From the NCBI GenBank assembly GCA_903813345.2, contig CAIIXF020000001.1, positions 6,510,001 to 6,574,000 on the forward strand: a stretch of DNA of 64,000 bases. Direction: 5' to 3'. Positions 1 to 64,000 of this stretch are shown here, piece after piece. The notes beneath the pieces are model-generated. The model saw only the letters and a program-made list of their open reading frames with translations. It ran no database searches and had not been told where the DNA came from. A program made the translations under genes and the position numbers. Positions within the stretch are counted from its first letter, which is position 1. Each line of letters opens with the position of its first letter. The DNA comes from Owenia fusiformis (taxonomy: Eukaryota).

Positions 1-73
1 AAAAGATAAACCTCTTCAAAAACGTGACATTCTGCATTGCACGTTATCCGAGTACATGTGATTTTGTTCTTAG

Positions 74-2034
74 GTTTGTTGTTGCTGGTGACAAGTTGAA
101 GCAGCGTGTAAATGAGAAGAGGATAGGTGTCTACAGATATGATAAAGAAATGGGTCTGGATCCTGTAATGGTAACTAATGAACCTATCTTAACAGCAGAT
201 ATAATACCAGGTTTACTAGCCATTTGGTGGATTGAACCTGGACATATCCTTCAGAATGTTGTCACTTGATTTTGTATGAAAAGATTCATATATGAGCCTG
301 GCCATTGGAAAATTGGTCTTATCACAAAAATTAAAAATTGTGCTACAGAGCCAAAAATGTGCCCACGATTAAGAGGAAAGTGTGCTAAATTCAAATCCGA
401 CTTTTTGGTCTATATATGCAAGAAAAAGTGTTAAGACAAAAGCAATGGCTCATTTGAAAGGTCTCTTTGTGGTTTTCAAGATAAACAAAAAATCGGAATA
501 TTGAAAAAATCTGTGATAAGACTCCTTTTCCCGTGGCCTGGCTCATATCTTAAAGTCAGAATATAAAGAGTGATAAACCTGCAAGCAACATGTTGCATTG
601 TATTCCTTATGACCTCAAATATAATATCTCCCAATAGATCCGGGATATGCTATACATTGGTGAAGTTATTTAAAATTCAAAGTGCAAACATGGAGGGGGT
701 TCAAAATAAAGTATGCACTTTGGAGATAGAAAATAGATATGACATAGAATGATACGATATGAGCCAGAAATGTCCTGAAATTCAAACGATTTTTTATTGT
801 TGAGGTTGCTCGCAGATCTGATACAACCTTTAAGTCCCTAGACCAGTAGACACTGGTTTGGTGCATTGAATCTCAGGCAAAATGGAAATCATCTCATTTT
901 TTATATTTATGATCAACATGTGCAAACAAATATTTATTTAACGTATAGACGGATGTAAAACAAGATAAACAATATTATAACTGATTGCTCAAACGAGAAT
1001 AAACATAAAATCATAAAATTAACCATAACATAAACCATAAAATTGACTTATGCTGAGATGCAGAGTGGTAAATTAATATGGTTCAATAAATGTCTTTCTC
1101 AACTTTGCCCTCCACAAGGCTACATAACAAAATGAACTTTATTTATTCACATCTAGGCTAAAGAACTCAGAAATCATAAGTAAAATACCTCGATTTGCAC
1201 ATGAGAAATCGTCCAAGAATTCCCGCCAATTCAAAATTTCTTTTATGTATGATCTGGGATACTAAATTCCAAGGTATGATAAAGATATAGATGTCCTAAA
1301 CGTAACGAGAATTCGCATTTTCTCATGAAAATGTTAAGACTCATTCATCTGTTCATAATACTTTATTTTCATTTCAGACTCGAAAAGTCAGTGATCATTT
1401 TCCAGTTGAAATGGCAATTGAAGGAAGACGTAAGTCATCTGTTTTTATCTTCCCATAGAAACTCTTGAATATCATAGGCCATACGAGTGTACACTGTGCA
1501 GATATTACGAAAACGACTGACTTCTCTGGCTGTTTATTAATATTCGTGGTGGTTTCTCCATTGGTTCCTTATGCCACATCACATGTCTATATTTCTCCAA
1601 ATTAATTTTCAGGCAATTACAAGAATTCGAGAGTGACTTCATCATTTGCATACAGCCTTGAGTTCACCCCTATTGATGTAAGCAATCTGGACAAGGTGAA
1701 ATACATGGCATCTGCAGTACGTCGGAGTAGGGCATATTATGACATCAGTATCCTTGGGGATGGAGAAAACGATGTGATGTTCACAGCAACAAAGCAAAAA
1801 TATAGAGGCTCTGTCTACAGGACAGTGAAACTGTTCTCATCTAAATTTCCCGGCATTTTGAGCAATGAAGTTCTGGCAACACTGAAGTCCGTTTTGGACA
1901 GTAATGTGTTAAATGAAGAGCGCTATATATATGGTTCATCTGAGAAACCAGCAAAAGATCATAACATTGATATTTCTTGCCAATTCATCTCACCATTTAA
2001 ATGTACAATTCAAGTGGCAAAGCGTTTAGTCTAG
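74..2034 (+). CDS. DNase I-family (EEP) endonuclease, 3' part (5' exons lie upstream of the window), with an extra C-terminal domain exon
   Basis: Exons 74-170, 1378-1429 and 1613-2034, all AG/GT flanked and phase-consistent. They translate to (R)FVVAGDKLKQRV...YRYDKEMGLDPVM|TRKVSDHFPVEMAIEGR|RNYKNSRV...AKRLV*. RFVVAG and SDHFPVE match the DNase I DRIVVAG and catalytic SDH(Y/F)PVE motifs. Confidence 0.85.
294..544. mobile_element. Non-autonomous TIR element (MITE), Sola-like
   Basis: ~33-bp imperfect TIRs (GAGCCTGGCCATTGGAAAATTGGTCTTATCACA versus reverse complement GAGCCAGGCCACGGGAAAAGGAGTCTTATCACA), GAG...CTC termini, ATAT on both flanks (290-293, 545-548). Superfamily inferred from termini and TSD only. 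Confidence 0.6.
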
Positions 2035-4346
2035 CTGGTTAAACAAATTCATAGAACACATATTATACCTCCTAACCACAACCATGTGCGATTTTATCAA
2101 ACCATCTAGAAGATGGACGAACATGAATAGACAATGAATACTGCAGGACGACATCTATTTCACACAATGGAAATTAATGCAAAAAGTTTTTTGTTGATCT
2201 AGACTTGGATGCAAAGATTTATTTCTTCACAATTTCAAGTTAGTTACAAATTGTACAATGTACAAATGAATGGCACAACTAAGTATCTATTATTACTTTC
2301 TGTCATATCCACATGATCATTTTATTTTAATTCTTATGTAGTTTACACAATATCTTTTGATAATGCATGGATTCTTCCCTAAACGTACACTTATTTCCAT
2401 CAAATACACATGAACATGATACTTTTTAAAAATAACAATTTTCGTTTGTCAGATTTTTCTTAAACAATACCCTGTCTCTACACTCCGATCTTATATAAGA
2501 TGACACAGATATCAGAAGAGAAAAATCCACTTTTTTCAGAAAAGGTCCAAGTCCATGTTCCTGTTTTCAATTTGTTTCGTAACTAGTATTGATTTTTAGT
2601 ATTTCTAGAAACATGTTGACAACCAGGAACATGACTCGGCCCTTTTCACATTTTTGGCTGATATTTTTTGAGTATTTACAATTTATACAAACTCTTATTT
2701 ACACTTATTTATTTTCAGTGTCTGTACAGTCTAATACATCGCACAAATTAATCCAATGTAAATGAATTGAAATCATTTCAATTTGGGACATTTTTGAAGC
2801 TGCACATTAGACTGTGTGAATGCATTAATAAATGCGATCTATTAGACAGACACTGAATTACACTGTTTTTAAATAAACTAAGCATTTATGTTAATAACAT
2901 TTACAATATGGCTTCTGTACAGTACAAACATAACATAAGCAGTCTATGAAATGTTAATTACGTATACAACTGCAGTTCATTGCATAAGAAAGTATTTGAT
3001 GCATTTCTCCAAATTTGAAAATTGTCAGCTAGTACATGTCCATGATACTTCAAAGCCTATTTGAATACAATGAGAGTATAAGAATACTGTAATGGACATA
3101 ACATTTTCAGCGATCCATTTGGGAGAAGGATGCACATTTTGTAATGACAATTGAATTTCGAATGCTCCTTTGCACCTACTCCTTGCTAATCCAGTGTACA
3201 CTCAAAATTGTGCATAACTTTCTTAATCAAATTATGTATTCCAAAATGAACCCTTCATCAGTCATATCCAGTTTGGCACTTCATACAAACGACCTTCTTA
3301 CTAAAAAATATTTCTAGAACCAAAAATAAATCTCTTATAATATGAACAAAAATGTGTTTAACACAAATCTCTTTTTCATTTGAATTATTTAAACCTTGCT
3401 CAAGTGACGAATCATCAAAAAGATTTCACAGGGAATTCATATGCTGCTTACTTGCCATTCTTGATCTATGGCTTTCAATTATCTACTGCATTTAATCAAC
3501 AATTCATACATGCCAAGTGTGTCTCAGCCAATCAGCTTAAAGCATTCCAGTGTGTTAATTTATTGATATATGCATGAAAATGATTTTTCTGTGCATTTAA
3601 TCTTTGATAAATGCACGGACTGAACAGTACTATTCTTTAATAAAAAGGGGTGACACTATGGCCCTTAATTAGGTGTCTATCGAAAGAAGCTATTGAACTG
3701 ATCTGTTTGCCTTAATTACATAATCGTGCCTTTGCTGTAAGCGCACCATGCTCATAAGCATTTTGCTTTGTTTACTTAAGCAATGAAATTATACACTAGA
3801 TATATCGAGGTGAAGTTGGAGTAACTTAAACCTTGACAATCAAGATGTATAATACTAACAAGTTCAATTTATAATGAATCTTATTTATATGAAGCCAGTA
3901 GACATGTATGTTCACAATGGTCAATACAACTCTGAGGCATAAACATTACAAGGGGCAAACCCTTATATGAGTAAAAGCATTCTTTCAAATATTGATACAC
4001 ATGCTCCATAAAGTACAAAACTCTGTTTAATGAAATAAACATTTGGGTGTTTTACAGACATAATACACAGATGTTACATTGTCCAACATGCATGAGGACT
4101 GTAATGCTCCCTTGGATGATTAATGTGTGCATCTGTTGGCTATAAGAACTTTAAATACACTGATACATCCATATGTACAGTATATGTTCTTTCTGAAGCA
4201 TATGTTTTTTTAAACGTGTCTCCGTACTTGCACGGCTCTTTTGGATAAGACACTGCACTTCATATTGCTTCAGTGATGATGCACCTCATACATACATACA
4301 TATATATATATATATTTTTTCCATGACTAGATATGCTGTGAAAGAT

Positions 4347-7300
4347 CTATTTCTTCTTACGGTCATTCTGACACTTTGGGCAGAACCATTTGCCTTTAGG
4401 TTTAGCCTGCAGTCCAACACAAGCAAAGTGGAACCATTCTATTGGACACTGGAAATGAGAATATTATAAATAAAATCAAACTATTGGAACTAAAGAAATT
4501 GACATTAGAAAAGAGTATGTTCAATTTTAGTACCACTGATTTGATAGTGTAGCTTATGTGGGACAATATGGTCATGGAAATCATTGCTTTTCAACTACAG
4601 GTGGAGCTTCATCAAGTTTTAGCTGAATTTGGTATTCAAGTAGGGCAGAGATTTCAGGACCCACTATCACAAAAATAGATATATATCGATGTACTTTTTT
4701 AAAGTCGTTCTCACTTGGAGACGTCTTTGTCCATGATATGAGCATACTAGTATAACAAATATTGAGAAAAATTGTACTTACATCAGGGTTATCACATCCA
4801 ATCATCTCTCCATATGAGACCTGGTGACAGAGGCAATATGTTGGCTCATTGGGGTCCACAGGCATGTCAAGTACATCTGAAGGGTGGGTGATAGACAATG
4901 GTAGTGCTGGTAATGTGTTCGTCACTGGGATATCAGGCCTAAAATGCAAACTTCAGCATTATTTTGTACTTGGACACTTCTATTGGTCGTTGACATATAA
5001 GGGCATACTGACTGATGTAAAGAGTTGGGTCTTAAAAATATACAACGGTCGGTTCCAATCAAATGCGAAATTACAATACTAAATGCAAGAATCAAGTATA
5101 GTCTACACATGTGTAACAAGGCATGAGAAATGGCCTCGCAGAAATACAGATATTTTATAAATCAAAACTGAAGATGAAATCTAACAATTGTGTTAGACAA
5201 AGCATGGTGTTATATTGCTCAATTTTTGTCTTGCCTATTAAAAGGACAAGGTGCAATTATTGGCAAATATCCCTATGGTCAAAATGAATCATTCGTAGGT
5301 GTTACATGAAGAATAAAATGTCATATAATACTTTGGAAAATATTAAAGTGCTCGGACACACATAAGCTGAGATAGGGATCATTTCGTTCAGTAAGGTTGT
5401 ATTGACTTACATGGGGCTGTGCACCATTGACATAACATGAGAATATCAGCAGATCCCAATAGAGGCCATTGGTTTCAATTGATTATCACAGAAATACCAA
5501 AAATACACTATGACCTGAATCGATTGCAAACTTAATAATTTCACAATACGACACAAATGGTTTATCTCATCAAATGTGCAAATATGAAGTTTGCAATCGA
5601 TTCAGGTCATACTTAAAATTAAAAGATTGTACATTTTTTCATCATTTTTTTCCCTACAAAATGGCTTTAGAAAAATGCTCCAAAAACAACTTTTACACTT
5701 ATCAAATATCATACAAGTTTGTAAAACCAAAGATTATACTTAATTATATTTCATTATGTCGTAACATATTTGGATAAGATGCAGGGATGCGTAGGATGTA
5801 AATGGATTTTGACAGACACAAAAATACTTCCTGGTTTGGAATCTATGCCTCTACACTTCATGATTGAATTATGACCCTAATAAGTGGCCTATACATCAAT
5901 ACAGTGCTGAATATAGGTCAACAAGATACTAGTGTGCATATAAATGTAATAATTGAAGCAGAATACTCATTTTGAAAAATCAGATGAATTATTTTTTTCC
6001 CATGGGGAGATCCCAATGGCGGGTGTATAAGGTCCTTTGACCAGTCTATTTTTTGTATCTAGCTATATCCCTAATTTGTATTACAAATCAAATATAGAGT
6101 ATTTTACTTTCACATAAGATTAGGTTTTGGTAAGTATCTGTTGAAACTTACTGAATTTCTTGAGATTTCTTTTGCTTTTTCTTTTTCGGAATTTCATCTG
6201 AAAAATCTTCTTTTTGTCCCTTCTTCTTTTTCTTCTCTACAGTTTTTTGACCTTCTGAAATGCAAAAATAAATATTCAAAAAAACAATGATATTTGAACT
6301 TTGGTACATTGCATTACACAGGTGTTGGCAGATATCTTGGCAGAAAGAAACTCACTACTTGATTTATACGATGAAACAAATAACTCAAGTAACTCCGTCC
6401 CAAGGGAATTTTTTTGCTAGAATGAATAAGCTGAACTCCATCATTCTGATACACATAGCATCTAAAAACCTGTCCAGTGTGGGTCATATCCACTCGACAG
6501 TAGCCCAAGGTGGATGTAAATATTTAGAGTCGAGTGTAAAATTGAAGTGACTTGCCACATTGTCGAACATGAAATTCACCATTGTCGAATATTATAGAAC
6601 TAAGTCAATTTATAGTACTTTCATAAACATATTACTTTCTCTTTAAAGATTTTTATTCACAAGAAAACTGTTGTATATGTATCATCAGTGGCAACACTGT
6701 GGCGAGTATAAATTTTCATTGGCGAGTGTGAAAACACAAGTCGATTGCCAATTGGCGAGTGACAGAAAAATCCAAAGACACACACTCCTGTCTGTGTTTA
6801 GTTGCTCTGATTTTCCGTACCGATCCTGCTGATTGAAGGAGCGAGGCTTCCTATACAATCTTAAAATTCCTGGGAAGTTTACTCATGTAAAAAATTGACG
6901 TACTTTAAAAAAAATTAATTCATTTGTGCTTCCTACCGATTAAATACTCCATATTTTATAAGATGTTTATTTCTACTGTTATAAGAATTCATTACATCTG
7001 TAGTATGAAAAATATATAATAATTCGTAGGAACTGTTAGAAATAAGTGAATACTTGGGACTTTGCAAGGAATTGACCGTTTGCTATCAGAAATTGTTTAT
7101 TACACCGTTGCTATGCAGTTCGTTGAGAAATCATTTTTTAATAAGTGACATTTAAATCATGTGTTTGTTATTACGAATTTGATTAGTCCATCGATTCCAC
7201 CAATTCTGAATCGAAAGTGCCCTATACTAAATTCCATGGCAATCTACGTATAATGCAAGAAGAGAGGGCCATGGTATTCCATGATGGAACTTCATATACT

Positions 7301-10300
7301 TCACACATTGGCTTTTTAAGTAAATATTGGAAATAATTCTAAAGTAAAGATCTTGGCTTATTTCTTACATAATCAGATATAGCAAGCAGTTTTTCAAAAA
7401 TGTTATCACTATTTCAGATTTTATTCCTTTGCATAATAAAAAATCTCGCCTGGTGCCGAACAAAATTTGGAGGTTGTTTCCCTCTGATACCGTAGCAGTT
7501 ACATGAAGTTATATCTGAATTTTTATTTTTATTGGAAAGTATGCTTGCAAAATCTCACAACCTGCGTATGCTACATATTTGTTGTACACAAGTATTGGAT
7601 TTTGGTGCTGACTTACTTCTATGTACATCTGTATCTTTCTCTTTGGATAGTGTTTTTTCTTTTAATTCTGCTTCAAATCTGGCTAAATCTGAGTCCAACC
7701 TTCGTATGTGCTTATCTACCTGAAATAAAGAAAACTGTATTTCAGCTTTTCACCACAAGAGCAAAATGATTCTTGCCAATTTTTACACATTTGGAAATAG
7801 ATACTGATCTAAATGCTACAATAACACAGAATACTGATATGACTGGGCATTTCGAGGGAGTGGAAAAACACAATAATAAGGATCCACAGTTTCTGTGCTC
7901 TAGCAGTGAATTGTTAACAAAATATGACCAAAATTGTCAATTTCTCAAAAGAAATGTGAGGACTTGGGAAATAGCAATGACAAGTGAACCTGGTGAAATA
8001 CGAGTAGATACTGTGGATAGACATAAAATAATTGGAGATATGACCAATCATAATACGAAAAGCAGTTTTAATATGTACCATCTCTCTTGACAGATGGATC
8101 GAAACACGGTCAACTAGCTTTAGGTAGACAAACTTTTAAGGACGGACCAACAGACGGACAGACACCTGGTCGATTCCATAGGCCAAAAATTGCTCACTTA
8201 TAGTCAGTCCATTTGTACCAAGTTCATTTGTTATGGTAGACAAGAATCTACTAACTTACCATTTCATAAGTTTGATTTGCTAAATTAACTTTGTCATCTC
8301 CATATTCTTTACTTTTGACATATAGTTTTTCTATGCTGTCGTGTGATGAAGTACGTTTATCAGGTGGAAGATTCCGGACATTTTCTAAGTATTCATCTGA
8401 GAGTGTTTTGATCTCTCTCAATACATCTGAAATAACATACAAAGTACAGTGATAAATATGTCCCTTGAGCAAAACACCCCACATGTCCTATTACAAATCA
8501 GGAACATACAATAATTACATTCCTAGAAGTCATCATACAAGATGCTCTCGTAATAACATATTTAAATGAAAAAAAGTCCTGAGCATTAATTTAATAAATG
8601 ATGACATTGATCTTCCAGTGAAGTCTGTTGGCATCAGTTGGGGGTCATTAAATTAGATGTTTCAGCAACCATACAACAAAATTAACATTGTCCATTTAAC
8701 AATTCAACAAGAATCATTTCAAAATGAAATTTCACTCTCGGGTAATTATCATTTATTTCTTATGAAAAAAGGCAAGTTGAGTGATTTGAACACGTACCCT
8801 GATTTCGTTGGTCCAAGTCCCTCATTAATGTGAAGTTTCTCTGTAGATCAGCTGGCAGACTTTCAAGACCTGAAATATTGAAAATTAAAAACAAAGTCAG
8901 TTATCGAGAGGGTATGATTCATATTGTAGTCAGCACTGCTACATACAAGAAGAGGTCACCTGGGGATTGTCTACAATAACCTTGCAATTCCAACATTATG
9001 AAGCCCTTGAAATATGACTGTCTTTTCTGAGTACTGCAGTCTAGTTTTTACACCCATGCAGACAGATTGCTTGACATTCACCAGGAAAGTAGAAACATTT
9101 TGTCACCCATGAAGCAAATTAATTTCTTACTGTCACAAATGGCGGACATAACCGTCGCTTCAATAAGATTTTCATGACCTGTATATGTTTAATAGAGCAC
9201 CTATACTAAATTCCTTTGGAACAACAATCAATCAAAGTGTCTTAATACTCATTGTACAGTTGATGATGTTCTACCATCGAAATAAAGTCTTTAACTTAAC
9301 AGATCAAAATGAGATATGGGACAACGGACACTGTTATTACCATAGATTTTAGATTTAGATTTATGAACTTTATTACACATTCATACCCATAAAAAAGGTT
9401 ATAGTTAGTGAGGTAGCACCGAAAAATGTACCCGCTTCTGAACAACTTGAAATTACTTGTTTCTTATGTATTTTTATGTGATACTTCAGAAAATTTTTGT
9501 CTGATGCGCCGTATCCGGGGCGAAAGTTGTCAAAATTGGGTTTTTGACCCTAAAAAGGAAAATTACAGGGGGTACATTATCATAATTGAATAATTCATTC
9601 AGTTGGTCTTCAATCATCATAATAATTTTATCGATAGTTGATGAGATCATTTTAAGGTAGTATGCAAACTTTCAATGGTCTGTCACTCGTGGTTGCCATG
9701 GAAACCACAATTTTTGCTGAGAAAATCCTTAATTTTGGTAAAACCTGTACCTGTACATAATATAGAATGTGGATTATTTTTTAAATCAACAGATATCAGA
9801 ACATTTTAGCATTTTCAAAATTATCAGGGCAGTTCAAACATTTATTTAAATATAAAGGATATTGCAATTAACATAACTGGGGAGTGTCAAAGACCATACA
9901 ATTACATAAGTGATCAAAAGTGGGCGTCGCCCTTATCATAGTAGATGATTGCCATTCTCTAAAAATACAGAGTCTTACTTGACTTTTGAGATACATTTAT
10001 AATGATGTTCTTTGGTTATACTAAATATGAAGCATTTTTGGTAAATAATGTACATGTAAGTGTTATACTTATTGCATTGGGGAGGGGGTAGATGGGGGGG
10101 GGGTAACAGAATTGGAAGAGGGCAAAGCTAATCACCCTTAAGTATAAATCTCATCTACATAGTTCTGGATTTCATGGGGTACATCTTCTGGGTCTTCTTC
10201 ACATTCATATAGGATATTATAATTCTGCATGATTGGTAAGTATAAAGACCATAGAATTACTCAAGTGATCAAAAGTGGGCGTCGCCCTTATCATAGATTC

Positions 10301-13300
10301 ATTCTCTATAAATTAGGGGTGGGACGGATAACCGAAATACCGAAAAACCGCGGTTCATAGCCTTCGGATCGGTTTTCGGATCACGGCCCTACTTTCGGAT
10401 CAGCTTTTCGGATCGTTTTCGGATTAATATTTCATTGGTCAAGTATCAATAAAACAGTTAAAAACACTGTTTTACAGCAACATTTTTGATATTCCTAGTC
10501 CCTACCTTGCTAGCTCACTCGTTTACTAGATTCGTTTCGTATCCGCGTATTCGTATCCCTCGGTAATCAATCATGTGGTCCCTGGTACTATATTCTTTAG
10601 TCGTGTATTCTAAATAATATGTATTGTTCATGAAATACTATAACATAAAATTCCATCTATAAAATATTGTTATAACGTGGCATAATTGATACAAAGCAGC
10701 TAATCATGTCAATCAATACAAATCCTTAAAATGAATGAACCGAACCGAAAAAACCGAACCGACGGCTGATGATCCGAAAAACCGAACCGAACCGAACCGA
10801 AACGAACCGTCCCATCCCTACTATAAATACAGAGTCTAAGTTGACTTTTGAGATACATTTACATTACAACTTCTTTGATTATACTTAATTTCAAGCATTT
10901 CTGGTTAGTAATGCACATCTAATTGTAATAGTTCTTGCCTGGGGGAGGATGGGGGAGAGTAGTAACAGAATTGGGAGGGGGCAGAGGTAATCAGCCTTAA
11001 GTATGAATCTCATCTGCATAGTTCTGGATTTCATGGGGCACATCGTCTGGGTCTTCTTCATATTCATCTCAATATATGGGATATTACAAGTTACAGGATT
11101 TGTCAAACACCATACAATTACATATTTATAAATGATCAAAAGGAGTGTCACCCTAACAATAGTAGATGATTGGTTCTTTGTATAAATACAAAATTGAACT
11201 TGACTTTTGAGATACATTCATAGTTATACTGAACTGCTGTTATTATAATTTATGTCAAGCATTTCTGGTAAATACACCTTTGTAAGTATGTATTATAGTT
11301 TTTACATTTGGGCAGGGGTGAGTAGTAACAGAATTAGAATGTGTAGATCTAATCTGGCTTAAGTATCAATCTCATCTTTTTAATTCTGGATTTCATAGGG
11401 TACATCTTCTGGAGTTTTCTGATTCATCTCCTGGTGTTGCTATACCACCAATCTCTTGTATGAGAATATCAGTCAATACCCATTATAACGATGGAGTCAT
11501 TTAGTTTCCATTCAAGTCCATCTGGTGGTTCACTACGAGGATTTGCAATATGGGCCATACAGACAATAAGTGCTTTATATGGATGAGATGGTTACAACAA
11601 TCTATTATCTAGAGATGAGATGAGTGTGACACCCATAATGACCTTGGAAAGGCACAAATAGCAAGTATAGAAAAAGACATAAAGATGACAAAAACCGCAA
11701 TCAAAGACTTCCTTGATCCATTTACCATTGAGGATGAAGGTCATCTCTACGGTGTATCATAAGGAAAATCTGTGCCAAATGATGTCGCTGCAGATCTCAT
11801 CTAATTTTAGTCAAAAGGGGAAATTGCATGAAGAGATACCATCTGAGATTAGTTGAAAAAAAGATTTCATGATCTAATAAAACATATGAAATTGAAAACT
11901 ATAGCAGCAAACTACAGCAGCAACAGTGACAGTGACAGTAAAAAAGTACTCAGAACAAGCTTATACAAATACATTCTGAATGAAACATCTTTGAACAGCT
12001 TTGATCTTGCTTAAGAACATAAAATTAGCCTAGAATGTCTCCTGCAGTTCCTATTGAGCCCTGTGCCTTGGGCTCTAGGAACACTGACTGGACTTCTTGC
12101 AAGAACAGAGAAACGCATTCCTATGCATGAACATGTACCCACAAGTGCCAAAGGGAAAGGACCAAAATTTGTAATAAAACCCAGCAAGAAAAAGAAAACT
12201 TCTAAATGTATACAAGTCATAAGGAAAACAAACCCCAACTATCCCAAACCATAATTCAACATGAAAGGTAGTTTTGTTTCTGGATCTGGCGGAGACTGTT
12301 TCAAGATTCTACAATTGCAGATTGATTAGTTTTTGTATGTGATTATTACATCAAAAATTCTATAAAGGAACCTGAAAGAGGGGAGGGAACCTTGCCCTAT
12401 TTAAGGTAGAAAACACGAGTCCCTAAAGATTGGAATTAGTTCTTGTATGATGATGAAAACAAAAAGCAAATACAGCAAAGTGTGCTGCTGGATACTTGAG
12501 TTGGAAACAAATGAAGACTGATGTCAGTGGTATTTCCTCCAATATAGACCCTGACATATATGCAGCCTTCCTAGCACTTCACACATTCACAGATGAAGTG
12601 CCATGCAGAAGGGGCAATAGCAATAGCACCTTTTTAAAAGGCAAAGGTGGAGCGCCATATAGATACACTCAACTGGATGACTCTCAAATCTGCAAGTGTA
12701 GTGGTATATTCTCCCACATGATATTGTTAATATATTAACATCGGGAGGTGAATGAAAATGATCAGACTATGATATTAATACTTAAGACGGACTGGCCATT
12801 GGCTCTGCCCCCTCCCATTTCTACTACTACCCCCTTGCCCCCCCCCACAGGGAATAACTATTACAATACTAAATGTAATCAAAGAAGTTTTAATTTAAAA
12901 AATAAATCTTAAAGTCAAGTTAAACTCCATATTCATAGAGAATGAATTATCTACTATTGTGAGGGCTGCATCCAATTGAATGGTCTTTGAAACTTACCAA
13001 TCATGTAAATTGGAATATCCCATATATTGAGATGAATGTGAAGAAGACCCAGAAGATGTACCCCATGAAATCCAGAACTAAGTGTATTAGATTTATATTT
13101 AAGGCTTATTAGCTCTGCCAATTTCCAATTCTGTTACTCTCCCCCCCCCTCCTCCACCCTTAGGCAATAACTATTACAATAAGATGTATATAACTTACCA
13201 GAAATGCTTGACATTAAGTATAAATCAAAGATGTTTTTAAGTAAATATACTTCAAAAGTCAAGTTAAACTCTGTATTTATAGAGAATGAACCATATACTA

Positions 13301-16300
13301 TGATTAGGGCGACGCCCACTTTTGATCACATGTTTTATAATGTGGTCTTTGACACTTTGACACACCAACCATGTAAATTCTAATATCTTCTATATTGAGA
13401 TGAATATAATAAGACCAAAAAGATGTACCCTATGAAATCTAGAACCATGTAGATGCGATTTACACTTAAGGCTGATAAGCTCTGCCCCCTCCCAATTCTG
13501 TGACTACCCCCCCCCCCCCACTTTTGATCACTTATGTAATTGTATGGTCTTTGACACTTACCAATCATGTAAATTGGAATATCCCATATATTGACATGAA
13601 TGTGACCCAGAGACCCAGAAGATGCACCCCTTGAAATCCAGAACTAAATAAATGAGATTTACATTTAAGACTTATTAGCTCTGCCCATTTCCAATTCTGT
13701 TACTCTCCCCCCCCCCCCCCTCCTCCACCCCCAGACAATAACTATTACATTCAATTAGATGTACATATATAACTTACCAGAAATGCTTGACATTAAGTAT
13801 AAATCAAAGATGTTTTTAAGTAAATGTACTTCAAAAGTCAAGTTAAACTCTGTATTTATAGAGAATGAACCATATACTATGATTAGGGCGACGCCCACTT
13901 TTGATCACATGTGTAATTCTATGGTCTTTGACACTTACCAACCATGTAAATTCTTATACCTTATATATTGAGATGAATATAATAAGACCCAGAAGCTGTA
14001 CCCTATGAAATCTAGAACCATGTAGATGAGATTAACACTTAAGGCTGATAAGCTCTGCCCCTCCCAATTCTGTTACTACCCCCCCTCCCCCCTCCCCCTT
14101 GTATCCCCATGCAATAACTATAACACTTATATGTAAAAATGCTTGATATTAAGTATAACCAAAGAAATTCAATATAAATGTATCTCAAAAGTCAAGTAAA
14201 ACTCTGTATTTATAGAGAATGGCAATCAACTACTATTATGGGGGCGACGCCCACTTTTGACCACTTATGTAATTGTATGGTCTTTGACACTTACCAGTCA
14301 TATAAATTGCAATATTCTTTCTCTTTAAACAAATGTTTGGACAGCCCTGGTGATTTTTAGAGTGCTAAAATGTTCTGATATCTGTTGATTTGAAAAATAA
14401 TCCACATTCTATATTATGTACAGGTACAGGTTTTACCAAAATTAAGGATTTTCTCAGCAAAAATTGTGGTTTCCATGGCAACCACGAGTGACAGACCATT
14501 GAAAGTTTGCGCACTACCTTAAAATGATCTCATCAACTCTCGATAAAATCATTATGATGATCGAAGACTAACTGAATGAATTATTCAATGATGTTAATGT
14601 ACCCCCTGTAATTTTCCTTTTTAGGGTCAAAAACCCAATTTTGACAACTTTCGCCCCGGATATGGCGCGTCAGACAAAAATTTTCTGAAGTATCACATAA
14701 AAATACATAAGAAACAAGTAATTTCAATTTGTTCAGAAGCGGGTACATTTTTCGGTGCTACCTCACTACCTATTAAGTGTACACTAATTTTACAATATAT
14801 CAATACAACAGAAAACAGTATATATAACAACACACAAAATTAACACTTCATAATAAATAAATAAGTAAATAAATGAACAAATAAATATGCATCATGGATA
14901 AGCACATGAATGGTGATTGTGATACGCGTCCATTGTTTATGTCATATATCACACCCTTCTATGTTATATTACATTTATGAATAAATTCTGCTACAATTTC
15001 AATTTCTTTATTTTCACAAGACATACAATATTGGAAAAAAAGTGAATCGTCCTCCATGTTGAAAAGGTGTTTAATTGGGTTGCCGTGTGATACAAGTTTA
15101 TCGAGCATATGAAGTTGTCTTTCTAAATTTCTCAAATTCAGATTGCGTTGTCATTGACGATATCGAAGACACTATATTGTGGCGATTCAAGATCCAATTT
15201 GATCGAAATTGGGATTTTCATATGAAACATTATCACAAGAGCTCAATACATGCGCAGAATTAGCAATGATAAAATCCCATGAAATGAGGACCAAGTGATT
15301 AAACAGTTGAAGCGAAGGTTATGTCAGCCATTTGTGACAACGGTCTCTGACTTCATTGTCAGGCTATTCCGGTGTGATAAGTGTGAGAATAGCATGACCA
15401 GGGGTTTCAATAAATATTTTTTGAACAGGCCTTTGGCAATTTCATTTATGACATATGTGACAGAATGTCTTTTTCATAGACATGTAGAGCTCTATTCTAC
15501 ATGTAGGTGCATTCATGCGCCTCTGGGCCTTTATATATATATCTGAGATTTGTCATGGCCCCAGAGGCGCATCACCAAGCATTAAAAACCCTAGGCAAGT
15601 TGAGATTCTGAAAAACAACGGATCGGTTGTTTTTGCTTTTTCTCGGAGCTCCTTACCTTAATCTTTAAATTTTTTTGACCACTATGTAGCGACGTTGTTT
15701 GTCTTCAAATTGACCCTAGTTGTAATCATGTTTCTCGTGGAAATTATATCAAGAAGTGTCTTTGTATTTTTCAGGTTAGAGAAATTCGAACGAATTCCCA
15801 AAATTGAGTTGACCTACATAATTTATGCGCATGCGTGATGTCACAAGTCACGTGACTAAATGAATCTGCATATGGTCTAAAAACAATTAGAGTCACTATC
15901 TCTGTTTGGTATTCCTTATTAAAACTAGAAACTATAATAAAAGTCACTGTCTATAATGAGAATTCCTTAATTAAACTTCAACATGTGTGATTCACTCCCG
16001 GGGATTCACTGTTGAATATTGCATACTATGCAGTCTGATTGATATGAACTTTATGTAGTAAAATAGATGGCATCGTATACATTAGGGAATAACCTATCTC
16101 TTCTCGCGAAGTCTCGTGCCGCCATAGAAAATTTTGAAATAATTTAAAAAGTGATGATTTTCCTATAGTATCAGCGCAATTACATCGTGCATAACAACTT
16201 ATGTATGGTAAGTTTAACAATTTATCATATAACATTACATTGGGACAAATATATTAAAAAAAACAAATGGGAATCAAAAGAAATCAACTCCAAAGTAGCG

Positions 16301-16823
16301 CTGGGTTCAAAAAAATTTATTTTTCTGAAGTTTGAGGATTTTAATACAGGTGCATCCACGGCTCTAGTGACCCTATCAAAACTCCGATAGTCAAATAAGT
16401 CACTAGAGCCGTGGATCCACGTCTATTCTACATGAAGACATGAAGTTCTACTCTTAGATCATTTTCTTATTTTTTTGTAAATCAAACTTCTAAATATTGA
16501 CTTTATATGTGTTGTAAATAATGAAGAGCGTGGAATACGTCAAAAAGACCCTGTGATTTCTTTTAAAATGTTTTCATTTAGGAAAAATTATTCAAATTTT
16601 CCAGAAAAAGGCGGACTTCTGAAAAGTAGGTCAAGGAATTCCTTGCTTTCACGAAGCATTTTTTCCAAAAAAGAAAGCAATACATCAAACCTGATAAGCT
16701 CATCTGCTGATATGTATTGTCATGATTGATTCTATCAATCTTTAGAAATGTCAATTCAAAGGAATTAGACAAAATATGCTACTTACTGTCCAAATAGTGT
16801 TCCAAATACATCGCAGTCGCCAT
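4347..16823 (-). CDS. ING5: Inhibitor of growth protein 5/4 (ING N-terminal domain + PHD finger), 7 coding exons, 246 aa
   Basis: Exons on the minus strand: 16823-16787, 8869-8798, 8426-8260, 7719-7617, 6254-6152, 4938-4782, 4448-4347 (741 nt, phases consistent). Protein: [34 protein letters not shown]...[19 protein letters not shown]...[42 protein letters not shown]...KGKWFCPKC. The [13 protein letters not shown] start matches vertebrate ING5; likely the single ING4/5 co-ortholog. Confidence 0.96.
5509..5611. repeat. Short inverted repeat / mini-MITE
   Basis: 25-bp perfect inverted repeat TATGACCTGAATCGATTGCAAACTT (5509-5533) and AAGTTTGCAATCGATTCAGGTCATA (5587-5611), with TA at both ends. 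Confidence 0.75.
10314..10820. mobile_element. hAT-type MITE nested in the Academ left arm
   Basis: TIR TAGGGGTGGGACGG / CCGTCCCATCCCTA (1 mismatch in 14), perfect 8-bp TSD CTATAAAT (10306-10313, 10821-10828), subterminal CCGAA/TTCGG repeats. Confidence 0.9.
11440..12720 (+). pseudogene. Decayed Academ-like transposase fragments
   Basis: Collinear motif remnants across several frames with stops and frameshifts; includes ORFs 12054..12254 and 12496..12738. Confidence 0.65.
16345..16425. repeat. Short inverted repeat / mini-MITE near the ING5 first exon
   Basis: 18-bp perfect IR ATCCACGGCTCTAGTGAC (16354-16371) and GTCACTAGAGCCGTGGAT (16399-16416), extending imperfectly out to TA dinucleotides. 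Confidence 0.7.
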
Positions 16824-18028
16824 TTTGGATGTATGATATGCGCGCGCAGGGTAAGTGATTTACATTTTTGCGCAAATATATAATTCTTCCATTTGGGTTT
16901 AATATATCCATCTTATGTTTTACTGAAATGGCGGCTGATTAATTTCGGACTCAATGGACGCAACAAAAAGAAACTCATATGAGTCATATTTCTAATCTTG
17001 TTGAGAATTTTAAAAATTCGAATTTCCCCGGGGAAATCAAAATTTCACAACAAAAGTGGAGAGACTTGGTTTCAACAACTTCTATAATCGAGGTTTGAAT
17101 GAATCTCCTGAGTTTCCTACCAAAATTGGAATTTCCCCGTTTCAGCCTATGGAACCTAGATCAAGTGTGACATATTTAAAATTGGATGGAGGGGGGGATT
17201 GGATGGAGGGTAGGATCACGTGTATGTAAGACATGATAAGACATGCTACTTGAATTTATTCTTATGACTCCAAATTTTCCCATTTTTCATTCTCCAGAGA
17301 CATAATAATAAATATCCAGTTTCTTACTGGGGTACTGAGTTAGTTTTTTCAAATATACGAGTTCTTGTGAATTTGTTCCATCGTAAGACATATAAATCCC
17401 CCCCTCCATCCAATATTAATTTATTTTGATTATTTTTTGTATAACGCATGGAAACTAACTAAAAAGTGAGCAATGTCATTAGTATTGTGATAATTATGTC
17501 CCGTATACCTATTTATTACAGGTCGTGTAGACCATTGTTGCCCGATTTATAGCAAAAACATTGACTTTTGCACGTTGGTGATGATGCGACTTTTTTAATA
17601 GATCTCATATCTTTGAAGGGTATCAGTTCCAAAAAATACTAGATGACCCAACATATATTTCCATGCACTGCACCTATTCATTTGGCAATTCAGTTGTAAA
17701 TTTTCTCTTGAAAAAATAAATCTTCCAAATTTGTTGAGTTTTCTTGCTTTGTACAATCACCGGGCGTGTATTTATGGCACGAGAAAAGTGTCTGGCTGGT
17801 GGCCTACATGTACCAGTGGCGGATGGGGGTCATGCCCCCCCCCCCCCCCCCCCCCTAAGTTGGGCCCAGAAAAAAAATTGGGCCCAAAAAATGTTGGGCC
17901 AAAAAAGGCCTTAGAGCCCCAAAAAGAACACTTTGGTAGCCCAGAACAGTTGGGCTTCCACATTCGTACACTGTGCTGCTACCAATTATTTTTGTATTCC
18001 ATTTAACTGGTCACATGACTTGTTCAAA
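16824..18028. promoter_or_regulatory. Divergent ING5/HINT3 promoter region
   Basis: Head-to-head genes ~1.2 kb apart. YY1-like AAAATGGCG at both ATGs (16823 minus, 18029 plus) and AAATGGCGGC at 16926; NRF1-like palindrome TGCGCGCGCA at 16839-16848; E-box GTCACATGAC at 18010-18019. Confidence 0.55.
17175..17420. mobile_element. Small TIR element in the intergenic region
   Basis: ATTGGATGGAGGGGGGGATT near 17181 mirrored by AATCCCCCCCTCCATCCAAT near 17395-17414. Confidence 0.5.
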
Positions 18029-18432
18029 ATGGCGACTAAAACATTTAAAAGGTTCGTATTTATTGCGATTATCATTGTTGTTGTCACCTTCTCTTTGCTT
18101 AGTATGGATTTGTTTTCCACAAATATAGGAGTAATAAGTAATACTTACCAGTTTGCTTGCACAATGAGCAGATTTTTCATTATTTGACTGAAGAACCTGT
18201 GTATTGAAATCCCCGGGTTGAAATCTTGGAGTTTTAAAACGTTGTCAGCTGTTGACACTAAGTAACCACTAATCTTTAACTAATCTAGGTTATTTTCAAA
18301 CCCAAGATTGTGGGGTGATTTGAAAAAATCAACCCCACATTTATGGGGGTAGCATGGGGGGTAACATGCCATGCCCAGCAGTCTTTGAAAGAAGTAAGGC
18401 AGACTTAATTGTGTCACAATAGTCAATAGCAC

Positions 18433-18466
18433 CATGGGCTTTCAACTATCTAGTTGAAAGCCCATG
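18433..18466. mobile_element. P-element-like excision footprint / minimal element
   Basis: CATGGGCTTTCAACTA-TC-TAGTTGAAAGCCCATG: 16-bp perfect IR, 34 bp total, CATG termini, flanked by the 7-bp direct repeat ATAGCAC (18426-18432, 18467-18473). Confidence 0.7.
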
Positions 18467-18887
18467 ATAGCACACAAAAAGGTCATGAACTGGGAGGTTT
18501 TGGATACAGGGTTTATCCTTGTCTGAATATTAGTTCAGGGATTTAATAGCATTATCTCCTGAGGGATCGAGGGAGATGCACATATTTCCGAGGGATGAAC
18601 TCTGCTTCCAAAACAGACTGTACATAACAGATGTATTCCATACTAATTGAGGTTCTAGGTATATTATACCATAAAGTTCCCCCGGGAAAGTTCCTTAATT
18701 CAAAAACACATTTTCTTAGTCATAAAGAGTAGTTTTTAAGTTTGTTCAAAACAGATATATGCTTGGAATGATATTTGAATTGATTTGGTTGGACCTTATA
18801 ACAAGCTGACAATGACTTTTTTTTATTTTAACCATAGGTGATGGGTGATACAGCAACAGTCAGCACAATAGCAAAAACAGCACAAAC

Positions 18888-21800
18888 ATGGACAAATGTA
18901 TTTTCTGTAAGATTGCACAAGGAAAAGAGGAGAAAACAACTCTTTTATATCAGGTAATGGAAATATCCATTACAATCTGGTGAAGATGCCAAATATTACC
19001 AAGTTTTTTACATGACTAAAACCAATACCTCTGTGTTTGATGAATTGAGAGAAGGCTCAAAAATAAGAGGTGCAAGGTTATTGATATACATGCGATCTAT
19101 AATATTATATGCTTAGAGCTTTAATGCATAATCTAAAAAATATTTCACATACATGTGCATGTGTAAATTGTAAAAAATTAGGCGCCAAAAATTACACATT
19201 TGAACACAGAATAAAAGTTATAATGTTATCCATTGTTATAGGATGATGAATTAGTTGTATTTAAAGATCACAGGCCAGCTGCCTCACATCATTACCTCAT
19301 CACATCAGTGGAACACATCAAAGATGTAAGAGAACTAACTGGCAAACATGTAGAACTAGGTATGTCTGATATTAAATTCATCAATAATGCTGTGGAGATC
19401 TTCATATCATCCTCCATCGCGCTTTTTGCCCAGTTTTTTCCTTTTTAAAATAATTAAACCTTTGAAAAAATGGACCATCAGTTTTCAAAGGAGTCTGATT
19501 CATTTGAGCTTCAGTAAAAATGATTTTTCTGATTCTTGTTTGGAAGACTGAATTGATTTCCATTTCTGATTCTCATTTACCCCAATGATTTACAAAGGGC
19601 TTTGATCACTTCCTTTATTATCCCAACGAACGGAGTTCGGTAGGGATATAGTGAAGCCCTCAGTCTGTGTGTCAGTCCATCCGTCCATCTGTCCGTCCGG
19701 AAGATAACTCGAATACTAGTAGACGGATTTTCTTCAAATTTGGAAGAAAGATGTATATTGGTGAATACATGTAGTTGTGTGCAACAAAAAAATTCCAAGA
19801 TGGCCACTGCTTAAAAAATGGCGGGAATTTTTAGAGCCAAGCATTTCACAATAATTTTCTGATCTCTTCAAAGTATGGCTATATTATTCTCAAATTGAAG
19901 GTTTAGGGCAGATCACTATTTTGGTATTGTTTTCCTGACTTGAACATCAGAAAATTCAAATTGTCTTTATTATTTGTGATTTTAAAAGGTCACACATGCT
20001 TTTAAAATTGGTAGAAATTCTGATATATCTCTAATGTTTCCAATGTTTACATTTTTGTGACAAATACAGATTCATCTATGTTATAGTGTTTGTTGGGATT
20101 TGCTACTTCTTTGAGTTGCCGTTTTCTAGTTTTGAAATGGTCAGCCAGCAAAGCAACATGCAGTTGTTGTTTAAATTGTTGCATGATCTATTATTGATAA
20201 TTTTTTCTGATTTTCAGTCGAACGATTAATAGCAGTTGGTAAACAAGTTTTGGAAGAACAAGGAGGCAACACAGCTGATGCCAGGTGCGTTTAAAGGTGC
20301 ACATTTTATACATTCAAAGTTACTTTACCAAATTGTACTGCTAGTGCCATAGGAAATATTTTAAAACCTGACATTGGTATTTAATATGGCCTTGATCTTA
20401 GTTAGTTCTGACCTTAGTTAGTCTGACCTGATCTGAGGTGGAAAACTGTCAGCCTCTGACCTGAGGTATGTAGTATGATCTCTGTTAACCTCTTGACTAG
20501 ATGTATAACACTGTGACCTTGTTGACCTCTCACTAAAACTCAATATGCAAAAAAGACCTGATGTTTAACACTGTTAACCTCTGATATGAGGTAAATCACT
20601 GTTGACTTCTTTTATCCTCTGACTAGAGGTATAACACAGTGACTCAGTTCTGACCTGACCTTAATTCTGACCTGAGATTTAAGTTCAATTAACACTGTTG
20701 ACATTTTATACCTCTCACCTAAGGAATATCACCAGGAATGTGAAAACATCTCTATACAACAATAAAAAAATTTATGAATTTGTTGCTTTGGTCCATTTCA
20801 GAATTGGATTCCATTGGCCCCCAGTGACCACTATACAGCACTTGCATCTACATGTCATAGCACCAGAGGCTGAGATGAACTGGTTCTGGCGCCTTGTTTT
20901 CAAACTAAACAGTTATTGGTTCGTATCAGTAAGTATATTCATTCCATAATAACATGTTTTCCCTAGGAAATTAACAGGGAATTGATATTCAAAAAACCTG
21001 TATCAGATCTTGTATCAGCCAAAATACATCGCAATGTATATCGCCAAAACTGATTCTGGTGATGCATCGATGTACATGGCGATGTGTATCGATGTTTAAC
21101 TGAAAATTGCAGATGCAACAATGCACTATTATGGCACATTGCGACAACACTAAATTATCAGATCCTGTATTGGATCCCGTATCAGCCAAAATCCTGTATC
21201 AGAAGTATTTCCGGGGATTTAGAAGTGTTTATTAATAATTTCTATTGTAAAACTTTTTTATAAAGGTTGAAAATGTTATATGATAAATTGAATTATATCA
21301 TTTTATATTTTAAATGAGTTTCTTAAAAAAATATTATGGAACAATAAGTTATTGATGGTTGTCATGGAATATAATTTTTTTCCTCGAGAAAATATGATAT
21401 TAGCCTCCTTGGTTAATATCATATTTTTCCCCTGAATAAAAATCATTTTCCATCCCTCCCATTAAATAACCTCTATTCATTGTCCTGCAAACTCCTGAAA
21501 AGTTAATCTGAGTGTTCACCTGAAAGTTAATATTATAGATTTTTATAGACCTGGGAGGCCTGGGTCATGCTCCCACCATTACAATCCTGATGTAATGCAA
21601 CAACTGACCAATTTTCAAATACAAAAAGGGAGACTCCCTCCAAATGGTATATGCATTCAACTCTATTGAAATGTTCAGGGTTGTGTTCTTGAGGATGAGA
21701 AAAGGTGGCACCCAAATGTGCGGGGTGTGATGAGAGTAGGTCCTCAGCTCAATCTTTTCAAGAGCACCAAACAGTCAACTCAGAGGCCATTGAAAAGCTG

Positions 21801-22046
21801 AAGAACAATTCACATGCATGTCAAGGATGGATTAAGAGGCAAAAAATTAAAAACGTTATTCAAGAAAAAGTGACCCAATTCTGTCGGGGCTACTATGATG
21901 TATTTATGCATATTACTCCCCCGGGATTACTCCCAGGATTTGGCTAAACCATGCTATAAAATCCTGTTAATCTACAGGTTTTTTTATTCCAGGGAGAATA
22001 TATGATCAAGAGATTAACAGCAATGAGAGAGAATGGAGAACTTTGA
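18888..22046 (+). CDS. HINT3: Histidine triad nucleotide-binding protein 3, 5 coding exons, 143 aa from ATG 18888 (possible N-terminal extension from an exon at 18029-18051)
   Basis: Exons 18888-18953, 19242-19359, 20218-20284, 20802-20928, 21993-22046 (432 nt, phases consistent). Protein: MDKCIFCKIAQG...FKDHRPAASHHYLI...RIGFHWPPVTTIQHLHLHVIAP...FKLNSYWFVS. The HIT motif HLHLH and GFHWPP are HINT3-type. Confidence 0.93.
19614..20131 (+). mobile_element. Helentron-associated non-autonomous element (HINE/DINE-1-like)
   Basis: T-rich 5' end, subterminal IR ATCCCAAC (19620) / GTTGGGAT (20092), GTCC/GTCT microsatellite (19663-19700), short imperfect 3' hairpin, then CTAGTTTT. Confidence 0.65.
20390..20680. 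repeat. Degenerate tandem repeat built on TGACCT/CTGACC motifs in a HINT3 intron
   Basis: Many recurrences of ctgacct, ttgacct and taacactg in about 300 bp. Confidence 0.6.
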
Positions 22047-22449
22047 TGAATATGAGAAAATCAACAGCAATGCCAAAAGAGGATGAACTGTCCAACAGTT
22101 TTTGCCAATGGCATACGTGTTACATTACATTTTTTGGTACTGTATGTGATTTACAACAACTGTGAACACAGGCATACAACACAAGAATGGACAAAATAAA
22201 ATGGACATTATCTTTTCATAATTTACAATGTATGTTAGCATTTTTACAATAAAACAGTTAATATAATATTTACTTTTTCCAATATTTAATTGAGAGATTG
22301 ATAGTACTGTATATAAGGAAAATATACCTGTGAAAGATGGCAGTCGCGAATCCATCATCTTCATTAAAACTCTGCATTGTATTTCACTGCCCTCTATAAA
22401 TGATACTAGACGTTTTTAAATAGTTGTCAGCTACTGATAACCAGATGAA

Positions 22450-23950
22450 GCCAAGCTGAGTGAGATGCTCTGCTAGATTTAGAATACTAGGGTTAGGTGT
22501 AGATTATTTGACAGCAATCAGCTCACAGATCGTTCTAAGGTATCATATTTCACGACACTGGTGGCTGTTTTGTTAGTTGGAGTCATACTAAACAAGCCTG
22601 CAACCCAAGCTTGGTGATCAGCAGAGGCACATCTTGAGTTGGATTTAGTATGGGATTATAAAGTGTGGACACGCTTGATACTTGGAGTGTAGGAACTGGA
22701 TCTGTATTTTAAGTAAAAATCAGAAACTTCAAATCGGTGAGTAGATCAATGAATTTTTTCAAATGATTTCAATAATATTTGTTTCAATGTAGGAATAGAT
22801 GGTTGATCTGTAAATGTTCATGACTATGTATTCAAGTGTCTTAACAGGGTGTCTGATGCCATCCATCCGGGCATATAGTGTTCAATATATTCACCAGAGA
22901 AATGGATGTGATATTTTGGTGTGGTGGGGCTCGGGTTGTTCAGAAAAGTACTCAACCTTTCTCTAGTTTAGCAACATGTTAAATTCTAAAAAAGGAATAT
23001 TGATAGAAGGTGGTGACTTTTTGGGAAGTGAAATGGTAGAGAAGTGACTGACATAGGAGCCCCAGACTGACTTATGAGCCCCAGAATACATGTAGGCCTA
23101 AGGACTTCCAATAGTTTGATTTTAAATCTCTCTGGGAGTTTGCCTTTCACATTGAGCCCACGAAAATGTTGGAACAATCAACTCTATGTTTGAGAGAGAA
23201 ACGTGCTATTTTTGTAATCGAATATATTTTGGTTTGGGGTGTTCTTTCAAGTTTCAAGGATCGGTGTGAATGCACTGCTAATAGCAAGCAGAAATGTTAA
23301 GCACTTACAAAAAGGATAAGATCTGAATGCGAAACGTTATTTTACCAGGGAGAATATAATCGAATGAAGGATTGGGTTGTGGTCAGTTGAGCAATGACAG
23401 GATAACCATCGATCAGGCAAATGGTCTCATTTCAGCACCAACACTGATTTTCTTCATCCTAGCATCAGCTCAATGCGATTTTTTTATTCACGTTTTTCGT
23501 TACGTTCATTTAACAAGATGGATTTTCTAAACCGTACAAAGGCTGCAATACAATTTGTACTACAATGAGAATATGTTTAACAAATGTTCTACATATGCTG
23601 TTACTCATGTATAGAGCTTCATGTAGTAATACCATTTTCTCACCGAACAGAGTAAATTGGAAATTGTAGGAGGAAGCAGATGGTTAAATCACCTTATCCT
23701 TTGAAAGCTTCAGTTTATGCTTCACACTTACTCTCGATTCGAAGTGCAAGTACATCCTCCTTTGGTCTTACCACTGGGGTTTTACAATGGGTTACATTGG
23801 TCTTGCATTCATGCTTGTTGTTGAAGTTGATGAGGAGGGTCAAGGGTCTTGAAGCAAGACTATATAATATTATATCATGGACTCGGAGAAATCAAAGTCC
23901 AATAGTCCATGAAGTCTAGTTACCGGCGCATCACATCCCTGGGGGTGCCA
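22450..23950 (-). mobile_element. Heavily decayed non-LTR retrotransposon (LINE) reverse transcriptase remnant
   Basis: Minus-strand remnants resembling KGD..., AFV.F.K, FA.D and KLPERFKIKLLEVLRP (ORF 22986..23177), in RT order but with many stops and deletions. Confidence 0.4.
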
Positions 23951-24379
23951 CCCTGAGGTATAGCGCCTGGCTATTTTGAAAGGTATGAGGGTCTTACTTT
24001 ATTGATATCAAAAAGGTTGAAACCCATCACAGTACCCCAAAGCACAGAGGCTAGAAACAGTTGAAGATTTAGATCTTTTTAAAGACGCTAAATCAAACTA
24101 TTGTAAATAGGGGACATACGCTAATACATACATGTATCATGGTATACCATGGTGATGATTTGTTCTTCCCAGAGATTGCCGAACCTGGGCGAGAGACCCT
24201 TGTACAATATACAATTATTGACCTCTCCAGCCGTAGGTCGAGGTTTACAGTCGAGGGATATAATTTTGACAGTAAACCGAATTGAGAGGTCTATAATTGT
24301 TTTGTTCAGTAGTCCGAAGAATATCTTAGATTTTTCTGACCCTTGAAGTTGACTTGAAGTTGGATTCAGACCCTCGAGA

Positions 24380-24722
24380 CGTTCATGTTGTATTTCAGTA
24401 TATCGGCAGTAAGTTCACTCAATGGAGTCAAATTACTCTCCTGGGCGAAGTCCACTAAAGCTTTGTACAAAGTTTTAGATTTTTCTTCGTATTTTGACTG
24501 TCTTTACTCTCTAAGAGACTAATAATATCCTCATCTTCAACATTTTTAAAACGGCTAGTGCTAGCGGCGGCCATTTTATCGTCTGCTGATAATGACGTCA
24601 TTTTAGTGGAATGCTGGGAATATTATTCACCGGCAATGCATTGCGCGGTGTACAGTTAAAATTATTCACCGCTCGTTGACCAATCAAAATCGAGTATTTC
24701 AACTGAGGTACTAACAATATAC
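24380..24722 (-). mobile_element. Crypton-type (tyrosine recombinase DNA transposon) 5' fragment
   Basis: Minus-strand ATG at 24574 gives MAAASTSRFKNVEDEDIISLLESKDSQNTKK, then a frameshift to KALVDFAQESNLTPLSELTADIL, resembling the N-terminus of Crypton recombinases. Upstream GAAATACTCGATTTTGATTGGTCAA resembles Crypton terminal sequence (recalled, not searched). Confidence 0.55.
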
Positions 24723-27700
24723 ATTGTATATCAAATTCTCTTTTAAAGAAGCTAAATGAAACTATTTGAAAAGGTTTGAAACTGCCAGGCGTACACACGT
24801 TGTGTAATCTCCTCCTGGGAATATACTCTCGATATATTCGTTACAAACATCATGAACATGGCCAAGAGAGATGTACCTTGCGCGCAGAGTATAGTTGTAA
24901 ACTATCAAAACTGAATGCAAAGGGTAAGAGAGATGAGGGCCTGGGTAACATTTAGATTTACCTAGGATTTACGTAATAATTTCATGGTGTTAATGAGCTA
25001 TCATGTGGATGGATGCTTTTAATTAAACAACCTATCTGATATCCTGCTTCATTTCAACATACATTTCGGGGTTACGTAGCTGTTCGTTGGCGTTGCCAGG
25101 GGTGCGATGTGTGCATAAAAATTGGGTGTAAAATTAAAAATTAAACTATAACTATATAAAGTTTTTTAAATATCATGGAAAATGATTTAAATAGTAATAA
25201 CTGCGTGAATCAAAGCTATCTTAGAAGACCCATCTATGCTCAGGAGATGCAAGATTCCACAATCAGTATTTTTTTCTAAAATTAGATTTAGGATAACGTA
25301 ATGCTCAGGTTCATGGGGAATATACCAAAACAAACAAACAAATTCGAGACAGATGTTTTTACTATCCGTTAACTTAGAATTAACCTAGACTAGTATTCTC
25401 AAAATGTAACGAGAATCTTGGAAATGAGAAATATGTATTGAAATAAGTGGATGGCATTCTGATTTATCAGAGTCCCTCTTTACCTAACGCTTTTGAGAGA
25501 ACTATTCCAAAAGGATAGTAAAGGCTGTGGATCCCACAATGAGTGGATGGATATTTCCCAAATTTATCATCACAAGGCATTGTTTGTCGCAACATTCTCT
25601 AAATTCGAACAATATTGCAATCAAGTGATTGTAATGAAAAGGCAGTCATAAGAAGTCGACTAGTTGAGCATAAAAGGTCAATCATACAAACAATTCTATT
25701 TTCTCATTTTCATGATTTTAGAAGGTACAACTTTGAAAATATTAAGTATAAAGACATGAAAGACACCTGCTCATCACTAAAGTACAACCTCTACTATTAC
25801 GTTTATGCCAATTACTAACGCTCGTACAAGTCCCTACCAGATGGCTAGGTTGACGACACACATTGCCATTACAAAATCATATTCACAGTGAAATTATATA
25901 TAACGAAATTCTGACTCTTTGATAAAGAAAACCCATTAATAGTATAGAAATTATAATTAGGATTTATTGAACAAACACAATGGCTGGAATGGGATTCAAT
26001 GGAATCAATGGGATTTGAATATATCCAGTCCAGCTGAAAGTCAAGATACTCGAATACGAAATTTTACTGTGACACTGACGTGATTGAAGTCACATTTGAT
26101 GAAGTCACAAAACTAAAAGATTTGAGAACATTTTGAAGAGAGTTGATGGATATGCATAGCTAGAGATCAAAGGTAGGTTAAGACATGGACCATGGTTCAG
26201 ATTATGAGGTTATATGCAAGAGGGATGGAGTTTTTATGCTGATTTTCGGTTCTTGGTTCTTGTTTTCGAGAAGGTGTTCCGACCTAATAATGATATCAAA
26301 TTGAACAACGGATTAGGTTCTCCCGAAGGAGAACCTTTGGTTTTGACTATTTTATATATATTTATACATTGTGTTGCCCAATAAAGAGCTTTAAAAGATA
26401 TGGTAGATAAGAATACACGAATGACACATATAATTGTAATGAGAATTTGAAATAAAGCGATCGAATCGTTTCCTCATGATAGGCAAGTATAGTTTGGATT
26501 GCCAAAATCATGTAGACCACAGCATAAGACACGGGCAAGAAATTGGATATAAGCAATGAGCCCCGATAAATTACTTTTCATTAACTACTATATTTAATGA
26601 TTGATAAACAAAAGAAGCAAAAAAGTGATGGTCCCTGACATTGAAATAAGCACTCGGCAAATGTTTCTTCAACAAGTACGATGAAGTGTGAAGAAGAGTT
26701 TGATTCATGGGAAACACCTCGTGTGCTTCTTGAGATATAGCATTTAGATGTGATAAATTGAAATATATTTCTGGAAATGTTCTCATGCATGGTATTTATC
26801 ATTTCTACAGATATTCCCGGTGAAGGAGACGGATTGGTTTTAGATTGTAGTCATATTTCATCTCAGTTTGCTTGTAAATATGCGCAAAATGCAGGCACAA
26901 ATGAACAAGTGATGAATGTTCGGAACCGTCGATGTATTTAGAATAAAAAGGCTGATATCGTGATATCAATTGACTGAGTATGTTTAGTTTTGAATTTTAT
27001 ATTGAATGCCACTTTTGATACGCCGTTTTGATAATTGAATTAAAAACGAACGTTCTACTTAAAGTAATAATTACCTTTCGAAAGGAGGTTAATATTTATC
27101 CTCATTTTATGGTTATTTTAACAGGGTAATAAATACCGATAAGTATTTAGGGCACAAAGAACTTCTCTTGCATTGCTAAATAAATAGTTTTGGGCTTTTT
27201 AGCACAGTGTCGGTCTTGTTTCTATTTTGAAAGTATAGTTCATACATCTTCGGTATTTCAAAGAAAGGATATGATGACAGTCCGGAAATAATTTGAATGT
27301 GTGTTACCTCAATATCAATGCAAGGTTCTGCATGTGAAACTGAAATGAACAATCCGACTGATAACCAGTTTTGCCAAAAAAGAACATAAATAACAATCCG
27401 AATCTAAACTACCCAGTATTAAACCTCATCTAAAATAAATAACGCGCTGGTTCAAGTGCCCAAAATAAAATATGTGAACAATATTTGTGTAGAGGTTTTT
27501 ACATCTGGATAATATCTCAGGACTACACACAGTTGAAACATGAAATATCAGATACAAAAATAGAATAATGTAGACTTGGATGATCTGAATTCAAAACTTT
27601 TAACAGCTTTATCGTCTGGAAAACATCTTTAAAATATTTTGAAGGAGGTACGTAGAAATTGATACAAATAAAAAAAGTTGTTAACCGCTATGGTTTAGCA

Positions 27701-28645
27701 AATACATTTGCATTTTTACATTAGAAACTTATTAACATGTCATGATAAATGGTACTTTCATATCCTTCGGATGTTTCTCTCATTTTAATTCAACTTTAAC
27801 TGTTATCAGAGGGATATGCTAACTCATCACTAGCATGAATACTGAATAGTTGTTAAAACTTTAATTAACTTTTTTATTATCCTATTCATATAATTAGATT
27901 AAAAGGAACATTGTACGAGGCCTTTTTGATTCTATGACAAGGTTTCAGTTGCTCAAACTTTTTGTTATAATAACACCTTGGAAGTCGAAGATGGTACCAT
28001 TAGTCGATACATGCACATTAGTTAATATAAATTCATATGAAATCTACTTTGATGTGGGAAAAGATACATATATATTAACTTTCAATTTAATTTGATCATT
28101 TCGATCCTTATATTTTGAATCATAGACAATGTTATCTTTTAACTTTATGGCTCCGGCATCCTAATTGTTCATTCTTTTTATATCTTGTCCCAGATATGAG
28201 ACAATGATCTTCACAATTACTTAAAGATACTCTTGGGTCTCGTACATAACTTCCTACTGATAAAGATAACTTTTAAGCTTACTTCATCATGAATCATCCT
28301 ATCTCTTTCATATGTAAATCATAAATAAAGATAAAAAACCATAATAAACCAAAGGGTATTGACGTACATTTATTGGTCACCCTGACCTCCACCGATAAAT
28401 AATGAGTACCATTCACCATAAGTCAAATAAAAACAATTTTTGTCTAACCACTCCTGATGAATGGACCAGCATATGGACGTTCAAGTTATATTATTCTTTC
28501 TTCTATATATCCGAATGTAACGTATGTTTCTTTAGTTCATTTAAGACTCATCAAATTCATAGATAAGTCGAATCTAAATCCATGTGTGTTTGTAATTAAA
28601 CCTGGATTTAGATAATCCAAAAACGTTACTCCAGACGCCTATGTA

Positions 28646-29709
28646 CGAGGGTTGTCCCATAAGTCTTGAAATTTTTATTCTAATTCATAGAATATTTGAG
28701 ATACAGTGATAAAAATTTCACATTTTGTAACTTAGATATATTTCTACTATCTCTGTAAGTTTCATAGCATAATAAGATCATTTGTTAATGTTACAGATGA
28801 TTTAAAATGGAATGTTGGGGGTACCCGGGGCAGAAAACAGCATAATAATATAAATATGAAGTAAAAATTAAGGATTTTGGGAACCCCTGGCTCAGCTCAA
28901 CACGTTTCCTTTTCTGCTCCTCTGTCAGAATATGTGGAACGAATCTAGGGGCTACCTTTGACATCCCAAGGTCTTTCTTCATTACTGAGCAGTGGGCCTA
29001 CTCTTACTAATATCAAAGTCTAGGGTGATCTTCCTACACTGGCTAGTTCTCCTTTCAGCCCTTATACACTCCGCAATATGTGACATGAGATCGTCACTGA
29101 ATTTTGGCCTTCCACTTCTAGGAGCATCCTCCAGGCTGGTATCTCCAGTTTTTAACTTCTTCTGTCACCTCCATATTGTAGGTGCACTCGGAGTTTACTG
29201 TCTATATACTTTTTCCATGGCTGTTCTTGTTTGTGTAGGTGTATGCCCTAAGGAGGCGTGGTATTGCACAACTGCACGCAAACATTTAACATCTGGTGAC
29301 AAAATCCCTGCCATTTTGATTATTAAAATGCTGTGGCTCTGTACCAAAATTGAGCAATTGTGCTAGTTTGTGACATCACTGAGGTATTTCTTAAGATTTT
29401 ACCAAGAATACAGTGTTTTTGTCAATCTTGAAGGGTGATTTACAATTTAAGATGCATACCATCCTTTAAAATCCTTAATACTCCCACGACTCCATTTTAC
29501 ATTTTTACTATATTTCATTACTGCCCCACCCCCCGACTCCCCCGGTCACCATAGCAATCATTATAGTAACTCAAGTTCATAATTTTGTTATGAAACTATC
29601 ACATGTTGAAGATAATTGATTGATCTTGTTATATACCAATTTTCAGCCAAATTCATTAAAATATTTTTGAATTAGAATAAAAATTTCAAGACTTATGGGA
29701 CAACCCTCG
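28646..29709 (-). mobile_element. Internally deleted mariner element with a transposase N-terminal pseudogene
   Basis: 42-bp perfect TIR CGAGGGTTGTCCCATAAGTCTTGAAATTTTTATTCTAATTCA; TA TSD (28644-45, 29710-11). The minus strand encodes ...TGDTSLEDAPRSGRPK... and KDLGMSKVAPRFVPHILTEEQKRKRV (mariner HTH/WVPH region) with internal stops. Confidence 0.92.
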
Positions 29710-30418
29710 TACATTGATATACGGCGCGGCGTATTTACAGTTAGTCACCGAACACCACGCAGACATGGGCGACCAGTATGATATGTTTACTGCCTAGCCT
29801 ATATGTATTTCATTCAAGAGAACTTCCCAAAAGGAAGTGCCTGTAATTCAAAAACCTTGATAAGATTTTATGAATGAAAGTGCAAACTATGAATACTTCA
29901 ATTCAAAAAGGATATTTGAGTTGTTAACAGGCAGTCACAGGTACAGTTTTTAATATTATTATAACATTTAGAAGATCAATATTCTGTCTGAAGTGTGGTT
30001 TCTAAAGAGAAATGTGGTGGATTGGATCTGGATCCGGGATCAGATTATTATAGAATTTAGAATTACTAATATATAGAATCTACTCATTGTTGGCAGCAGT
30101 CTTTCTTGACAGGTTGTACTTGTGTAGAAAGGGTGTTTATATTTGTAGTGTACAATATACAGTTCATAATTTATACAGTAAGTTTAGGCAGGTAAGTTAG
30201 CTTATATTTTATTTTAGGAATCATTTATTGTATAAGGCACATGCAGTACTGATATGGAGATTACATATAAGACCCTGCAGTAATACTTCTTATAGGAGAA
30301 TATTGGAGCATTGTTGATGCTTCAAGGCATGGCATTATTAGGCGCAGCTGTTGATAAATTCATCAATTATAAAATTTTGATAGGATATACATAATTCTGG
30401 ACTTCAAACACATTTTCC

Positions 30419-30481
30419 CAACTCATCTTTCCAACGGATCAACTCATCTTTCCAAAGGATCAACTCGTCTTTTCAAAAGAT
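30419..30481 (+). repeat. 21-bp tandem repeat, 3 copies
   Basis: CAACTCATCTTTCCAACGGAT / CAACTCATCTTTCCAAAGGAT / CAACTCGTCTTTTCAAAAGAT. Confidence 0.85.
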
Positions 30482-30545
30482 CAAAAAAAAATGTTTATAT
30501 AATATCTGCTGCACATTGGCCATGTAAAATATACAATATGGTTAA

Positions 30546-31033
30546 GCTGGACTACGCTCCGAAACGCAATCTTGGGTTGTTTCGGGGGTGAACTTTATCA
30601 TTTTGAGCTTAATGAAAGATTATAGAATGATGAACAAATGGGGCAAATCTTGTGTAGAAATACTTACGATAAATGTGTCATTTCAAAGATTTTTCATTGA
30701 ATTTGCTTCGATCGGAGCCGGCGATATGATTTTGGAAAGGTTTCTAAATGAAGAACGTGACGTCACTTCCATATCATAGCATTCAAAATAAGTAGCGTTT
30801 AATTACTCCCACCATCCATAATAATACGGTGGTGTAGCAGTAGAATCCTCGCTGAGCACTCGGGAGGCCCGGGTTCGAATCCTGCATGCGCCTTTTTATT
30901 TTTTTAACTAAATGATTGTTGTTTGATATTACGCAGAAAAAAACAATTTTTATTTACATAAACTTTATATTAGAGCTTGAAAATGTAAAAACAATATATG
31001 TCAACATATTGCGTTTTGGAGCGATGTGCAGGT
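30546..31033. mobile_element. TTAA-flanked non-autonomous TIR element (Kolobok-like) containing a tRNA-like segment
   Basis: TTAA at 30542-45 and 31034-37; imperfect TIRs GCTGGACTACGCTCCGAAACGCAAT / ATTGCGTTTTGGAGCGATGTGCAGGT. Confidence 0.65.
30823..30897 (+). pseudogene. tRNA-derived sequence (pseudo-tRNA or SINE head; loop reads AGC, Ala-like)
   Basis: A-box-like TGGTGTAGCAGTAG and perfect B-box GGTTCGAATCC with tRNA spacing, then a TTTTT terminator. The acceptor stem does not pair, so this is not a functional tRNA. Confidence 0.7.
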
Positions 31034-31133
31034 TTAATATATTATATTTTGTAATATGTATTGCCAATATGAAATAATTGCAAATATAAAGGGATTGTAT
31101 AAACAGTACAAAATATGCTTTATACATGGGATA

Positions 31134-31339
31134 CAGGCCCGTAGCCAGGATTTGCCAAGGGGGGGTTCAGTTTTCAAAAATTTCCAGGGGGGGTTCACAT
31201 TTGACAATTTTGACCCAAATATGGCTAAAATCACTTGAGAAGTGCTCAAAATGGTGAAAAACTGCATGAATTTGAAAGAATTTTTGGCTAGGGGGGGTTC
31301 GCCCGAATCCTGCGAACCCCCCCCCTGGCTACGGGCCTG
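31134..31339 (+). mobile_element. MITE of the CAGGCCCGTAGCCAGG family, copy 1 (hAT-like, short TSD)
   Basis: TIR CAGGCCCGTAGCCAGG / CCTGGCTACGGGCCTG; 5-bp TSD GGATA. Confidence 0.85.
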
Positions 31340-31760
31340 GGATACTAACAGATTAATCCTGTTTCACATGTTAACACCATGAAAAAACACGACATGGCCA
31401 GTTTGAAACCATTGGAAAAAAGAGGAAAACATAGCATATAAAAGGCTATGCTTATTTCCATGAGCATCCTGCCAATGGCATCATTGAAAAACCAGGTGTA
31501 ATATGACTGAATCTGTCGAATTTGTCACAATGGCATTTCAGTCAATCCAGACTTATCAAAGGACTATAGTGTAACACAATTTTTGATTTGATTTGTTATA
31601 TGAAATAAATCCTAATATTGATAACTAATGGAACATTGACTTCAAAAAACTCCACACCTGTATATGTCAGCTGATATATGTGTATCTTTTATTTTTATTT
31701 TCAGATTTTCAAAGTTACAAAAAGGAAATTTACACCAGATGTAACAGCAAGAGCTTTAAC

Positions 31761-34700
31761 ATGGAGTACCCCTCAATTTGTTCCATAATAGGAACCCTCA
31801 TCCTAGTCTACATCATTTCTCCTATACAGTGCAGTAAGTAAAATATTTGATACTCTTGCTTTAGACCCCTCCACATCCAACCAATCCCCCCTAACCCCTC
31901 CACATCCACCCCCCCCCCACTATCCACATCCCTTTTTCAAAAATGTCCCTCCTTAGTCATTTAACCATTTATTCAAAAGACAGGAATTGATTTGGTGAAA
32001 AAGTGGTCAAAGTACCATTAGTACCAATAGACAATTTGGACTGAAAGAGTGAAGTTGAGGAAGCGAATTTAGGGGGGAGGGGGTAATGGGGAGATACAGG
32101 ACTACAGTCAGTGGGTTGATATTTGAACTAGTAAATCTTGTCATTACTTTATACTTTTCAACCAGTCAGCTCTCGTTTTCCTGGCGCATAAATGTAATTT
32201 CATGTGGAGTGTGTTAATGTGCTTTTTATTATTTGCTGAACTGCATATGTATTTATAAATGTTGATTTAAAGTTTAACTATGACATCATATGAGTTTATA
32301 CTTTGGATAAGTGCAGATGTCCTGTCAGTGATTTTACCACATTTCATTTTTATTTTACTTTCTTTTTGAAATGTTGTAGAATAAGCTTTAATCAGGCCCG
32401 TAACCAGGATTTGCCAAGGGGGTTCACTTTTTGAAAAATTCCAGGGGGAGGTTCACTTGTTACAATTTTGTATTGAACCTCCCCCTGGCTACGGGCCTGT
32501 TTAATATAGATGTTTACAAGTGTGAATAGAGTGATATTTAATGTGAGGGATATGGAGCATTTTCAGCATGGTGACACTTTAATAATCATTGAAATGTGGT
32601 AAAAAGGTAGTAGGTGTTATGTCAGTACTTATCTGCTATCTCTGTTGTTTGACCTTATCTATAACAGCAGTAATCATTATTTATAACATTATAGCCTAAA
32701 GTGCCTAACTGTGCATAAAGTTGTATTGATAAGAAAGATGTAGAATTATTACTTCATAAATTATGATAATTTAGGTAATGAATGTGCCAAAATAACATGC
32801 TTGGTTCAAGGATATTTCACATCTTGCCATGTTGAATTGAAAAAGCAATAAAGCGTTTTAATGAAGGATGCTATAATAACTGATAAAGGCACAAGCGATG
32901 ACTGGTTTGCTAATTCTTTACTTATAAATCTTTTCTTGCATTCCTTGGCAGTACAGGTCTTACTTGTGTTTTCAAATCAAATGAAATGTTGCCGCAAATG
33001 TTATTTCTACTGTTGTTTGACAAAACAAAATGAAAATAAAAAAATGAATGTGATATCTGTACAAATTGAGTGGCCTGTAAATATATGAAATCAATGTAAT
33101 GTGAGATACTCACCAGATGTTAATTGAATAAGAGTGTATAATAGTCAGAAATAATTCAAGATTATGTGAAGTACTCTGTAGGACACCCACATTTTGGCAC
33201 CTACTTCATTTAATTTCAAAACAGAGAGGTTTTATGATTTCTATAAACATCTCAATCACCATTCAGTAGAGCAGTTCTTTCCAGTTTAGTTCTGACCATG
33301 ACATAAACTACCATTACAATATCTAATATTTGTTCAATTGCCCCAAGACTGAAAAGTAAATGACATGACATCATTTATCATGATGTCATTTCATGTGTGA
33401 TATCTTGTAAAAGTGCATTTAATGCAACTCGTATCAGGCAAAATCAAACACTTACTTTCTAGAGCAACAGAAATTGCTTTTTTACCATAACATTGAGGAA
33501 CATGGAATTTTAATATTGTAATCACTAGTTTAATAATGGAATTATATAATAACATAATATGCCAATAAAAGTTATACACAATACATTGATAAATTGATAT
33601 TATATATCTCATATGAGGAGTGTGAGAAATTGGCCATCACTGGCAGATTTAGATTACAGGATTATCTGGCAGCTGGTCTTGTAGAATTAATTAACATTAA
33701 TTGATACATATATCTATTCTTCTTAGGCTTTTACATCCATTAATATTTCATACTGGTGGACTGTTGATTAATTTGCAATATGGGAATCAGTGGCTTTAAG
33801 TCTTGTATAAAGTCTCTTAACCGCTCCCTCCAACAAGGGCTGAATTCAAGACTCACTCAAAGAAACAAGAACTCAAACGTATAGAAAGTAAGAAAAATTG
33901 AGAAAAATCAATCAAAGACGAGCTGTTAGTATTTGAAGCAGCTTTGTCAAACATCATGTTGACATTGCAAATATATTTTCCATTAAATTTGCGTTATGTT
34001 GAGGTGACCATGCAAATACATGTTCATGAGAATGGCAACACGAGCAACATATTGAGAGAATCCATTTAAAAATGTTAATTTCTTTGAGATGGTTGATGAA
34101 CCCTAAACTGCTAAACCAGGCAATGACTGTTCATAGTATTTCAGTACAAATTCCACAACTTCAAATAAATCAACATTGTTCAAATTTTCCCTCATATCCT
34201 ATAGCAGCTGTCTTTATCTTCAGTCAGTCTGATAAGATGAAGAATGATGTTTCAAAAGTGAATCTTTGGGGGCAACTCACATTCTTTCCTCCTTTGACCA
34301 AATTTCTTTTTCTAAACAGCTGTGAAAACCCAACCATGTTGGTTCACTTGTTACCAGACATGCCAGCCAGGCATCATATCAGGCATTTTGTTGTATATTC
34401 AGGTCAGTAAGATGTTATCTTGAAAAAGGCAATGGACTCCCCAACGTCTAATGATTTGCCCCTTGTACAGGTGAACATATGTTGACAACAGTTGCTGGGG
34501 GCCTCCTAGGGTCAATATATGAACTAACTTTCCAAATAAAAACATTTATTTTGCACATTGCACAGAACTTTGCCACAATAGTTAACCTATTCTCATTTTC
34601 ACAAATTCCACAAATCATTTTCATTTTTACAAATTCTGGAATTGGGCATATCTTTGAAAATGATTTTATAATTATGTTGTAATTCCTTTTGATTCTAAGA

Positions 34701-37700
34701 CCTGTCCATTTAGGGGGCATAAATGTAAATGTCCTTAGGTTTAGAACTAGTTTAACAGTGTCACATTTAGAGAAATCGAAAATGCAATATATTCATTCTG
34801 TATGTTCAGAGAATGTGTTCCCTAATAGTAAGTTTTTCTGTATGTTAGATCTCTGCATATATTTGTGAGATGGAAGCAACACTCTCCACTCTACTCACCA
34901 CTAGGATATGTTTATGTTACAAAGTCCAGCCTGTTGGAAATCTGACACTCTACTCTCCACGTTATGTTGCTGGCTTAGGAATGTTTGATGGGAAACAATA
35001 GTATTTTGTATCAGAACATTGAAAAGTTCCTTATACCCCCTTATAAATCATCAGAATGGTTCTATGAAACAATGAAACAAAAAACAAATGATGAATCTTT
35101 TCATGGGCTTTCAATGCAGGAAACATGATAAAAATCATAGAACAAATTACTCACTCAGTATTTCAATAATCAATGTAAAATACATCATTCATCAGAAAGC
35201 AAAAGAAGCAACATTTAAAGAACACAAATGCATTCAAGTCAATGTAACCATAACGATTTATACATACACATGTTATGTTCAGGCTTTATGTCACCTGCAA
35301 GAAGTGGTGACATGACATTGATATCATTCATTTTTTGTGACTAGCATTCAATGTTGGTGTCTGTATCATTTAATGCACCTTCTAAGGTAAATACCTTGTT
35401 TTATATTGTTGACCTTATATATATATGGATTAAGAAGGGATTTGGCACTTTGGAGGGTTTGTACATCAGTAAAGGAGCATGCTCCTCACATTCCCAAGGT
35501 ACAACAGCTATCATGTATCATGACATGAACAAGATCCTCTTAAATCTGACAGTGTTAACTCTCTGTGATTAACAGATGGCCTGTTGGTTCACACTGTGTA
35601 CAGATGAGTCAGGGTTGGGTTAAGGCCAGATGCACATTCATGACCCTACACTGCTAGGTGTAAAGGTCTCACACTGTTATCTAAACAGAACCAATATCAG
35701 AACCCTTTACTAGAAAATGGTTCTTTGGTACTCTTGTATCAAGCCCTTGTGAAGCCAACACTTCTTTCCATATACCCCCTCCTCTCCCTCCTCCCCCATT
35801 TGCATTCATCTGACTTCAAGAGAGCTTTGTCTACAGTTAGTGAGAAACTTGACCCTGCATCCAGGGTACAAACAACACATAGTGCCAAATGCATTATAGG
35901 ACAGGGCCATACTTGGAAATGTGAGATGTTATCACTTATCAGTTATAGGGCACGCCCTCTCTAGTATGTTGCCTTGGCAAAGGGTACCATTTATTTAAAT
36001 GACTAGTAGACATTACACAAACTAGAAATTTATGTTTTCAAGACATTCTTGTGGTTGACTCTGTGAATTTTCAGGATTGTTGTGTGTGAATATTAAATTT
36101 GGAATCCAACCGTTGCATTTGAATTGCAGATTCAAAACTCTCTCCATATGGTTCCATCCACTAGTCATCTGTATCTTATTAGGTACTTATACAAACTGAT
36201 AAATAGTAAATTAGTCAAAGATTTTATGCAGTATAGTTCATCAGATGTGAGCCCTGATTTCCATTGCCAGTCAGTCCTTCCACTGACTATAACAGATGAT
36301 CTTACTGATCCTGATCTTAATGATCTCAATATGTAGCAACTTAGTTAGAGTAAGAAAGGTGTTTTCACTACTTTCATGGTCAGAAAATACAGTATAATAT
36401 TTCTTGATTGGATATAGGGTAGAATAAAGGATTATCTCAGAGTTTAAGTGTGTAGACGAACTCTTGAAAAGGGTAAGTCAGATCCACAGAAATCACTCTG
36501 ACATCTGGTTAGCAGTTCAGTTTATGCTTCACAAGAGGGATGGGTTATCTGGCCCTTTCACCAAAGTTACATCCTCAGGGTTCTATCTCCCCTTCAATAG
36601 AATGTGAATGATTTTCACACTTTTCACACTTGGGATCTGCTGTGATCTGAGAGGATTATGCAAGGATTAAAATAAGCAGTGGTAAAGTTAAGACTTTTAA
36701 CCTCATCAAGATACCAAAATAGCTACAACTTCATTCCGATTATCTCAAGAAAATTGTGAAATGTAATGCCTAGTGTTTATCTTTCAAAGGGATATTGCTA
36801 GTGTATATCAGAAGTGAATCTACTTGGAATCATCAAACAGCAAAGACTTCAGGAATTCCACATGTGTTATTAATTCTGCACGTCTGATTTTATCACTTGC
36901 TAAAGATTATGTAACATTATCAGAACATGGAAATGTAACATACTCACTTTTCTAACATTCACAACGTATCCCTAAATTTGAGACTAGTCATGGTTCAATC
37001 AATGGACCATGGGGTATTTTAATGAAATATGGCTGCTGAAAAATCCTCACAACCTGGTTGCAAATTCGAAGCTTTCACTGGCATTTAAGTTTTCTAAATT
37101 GAATCAGTATTTTTATTCCAAATTTTAAAAACACATTGCACAACAAGATCTATAATCTCTATTGACATTAAAAAAACTAAAGGTATTGTGAATTAGAAAA
37201 TATTTTTAAGTCTATCCATCCCAAGTTTTGGTAATATTAAGAATATAGGCATCTTCTTATTAAATGGGAGTCCAGAATACCCAAGTTATTACTGCAGGAG
37301 CTTATTAAAATTTGACATGAAAGTTCCTCTTGTTAGAGACAATGACATGGTTGAAATGGCTTGAAATGGCTTGTCATGTAAATATCTGACATTTCCTTGA
37401 TTGAGATTAAGGATAAGTTACAATATAAATGTTTAAATTAATTACAAACATATTTGCTCAGGGATTCTATTCCTAATACAGGACATTGATTTTATGATTT
37501 TCCTCATCTATAGATAGGCCTTCCCATTCTTATTGAATACTCCTAATAGACTATAAGGACTGTATGGCATTCTGATTTATCAGTCTCTTTATATCTAAAG
37601 CTTGTCTTCCAAGGGATAGATCAAACTGTGAGTTCTACAGTTCTACAATACTTGTAAGGGCATTATCCCATTATCAAAAATGATAAATGGGAATACTCCT

Positions 37701-40700
37701 ATTTATGGCACATTTGGGAAATCTTAAAGACCCAATTTTGACCTTTCACTTTTGAAGTGCAATCATGTGTGGAAATTGAAATCTATCATTATACATTTCA
37801 GTCTTCTAATCATGTGTTAGTGCACTTCTTGTTGCTAGGGTCATAGCTGATTAAGTTGGTTGCTAGGTTACTTTGAGACAATCAGATTCAGTTGATTCTA
37901 TTCTATTAATTTGAGGCTTGAGGCTGTCCAATCTACAAGACAGTACAAGACCAGTACAGTAAATATATTTTGTCAATACTATATTATATAGAGTTTTACC
38001 AAGTCTTGGTTCAAATTTGCGTTTAATTGGAAGAGAACAGGATATTCAATGATGATGTCACACGACTGAAACAAATTATGAAACAAACAACTCTTCTGGG
38101 GAAGACATCCACTGTTCCTGTAAAAGAAGGAAAAGAGAATCAGAGATCAGAATAGAATTACATGTGAAACCTGTTAACTCTCATGTTAACTTACACTTAA
38201 CCAAATTTGTATATCACTCTTCCAAAAATTTAGAAAATGATTAATATTATGTTAAAACCATGTATTATGGATACACCATACTAATATTTTGTTATACATG
38301 TATATATAACAGAAATGATACAGGATACATGGGTGAAACTAGTTAAAGAGCATCCTGCTGTCTGCCTTAAAACATTGAAAATTATATCCCATAGAAGCAG
38401 TAAAATTAATGTCCTCTTCAGCTTAATTATGCCTCTTGTGTTCTTGGATTCTGGGTACCTTCCTGATATATAGATATATAGAATGCTCTCGATCTCCATA
38501 CTGGCTAAAATTCTTTGTAAACAAGTAGTTCCTTACTGAGAGAGTTTAGCTCCCTTTCTTTTTGAAACTGTTCCATATAGAGAGGTGTTCACTTCAAAGA
38601 GGTGTTTCATTACAACCATTTTTAATCATTTTACTGTCCATTCTGTCCAAAACAATTTACAAATTAAAATAATTTTGTAAATCTTTTCCATTGAGAAAAG
38701 AATTAAACAATGAGAATTGAATGAATAAAGTGCTAATCTAATGAATATTTCGTGAATCAAATTAACTTTTCTAATTACATATGAGATAATTCATTATGCA
38801 CATGGGGATGCCCTTTGACAAATTTTATGATTTATTTAGGAAATGAAAATGAAATTCATTGTTTGGGACTGAAATAAATCAGACATACTGTGATTTTATC
38901 CAAATGTCTTATTGAGATGTATTTCCCTTGGGTTAATTGGAACCATGTTTAAACCATTTTTTCTGAACATTGAAGATGTCATTTATAAGCACAATCAACT
39001 AAGATGTTGTTTCAAAGAATACAGACATTCATTCATAAAATTTTGTCAAAGTGTGCCATGATTTTCCTTGGGCTTTCCAAAATCAACTATAGTCTATTCA
39101 GTAACATTTAACAATTGAGAGACCAAAACCAATTTTTCCCCCAAATTAAACAATCATTATATGAGAACTACCAGATAAAGGAATTTTTGAAAGCCAAGGC
39201 TGTAAAACATATTTTTTGATTCCATATACAAGCTCCTGATTTTTTGGAATAGAAATGATTAGTTTTCCCAAGTATGAATGTTTCATCCAATATATCACAA
39301 ATGGGATGCATTTAGTAATATTAACTCTATATACTAATTTCTAATTATCTGTATTGGTGCTTTCCCTATAGATCCAAAGACTACCCTCAATTAATAGTCT
39401 TGGAACACTTTTATCATAATATATAGGGACTATCCCAAAGAATGCACTTCAAAATTGCCTAACAACTTTCAACTAACTAGCTATTGTATATTTGGAATAT
39501 CCAATCTCACCCATGATTGTATTCTCTCAGGAGCATATGAGCTTTAGTTACATTTCTTGTTCATCTGCAATTCAGGAATGTGCCTGTTGTGATCAGCATT
39601 ACCAAAACAGCAAATCTGACCAGGTCAGTTGCTTAAATGGGAGCAGGAGAAAGACATGGCAAAATGAGTCTGTAACTGACAAGCTTTAGGCGCTATAATG
39701 ACTTGATTCCGGACAATTTGTTTTTTTCCCAGTGAGGAGTTATATCAGTTTCCGCCATTCCTACCCCAATTTCTATTTATGTGACCATCACAAGTGGTGG
39801 ATGGCATTTGGTGATTGGTGTTAAGCATTTGACAGTTGGTATTCGGCAGTTTGGCATCTGTAACAAATGGTAGGTGGTGACATTTTTATAATGGCTTGTT
39901 TTATAATCCTCTCTTTTCCCAAACAGTGTATTGCGTGATAATCAGGATTGGATTCAGAGGAAGGAAACTCAAATGTAATACAAAAATGCCTAAAACTGTT
40001 TTCATATGCATTAGATTTCATGTTTTTCTGTTGTGGGAGTTTCTGTTTCAAAACTTACTGCTTTAAAGTACAACCTAACTCATCGTCACAACATATATGT
40101 CAAAATGACTTATTACTAATTCTATATTGTTATCAGAGCTGTAACTTGACAGTAGAACTTACTATGTCAACCTGACTGACTGATTGTGGCTGCAGGTGTT
40201 GCTTTTCATGAAGCACTACACGCACACCCCCCCCCCCCCCCCACAAAAAAATTTCATTGAAAACCATGCACTTTTTTACGATTTCGGGCCAAAAAGAGAT
40301 TTGAGGTCAGAATTGAAAATTTGAACCCTTCTCCCTGAAATGTAGTTCTTGTATAAAAATTCCCTACTGTTTGCTAATTTACCTCTTTAACAATTATCAA
40401 TTTCACCAAAAGACATCACATTTATTAGTTTTTTTCTAGAGAAGCTTAACCAGTAATATATTATTGTTGAATTAGTTTTCCTCACATTTTCATTTATGGC
40501 TGTTAGGAGATTTATTGCTGGAGATTATTCATATTGATCATTCACATTAGCTCTCTCCAAATGAATCAAAACTCTGGACAACACAATGTATCACCTAGGT
40601 CAATTCCTCACTCAAAAATCATTAATTTCGCTTGGAGATTGTCAGCACATTAAATTGAAGAGGGTGTTATTGGAAACTGCTCAAGGAAGAAGTGACTATC

Positions 40701-43700
40701 AATATCACTTGGCAGCTAACTACCCAGAAATCATAGTATGATGCTATGGAAACGAATGTGTTGTTACATAGTCTTACATGTTATACATAGTTCAGTTCAA
40801 TTGTAATTGTGCATTACAGGTGAATTTTGTTGAAAGAAATAAGAAATGATGATGTAACTGTAGCAGATGTTGTTCTCCAATATTTTAGTTCCGATCTTCA
40901 AAGGTATGAAAAACAAGAGTGTGAAATACTGATATTCACAACAGATATTTAGTATGAGAGTCATGGCTGGGGTTGGATATGGTAGATATTGGTATGATAC
41001 ATGGTTTATTTATTATAATAAGGAATATTTATAATTTTTATCAAACCTTTTACATTGGTGATTCATAAATGAAACGAGTTTTGTCAGATTATCATAACTT
41101 AATCAATCATAACCTACAAAAACACTAATCATCAATATTTTCTCATAGGCTCTGAGCAGAATTCAACAAAGGAATCAATTAGTCCAAATCTCATTATTGT
41201 AACTATAATCATCCTATTAATCGCATGCAGAAAATCTCTAAAATAGGTATAGCGCAAATCATGTACAATATGAATAATAACATAAAATATGAATGGTATT
41301 GACATATTGTTTAATAATACATGTGTAAATTGGGGTCTTATTGTTGGAGAAGTGCTGTACCAATATAAGCATTGATTTTTATGTAATTCAACTCCTTTTG
41401 CTCATTTTAGCGATCAATTGAAGGCAATCAGTAAATCAATTCTACTCTCATAAAAGCCAAAGGAATATGTCTATTACATGTGACCTTTAACATTGCAAAG
41501 ACTGGGGTTGTGTCTGTAATTAATACAGTAAACAGCAATGTTATATCAAACACTTTAAAAGATAAAGTAAAGAGCACCTGTAGCTTTAAGCACTATATTA
41601 ACATAAGTATGAGATAATTATAGTTTCGTTATGATAATTATCTCCAATGAACAGTTGATAAAAAGGGAACCATTAATATGTCATTTAGACATATAGTTTT
41701 ATGGTGGGACATATGCACATATTGTAATATTATGGATCTTGGATCTATTAACCAAGGAGAAATTAATAAAATGTTTTGCATACCCTCCCACATTTATGTG
41801 AAACTACAGAACAATATGTTATTAATAATTGATTAAGGCCCATCAGGACTTGTAAAAAAGAAGTTTTTGTTTTGCCTTCTTCATCATGAACCAATTTATA
41901 GGATATTAGAAAAATAAAAGATTCTAAGTTCATCCTTTTAACAAAACAAAATAATGCTAAACGTATCATTTTAACTACACTGGCCCTAGCTTCTGGGTAC
42001 AAAATGTCAACTTATAATATGAAATTTAATTTTATTATTACAATGTACTTGATGTTTTGGCAACAATTTTCATTTCATTTTTAATCAATCAGTCTTGCAA
42101 AATGTACTTAATCCTGGTATTAAATGTCAAAGCTCTCAATTGACTTTTGCAATTTTAAATGTAGAAATGTGAAATGTTCTTTTTATATCAAAATAGACAA
42201 TTACAAACAAATGAATTTACTTCATAAAGCTGCACATAAAGATCAAGGGAATTATGTCAATAGATAAAGTCTATAATTTCACTCTAGGGTGAAGCAAAAA
42301 TGATGTCATTAGATAAACACACGTTCAATTCACAAAATGCTCATAATGTTGGCAAAATTGTCAGTTTTACTAGAGATCAGCAAGGATCTTTATTCAGATA
42401 TGCCCCAATATATAAGCAGTGTAGCGTGAAATAAGGAAACCAAGTAAAGTGATGGAAAACTAGATTGTTGTAGCAAAAATCTATAAAAGTAATCTCCATA
42501 CCTAAATGCCAATGACATGTAACTATTAGCTGAATGGGAGTTTTGTACAAGCAATTCAATGAATTTGTGCAAAGAATACTAAAAGAGCAAATGTCTCCAT
42601 GTAACGCAGTTGTAAATACATCCATAGATATACTCTGAGCCACAGAAACTTGTGGTCTTACTAATCTCCGCATATGACAGAAATGGAAAAATAAAAAATA
42701 ACCTGCTTGAGTTGAGTTGAATTTTTATTATTATTGACTATTCTGATTAGGTAAGGCTAGTTCAAATGGAGCTTTTCAAAGAGTGTAGATGAAATTATGC
42801 GAAGGGTAGTTTAAGACTTGATGTTTAATGAACATGTAAATATTTGAGAGTTTTTGGCTTGAACTTCATACTTTCAACCCACACATCCTTCCTCTAACAT
42901 ATTTATGCTAATGATATATAGTTTGTTTAACAATGTTGTGGTTTAGAGGAAATGAAGTCGTTATTAACAAAAACCTTCCCATGTTGGTGGAACAAATGAT
43001 TTGATTGTTCATGTAGATAGTATCATCACCACATCCATCATCTTTTCTTGAAATCTTTTCACTTATCCAGGAAAATAACCTTAAGTTACTTTAAAGAATT
43101 AAATTATGAATCAAAACAATCATTAGTAATTTGTGTAGGATCATACCATGGGTTGACATGTGTAGATATTACACAGGACTGTGATAAGTCCAAATGTCGG
43201 CCATTCTCCCCCCCCCCCTCCAATATGTGAAGCCTGCTCACCTCTTCCCCAGATCTGAAGGATCCATTTGGATGATGATGTGAATCAGGGATTCATTGTA
43301 TCTTATGATTTACTACCAATCAACATTCATTTAAAAGTTTGTGTAGGAATTGTTCAAATTGCGATCATATCAAAAATGGATCCCAGTATCCGTGACGATA
43401 TAGCTCAAGAAATGTTGCCTTAATTATTTTAAAATATTCTATGCAGGGGCGTAGGAAGGTGTAAATTCAACACTACGCCAAAGAATCCCACCAAAAATAT
43501 GAAACAATTGTGTCAAATCTTCTTTATCAAAACGCCTATTTTATTGTCATTTTATGGCAACAGAGATTTTAAGGTTGCAATGTTTTCACAACCTAAATGT
43601 GAACGGAAATAGTTAAGCGATGTATTTGTATGGGCGATTGGTCATACGTATAGGTTGGCGTTTCGATTTTATGTGCAAGCTTAATATCCCTGATACCCTT

Positions 43701-46700
43701 TTTAATGTGCTTAAAATGTTCGAATGATTTTCATCATTTAAAATCACCATGGAAAGCCGATCTTTTAAATCTCGACACAAATCATTCTCACTTTTCCTTT
43801 TGTCTCGAACGATAAAGACGATCGATTTCCAAATAACAATGAGAGATTTTTAATCATTTTCGAATAATTGAATTGAGATATATATTATTGTCGGAATCCA
43901 TCGTGTATAGTACCGTGCAATACGACACGTACAGATTAAAGAATCTAGCTTGATCAATTGATTTAAAGAAACGCATTCGTGATCAATGATACAATTAATC
44001 CTAATGTATGCAACCTTTTTTATAACACCAGTTCGCAAGACCAAATAAACCTCCTACCTAAAGGTCAAATCGAGGTCAGCGTGACTTAGGGGGTGCCAAA
44101 AATGTTATATTTCATAAAAACAATAATCTATTATCTTTCAAATGAAATAAAAATCTAGGTAATAGCTTTTCTAGAACTGAAATCAATGGAACGCGTAATT
44201 GAATAATCAACATTTTCAAGTTATTTTTGTCTTTAACATTCATATTTCAAGAAGTACTACCAATAACAATCGGTGATTTAGTAAGAAAATAGATAATTGC
44301 TGACTTAACTATGATTTCTGTCTATGATTTTGCCTAGCAAAGGAATATAAATCGATATAGTGAAATTGAAAAATTGGGGGTAGGGGAGAATAAAAATATA
44401 CATCTAATTTAAATAAAAGAGGTTCATCATTATAATTAAACGATACCACAGTTTGCATAAGCATTACGGAACATGCGCAAAAATTGCAAAGGTATTCATC
44501 AAGTAGTTTTTGATAAAAAAAACTGTTTTTCTCTCGTGAAGAGAACGAGAATCACGAATATTTGGCGAAATTTTATTTTAGTTTTAAAATCCATAAGATA
44601 GTCAGTCAATAGTGACTCGATTTTCATGAAATAAAGCATGTTGGTAAGAGAATTCAATCTGTTAATTGATTATTTGCCAAACAGAGCAATAATGATTACT
44701 TTGCATTTTCTACAGTATTAGAATTGTAGAAACAAGGTATTAACTTTCAATATTTCATTTTTCAAAAAGTGTCATTTATCTGTGGCCAATCATATGGTAT
44801 CCACAAACATTTCTTTAGGCTAGTGTGCTCGAGATTACTTTTGCACAATACAATAAGAAAATATGAATAAAGAACATAGGTAAATTAATAAGCCTTTTTA
44901 TTCTCACTTTTCAACACTACGCACTGGCGTTTTGGCGTACATTGTTCCTACGCCACTGCTATGACAACATATCCTTGTTCTATTTTCAGATCAAAAGATC
45001 TACCTGACTCGATGTACAGATGGTGCAGTTCGTTACGAGGGCTACAGATCAGGGACAATCGTTTCCCAACAACGTGGGTTAAACTATACAACAGGAATAG
45101 ACTGTAAAGTTATAATTGGTGTACCTGAAGGGTATTATATAAGACTGAGATTCTCGAAGTTTGAAGTACAAGAACCACAAGATGGCAATTGTCTCGACTT
45201 TGTCAGAGTTTTTGAAGGTTTGTAAAACAGATGAATTTTTTTTTCTTTTTATATTCTTTTTATTACTTGAAAATAATGATAGGTTAGGAATCCATGTAAT
45301 AATCTTTCTATTATTGAAAAAAAAGATTTTAGTTCTCATTATATATTTTTTTCTTTATTTGGATTCCCTTATTAAAGGGGATTACAGTACAAGACTTAAA
45401 CTAGCCTCTGAAGTCAGTCCATATTGCAAGTCTTGTGTCTTGGTTTTGTGTATACATGTACTATAGGAAGACATTGCACTCTGTTTATGTTAGCTCAAAT
45501 ATGATATTATAAAAATGTTACTATATTAAGACCACTTCTGAAGTGGGGATTCTCATATTTAACAGTAAATATGTGTATTACATACCTAGCGAAGCATTTG
45601 TATGGAAGTCAATGGGAAAGTTAGCGAGCTATATCCACCGATATTGCCCGATTACCCCGATATAGCCCGCTTACCTCGTTTTGATATTAGATTTCTTTAA
45701 TAACCATGATAATATCATGACGTCACGTCATTGATACAAAGTAACCATGGGAACAAAGGCATGTAATACATCAGTTATGTCACTATGACGTGAAATATGC
45801 CTGAGTTCTCCCAATATAGGCCGACCTTGGGAGGCTCTATATTTGGGCAAGAACTCAGGCATATTTCACGTCATAGTGACATAACCTCTAAGTATATGAA
45901 CTCCTCTCTTACAAGTGAAATATGAACACCTTTTTGTACCATTGACTCCTGACCCCATATTACCATGCATTTGCTTCCATGTGAACACCTCAAACAAACA
46001 GACAGTCCCATGCAATCTTTTTCTTTCTGTACTTTTATTTCATTTAAATGATATCTCTTCAGGTCAGACAACCCAGTGGAAGCCATTATCTTCTAAACTA
46101 TGTGGCAATATAATGCCCCCTGCTATTATGAGCAGCAGCAACTATGTGACAATCTGGTGGAAGACAGACAACACTCAGGGGAACTCATTGCCAGGGTGGC
46201 AGGTTGAGTTTAAAAGAAGGAGAGGATACACAGGTGAGTTAATTCGAGTTTTAATATGGTGTTGTTATCTTAAGTGGTGATTACTCTCAGACCCACCTAT
46301 ACTGAGCCAGGTCCATCTTAAGGTTTAATTATTAGAAGGGGCCTTTAGGAGAAAAGTTCAAATAAAAACCATAAGACATTGTGTTTTATTTCAGAAGTGT
46401 TGGGGAAAATTCACTTTTGAAGATGTATTAATTTTTGATACAAAAAATACAGAACTATGAATAACTTGTAATGTTGTTTTTCAGTTGAAAGAAGACACTG
46501 TCTCCACTGCAATAGCTCTGATGAGACATCAAGCTGTTTCGCAAATACCACAACTGTAAAATCCATGAAATGTCCTGCTGGAAAGCCCCACTGTTACAGC
46601 TTAGCCAGATACATCAACAATACGGGAGAATTTCTGGGGGTAGAGCGGGGGTGTTTTAGTAATGATGGGGATATTATTTGTCCCCAAGATTCGCACTGTT

Positions 46701-46867
46701 CACATTATCGTTGCAATGCAGATGATTGTAATACATCAGACTTTGAATTCCTTACACCACCAAAACTAAGATATATCCCCCTGTACAGGGGTTTCTTAAG
46801 GATATTCTATGCATTGGATATAGTGTGTAAAAGTTTAATAACACTCTTGTTTGGAGTACAATTTTAG
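31761..46867 (+). CDS. Secreted or membrane-anchored protein: signal peptide + CUB domain + Ly6/uPAR (three-finger) domain, 284 aa
   Basis: Exons 31761-31833 (MEYPSICSIIGTLILVYIISPIQC, signal peptide), 44990-45217 and 46063-46233 (CUB: GTIVS...NYTTGIDCKVIIGVPEGYYIRLRFSKFEV...CLDFVRVFEG...LCGN...SSSNYVTIWWKTD...GWQVEF), and 46485-46867 (10 Cys, ERGC and CNADDCN). All introns are phase 1; 855 nt total. The link from exon 1 across the 13-kb intron is inferred from phase and protein logic. Confidence 0.82.
32393..32499 (+). mobile_element. MITE of the CAGGCCCGTAGCCAGG family, copy 2 (internally deleted)
   Basis: Same TIRs as 31134-31339; flanked by TTTAAT on both sides. Confidence 0.8.
43444..44958. 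mobile_element. 1.5-kb non-autonomous TIR element with 5-bp TSD (hAT5-like)
   Basis: CAGGGGCGTAGGAA...TTCCTACGCCACTG termini; TSD CTATG (43439-43443, 44959-44963); subterminal CAACACTACGC at both ends; no coding capacity seen. Confidence 0.8.
45774..45885. repeat. Long hairpin at the end of a probable non-autonomous element (~45585-45890)
   Basis: 36-bp perfect IR GTTATGTCACTATGACGTGAAATATGCCTGAGTTCT, extending imperfectly inward, followed by CTCTA. The same layout occurs at ~21345-21475. Confidence 0.8.
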
Positions 46868-48160
46868 TGTGAAGTCCTGTCAAATGGATACTATCAATGG
46901 ATACTATCGTTAAAAGTAGACATCAGGCTGGTTTTTTTACTAGAGACAATCATAATATGTGTTTAAGTGTATAAAACACTAAAAGTATACAAATATACAC
47001 CAAAGTCAAATGGCAAAGTGCAAAAGTATGCCCCTCACAAATTGAGTTCCACCATCAGGAAGTGGGACAAGTTGACAAACCCAATCCCTATACAGAGGAG
47101 GAAGGGACCATTGAACAGTATGGAGACCAAGGTGAACTGATGCCAAAGTAATAGTGGATACATGTTCATAGAGGAGCAAAGGAGGAGTGATATACATCTC
47201 ATATATAGTATAGTTATTTTGTGTAGACATAGTTAAATATAGATAAACTAAAGGATGTGATTAGGGAGAAATGCATCAAACAATGGTGCTTGAAAGATGA
47301 GGAAGATCTGTGGACGACTGAAGTGTTAAACAATATCAAGTATATTTTTATTTTCAAGAAACCAAATAAAAACATTTTGAAGGAAACAAGCATCTCTCTT
47401 TTGAAAAGATTTTTAGTTTTGACCTCGGAACTTTCTTAAATTATGGGCTCCTTCAGTTGGTTGAATATACCACACTACTATCTGACCCAAATAGTTCAAC
47501 CTTCATTCTGGGAGTGGGACTGTAGCAATTAAAGTTACTAAACTACGTTCACCCTATATTGAAGGAGAAAAAAGTGAGAGTCCAGAGGAGAAACTACTTC
47601 ATAATATTTCATCACATCTTATTGTATTTTCCATTGCAATATGCCTCCGCATGTAGATGTAAAAGTTGGGAAAAAGTGTTGAAACCTGCAAGTGATGCAA
47701 CATTCCTGGCCTTCCACACAAATGTATCAGTTATTTATCATAACATACTGTTAATGTCACTCATACTAAGTACCTAAAGGCCAAATTCCATATGCAGGGG
47801 CCAGAGATCAAAACATTTGTTTAGCATTCATCATAAACTACACAAACTGTTTGTTTTGAAGTTATTGTTACATTTTTGTGTTAGTTGTTCATGAATATTT
47901 ATAACAAAGTTTGTTTAGTACAATAAACCTTGTACAGGAGTAGCTCATTAAAGGGCAGCCTTTAGGGAGTTGACTGGCTGTGGACTTTGTTTATTACAAA
48001 TAAATTCATAGTTATAGAAATTAGAGTAAGTAAACACAAAGTATGCCAGTCAAAGAAGTTAACTATTGGTTGGGCCACTTTTTATAATCCATCCACTCAT
48101 ATAAAGTAAAAGTACTAAATATAAAGTAAATACAGAGTGTACATAAACTTTTAATTATAT

Positions 48161-48360
48161 CAGGGGTGTAGCCAGGATTTAAAATGAGGTGAGGCAAATA
48201 TGAATAGGTGAGGCAAATTTATACTAAAAGAGGTACATGTATATTACTTGCCATTTGACTTGAATTCCACAGAGATAGTTGAAGAAATCAGAAAAACATA
48301 TTTCTGTAAAATGTTGGTGAGGGAGTGCCCCCTTTTGCCTCATGCCTGGCTATATCCATG
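48161..48360. mobile_element. Degenerate MITE related to the CAGG..GTAGCCAGG family
   Basis: CAGGGGTGTAGCCAGG start, CCTGGCTATATCCATG end, internal GAGGCAAA/TTTGCCTC; flanks TATAT/TATGT. Confidence 0.55.
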
Positions 48361-49799
48361 TATGTGTAAATAGTAATCTTCCTTAGTAGCCTTTTTGTTT
48401 TATTTAAACTTTACAGTTATAGCTAAAGTTCTAGTTTAAATATTACAAATCTGTTATTTTAGTTTACATTGAAGCCTATTGAATATAATGCTGCAGAGAA
48501 TACAGTGGTTTAATATGTTTTAAAGTAGTAAGCAATGTTTTAATGAAACTTATGCATTACTTAATGAGAAATTTAATGAGTTATAATTTAATACTCTTAT
48601 GAAAGAGTAGTTTTTAATTTTTTTAATTTTCTAACAATTTATTGTTTTCCAAAGTGCCAATTTTAGTTTAGTAGTTATGATTTTAGGGAACTAGAATACA
48701 ATTTAGGAATTTAATACAATGCAGAAGAATTGTATTATATCACCATGCATGAATGTGTGTAAGATAGTTATACCAGTTGTATCTTTTTAAAGTGCAATGT
48801 TGGCCAAATCTTAGTGGATAATATGAGAAATATTGTTTACAAGACAAACTCAAAAGGAATGGGTGGCATTTAAGTTAAGTCGTTTTATCTGAAATCATGG
48901 TAATAAAATAAGAAATGCATAGTATGTACATAGTGCAGCCTTTACAAGTAGTTTAAGCTTTGCATAACTACCGTGTCATAAGTTGAAATACCATTGTTTT
49001 ATGTTGAATTTATTTGTGGTGGTTTACCACTCATTTCAAGCTTTAAATACATTTTGATATTACTTTAATACTGTCATTTTATAACATTGATGCTCATTAC
49101 ATGAAGTTGCAAAATAATATGTTTCCTAAACACTAGTCTCTTATTATATTATTTACTATAGTATGTATAATATACTTGCTGTAAATGTGTATACATGTAC
49201 TATAACTATACAGGAGTTTCACTCTGGAAAATTTTTAACTCATGGGTCGAACTGTGAATTGTGAATATCAAAGGAAGATCTCTAGAACTCAAGGGAAGAG
49301 CCCAGCCCTTCTTAGAAGACTTGTGCTTGTATTTTAAAGGGGAAAAATAGTTTAGGTTTGAGTTCAATAAAAAATATCTTTGACTTCATTCTCGGAGTCG
49401 GGGTATCTTCAATTTGAACACAAGTCATAATGTCCAAAAAGAAGACAATGGTTTTCTAGGAATCATAAGTTACCAAAAATGGATCATTGTATCTGCAAGT
49501 TCTAAGTACTGAAACATGGTTGGTTTATTGACAAAGTTTAGGGTTTAAAATGAGGGAATTCTAGGTACAGTTGGGAAAAGCTATTCTGGTTTATGATAAA
49601 AAATGTTTGCAAGGTCTAATGGTCATCTTCTTAGCTTAAAAAAGTACATTAAGTTATGAATGTTCCAGAATGGACTCCAAGTCATCATTTATTTTTTGTG
49701 CTACATTGTACATAAACATTTCAGTATTATATCATAATAAATCCATGACTATTCAATGACAGTTAATGTTCTGTTTTATGAATGATTTCAAAAGCTTTA

Positions 49800-50030
49800 A
49801 GAGAACACTGAAGTGACCTCTCTCCAGTGAACACCTTTACTGAATACATTTCACTGCCTAGTGAACACTTCGTCATTAGTAAACACCCCCCCCCCCACCT
49901 CCCTTTAGTGAATACCTTTACTTAACACCTCTCTCCTCTTGTGAAGGTATTTATTTAAGTGAATACCTCTCTCTATTGAGCACCTTTTTATAGTGAACAC
50001 CCCATCTCTCCCTCTATTGAACACCTTTAC
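49800..50030 (+). repeat. Degenerate tandem array of GTGAACACC-containing units
   Basis: About ten gtgaacacc/tgaatac/aacacct variants; one more unit resumes at ~50611 after the MITE insertion. Confidence 0.65.
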
Positions 50031-50032
50031 TA

Positions 50033-50608
50033 CAGGATGTCCTGAAAGAATGGGACCTTCCCCAAGTCAGAAATATACCAATGTCTCCATGTATGTGTCA
50101 TATATCATTTTAAAGCTACATTGATTTGCCAAGTTTCATGGTTCAACTCACAAATCTGAAAAAGTATTCAGTTCTGACCTGAATTTACCTGAAAATATGG
50201 GTGTTATCCTCAAAGGTAAGCAGTAAGATGGATATTGATTTGGAAAAGAGGATGGTGAGGGCAAAAACTCCAAGGAAACTCTTCTAACATTCTTTGAAAA
50301 GATTTTATAAGGAATCACAAAATGCCACACCCCTTTATTTGAGGTGATTTTAAGGGTATATCCAAATAAATTGCTGCTGTGAACATGGCCAAGGGGGTAC
50401 ACACGAACTATTAATTTGTTGTAGAACTGAACTTGGACAAACACTTAATTTTGAAATGCCTGTAACTTTTTCACATGTGTTGTTAGTTGACCTATGATAC
50501 TTGGCAAAACAATGTAACTTTGGATAAGCTTTAAAATGATATATAACATAATATAGAGACATTAGTATATGTCTGCCTAGGGGAATCCCATACTTTCTGG
50601 ACACCCTG
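50033..50608. mobile_element. Tc1/mariner-type MITE
   Basis: CAGGATGTCC...GGACACCCTG termini, TA on both flanks, imperfect TIRs over 100 bp (e.g. TATATCATTTTAAAGCT / AGCTTTAAAATGATATA). Confidence 0.8.
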
Positions 50609-52386
50609 TACAGTGCACACCTCTCTCAATCAGTAAAACCAGCCATTAAAAAAACAAGAATATTGCATTTTATTTTCCCGAATAGTACTCCCGATAATGA
50701 AAACGTCAACCTTTTGCTGCATGTAACCTGACACAGAGATTAGCTACATCAGATAATTCAATAGAGCCCTGGATATACAGTTTAGATTCATTCCTAGATT
50801 GTCTCCTAGATGGTTTATAGGCTTATGAATAATTACTTGTCCCAGGCTCCACAGTTGATAACTTCATATGCACACTGTTATTCAATCAATGTAGAAACGA
50901 TAAACTCATCATTACCTAACTTTGTCACATGTATATGCTTCACAAACTACAATGCTATGAGTAACTAGTATTGTAGTAACTAGTAAAGCTGCCAGTGGGT
51001 TAGATGTAACAAGATTTTTTATATTGTAATGTAGTATCATGGGCTATTTAGCGGCACAGGAAACACCTGGGCACTTTATCTTAAAATTATGTAACAATAC
51101 ATATATCATCTTGACCCACCAGGGTACTACACATACATGTAACATCTATAACCGAGGAGTATGAGTAGCCTATTTTAAAGGTATGACATGAATGGCATGA
51201 TTCAAGGAATACATGCAGCAGTGCTCAACTGATAAATCCTGTGTTTTGCCAAAACATAAAGTGCAAAAGTTCTTCAAACATTGGAGGTGGTTTCAGTTAC
51301 ATACGTTGGTTTGAGGCTGTATGCAGACAACTTTCAGTCCAAGAAATCTCGGGAGGTTTTCTAAAGGGACCACATGAAATCATTGATGCAAGCTAAATCA
51401 TAAAGTGAATGTGAATCACCCAAATACTACTTTCCTTGGTGACTTAATCTAAAGTGTTGGTGCACATAAGACTAGTAAAATAGTATTTCACCCCTTTCCC
51501 CAGTTCCCCATCTTGGATTTTCAAGATATGATGTTTTCAAATCAAACTGGGAAACTGGGGGTATGCTGGTTCCCACCCAGAGACAAATTCAACTTCATGG
51601 TTGGCAATACATCGATGTTATTAAGAATAATGCACAATAAGAACACAGGATAAGAATAACGTAGAACATGTGAATTTCCATGACTTTATTCAACATAGTT
51701 CATGTACATTCATTTTTTGTATCAAACTTATACTATAAAAGAGATTCTGTAGAATACATCAGAGACATAATGGCACATTTTGGAATGTTAAAAACATTGA
51801 TCTGTAGTGGAACATGGTAACATTTCGTAATTTCAGTCAAATATTGACTTTCCATCATGATATTGACATTTCTATCTTGTTGAATCAGCATGCTGAAGAC
51901 TAAATAACAGCTAGATTCCTGAAGCATACAAAATTGTATTGGCGACGCTATCTATTGAGAGATAAGAAGTTAAATCTCTACATTTACCTAAAACATGTTT
52001 TGTTCAAAAGATAGTATCATGTTGGGATTTAGGCTACAGGCACCCACATAATGCAACACATACAGCAATAAGTATCACTGCTAAATAGAGATTCATTTCA
52101 CATTCCTAATCAATGCATATAATTTGTGAGTTTCTTATAATTGACCTTTGGTACTATTCGTGTCTAACCTTACTCAATATAATGTAACAGTGTTTCTCCA
52201 TTCTTAAAGAAACATCTTGAACAGAACATGGTTACATTTTATATATTGTAACAATATTTCCCATCTTTTAGTGATATTTAATATCCATTGGAGTGTCATC
52301 TATAGATGTTGTTTTACAACAAGTGGCAAAAGTGTTAGCTAGTGTCAATATCAAAAATCATATCTCATATTATCCATGAATTAAGG

Positions 52387-55300
52387 CTAATGGTGGAAAA
52401 GACGAATAGTGGTGTGGGCCATTGCAATCTTGTGATCATCACATGCATCAATAACTGCCTGATCATTGGTCGATCCAGCTGGCGAAGCGATAAACTCAAC
52501 GCCACTCTGAAACAGAGGCACATACAAAATTGTTCACATACATCCTAAATGAAGAGCTGTTATTTGGGAAAGGAGTTTAAAAGTGATGACAATTCATATT
52601 CAATTTCAGACAAACTTCATTTATCTATCCACTGATTGATGGCCATAAACAATATTTGGGGTTTGAAAATAGAAGGGAAATTAATGCACTAAGTGACTCC
52701 ACATACAAGATTATATTTTTTAGAAGTACATGTAGTATAGGCCCAATGAGCAAGGGGAAACACAGTGACCTGAGACAAGACTACATCTTATATAAAGACA
52801 AATTATTTCTGTACCTGTTGGGCCCTATCAATGTTGTCACGGAATGGGAAGAAGGCATCGGAGCTCAGCGCAACGCCTTTCAGTTGGGACAACCATTCAG
52901 ATCTCTCAGTCTGGAATACATATTCGAACATTGAAAACAGTTTGGTGCTACATATGCAACATATATCACACCATTATCAGCTTTTTCAATTTATAAATCA
53001 ACAAAAGATGTGAATGTAGGTACACACTCTCTCCCTCTCTGACAGCCTTTTACATGTTTGGGGAATTTTGTATATTCTGATAAAGGTTACTCACCTCTGT
53101 AAGTTTGGAAGGAGGGTTTTCAAGCATGCTTTCCCAGGTGGCAGTATCCATATCCTATAAAGCAATCATAAAAATGAAAGAGTCAATCAATGAAAAAACA
53201 ATCGACTTATCAATCAAGCAATCAATTCAATTATAAAAATATTAAATATAAGGAAACATCTTTCTGATTGTACACACTTTTATAACTTTCTACTGTATTT
53301 AATCTATCTGTTTTATTATCAGATGTTATATTAAGTGTATCTTTGCAACGGTACAGCCCGTAGCCAGGGGGGTTCGCAGGGTTCGGCCGAACCCACCCCC
53401 CTGACCAAAAATTCTTTCAAAATCATGCAGTTTTCACCATTTTGAGCACTTCTCAAGTGATTTTAGCCATATTTTGGCCAAAAATTGTCAAATGTGAACC
53501 CCCCTGGAAATTTTTGAAAACTGGACCCCCCTTGGCAAATCCTGGCTACAGGCCTGATGTATATTAAACTATATTGATCTACCTGACCCACTGTTCCATT
53601 GACATACACATCAATAACATTGGACATCTCAGCACGCTTAACTCCCTTCTTGAACTCCATAGCTTTAACCTTAGGGTGCTGCCTCAACCACCTAGACAGG
53701 GAGAATGACAGATTGTAGACATATTTCTTTTGACATGTCAGTTTATTGCTCATGAACACATGTAATATACATACATGTATACTGAATATGGTTAGGTATT
53801 TATCTATATGGAAGGCACAGTGAAAAGATTGGCACAATTTACAATTTTGCATTTATTAATTTGATTCCATATCCAGGGATTTAGTAATATTATAAAGGTG
53901 CAATTATGGAAGATCCAAGATATAGTACATGAGACCAACCATTTTTTAGCTTTATGGAATTTAGTAATAAAAACGTAATGGTTGGATATAATAACAAGTA
54001 GGAACCAACCAGTTGTTAGCTTTATCTCCTGCTAAGCGTACACAGTGAATCCTTGACTGCTGACCTGCCCCGATGCCAATCACCTGACCATCTCTAGCAT
54101 AACACACAGAGTTGGACTGGGTGTACTTCAGAGCAATGGTGGCCACAACAAGGTCCCTCAGAGCAGATTCTGGTAGCTGAAACATACAGAACACTTATAA
54201 AGAACACTTATACAGAACACTTGTTTTTCAGTTACAATCTACTTTTATTGAACATAATAATATCAATGACAGTTAATTCTAGGGTGAAGCAAATTTTACT
54301 GAAACCATTTTACTCAAACCAATCGCTCACTAAATGCCTGTTCTAAAAATTCTTACTTTATTAATAATTAATTATTTGTAAGGTTGCCTGGCAATAATTT
54401 TGAATATCGGACATTCAACCTTTTTAATTCTAATGAATCTAGATATTTCTCCATTAAATTCATATTTGATGCATCTTTTACAGATCTACATGTACAGTAT
54501 TCTTCTTTGCTGCCTTTAAATTGAAGCTATTATTTCAATTTACAATGAACTTTAATCAATAATTAGGTCATAACTAAATCAGCTTTGATGAGTTTTTTTC
54601 ATACCTCATTTCGCTTTGTTACAACATTGGTGAATATTTCTGGATTGATCACTGCATCATTGTGTTTCTGTTGCATGTTTAGACCAAATAATGTCCTTGT
54701 CTCCATCTCAGGGGGCTCATAGCTGGTGTCCATCTAAGGGGTAATATAATTCATTATGTATATCATTGAAATTATGCTCAATGACTGAAAGCTGCAACAA
54801 TGTGATTTAGTTCATGGACCACTTATTTGTTTAAGTGACAGCAACAACATAACAAAATAGTATAATAAAAAATTGTGCCAACATGGATTGAAAACAATGG
54901 CTGAGACAATTTTGAAGATTCTCAAAATATCCTAAGGCCTGAATTCAGCTTAAGGTGAACATACCTGTAGAACACAGTATTTTCCTCCCTTCTTCTTCTT
55001 AAGAATTGCCAATGCTTCTTCACCATAACTTGGGGCTATGATTCCATCTGACACCTGCATACAAAAATGTAACTGTCTGTCAAATGCTATACCTGTTGCT
55101 GTATCAGTTTAAAGGATTATAATATATGGTGTTGGTGAAATTTGAAATAAAATGAAATTAACTGAAGTGAACAGAAAATTCACTGATTTACTAATATTCA
55201 AGACAAGAGGCTAATGTCATCATTTTACACATTTTTCGTCTTCTGCCATGGTATGATCATAAAATATTCTCAACGGATCTGAAAGAAAATTTGGTATGTG

Positions 55301-58300
55301 TTGTTTATAGCAGTAGCAGATATTGTATGCTGGGGTTGTAAATAGTATGTACATGTACAACATTGACACTAATTTCCTTACCTCACGGGATATAATCCTC
55401 GCTGTTGGCACATCACATTCATCAGATAAAGCGACAAAATCTCCAAAAGACGACATCCTATCTGCTCCCCTTGCCCTTGCATATGCTATAGCTTGTGGGG
55501 TGAGGATCTCTAGCAGGTCATCCACCATACACAGCTTGGCCTGTTCTGTACTGAGGGGGAAGCCTACAGCAGCACCTGGCAGCACATAGAACACAATGTT
55601 AAATATTCTTCCCTGGCCTTTCTCCTTTTCTATCAAGTTCTTTGGATCTTAAAGATGAATGTTTAGTGAGCGCAACAAATACAATACGAGTGTTGCTGTA
55701 ACACTGTGAGTGATTCTAAAACACTACTGGTCAAGCATTGTTTGATAATAAGTGACCTACCTGCAGGGCTAACATGCTTGAATGATGTAGCAGCTGGTAA
55801 TCCAAGAGCTTGCTTCAGTTCTCTAACAAGCTGCCAGCCATTCAGGGCATCACATAGATTGATGAACCCAGGTGACCCATTCAACACTGAAATGTTCACA
55901 AACACATATAGAATCAATATAAATCCACACATGTATCTACAGAACGTCTTTCCCAGCTGTTTTAAAATCTCACTCCTGGTCCTTATCTCTCAAAGGAGCT
56001 TATTTACTGTCAGCAAGTTACTTTTATAACGCAGGAGCACACTTTCCTTGATGCTGTAGAAATACCTCATTTAGTAGTTCAAATATCAACTTTATATGCT
56101 AAATGAACTATTTCAAGTTATACAGAATACATTACCTGTAACAGGGAGCTTGGGTTGGGTAGTGTAGAGCTGGGCAGGCTTCTGGTGTGGGTTCATGCCA
56201 TACCTCAGAGGGAGCTGGGACACACCCTCACTGTATTCCCTTCTGAAGTAATCTGATATTGCTCCGTCATACTCAGCTGTGTGGTTGAATGCCTAGCAAA
56301 GAATCCATTGATGTACATGTAATTTGTAAGGCAAAACATTTACAGTATAATATTTCTTTGAGATAACTTGCATCTTTTTTCGGAGGAATCTAAATCCAAA
56401 TAGCACTCTCTCAACAGACTTCACGCTAGACTCACAATAAAATGTTTTCTTTTAAAAACAGTTTCTCCTCAAATTGCATATTTTCTCTTGTTTGTTGTCC
56501 AAGATATGAAAAACAAAAATCAACACAACCATAATACAGGACAAGATTTCCATATGGATATTTCAAACAAATTTTCTTTAGATACCAGAGACGTTCTCTC
56601 TGGAATGCTGTGGATGACTTGATAAAACAATCTAATAACATATTGAATTTCAATAAATCATACAACATCAATTTCTCATAAAATATGAATGTTTGAATTA
56701 TTTACTGTAGCTCAAATACTTAGTATGAATCTCTCTTTCTTAGACCTATCACCACTTAAAATAATATATCATACAATTCTGTTGATCATTGAATCTTCAC
56801 TTTTACTTGAACTGAATGAGTATGTCTACAGTACCTTAACTGCTAGTGTTTTCCTGGTGTCCACTGATGTATCTTTAGCATCAGAACTCTCCATCTCATC
56901 ACAAATGTTGTCGTAATCATTAGGGTCACAAACCACTGTAACTCTTGCATGATTCTTAGCAGCTGCTCTCAGTAATGTCACACCACCTTAAATTGAATAA
57001 GTGTAGTGAGAACAGGTTTATTTAATGTTGCATTTAAAGGAGGGCATATTACCACATTACCTCTTCCATCCACCACTTTCGTTTTGTGCGAATTTTCATT
57101 CATCAATTATCTAAATGCTACATATACATGTATGTACTATCAAAGTGCTGTTTTAGTTTCAATAAACACATTCTTTACATCCCTTTTATCTTGATGAATA
57201 AAAAGTCATAATGTCTTTTAAAGTTTATTCTTTCATAAATAAAAGTATCAAATTTGGTTCACCCTGTTAAAAGTCCCTCCAGACACTTGCACTTTCTTAC
57301 CAGTCCACAGTGAACAATTTTGACAAAGACATTTAAATAATGAAAAATGTATTTTATCAAAGAGCAATAATATAAAGGTAACAAGCCAATAACTTCTTAA
57401 AATTTCATATATGAAATTTGAATCTGTCCACTAGTATTTGAGTTATCAAAGTTTATATATCTACAGAAAATAGTAGCCAATTTGAATTGAGTGGCCATAT
57501 TGAAAATTTCTTCTCAAACAAAAGTCCTTTTTAATTGCTTATATGGCGTACTTTGCGAACTATTTTTCACCATGTTTTATAAATATTGAATAAAGTAGAA
57601 TAAAAGTGAACATTTCTTACTGGAGTAAACTACTATTGGCGGTTAACCATTAACCATCGAGAGCCCAAATAAATCACCATTATCAAACTATAAAACCTGT
57701 TTTGTAACTTGAAGTTCTCAGAAGTTCTAAGGAGCGAGACAACAGCGAACGGATTGAATCATATTTTCCAGTTACCATGGATTCATTTCATAAATTGAGT
57801 CTTGAGGAAAAGGCTGATGCTCAGAAGCCAAAGAAGCCAATCAATGTTTTCAGTATTGATCTACAGAGTGTAGCTACTGGGAAAAAATGTAATGATAGAT
57901 CACCAGCATACATCTGTGTAATTGGAGAAGATAACAGTACGATCTATGAAACATTCATCAAACCAGATCGCAGAGTTGTGTCATACACTGAACCCTATAC
58001 AGGAATAAAGTCTTCAGACCTAGATGATGCCCCAACAATGTCAGAAGTCACAGCAAAGCTCAAGGCATACTTTGGAAATCATCCAACCATAGTCGGGCAA
58101 GATAACAACTTTGGTCATACAATAGAGCTGATGACATCATTGGGATTTGAAAAGGAGAAAGATTACAAGTATATCGCCATATCTGAATGGTTCAAGTTGT
58201 ACCAGGGAAGCAGAGGTGGTAAATATCCATATCTCTACTTCACTCTAGATGTACAACTGAGGGCCTTACTTAGTGAGTTTAATGTTCATCTCTTGTACTT

Positions 58301-60018
58301 TAACCCTCAAAGGAAAGCTGGTCAATATATAAAAAATGAAAATGAAGACTCGGGACTGGAAATTCCATACTGGTAGTGAATCGCGAAAGTGAAAGAATTA
58401 CATTTTATCAAAGTAAAGATGGTCTGCCAGTGTTCTCCACAAAATTTTAAAGAGGGTGCAAAATTCTCATTTTGAAAATTCAGAAAAAATTGGGTTTAAT
58501 ATGCCAATTTGATTTTTCATTAGTGGGTGCAATTGGATTTTCAAGTTTGTGCAAGCCTGTGTTCAAAATCTCACATGGGTTATGATTAGGTGATACTGTT
58601 AGTGGCAAATCTATTAATTTAGCTTGTGAAAATAACATTATTGTATGGTTTAATGGTAAATGATTTTTTGAAAAAAATGAAATCTCTTCCATAGACTTCA
58701 CGCAAATGGATATTAAGTAAAAACAAACAAGTCAAGCGACAGTAGCCACGAAACAAAGAAGTCCTTTCAGGGTCCCACTTTAATCCAAGATTCACAGTGT
58801 ATCTCAATATTTAACTAATGATTTGATATAATATACAAAACATTTTTAAAATGAAACTGAAACTGAAAAATAATACTCCAATAATATTGTCACACTTTTC
58901 CATCAGAAAATGCCATTGGAGAATCTGCTCAAATATTATTGTACATTCAATTTTCAGACAAACCATTGAGCAGGGGTCTTGGTTCCAAAGGAAGGGCTTA
59001 CATGAATCTTTACAATGCCTACAAAGATAAAGATGTCACCGATTTTGAAAGTGCCAAGCAGAAATGTTATTCTATGCGTGGATATCTGAGAAAAGGACAT
59101 AAGGAGGTTCCATTCTCTGAATTACATCCAACATACGAGGGTGTTTGTCAGGGGCGTATTCCACCAGGTCAGAGGACTGCCACATGTCCATGTGGGACTC
59201 GAAAGTGGTAACAAATACAACAGCTGCTCAAGAGACATTTGAATAAGACATTAGATCAAACATAGTCAAACTTTGACAAACTTTATTGCAAAGTCCAATT
59301 TAGAATTAGAAGCATTGAAAAAGGTGGACAACTTCTCCAGTCAACCAGACTGAAGTGATAATGCAATTGGTTTTACATTTACACCAGTCACTGAACGAAA
59401 ATGCAACACCGATGAATACATCTCATTGAATACGCCTGGCATCACACAACAAGTAGAAATCAGCTTCAAGAATGTTATTTTGTAGAAAATTCAACGAAGA
59501 GGTGACACTCAGAAGATGGTAAACTTGTGATGAGTTTTATTTCATATATTGCACATAATGTATTTCCAAAAATAACTTGATATTGATCTATCTTAATGCA
59601 ATAAATGGCTTGCCAAAAATACCACTGTGTGTGATTTTTTACAAAATTAATTATGTGGGGTGAGAAAAACCCAGGACATGGGTTGGATGACAATGCGCAA
59701 TGTTTCAAGAAATAAAGACATCAATATTTTGAACCAGTCAATAGAATTCCATTTTAAAGGTGTTCCATTTACAAAGGTTTACGTTACATTTAATAAAAAA
59801 CAAGATCAGAATGTTGTCATTAATGAAGAAAATGGGACCAGTTTCTACATCCAAGTACTTACCAATATCTATCTGTTCCACTGCATCGTCCACCTTTACA
59901 TCTTTAGCTGAGATGGTCTTAACAAATGGGTACAAGTTGCAGGCCACTACTCTGATATACTGGTGCCCTTGCTTCTCCATGTCAGCCTTGTCTGAGTCAA
60001 TCATCCTGGCTAGAATCC
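52387..60018 (-). CDS. ATIC: Bifunctional AICAR transformylase/IMP cyclohydrolase (PurH), 3' 12 exons; 5' exons not found and presumably beyond the window end
   Basis: Exons on the minus strand: 60018-59863, 56986-56835, 56292-56136, 55886-55761, 55575-55382, 55054-54965, 54733-54605, 54176-54010, 53691-53583, 53154-53095, 52910-52815, 52506-52387; all phases fit. Motifs [81 protein letters not shown]. Confidence 0.97.
53354..53556 (-). mobile_element. MITE of the CAGGCCCGTAGCCAGG family, copy 3 (inverted)
   Basis: Near reverse complement of 31134-31339 along its length; lies 27 bp from an ATIC exon. Confidence 0.85.
57777..59211 (+). CDS. DEDDh 3'-5' exonuclease-fold protein (REXO4/ISG20-like), probably catalytically degenerate, nested antisense in an ATIC intron; 249 aa
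   Basis: Exons 57777-58272 (donor A|GTGAGT) and 58958-59211 (acceptor TTTTCAG), phase 1, 750 nt. Motifs [48 protein letters not shown], and C-terminal YEGVCQG...CPCG. Confidence 0.85.
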
Positions 60019-60705
60019 CTAAATGAACAATTTTGATCAATGAGATGACAGTTGATAGTAGATTTTAGATACTAATCTTGAACTAGCTTGATGATACTCA
60101 TTATTTTTATTTATATTCAGTAAGTAAAGCAACAGTATATTAAGTGATCTTCCAAGCATTCTACCATGTTACATATTCAATGAGGTCACTGAGAAAGCAT
60201 TGCGCACGCAACAGACGTTTGAAATATCAGTGTGTTGCAGACACGCGAATAGAACAGACGTATCGCCTTTGGTGCGATATATACGGTTAGTGAATTAAAA
60301 GTTTTTCATTAAACCTTCACTTATTATTGATCAGTATTCTGTTGGGAAGCAAAAGAGTATAATTACAATTTTGTTATCTATGATGCTGATTATTTTCATC
60401 ATTTTGACACGGTCAATTTGATTTTTCATTTTCTTTGTTCTTCCTTTGTTTAAAAAGGCGGGAGAAACAGTCAATAAATATTGACTCACCCTTTAATGCC
60501 TTCATGCATACGTTTTTCTACCACACTGCGTGGAATTAAAACGTCCTTTGACCATTCAACTGTTCAAAAACAGTTATTTATACGTGCTGTCGCATGATTG
60601 TACAATTCTGAGTACAAAAACATACCACGTGCAATATCATTGACACGTTCAACTGCTCAATAGCAATCAGTTCATGCGTTCAGAGTTAGTGCATGTATAA
60701 ATCGT

Positions 60706-62946
60706 ATGCAATCGAACATGTCACAAGCATTAAGGTCTAAACCTTCCTTTCAAGAAGATTTGGACAGTGGAACAAAGACAAAATCTTCAAAGAAGTCCAG
60801 CTCTGTAAAAGCTAAAAGTTCCGACAAGTCGGTCATTATGAAGTCGCCAAGCTTGACATCAGAAGCCACTGCCTCTTCAATGGGAAGTGAGCCTTGTAAA
60901 TCCACGAACAATGAATCTGGTATCCCCGTGAGCTTTGTACAGGATATTACAAATGCTATTAGCACGGGATTGGGATGTATCAAAGATACAGGGTGTCCAA
61001 AAAAAAGCAGGACCGTAAGAAAGTTGAATAACTCAGTCAATTTTGCATATTTTGTCTTGAAATTTCAGAATTATTTAGTTCATTCGATGTGAATTTTGTT
61101 GTGAAAGTTTGACAATAATCTGCCAATTGAGTCAAAAATTATAGCTCCTTACAAAACATGCCCTAAATGTGCACCTCTCCTCTCTATGCACAATTTAATC
61201 CTGCGATCAAAGTTGTTGATGATCCTCCTACACACATGTCTTTCTGAATGGACAAGTTTGTTTCAAGAACAATTGCTACTTAGGCTTACTTTCCTCCTGA
61301 TGAAGTGTTACAGCATCCATTGCATTCTGAGCAATGCACTGCCTAGGTGGCAATGAGGAAACATGGAATCATCAGTCCTTTTTTGTTCGAGGGTGACTGG
61401 GGACATGCTATCACCATGAACAAGGACCAGTTAGTTCTCACTTAGTTTTTTGGAGGTCACTAAGCACCAGAAGGGACATCTTAGGAGATAAGCAGTGGTT
61501 TCAACAAGCCAATACCACCCCAAAACTGCAAATGATATGCTGAAATGGTCTAGGCAATGATTTGGTGGTCAGCTCATCAGTTGCAGAACGCAAACCATAT
61601 GGGCAGCTCATTCCCCAGATCTAAATCCCCCAAATTTTTATCTTTGGGGATTTCTCAAGCCCAATGTGTATACAGACAGGCCCCTAACAATCTTAAGAGG
61701 GCAATAACTACCCCAATATTTACCATCCACATTGATATGTATAGGTCAGGGTCATTAACAACTTTCTTAGCAGGAATCGTTTGTGCATAGAGAGGAGAAG
61801 TGCCCACTTTGACCATGTTTTGTAAAGAACTGTAGTTTTTGACACAATGGACAGATTATCATGAAACTTTCAGAACAAAATTCACATTGAATGAACTAAA
61901 TAATTTTAAAATTTCAAGGCAAAATATATAAAATTGACCGAATTATTCAACTTTCTTATGGTCCTGTTTTTTTTTGGACACCCTGTACTATGGTCGAAGC
62001 TTTAGGTGATATAAAGCAATCTTTGAAAACCGACTACCAAGCTGGTCAATATGATGATTATGGTGATATTCCTGATCAAGAGGATGAGGATCCTGACATC
62101 CTTGAACCACCTGCTAAAAAGCAGAAAACTTCCTCGTCCGAATCGACTGAAGTTTTTTCTTCCCTTATGAATAAACTTCGATCTAAGACCAAGTTACAAG
62201 ACGATAATGGACCTCCTTTATCTGAAGCTATGGCTGAAATCGTCACAGAACTAATCCAGGCGAAGCCAGAGGATGACGATATCGTATCTAAATTAGATGG
62301 TCACAAGACGCCTGAAAACGTTCCATTATTGTGCACTACAAAGGTCAATGAACCTATTTGGACTCGGGTCTCAGCCGAAGTTCGCTCTAATGATATTAAA
62401 TATCAAAAAGTGCAAACTCCCCTTGTGAAGGGTATAATTGCTTCTTCACGTGCATTGGAAGCACTGGATAATCTCAAAGAGACTCTTAGCAAAGAATCCG
62501 ATGCTTATGATGATGTGCTTACGACCATCGCGGAATTAGTGTACGAAAATATGCTATTCAGCAGTTATGCAAACTTGAAACTTAACATGCGTAGACGTGA
62601 ACTTTTCAAAAATGAAATTAATCAAAGTTTCAAGCATTTGTGCGCCAAATCTGTGCCAATTACCCAGTTTCTCTTTGGAGACGACATCTCTAAACAGGTG
62701 AAAGAGATAGCAGAAATGAATAAAACGCAACTGCGAGGCGTTTTTCCGTCTTCCACTCGGGGTAATCGAGGAAGGGGACGTGGTTACGGTGGACGTGGTC
62801 GTGGAAACAATTCCAACAACCATTTTTTAGGCCAGGGCTACGGCAGAAACAACCACCAGCGGAACTCTACCCGATATCCCAACAAGAGAGGGAGAGGGGC
62901 CAAGAGCAAATCCAGCAATGCCAGCGAGAAAACCACCAATCAATAG
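60706..62946 (+). CDS. DIRS ORF1 (gag-like), 413 aa after removal of the inserted Tc1/mariner element
   Basis: 60706-60988 joined to 61988-62946 is in frame (AAA GAT A|CT ATG). Contains PENVPLLCTTKVNEPIW, RRRELFK, QFLFGDD and an RG-rich tail. Confidence 0.8.
60989..61985 (+). mobile_element. Non-autonomous Tc1/mariner element inserted in DIRS ORF1
   Basis: CAGGGTGTCCAAAA...TTTTGGACACCCTG, imperfect TIRs of ~205 bp, TA TSD (60987-88, 61986-87). The interior has decayed transposase motifs WFQQ and PDLNP..FYLWG. Confidence 0.92.
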
Positions 62947-64000
62947 GTCATGTTGACACTATTACAATAGACACTGCACCTGAAAAGGTAAGACAAACAC
63001 TTAAAAGCTCTGTCAATTATTTTCAAGGTGGTCGACTTAAAATGTTCTTGCATGAATGGGAACGTATAACATCAGATCAGTCTATATTAGATGCTATCAG
63101 TGGTTACACGATTGAATTTTGTGATGATGATATTCAACGAATGCAATGGCCATGTAACACAAATTACTCAAGGTCAGATCATGAAAGCATGGATCTAGAA
63201 ATTGCCAAATTTGCAAAAAAGGGTATCATTGTACCAATTGATGATTCTAAAAAAGGTCACGTGTCACCTATTTTCCTGCTACCCAAAAAAGACGGGTCAA
63301 AAAGAATGATTTTAAACTTATCTGATATAAATCAGAGTGTAGAATATCATCATTTCAAGATGGAAAATCTTCAACATGCCCTCAACATCGTGTCACCTAA
63401 TATGTACATGAGTTGTGTCGACATTAAAGACGCTTACTATAGTGTGCCAATTCCTACTGATTCTCAAAGATTTCTGCAATTTGAATGGAAGGGCCAACTA
63501 TATCAATACACTTGTCTAGCTCAAGGGTTATCTTCGGCCCCCAGACTATATACTAAAATTATGAAACCTGTTTTTGCTAAATTGCGAAATGAAGGCCATC
63601 TATCGGTAGCATATATTGACGATTGCTGTCTTTTTGCAGAAACCTCTGAGCAGTGTAAGCAGAACACCTATGACACAATCAATTTGCTCAGAACACTTGG
63701 CTTCATAGTTCATCCAGAAAAGGTTATCTTGACACCAACACAGGTAATAACTTTTCTTGGTTTCGAACTTAACAGTATCAATATGACTGTAAAACTTCCC
63801 TGTGATAAAGCACAAGTTGTGAAATCTATGTGTAAATCATTATTGTCTCGTAGCAACTGCACAATCAGGGATGTAGCACAAATCATTGGTAAATTAGTAT
63901 CATCTCTACCAGGTGTTCAATATGGCCAGCTTCATTATAGAAATCTTGAAAGAAATAAAACAAAGGCTTTATCTATCAATGAAGGCAACTTTGATGCATG
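62766..64000 (+). CDS. DIRS ORF2 reverse transcriptase, open to the window end
   Basis: Uninterrupted frame from the stop at 62763-65 to 64000, in the -1 frame relative to ORF1; first ATG at 63042; YIDD at ~63612. Absent from the ORF track because it has no stop within the window. Confidence 0.9.

Follow-up and report, generated by a model that had tools for sequence, protein, structure and literature searches.

Our analysis shows that positions 1613-2034, near the start of the 64,000-nucleotide stretch of DNA under study (here called the window), are the genuine last coding exon of a DNase I-family gene of Owenia fusiformis. On our best reading, the tail of about 140 residues encoded by this exon is a real, conserved and lineage-restricted accessory domain, so far known from annelid, gastropod and nemertean sequences. 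We hold this anatomy, a real exon specifying a conserved fused domain, with high confidence. The whole statement, which adds that the tail works by holding the enzyme to polyanions, we consider slightly more likely to be wrong than right.

The gene enters the window from upstream, and the exons for the first 291 residues of its 481-residue public model (P0002) lie before the first base. The features at the start of the window are as follows.

74-170, + strand: third-from-last coding exon, encoding (R)FVVAGDKLKQRVNEKRIGVYRYDKEMGLDPVM, residues 292-324 of P0002; AG at 72-73, GT at 171-172
171-1377, + strand: intron, containing a 255-bp high-copy repeat at 290-544
1378-1429, + strand: 52-nt exon, encoding TRKVSDHFPVEMAIEGR; acceptor AG at 1376-1377, donor GTAAGT from 1430
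1430-1612, + strand: 183-nt intron, GTAAGT...TTTTCAG; AG at 1611-1612
1613-2034, + strand: last coding exon, 422 nt, phase 1; codes for the tail domain of 140 residues and closes with the stop TAG at 2032-2034
2035-2100, + strand: probable short 3' UTR; sense-strand RNA depth stops in the 2001-2100 bin

A first-pass annotation of this DNA had proposed that the frame does not end after the SDHYPVE region and instead splices in phase 1 into a separate exon for an extra C-terminal domain of about 140 residues. Both parts of that proposal hold. The 422-nt exon is flanked by consensus splice signals, and the donor at 1430 leaves a phase 1 junction codon, C (1429) plus GC (1613-1614), that reads as Arg, giving the product RNYKNSRVTSS...QVAKRLV*. 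The 52-nt exon carries the end of the catalytic domain (SDH[FY]P motif) and a short linker closing on the invariant Gly340; the 3' end of the intron that follows it is a pyrimidine-rich tract, ...AATTAATTTTCAG, after which exon 1613 begins. The tail frame stays free of stops for 142 codons, a length reached by just 6 of the 8007 stop-to-stop frames in the window, which is AT-rich animal DNA of 31-39% G+C. Neither AATAAA nor ATTAAA occurs at 2031-2400.

The public model P0002, named 'unnamed protein product [Owenia fusiformis]', has the same structure; it was the single match when longer proteins were searched with the tail. It contains the PF03372 domain and is 100% identical to the predicted tail over 99% of its length. 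When P0002 was aligned to the window by tblastn, residues 292-324 fell on 72-170, residues 325-343 on 1378-1434 and residues 343-481 on 1615-2031, with 100% identity on all three exons apart from the junction codon; the same search found no second copy of the DNase I part or of the tail in the 64-kb window. The gene models of Owenia derive from assembled RNA-seq data together with splice junctions, processed with Mikado, Augustus and PASA, as described in section 18 of PMC9977687. The public names of the gene models considered in this work are 'deoxyribonuclease-1-like' or 'unnamed protein product'.

Were the donor at 1430 ignored, translation would add nine codons, RKSSVFIFP*, and stop at the TAG at 1456-1458. 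The tail exon might accordingly belong to a minor or alternative isoform only, with the main product reading through the donor to end at …EGRRKSSVFIFP* nine residues on; such a protein would have the normal length of a DNase I. To this the stranded RNA-seq raw reads are relevant, of which we used samples from X13 (about 12% of the run) and X11 (about 6%). The X13 reads with the first mate on the - strand were distributed as follows.

Bins 1-200: depth 1.2-3.4
Bins 601-1300: depth 0
Bin 1301-1400: depth 0.48
Bin 1401-1500: depth 0.59
Bin 1501-1600, within the intron: depth 0
Bins 1601-2100: depth 0.9-3.4
Bins 2101-2700: depth 0

We take these reads to represent + strand RNA because their pattern tracks the + strand exons. 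The depths of 0.48 and 0.59 are those expected if roughly two reads lay within the 52-nt exon and nowhere else, so that the signal in the 1401-1500 bin fits reads that stop at 1429. Read-through transcripts are not what this coverage suggests: it lies on the exons and drops to zero in the 1501-1600 bin, and the tail exon carries the highest sense-strand depth of the whole gene in X13. The evidence is one of pattern, and the 1429/1613 joint itself is not listed among the RNA reads, which favours the minor-isoform explanation; the gene depth, however, was 1-3, and a joint is listed only from 3 reads. Because the depth was too low for a listed junction, the case for splicing is built on how the reads are distributed, on the splice signals and on the gene models. 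With a consensus GTAAGT donor in addition, we regard confinement of the tail to a minor isoform as very unlikely.

The other read sets contribute little on this point. X11 gave no sense-strand signal on the gene, and in the opposite orientation its depth was 0.7-2.7 across exons and introns alike. X1 and X2, which had been guessed to be RNA, yielded contigs that cross the introns; they are thus DNA-like and uninformative on splicing. In X1 the depth over the repeat at 290-544 was about 15,000, compared with about 20 on either side. All 12 listed indel differences, from a total of at least 13, fall outside the coding exons. Variants are listed at five codons of the tail exon; one is silent, four alter the residue (Y31S, V36I, S77T and K115N), and none falls on an invariant column of the alignment described below.

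Further along the window, exons of neighbouring genes were recognised.

8254-8487, - strand: exon for an ING N-terminal domain
19242-19445 and 20683-20946, + strand: HIT/DcpS_C-like exons
44965-45222, + strand: CUB exon
55223-55989, - strand: AICARFT/IMPCHase exons
62766-63998, + strand: reverse-transcriptase frame, running past the end of the window

A convergent - strand transcript, with a depth of 10-29, ends near 2300 and probably belongs to the ING-family gene. Nothing in these neighbours suggests a function linked with the DNase I gene.

DNase I ranks among the best-studied nucleases, and by every sequence feature examined the catalytic part of the Owenia protein is a member of its family. 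Pfam places PF03372 on residues 50-297 of P0002 with 40.1 bits, the cut-off being 24.5. Residues 45-337 align with residues 1-258 of the 260 of bovine DNase I (1atn_D) at E 1.1e-50, and the PDB sequence matches also include human DNase I and DNase gamma. Identical between Owenia and 1atn_D are the FNI, QE(I/V)RD, H(T/S)(S/A)P, GDFN, YDR and SDH(F/Y)PVE motifs, in which we take the N of FNI, the E of QE-RD, the H of H-SP, the D and N of GDFN, the D of YDR and the D-H of SDH-PVE to be the catalytic and metal-binding residues; these motif residues are invariant in all six full-length spiralian proteins. Both cysteines of the GDFNxxC / C-x-YDR pair, presumably the disulfide residues, are likewise the same in the Owenia and bovine enzymes. 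The Owenia domain has two insertions, at about 105-120 and 163-181, that were modelled with low confidence. It appears to be a complete, ordinary and competent DNase I domain. Thus, the protein shares with the vertebrate enzymes (1atn_D, 1dnk_A and 4awn_A) the catalytic and metal-binding motifs, the cysteine pair and an alignment over residues 45-337. The bovine enzyme stops two residues past the aligned part, whereas the Owenia protein runs on for another 144.

To what extent is the tail shared with other animals? A phmmer search with the tail among 1.84 billion representatives returned four proteins at E <= 1e-3. Besides P0002 itself these were a partial protein of Lottia gigantea (139 aa; 2.6e-9), residues 289-428 of a 430-aa 'deoxyribonuclease-1-like' protein of Haliotis asinina (2.2e-4) and a metagenome fragment of 73 aa (3.1e-4). 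In a profile search of longer proteins, five of five matches carried PF03372, those of Owenia, H. asinina, H. cracherodii, Patella vulgata and Lineus longissimus, and a protein of H. rubra falls in the same cluster as that of H. asinina. The DNase I domain therefore precedes the tail in each of the six full-length proteins, which come from Owenia, three Haliotis species, Patella and the nemertean Lineus. One of these methods works by shared words and the other from a single divergent query, so tails of bivalves, cephalopods and other annelids may have been missed. The first-pass annotation had named lack of conservation as a result that would tell against the domain; instead the tail is found in molluscs and in a nemertean, always behind DNase I. 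An unused exon would hardly keep a 140-residue domain in this position across three phyla, which again argues against its restriction to a minor isoform.

Every full-length protein in this evidence is a computed gene model, and two of the matches, 139 and 73 aa long, are fragments standing alone. The tail might on this account be a separate small protein, encoded beside DNase I and mis-fused to it in the models. We consider this extremely unlikely. The conserved region starts right at the acceptor, and the first in-frame Met is tail residue 32, past the first predicted strand; the intron is a mere 183 nt and in phase; and the fusion was modelled in six species, in Owenia by the authors' RNA-seq-driven pipeline. 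The contigs that carry the Lottia and metagenome fragments measure 1,272 and 2,406 bases; both fragments are cut by the contig ends and so need not be stand-alone proteins. The Lottia fragment begins three residues beyond the point where the Owenia exon starts, which is compatible with the same exon boundary. A profile search of proteins of 40-252 aa for stand-alone tails gave only this Lottia partial protein, and of 126 pattern matches obtained with fragment P0005 at metagenome loci none was confirmed.

In the alignment of seven tail sequences, eight residues are invariant: F75, P80, Y105, Y107, G108, C123, P128 and C131 (P0001 numbering), C123 and C131, which are C464 and C472 in P0002, forming a C-x7-C pair. 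Identities of the catalytic domain and of the tail, in that order, were as follows.

Owenia to the others: 44-45% vs 21-23%
Haliotis to Patella: 63-64% vs 41-44%
Haliotis to Lineus: 50-51% vs 35-36%
H. asinina to H. cracherodii: 93% vs 86%

Judged by these identities, the tail changes at about double the rate of the catalytic domain. It occurs in an annelid, in molluscs of the vetigastropod and patellogastropod groups and in a nemertean, and between phyla the tails are 21-44% identical. Since the tail accompanies DNase I in annelid, mollusc and nemertean, it is older than the divergence of these spiralian phyla.

The first-pass annotation had seen globular alpha/beta patterning in the tail. 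An AlphaFold2 model built from the seven-sequence alignment, of moderate confidence (pLDDT 68.2, pTM 0.62), is compact, with five strands and three helices. Their predicted order is strand 10-18, helix 26-38, strands 44-48 and 54-62, helices 65-78 and 85-96, and strands 115-124 and 130-139, the invariant cysteine pair bracketing the turn of the last hairpin. In a model of the full-length protein the tail had a pLDDT of 28-64, and docking onto the catalytic domain was not indicated. We take the tail to fold independently as an alpha/beta domain of about 140 residues.

Searches of fold and family collections related this predicted domain to nothing convincing. Foldseek against PDB and a search of BFVD gave no match at E <= 1e-3 with the tail model of pLDDT 68. 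In a VIA-align search of 48,161 chains the best Z was 5.1, while unrelated models typically reach 7-8, and in the ESM Atlas the best score was 0.79 for the Owenia tail, the Haliotis tail having no usable match. Weak likenesses of a two-layer alpha+beta kind, to the N-terminal domain of fold-type IV aminotransferases (Z 5.1), YwmB, TBP-like proteins and DUF4468, were unconvincing. SRP14 appeared in a PDB profile search at E 0.088, fell outside the top 50 of the VIA-align fold search and was rejected. We ascribe to chance the sub-threshold Pfam hits (Hydrolase_3, E 0.11; CbeA_antitoxin, E 0.018; CKI, E 0.093; Hydrolase_6, E 0.16; DA_N, E 0.24), in which the family differs from one member to the next. 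The tail can be assigned to no named sequence family, and with fold matches unconvincing on a model of pLDDT 68 its fold may yet prove to be a known one. A literature search on DNase I C-terminal domains in molluscs, invertebrate DNase1 phylogeny and Haliotis deoxyribonuclease found no description of such a tail.

According to the available part of PMC9208542, the C-terminal additions described in the DNase1 family are a basic peptide in DNase1L3 and DNase1L4, a GPI signal in DNase1L1 and an SMB domain in DNase1L5; invertebrate DNase1 serves there as an outgroup, and its C-terminal domain goes unmentioned in that part of the text. The expectation in the first-pass annotation that tails in this family are short is incomplete, since fish DNase1L5 ends in an SMB domain (PMC9208542, in the same part). 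The possibility that the tail matches an already described fusion was likewise raised there; in fact it matched none of these additions, the GPI signal being judged by reading, and Pfam placed no domain on it.

The fish protein does offer a precedent for a whole domain fused behind DNase I. Its SMB domain (PF01033) is described in PMC9208542 as cysteine-rich, whereas the tail has two conserved cysteines in about 140 residues, and PF01033 was unmatched up to E = 10 with the Owenia tail and up to E = 5 with the seven tails. The GPI signal of DNASE1L1 is, in the account of the same source (PMC9208542, available text), a C-terminal addition that alters the site of action. On reading, the tails end in charged sequence (…AKRLV, …TNRRS, …ERRTH), and the Owenia end, ...IQVAKRLV, has no terminal hydrophobic stretch. 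With DNASE1L3 and DNase1L4 (7kiu_A for the catalytic part) the likeness lies in a positive C-terminal addition on an acidic DNase I-type domain; there the addition is a peptide and no domain, going by the available text of PMC9208542, whereas in Owenia it is a predicted domain of 140 residues on its own exon with no sequence relation seen. The length of the tail, its predicted strands and helices and the acidic form found in Lineus set it apart from a DNASE1L3-type basic peptide, and a similar action would still be compatible with them.

The first-pass annotation had suggested substrate targeting, inhibitor escape or partner binding as candidate roles; the only functional clue that bears on them is the pattern of charge in the tail. 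In six of the seven whole tails, those of Owenia, three Haliotis, Patella and Lottia, the pI is 9.4-10.2 and the net charge +7 to +17, beside catalytic domains that are acidic (pI 4.6-5.9); the Lineus tail is itself acidic, with a pI of 5.35 and a net charge of -3. We favour a polyanion-holding role because a basic tail behind an acidic nuclease recalls the DNASE1L3 peptide, which is required for digesting microparticle and nucleosomal DNA, as stated in the available part of PMC9208542. By this analogy, the tail would be a non-catalytic module that anchors the acidic nuclease to a polyanionic substrate or surface, a proposal that we advance tentatively and judge somewhat more likely to fail than to hold. 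Its ligand could be DNA, including DNA that is bound by protein or lies outside the cell, or else an acidic membrane or matrix. Anchoring would raise the local affinity for substrate as the DNASE1L3 basic peptide does, through an unrelated folded domain.

Several observations speak against the holding of DNA. None of the invariant tail residues (F, P, Y, Y, G, C, P, C) is basic, all being of a hydrophobic, aromatic or structural type; the Lineus tail is acidic; and in the Foldseek and VIA-align searches the tail matched no known nucleic-acid-binding fold. The same observations would suit a protein-protein module. This could be a regulator or pro-domain acting within the molecule to mask the nuclease until it is cleaved away, or a docking or oligomerisation domain for a partner such as matrix, cell surface or an inhibitor. 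A dibasic linker in Owenia (GRRNYK) and Haliotis (GKKN), a possible processing site, would fit such a module as well; the linkers of Patella (GLADNK) and Lineus (GEKIYG), however, have no dibasic pair, the full-length model positions the tail with low confidence and does not indicate docking, and six of the seven whole tails are strongly basic beside an acidic nuclease. We think a protein-protein module, the main rival, unlikely, and retain polyanion holding as the preferred role.

The C-x7-C pair would probably form a disulfide that stabilises the tail in an extracellular setting, at any rate where the protein has a signal-like N-terminus. As judged by reading, a hydrophobic stretch is present at the N-terminus in Owenia and Lineus and absent in Haliotis and Patella as modelled. 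In the gastropod proteins the first cysteine of the catalytic-domain pair is also missing (GDFNADG). The gastropod proteins may be intracellular, in which case a disulfide in the tail is unlikely.

In conclusion, the vertebrate DNase I family has diversified in function largely through C-terminal attachments, as PMC9208542 has it in the part available. The tail found here is a fourth, unrelated attachment, kept in three invertebrate phyla. It defines a small domain family that has no database name; the principle itself is not new. Its presence hints, so far as sequence can tell, at another means by which a nuclease, whether secreted or cellular, could be brought to its substrate. A bolder statement is that the tail is restricted to spiralians and has its own fold, that it had a single origin before the annelid, mollusc and nemertean lineages separated, that it partners solely with DNase I and that it extends the reach of the enzyme to substrate; taken as a whole, this is rather unlikely to be correct in every part. 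If it were true, that reach could cover protein-coated DNA or the DNA of extracellular traps, beyond what plain DNase I attains, and the tail would be an independent, structurally unrelated answer to a problem that vertebrates met with the basic peptide of DNASE1L3.

The DNase I gene, on the + strand, is met by a convergent transcript on the - strand that covers the window from about 2300 to beyond 3000 and ends about 270 bases beyond the DNase stop codon. Its read depth is 10-29, as against 1-3 for the DNase gene, and close to its end the + strand carries TTTATT at 2321, the complement of AATAAA. An exon for an ING N-terminal histone-binding domain lies upstream of this transcript and on the same strand, and the transcript probably represents a long 3' UTR belonging to an ING-family gene. 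This exon and further features of the window are as follows.

8254-8487, - strand, exon with the ING N-terminal histone-binding domain (PF12998, E 1.7e-8)
19242-19445 and 20683-20946, + strand, exons of a HIT/DcpS_C-like protein
44965-45222, + strand, exon of a CUB-domain protein
55223-55989, - strand, exons of AICARFT/IMPCHase, the purine-synthesis bienzyme
61900-63998, + strand, two long open frames, of 348 aa and then 411 aa, the second running past the window end

The HIT/DcpS_C-like, CUB and AICARFT/IMPCHase exons belong to neighbouring genes unrelated to the DNase gene, and the frames at 61900-63998 are a retrotransposon copy, the second of them encoding a reverse-transcriptase domain (RVT_1, E 1.3e-21).

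In the stranded RNA-seq run X11, reads in antisense orientation extended over 801-2100 at a depth of 0.7-2.7, across DNase exons and introns alike. The convergent neighbour may be their source, by read-through or by antisense transcription.

The DNase intron at 171-1377 harbours a 255-bp element (290-544) that occurs only once within the 64-kb window. Runs X1 and X2, both DNA-like, gave contig depths of ~8,000-15,000 over this element, compared with ~14-40 in its flanks, and the element appears to be a SINE- or MITE-like short repeat of very high copy number. One X1 contig left it out, joining 289 straight to 545, and its insertion at this site appears to be polymorphic.

In P0002, the 481-aa Owenia protein, the DNase I domain contains two Owenia-specific insertions, at residues ~105-120 and ~163-181, whose coding sequence lies before the start of the window. 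Neither bovine DNase I nor any of the other five spiralian proteins has them, and structure-model confidence is below 50 for both. P0002 and the nemertean Lineus protein P0009 retain a hydrophobic N-terminus as well as the first of the two paired Cys residues in the catalytic domain. In contrast, the four gastropod proteins (P0004, P0006, P0007 and P0008), as modelled, have no hydrophobic N-terminus, and this Cys is replaced (GDFNADG instead of GDFNxxC). The gastropod DNase I-tail enzymes may be intracellular, or the modelled start codons may be wrong.

What the first reader, a model, noticed from the sequence alone, without database searches (positions are those of the whole stretch)
57777..59211. 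Nested antisense gene in ATIC encoding a probable pseudo-nuclease of the DEDDh family
Seen: an intact two-exon 249-aa gene inside the 2.9-kb ATIC intron (56987-59862) on the opposite strand. ExoI reads SIDLQS instead of DxE, the ExoII region [11 protein letters not shown] lacks the usual Asp spacing, and the ExoIII position reads [11 protein letters not shown] without H...D, while scaffold motifs (KP...V.SY....TGI...DL..AP) and a C-terminal EGVC...CPCG Cys cluster persist. Known: DEDDh catalysis needs four acidic residues plus His. Inference: a non-catalytic nucleic-acid-binding or decoy protein from an atypical subfamily, possibly acquired by duplication or horizontal transfer; this is my best candidate for an undescribed system in the window.
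Basis: partly seen in the sequence, partly recalled or inferred. Interest (0 to 1): 0.8.

Follow-up and report, generated by a model that had tools for sequence, protein, structure and literature searches.

The report
Dead exonuclease gene nested in ATIC
A small intact gene sitting backwards inside an intron of the purine-synthesis gene ATIC of the worm Owenia fusiformis encodes an exonuclease-shaped protein that has lost four of its five catalytic residues; it belongs to a rare, unnamed clade otherwise seen only in protists and unnamed environmental sequences.

Summary
A two-exon gene lies on the + strand: 57777-58272, a GT..AG intron, then 58958-59211. It sits inside ATIC intron 56988-59862 on the - strand. 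It encodes 249 aa, identical to a deposited Owenia fusiformis protein.

The fold is a DEDDh exonuclease, closest to ISG20 (Z 17.6) and Pan2. A profile alignment to intact relatives shows that only the first Asp survives. The changes are E->Q30, D->G113, H->L173 and D->K176.

It is not an orphan. It belongs to a supported clade of 8 similarly "dead" proteins (SH-aLRT 98). The clade also includes an Owenia paralog and a foraminiferan sequence. It is nested in a mostly protist family that keeps the DEDDh residues and shares the C-terminal Cys motif. Named members of that family come from choanoflagellates, an oomycete and a euglenid.

Conservation across the clade and a pN/pS of about 0.3 argue for function. 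My best guess is a non-catalytic RNA-binding module with a zinc-stapled tail, analogous to Maelstrom, Exuperantia and PML-PXL. Binding, zinc and expression are unproven, and horizontal transfer is neither shown nor excluded. It is a new variant of a known kind, of moderate interest.

The parts
57777..58272 (+). Exon 1 of the nested gene (codons 1-165 plus the first base of codon 166). It encodes the N-terminal low-confidence tail and most of the exonuclease-like core.
   Evidence: Sequence; translation; identical to P0003 residues 1-165.
57858..57866 (+). Remnant of the ExoI motif: D28-L29-Q30. The Asp is kept and the catalytic Glu is replaced by Gln.
   Evidence: HMMER alignments to ISG20L2 and SDN1 put 'IDLQ' on 'IDCE' and 'VDCE'. 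hhalign to intact relatives gives the same placement.
57888..57890 (+). Cys38. It is invariant in the dead clade. The same column is an invariant His in the intact relatives. Proposed zinc ligand (inference).
   Evidence: Invariant columns of A2 and A4; co-occurrence counts.
58113..58115 (+). Gly113, at the column of the ExoII catalytic Asp.
   Evidence: hhalign of A2 against A4.
58273..58957 (+). Intron of the nested gene (685 nt, GT..AG, phase 1, 31% GC).
   Evidence: The annotated protein P0003 requires this splice.
58958..59211 (+). Exon 2 (rest of codon 166 to the stop TAA). It encodes the ExoIII remnant, C-terminal helices and the Cys motif.
58978..58989 (+). Remnant of ExoIII: L173 at the catalytic His column and K176 at the catalytic Asp column.
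   Evidence: hhalign of A2 against A4.
59140..59208 (+). C-terminal motif [23 protein letters not shown] (C229, C242, C244). It is shared with the intact parent family (GVCM...CxCG). Proposed zinc-binding tail (inference).
   Evidence: G208, C210, C219 and C221 are invariant in 16 intact relatives. pLDDT of the last three 10-residue blocks is 92, 70 and 80.
56988..59862 (-). Host intron of ATIC (2875 nt), which contains the whole nested gene in antisense orientation.
   Evidence: Minus-strand GTAAGT at 59862 and AG at 56988; flanking exons identified.
56826..56987 (-). ATIC exon downstream of the host intron ([13 protein letters not shown]...).
   Evidence: Pfam AICARFT_IMPCHas, E 1.6e-10, 41.4 bits.
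59863..60064 (-). ATIC exon upstream of the host intron. Its own 5' boundary was not determined; 60064 is only the end of the open frame.
   Evidence: Weak Pfam MGS match, E 0.0066, 17 bits, below the cut-off of 24. The frame is listed.

Best explanation
This is a real, intact, lineage-restricted gene of Owenia fusiformis. It encodes a catalytically dead member of the REX/SDN/ISG20/PAN2 branch of DEDDh 3'-5' exonucleases.

It descends from a mostly protist family that keeps all five DEDDh residues. That family carries a C-terminal Cys motif (GVC...CxCG) plus a His in the beta1-beta2 hairpin.

In one clade the active site was dismantled. The clade holds the two Owenia paralogs, a foraminiferan sequence and several unnamed environmental eukaryotes. 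In the Owenia protein the changes are E->Q30, D->G113, H->L173 and D->K176. The fold, the hairpin ligand (now Cys38) and the C-terminal Cys motif were kept.

Shown: the gene structure, the fold, the loss of catalytic residues, the clade membership, and conservation after the loss.

Inferred:
- The protein cannot perform two-metal exonucleolysis.
- Cys38, Cys229, Cys242 and Cys244 bind a structural zinc that staples the tail to the core.
- The protein works as a non-cleaving binder of single-stranded RNA or RNA 3' ends. Other DEDD-fold pseudo-nucleases (Maelstrom, Exuperantia, PML-1 PXL) have been shown to work this way.
For: Gene and identity. The splice model gives 249 aa, identical to the deposited protein P0003.

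Fold.
- The AlphaFold2 model has mean pLDDT 88.3 and pTM 0.83.
- Foldseek puts ISG20L2, Pan2, ISG20 and SDN1 at the top, with E 4e-9 to 2e-6.
- VIA-align gives ISG20 Z 17.6 and Pan2 Z 16.2.

Homology. HMMER against 1.84 billion representatives found 188 proteins at E<=1e-3. The profile of the dead clade aligns to the profile of 16 intact relatives with probability 99.95%, E 1.3e-37, over 212 columns. That alignment places Q30, G113, L173 and K176 on the E, D, H and D columns. In the 16 intact relatives D19, E21 and D104 are invariant, and H158 and D163 are nearly invariant.

Clade. In a tree of 81 rows the 8 D-x-Q/H rows form one clade (SH-aLRT 98). The Owenia pair (99) is sister to P0005 plus the Nonionella stella protein P0006 (96).

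Selection.
- Motifs persist across the clade at about 30-40% identity.
- Among 13 differences listed in the exons between the window and contigs of other individuals, 6 are synonymous and 7 are non-synonymous, in 6 codons.
- This gives pN/pS of 0.27-0.31. The binomial p against neutrality is 0.025-0.038.
- Two of the replacements (T71I and N166->G) move towards the clade consensus.

Zinc idea. Among 52 family members whose C-terminal region is on record:
- 38 have both H/C at the position-38 column and the Cys motif;
- 8 have neither;
- 6 have H/C only;
- 0 have the motif only.

Precedents. The abstract and section 5 of PMC4408791 cover the Maelstrom MAEL domain. It has a DEDD fold and a structural Zn bound by ECHC. 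An amoeba form with DEDD is active, and the metazoan form is inactive and binds ssRNA. Passages of PMC13659232 describe PML-1 PXL and Exu as DEDDh-fold pseudo-nucleases that bind nucleic acids.

Charge. The calculated pI is 9.0 for the whole protein and 9.3 for the tail.
Against: - No binding, zinc or activity data exist, and I could not inspect the model's coordinates. The zinc site is untested.
- The phylogenetically corrected test of the position-38/Cys-motif link is underpowered. It found 4-6 independent pairs, and the motif state differed in only 1 of them.
- In Owenia the clade's C-x2-H histidine is Arg232.
- The paralog P0004 as annotated (170 aa) lacks the whole Cys tail.
- Expression is barely documented. 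In the raw RNA run X11 only 2 of 25 laid reads lie fully on the stretch. Both are in exon 2 and may be mates of one fragment. In X12, 0 of 21 do. No spliced joint was listed in any of the 4 runs.
- The polymorphism count is small, and the call lists only the best-supported differences (27 are not shown).
- Pfam RNase_T is below its gathering score (19.6 against 24 bits).
- D28 and Q30 are conserved, so a residual one-metal or other chemistry is not excluded.
Confidence: 0.55

Rival explanations
1. It is a pseudoenzyme that acts through protein-protein contacts, as a scaffold or as a regulator of an active nuclease or another partner. Nucleic-acid binding is not its main function.
For: The conserved surface motifs specific to the dead clade (YQYFTL, EPYTG, and the extended GVCxGHIxSGxxG tail in relatives) need not face the former active site. 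From general knowledge rather than any call, many pseudoenzymes regulate active paralogs.
Against: No intact member of the same family was found under an Owenia name. Only P0003 and P0004 carry that name. The characterised DEDD-fold pseudo-nucleases I read about bind RNA (PMC4408791 abstract; PMC13659232 passages). No partner was tested here.
Confidence: 0.2
2. It is still a nuclease, or another hydrolase, that uses a rebuilt site. Candidates are D28, Q30 and D109/H114/E118 near the old ExoII motif.
For: D28 is kept in 7 of the 9 clade sequences that include this region, and Q or H stands at position 30 in all 9. Owenia has D109, H114 and E118 close to the old ExoII position.
Against: D109, H114 and E118 are not conserved in the clade. 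P0005 reads VGQASFEVFKK and P0006 reads VFQNSLQAMDP. Two members have Asn in place of D28 (P0005 and P0018). Established knowledge of two-metal DEDDh chemistry requires the four acidic residues.
Confidence: 0.1
3. It is a silent or decaying gene copy, a gene prediction without function that is drifting neutrally inside the ATIC intron.
For: Raw RNA-seq support is minimal and no spliced joint was seen. The paralog P0004 looks truncated. Pfam is below threshold.
Against: The two-exon frame is intact with canonical splice sites. It is one of 2 frames of 150 codons or more in 64 kb. pN/pS is about 0.3. The same catalytic losses and the same conserved motifs are shared with distant eukaryotes in a supported clade. 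So the dead state has been maintained for a long time. The model is confident, with pLDDT 88.
Confidence: 0.1
4. On origin, which is independent of function: the gene entered the Owenia lineage by horizontal transfer from a protist, or on a mobile element. It then gained an intron and duplicated.
For: Among named records the dead clade contains only Owenia and a foraminiferan. The rest are unnamed short contigs. No other animal name appeared in 188 HMMER hits as far as names could be looked up; 20 of the hits were looked up. Kolobok transposons of marine invertebrates can carry DEDDh exonucleases (PMC9587614, passages).
Against: The intact parent family occurs in choanoflagellates (Salpingoeca), so vertical descent with losses is possible. 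CDS GC (0.41, GC3 0.36) equals that of the host exons. The gene has a spliceosomal intron. No terminal inverted repeats flank it and there is no transposase frame in the intron. The KolobokD exonucleases are described as Exu/TREX/ERI1-like, whereas this one is ISG20/SDN/PAN2-like. Most relatives are unnamed, so the taxon sampling cannot decide.
Confidence: 0.2

Closest known systems
ISG20 / ISG20L2 / REXO4 / SDN1 / PAN2 exonuclease domains (REX-type DEDDh 3'-5' exoribonucleases; Pfam RNase_T PF00929)
   Same: The fold is the same: ISG20 Z 17.6, rmsd 2.5 over 154 residues; Pan2 Z 16.2; SDN1 Z 13.4. They are the nearest solved relatives by sequence. For the intact relatives' profile, SDN1 scores E 1.4e-21, ISG20L2 1.2e-18, ISG20 9e-17 and PAN2 4.5e-11. 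For the dead clade's profile, SDN1 scores 1.7e-9. The scaffold motifs KP..V.SY...TGI..DL..A are shared.
   Different: Four of the five catalytic residues are replaced. VGQ stands in place of VGH. There is an extra 57-residue C-terminal extension with a Cys motif. Pfam is below its gathering score. The family forms its own branch apart from REXO4-type (D-C-E-M-V-G) sequences, with SH-aLRT 100.
Unnamed 'DVECVATG ... GVCM..CxCG' exonuclease family of protists (members named in Pythium oligandrum, Salpingoeca spp. and Ploeotia vitrea; the ESM Atlas cluster is commonest in Chlorophyta)
   Same: It is clearly homologous over 212 columns (hhalign 99.95%). The length (about 220-235 aa) and the C-terminal Cys motif are the same. 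Position 38 holds His or Cys. The Atlas structure match has TM 0.74 over residues 15-249.
   Different: Those proteins keep D, E, D, H and D and pass Pfam RNase_T in several cases. The Owenia clade lost E, D, H and D. It replaced the Cys after ExoI Glu by Ser or Leu, and the hairpin His by Cys. Most of its members gained a longer GVCxGHIxSGxxGxxCxCG tail.
Maelstrom MAEL domain (Pfam PF13017)
   Same: The evolutionary pattern is the same. It has a DEDD fold with an added Cys/His metal site. Protist forms with DEDD are active and metazoan forms without DEDD bind ssRNA (PMC4408791, abstract and section 5; PMC2628886, passages). The MAEL zinc ligands are E(beta2), C-x2-H and x8-C. The dead clade's relatives have C(before beta2), C-x2-H and x9-C-x-C.
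   Different: No sequence relation was detected. 0 of 20 family members hit the Maelstrom model at E<=10. No Maelstrom chain appears in the PDB profile searches at E<=10 or in the fold lists shown. There is no HMG box. In MAEL the CHC lies between the last helices of the fold; here it lies after them. In Owenia the His is Arg232.
Exuperantia EXO-like domain and PML-1 PXL (EXO-SAM pseudo-nucleases); EXD1 (recalled, not examined here)
   Same: They are DEDD-fold proteins without the catalytic residues that bind RNA (PMC13659232, passages). Exu appears in the fold list at Z 11.5.
   Different: They are TREX/ERI-like rather than ISG20/SDN-like. They carry a SAM-like subdomain, which is absent here. 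They have no Cys tail. They score much lower than ISG20 and Pan2.

Membership tests
DEDDh (DnaQ-like) exonuclease superfamily | RNase H-like alpha/beta fold of the DnaQ/DEDD type | tested here: met
   The AF2 model has pLDDT 88.3. Foldseek gives 196 PDB matches at E<=0.001, led by ISG20L2, Pan2 and ISG20. VIA-align gives ISG20 Z 17.6.
DEDDh (DnaQ-like) exonuclease superfamily | Five catalytic residues: D and E in ExoI, D in ExoII, H and D in ExoIII | tested here: not met
   Only D28 is kept. The other columns hold Q30, G113, L173 and K176 (hhalign of A2 against A4; the intact columns are invariant or nearly so in A4).
Pfam RNase_T (PF00929) | Score at or above the curated gathering threshold (24 bits) | tested here: not met
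   19.6 bits, E 0.0015, covering only residues 50-112. 17 of 20 aligned family members match at E<=10, with a best E of 3.6e-10.
REX/SDN/ISG20/PAN2 branch of DEDDh | Closest sequence and structure relatives lie in this branch | tested here: met
   PDB profile searches return SDN1, ISG20L2, ISG20 and PAN2 first. The fold searches agree.
Unnamed DVECVATG/GVCM-CxCG exonuclease family | Full-length homology, including the C-terminal Cys motif and H/C at the hairpin position | tested here: met
   hhalign 99.95%, E 1.3e-37, 212 columns. C38, C229, C242 and C244 are present. In the tree the dead clade lies inside the 72-row family branch that is separated from REXO4-type rows (SH-aLRT 100).
Dead 'D-x-Q' clade of that family | Gln/His at the ExoI Glu column, loss of the ExoII and ExoIII residues, Cys at position 38, monophyly | tested here: met
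   The 8 rows form one clade with SH-aLRT 98, and 97-98 again on core columns only. C38 is invariant in A2.
Maelstrom (MAEL) domain | Match to the MAEL sequence model or to MAEL structures | tested here: inconclusive
   No Maelstrom hit in 20 of 20 members scanned at E<=10. No MAEL chain at E<=10 in the PDB profile searches. None is shown in the fold lists, but those lists are truncated.
Maelstrom (MAEL) domain | ECHC zinc ligands (Glu in beta2, C-x2-H, x8-C) | tested here: not met
   Owenia has C38 rather than Glu, C229-x2-R232 with no His, then x9-C242-x-C244. The ligand pattern comes from PMC4408791, section 5.
EXO-SAM pseudo-nucleases (Exu, PML-1 PXL) | SAM-like subdomain following the EXO-like domain | tested here: inconclusive
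   No Pfam family other than RNase_T matched P0003 at E<=10. The tail is only 57 residues, made of helices plus a Cys hairpin. The tail was not folded or searched on its own.
Transposon-borne DEDDh exonuclease (KolobokD) | Terminal inverted repeats and a DDD/E transposase next to the exonuclease gene | tested here: not met
   No flanking inverted repeats were found in 56988-59862 (only 2 short internal pairs). No other long frame lies in the intron.

The most novel reading that the evidence does not exclude
The D-x-Q clade is an old, undescribed family of zinc-stapled pseudo-exonucleases that read RNA 3' ends without cutting them. It would be a second, independent occurrence of the Maelstrom-type 'active-site switch', this time in the ISG20/SDN/PAN2 branch. 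The annelid Owenia would have obtained its copy from a protist such as a foraminiferan by horizontal transfer, domesticated it with an intron inside ATIC, and duplicated it.
Probability: 0.12. Interest if true: 0.65.

Novelty: new variant of a known kind. Interest (0 to 1): 0.42.

Why it matters
DEDD-fold pseudo-nucleases such as Maelstrom, Exuperantia, EXD1 and PML-1 PXL have turned out to be RNA-handling factors with important roles.

This locus adds an independent case in the ISG20/SDN/PAN2 branch. It comes with a natural series of forms: intact protist enzymes, at least two separate inactivations (the Owenia clade and locus L002), and a conserved Cys motif. That series makes the question of what remains when the chemistry is removed directly testable.

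The patchy distribution also makes it a tractable case for deciding between gene transfer and massive loss. So far one annelid and one foraminiferan are the only named holders of the dead clade, and the parent family is present in choanoflagellates.

For annotation, it shows that 'Exonuclease domain-containing protein' is misleading for this gene.

Tried and rejected
- Whole-genome search: no genome is held for this window. The paralog's DNA, synteny and dN/dS between paralogs could therefore not be examined.
- Earlier findings of the scan: nothing by place or by sequence.
- Word-index protein searches found only the two Owenia proteins with single queries. The clade profile found 6 proteins. 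The exhaustive HMMER search was what revealed the family.
- Sequencing runs: no RNA holder is listed. The kinds of X1-X10 are guesses.
- Contig runs laid. In X2 contigs cover 57585-58345 and 58938-59782. Apart from a repeat spike, they leave 58346-58937 uncovered. This looks like the two exons with untranslated regions. However, no spliced joint was listed, X2 also covers ATIC intron sequence at 57002-57295, and X1 covers the nested intron. I do not count any of this as evidence of transcription.
- Maelstrom membership was considered because of the similar C-x2-H-x9-C pattern. It is not supported by the sequence models.
- Transposon cargo (KolobokD, PMC9587614): no inverted repeats or transposase were found.
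- The covariation test for the zinc site by independent pairs was underpowered.
- The ESM Atlas search with the tail alone (residues 190-249) gave feature scores of 0.88 or less and TM below 0.5. The only family-related rows were the same exonuclease clusters.
A 5-sequence alignment worked.
- The bacterial promoter/terminator scan is irrelevant for an animal gene and is ignored.
- Literature: the motif strings DVECVATG, QSVATG and DVECVA gave 0 papers. The search pseudoenzyme/exonuclease/RNase H-like/lost catalytic residues/RNA-binding gave 0 papers. 'Owenia fusiformis' plus exonuclease gave 2 papers, and neither is about this gene.
- Supplementary files of papers are closed. Expression tables of Owenia studies that might list this gene could not be seen.
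- No complex prediction was run, because no binding claim depended on it.

Full report
1. THE OBSERVATION

On the + strand an ATG at 57777 opens a frame that runs to a GTGAGT donor at 58273. A pyrimidine-rich tract ending in CAG at 58957 precedes the second exon, which ends with TAA at 59209-59211.

The two exons are 496 and 254 nt long, which gives 249 codons plus a stop. The printed translation is the same as P0003. P0003 is a 249-aa protein deposited for the annelid Owenia fusiformis ('unnamed protein product'; UniRef name 'Exonuclease domain-containing protein'). It lies on a 62-Mb contig. tblastn of P0003 on the window gives the same two blocks.

The frame that holds exon 1 is one of only two stop-to-stop frames of 150 codons or more in the 64-kb window. 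Chance is therefore not an issue.

On the minus strand the gene is flanked by two exons that match the ATIC domains. AICARFT_IMPCHas scores E 1.6e-10. MGS scores only E 0.0066 (17 bits), below the Pfam cut-off of 24. The host intron runs from GTAAGT at 59862 to AG at 56988.

2. WHAT THE PROTEIN IS

Sequence alone gives only a sub-threshold Pfam RNase_T match of 19.6 bits against a cut-off of 24, covering residues 50-112. Matches to ISG20L2 and SDN1 are weak, at E 6e-4 and 3e-3.

An AlphaFold2 model built on a 20-sequence family alignment is confident, with mean pLDDT 88.3 and pTM 0.83. It is a DEDDh exonuclease fold.
- Foldseek's best PDB matches are ISG20L2, Pan2, ISG20 and SDN1.
- The Foldseek-independent aligner gives ISG20 Z 17.6 (rmsd 2.5, 154 residues), Pan2 Z 16.2 and SDN1 Z 13.4. 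The pseudo-nuclease Exuperantia is further down at Z 11.5.

3. RELATIVES

The word-indexed searches saw only the protein itself and one Owenia paralog, P0004. P0004 is 170 aa, 66-68% identical, and lies on another 41-Mb contig.

The exhaustive HMMER search of 1.84 billion representatives found 188 proteins at E<=1e-3, of which 16 scored at or below 1e-10. Most of them share three features:
- the ExoI signature D-V-E-C-V-A-T-G;
- V-G-Q....D-I-x-W-L (ExoII) and H-D-P-x-x-D-A (ExoIII);
- in many full-length members, a C-terminal G-V-C-M......C-x-C-G motif.

In an alignment of 16 such proteins, D19, E21, C22, H29, D104, C210, C219 and C221 are invariant. H158 and D163 are nearly invariant. They look like active enzymes.

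Named members come from Pythium oligandrum (fused to CCCH zinc fingers), two Salpingoeca choanoflagellates and the euglenid Ploeotia. The ESM Atlas places the Owenia protein structurally next to two clusters:
- a 236-aa cluster that is commonest in Chlorophyta, with TM 0.74 over residues 15-249;
- an oomycete CCCH-exonuclease cluster.

The profile of these intact proteins hits SDN1 (1.4e-21), ISG20L2, ISG20 and PAN2 in the PDB. The family therefore belongs to the REX/SDN/ISG20/PAN2 branch. In a tree it is separated from classical REXO4-type (D-C-E-M-V-G) sequences with SH-aLRT 100.

4. THE DEAD CLADE

A small subset shares the Owenia peculiarities. Its members are P0003, P0004, P0005, P0006 (Nonionella stella, a foraminiferan transcriptome), P0007, P0015, P0018, P0035, P0159 and P0160/P0161.

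Their shared features are:
- Gln at the ExoI Glu column (His in P0018);
- Ser or Leu in place of the following Cys;
- Cys in place of the hairpin His, making C38 invariant;
- no ExoII Asp and no ExoIII His...Asp in the closest members.

The C-terminal motif is kept, and in most members it is lengthened to G-V-C-x-G-H-I-x-S-G-x-x-G-x-x-C-x-C-G...W.

Profile-profile alignment of this clade against the intact relatives gives probability 99.95%, E 1.3e-37, over 212 columns. It fixes the correspondences for Owenia: D28 is kept, E->Q30, ExoII D->G113, ExoIII H->L173 and D->K176.

In an 81-row maximum-likelihood tree (quick search) the eight long-enough members form one clade with SH-aLRT 98. The two Owenia proteins (99) are sister to P0005 plus the foraminiferan P0006 (96). 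A second tree on core columns only agrees, with support of 97-98. The catalytic loss therefore predates the split of these sequences and was inherited, not acquired in Owenia.

A metagenome locus, L002, carries a differently damaged copy with D-V-Q, His kept at the hairpin, ExoII Asn and ExoIII Arg. It falls in another clade with support 99, so the family has lost its active site at least twice.

5. IS IT FUNCTIONAL?

Several results support function.
- The frame and splice sites are intact.
- The model is confident.
- Motifs such as I-D-x-Q-S-V-A-T-G-x-K-C-x-D-R, E-P-Y-T-G, Y-Q-Y-F-T-L and the Cys tail persist at 30-40% overall identity.
- Contigs from other individuals (runs X1 and X2) differ from the window at 13 listed exon positions. 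Six are synonymous and seven are non-synonymous, in six codons.
- This gives pN/pS of 0.27-0.31, with binomial p of 0.025-0.038 against neutrality.
- Two replacements (T71I and N166->G) restore the clade consensus.

Other results weaken that case or leave it open.
- The polymorphism sample is small. withholds 27 less-supported differences, at most one of them in the contig covering exon 1.
- Only two raw RNA-seq reads in X11 lie fully on the stretch. Both are in exon 2, with the first mate on the minus strand. X12 has none. About 6% of each run was read.
- No spliced joint was listed.
- The paralog as annotated lacks the Cys tail.

6. HOW IT PROBABLY WORKS

With four of five catalytic residues gone, two-metal 3'-5' exonucleolysis is not expected. 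This follows from established DEDDh chemistry. The residues that could substitute in Owenia (D109, H114, E118) are not conserved in the clade.

What is conserved is the scaffold, D28/Q30, and a set of Cys/His positions. Among 52 family members whose C-terminal region is on record:
- 38 have both His/Cys at the position-38 column and the C-terminal Cys motif;
- 8 have neither;
- 6 have only the former;
- none has only the latter.

I therefore propose that C38, C229, C242 and C244 hold a structural zinc that ties the tail to the beta1-beta2 hairpin. This is inference. The phylogenetically paired test had too few contrasts, and I could not read model coordinates.

By analogy I propose a non-cleaving single-stranded RNA or 3'-end binding role.
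- The MAEL domain has a DEDD fold plus a structural zinc bound by ECHC. An amoeba form with DEDD is active. Metazoan Maelstrom is inactive and binds ssRNA (PMC4408791, abstract and section 5; PMC2628886, passages).
- PML-1 PXL and Exu are DEDDh-fold pseudo-nucleases that bind nucleic acids (PMC13659232, passages).
- The calculated pI of 9.0 is compatible with this role.

The resemblance to MAEL is one of pattern, not of membership. No Maelstrom model or chain was detected.

7. ORIGIN

The named holders of the dead clade are one annelid and one foraminiferan, and everything else is unnamed. One such contig, L001, is genomic and has a GT donor directly after '...ELFK'. Its intron is therefore in a different place from the Owenia intron.

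The Owenia coding sequence has the GC content of the host exons. It has a spliceosomal intron, no flanking inverted repeats and no transposase neighbour. The intact parent family is present in choanoflagellates.

Horizontal transfer from a protist and vertical descent with widespread loss both remain open. I put transfer at about 0.2.

8. NOVELTY AND VERDICT

The gene is already in the public annotation, but only as a generic exonuclease-domain protein. I found nothing in print on this family or clade. The searches were made, and supplements are closed.

The phenomenon of a DEDD-fold pseudo-nuclease is well known. This is a new variant in a different branch of the superfamily, with a neat active-to-dead series.

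The functional and transfer claims are untested, and the interest score of 0.8 is too high. I give 0.42.

Noticed in passing
window 57384-57575: A short stretch in the ATIC intron, about 200-400 nt upstream of the nested gene's ATG, has summed contig depths of 650-4800 in X1 and X2, against 10-20 around it. It also attracts most of the partially fitting raw RNA reads of X11 and X12. It is probably a high-copy repeat or transposon fragment.
   Followed up: no
window 58440-58535: A second small repeat-like spike lies inside the nested gene's intron. X2 depth is 27.8 with zero depth beside it. X11 has partial reads here, with a loose end at 58484.
   Followed up: no
window 61900-62946 (+): This is the only other long open frame of the window (348 codons stop to stop). 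It has an acidic middle and an RG/RGG-rich C-terminus. No Pfam family matched at E<0.09. Its relation to ATIC or to a mobile element is unknown.
   Followed up: partly
L002 1042-1539 (metagenome contig): This is a member of the same exonuclease family with an independent loss of the active site: D-V-Q, ExoII Asn and ExoIII Arg, with His kept at the hairpin position. It follows a long Q/N/P-rich N-terminal region. It groups with a different clade (support 99).
   Followed up: partly
L001 167-574 (metagenome contig): This is a relative of the dead clade (P0007-like, 38% GC). Its frame stops at a GTATG donor right after '...ELFK'. It is therefore a genomic eukaryotic contig with an intron at a different position from the Owenia intron. 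The rest of the gene is off the contig.
   Followed up: partly
window 57988, 58272 and 58958: Contigs of other individuals carry T71I, and at split codon 166 both A>G changes (Asn to Gly if they lie on the same haplotype). Both replacements match the consensus of the dead clade and of the paralog P0004. The reference allele may therefore be the derived one.
   Followed up: partly
P0004 (Owenia paralog, other chromosome; not in the window): The annotated paralog is only 170 aa. It starts at the equivalent of residue 22 and ends shortly after '...LYNAYKE', so it lacks the whole Cys tail. It is either a truncated duplicate or an incomplete gene model.
   Followed up: no
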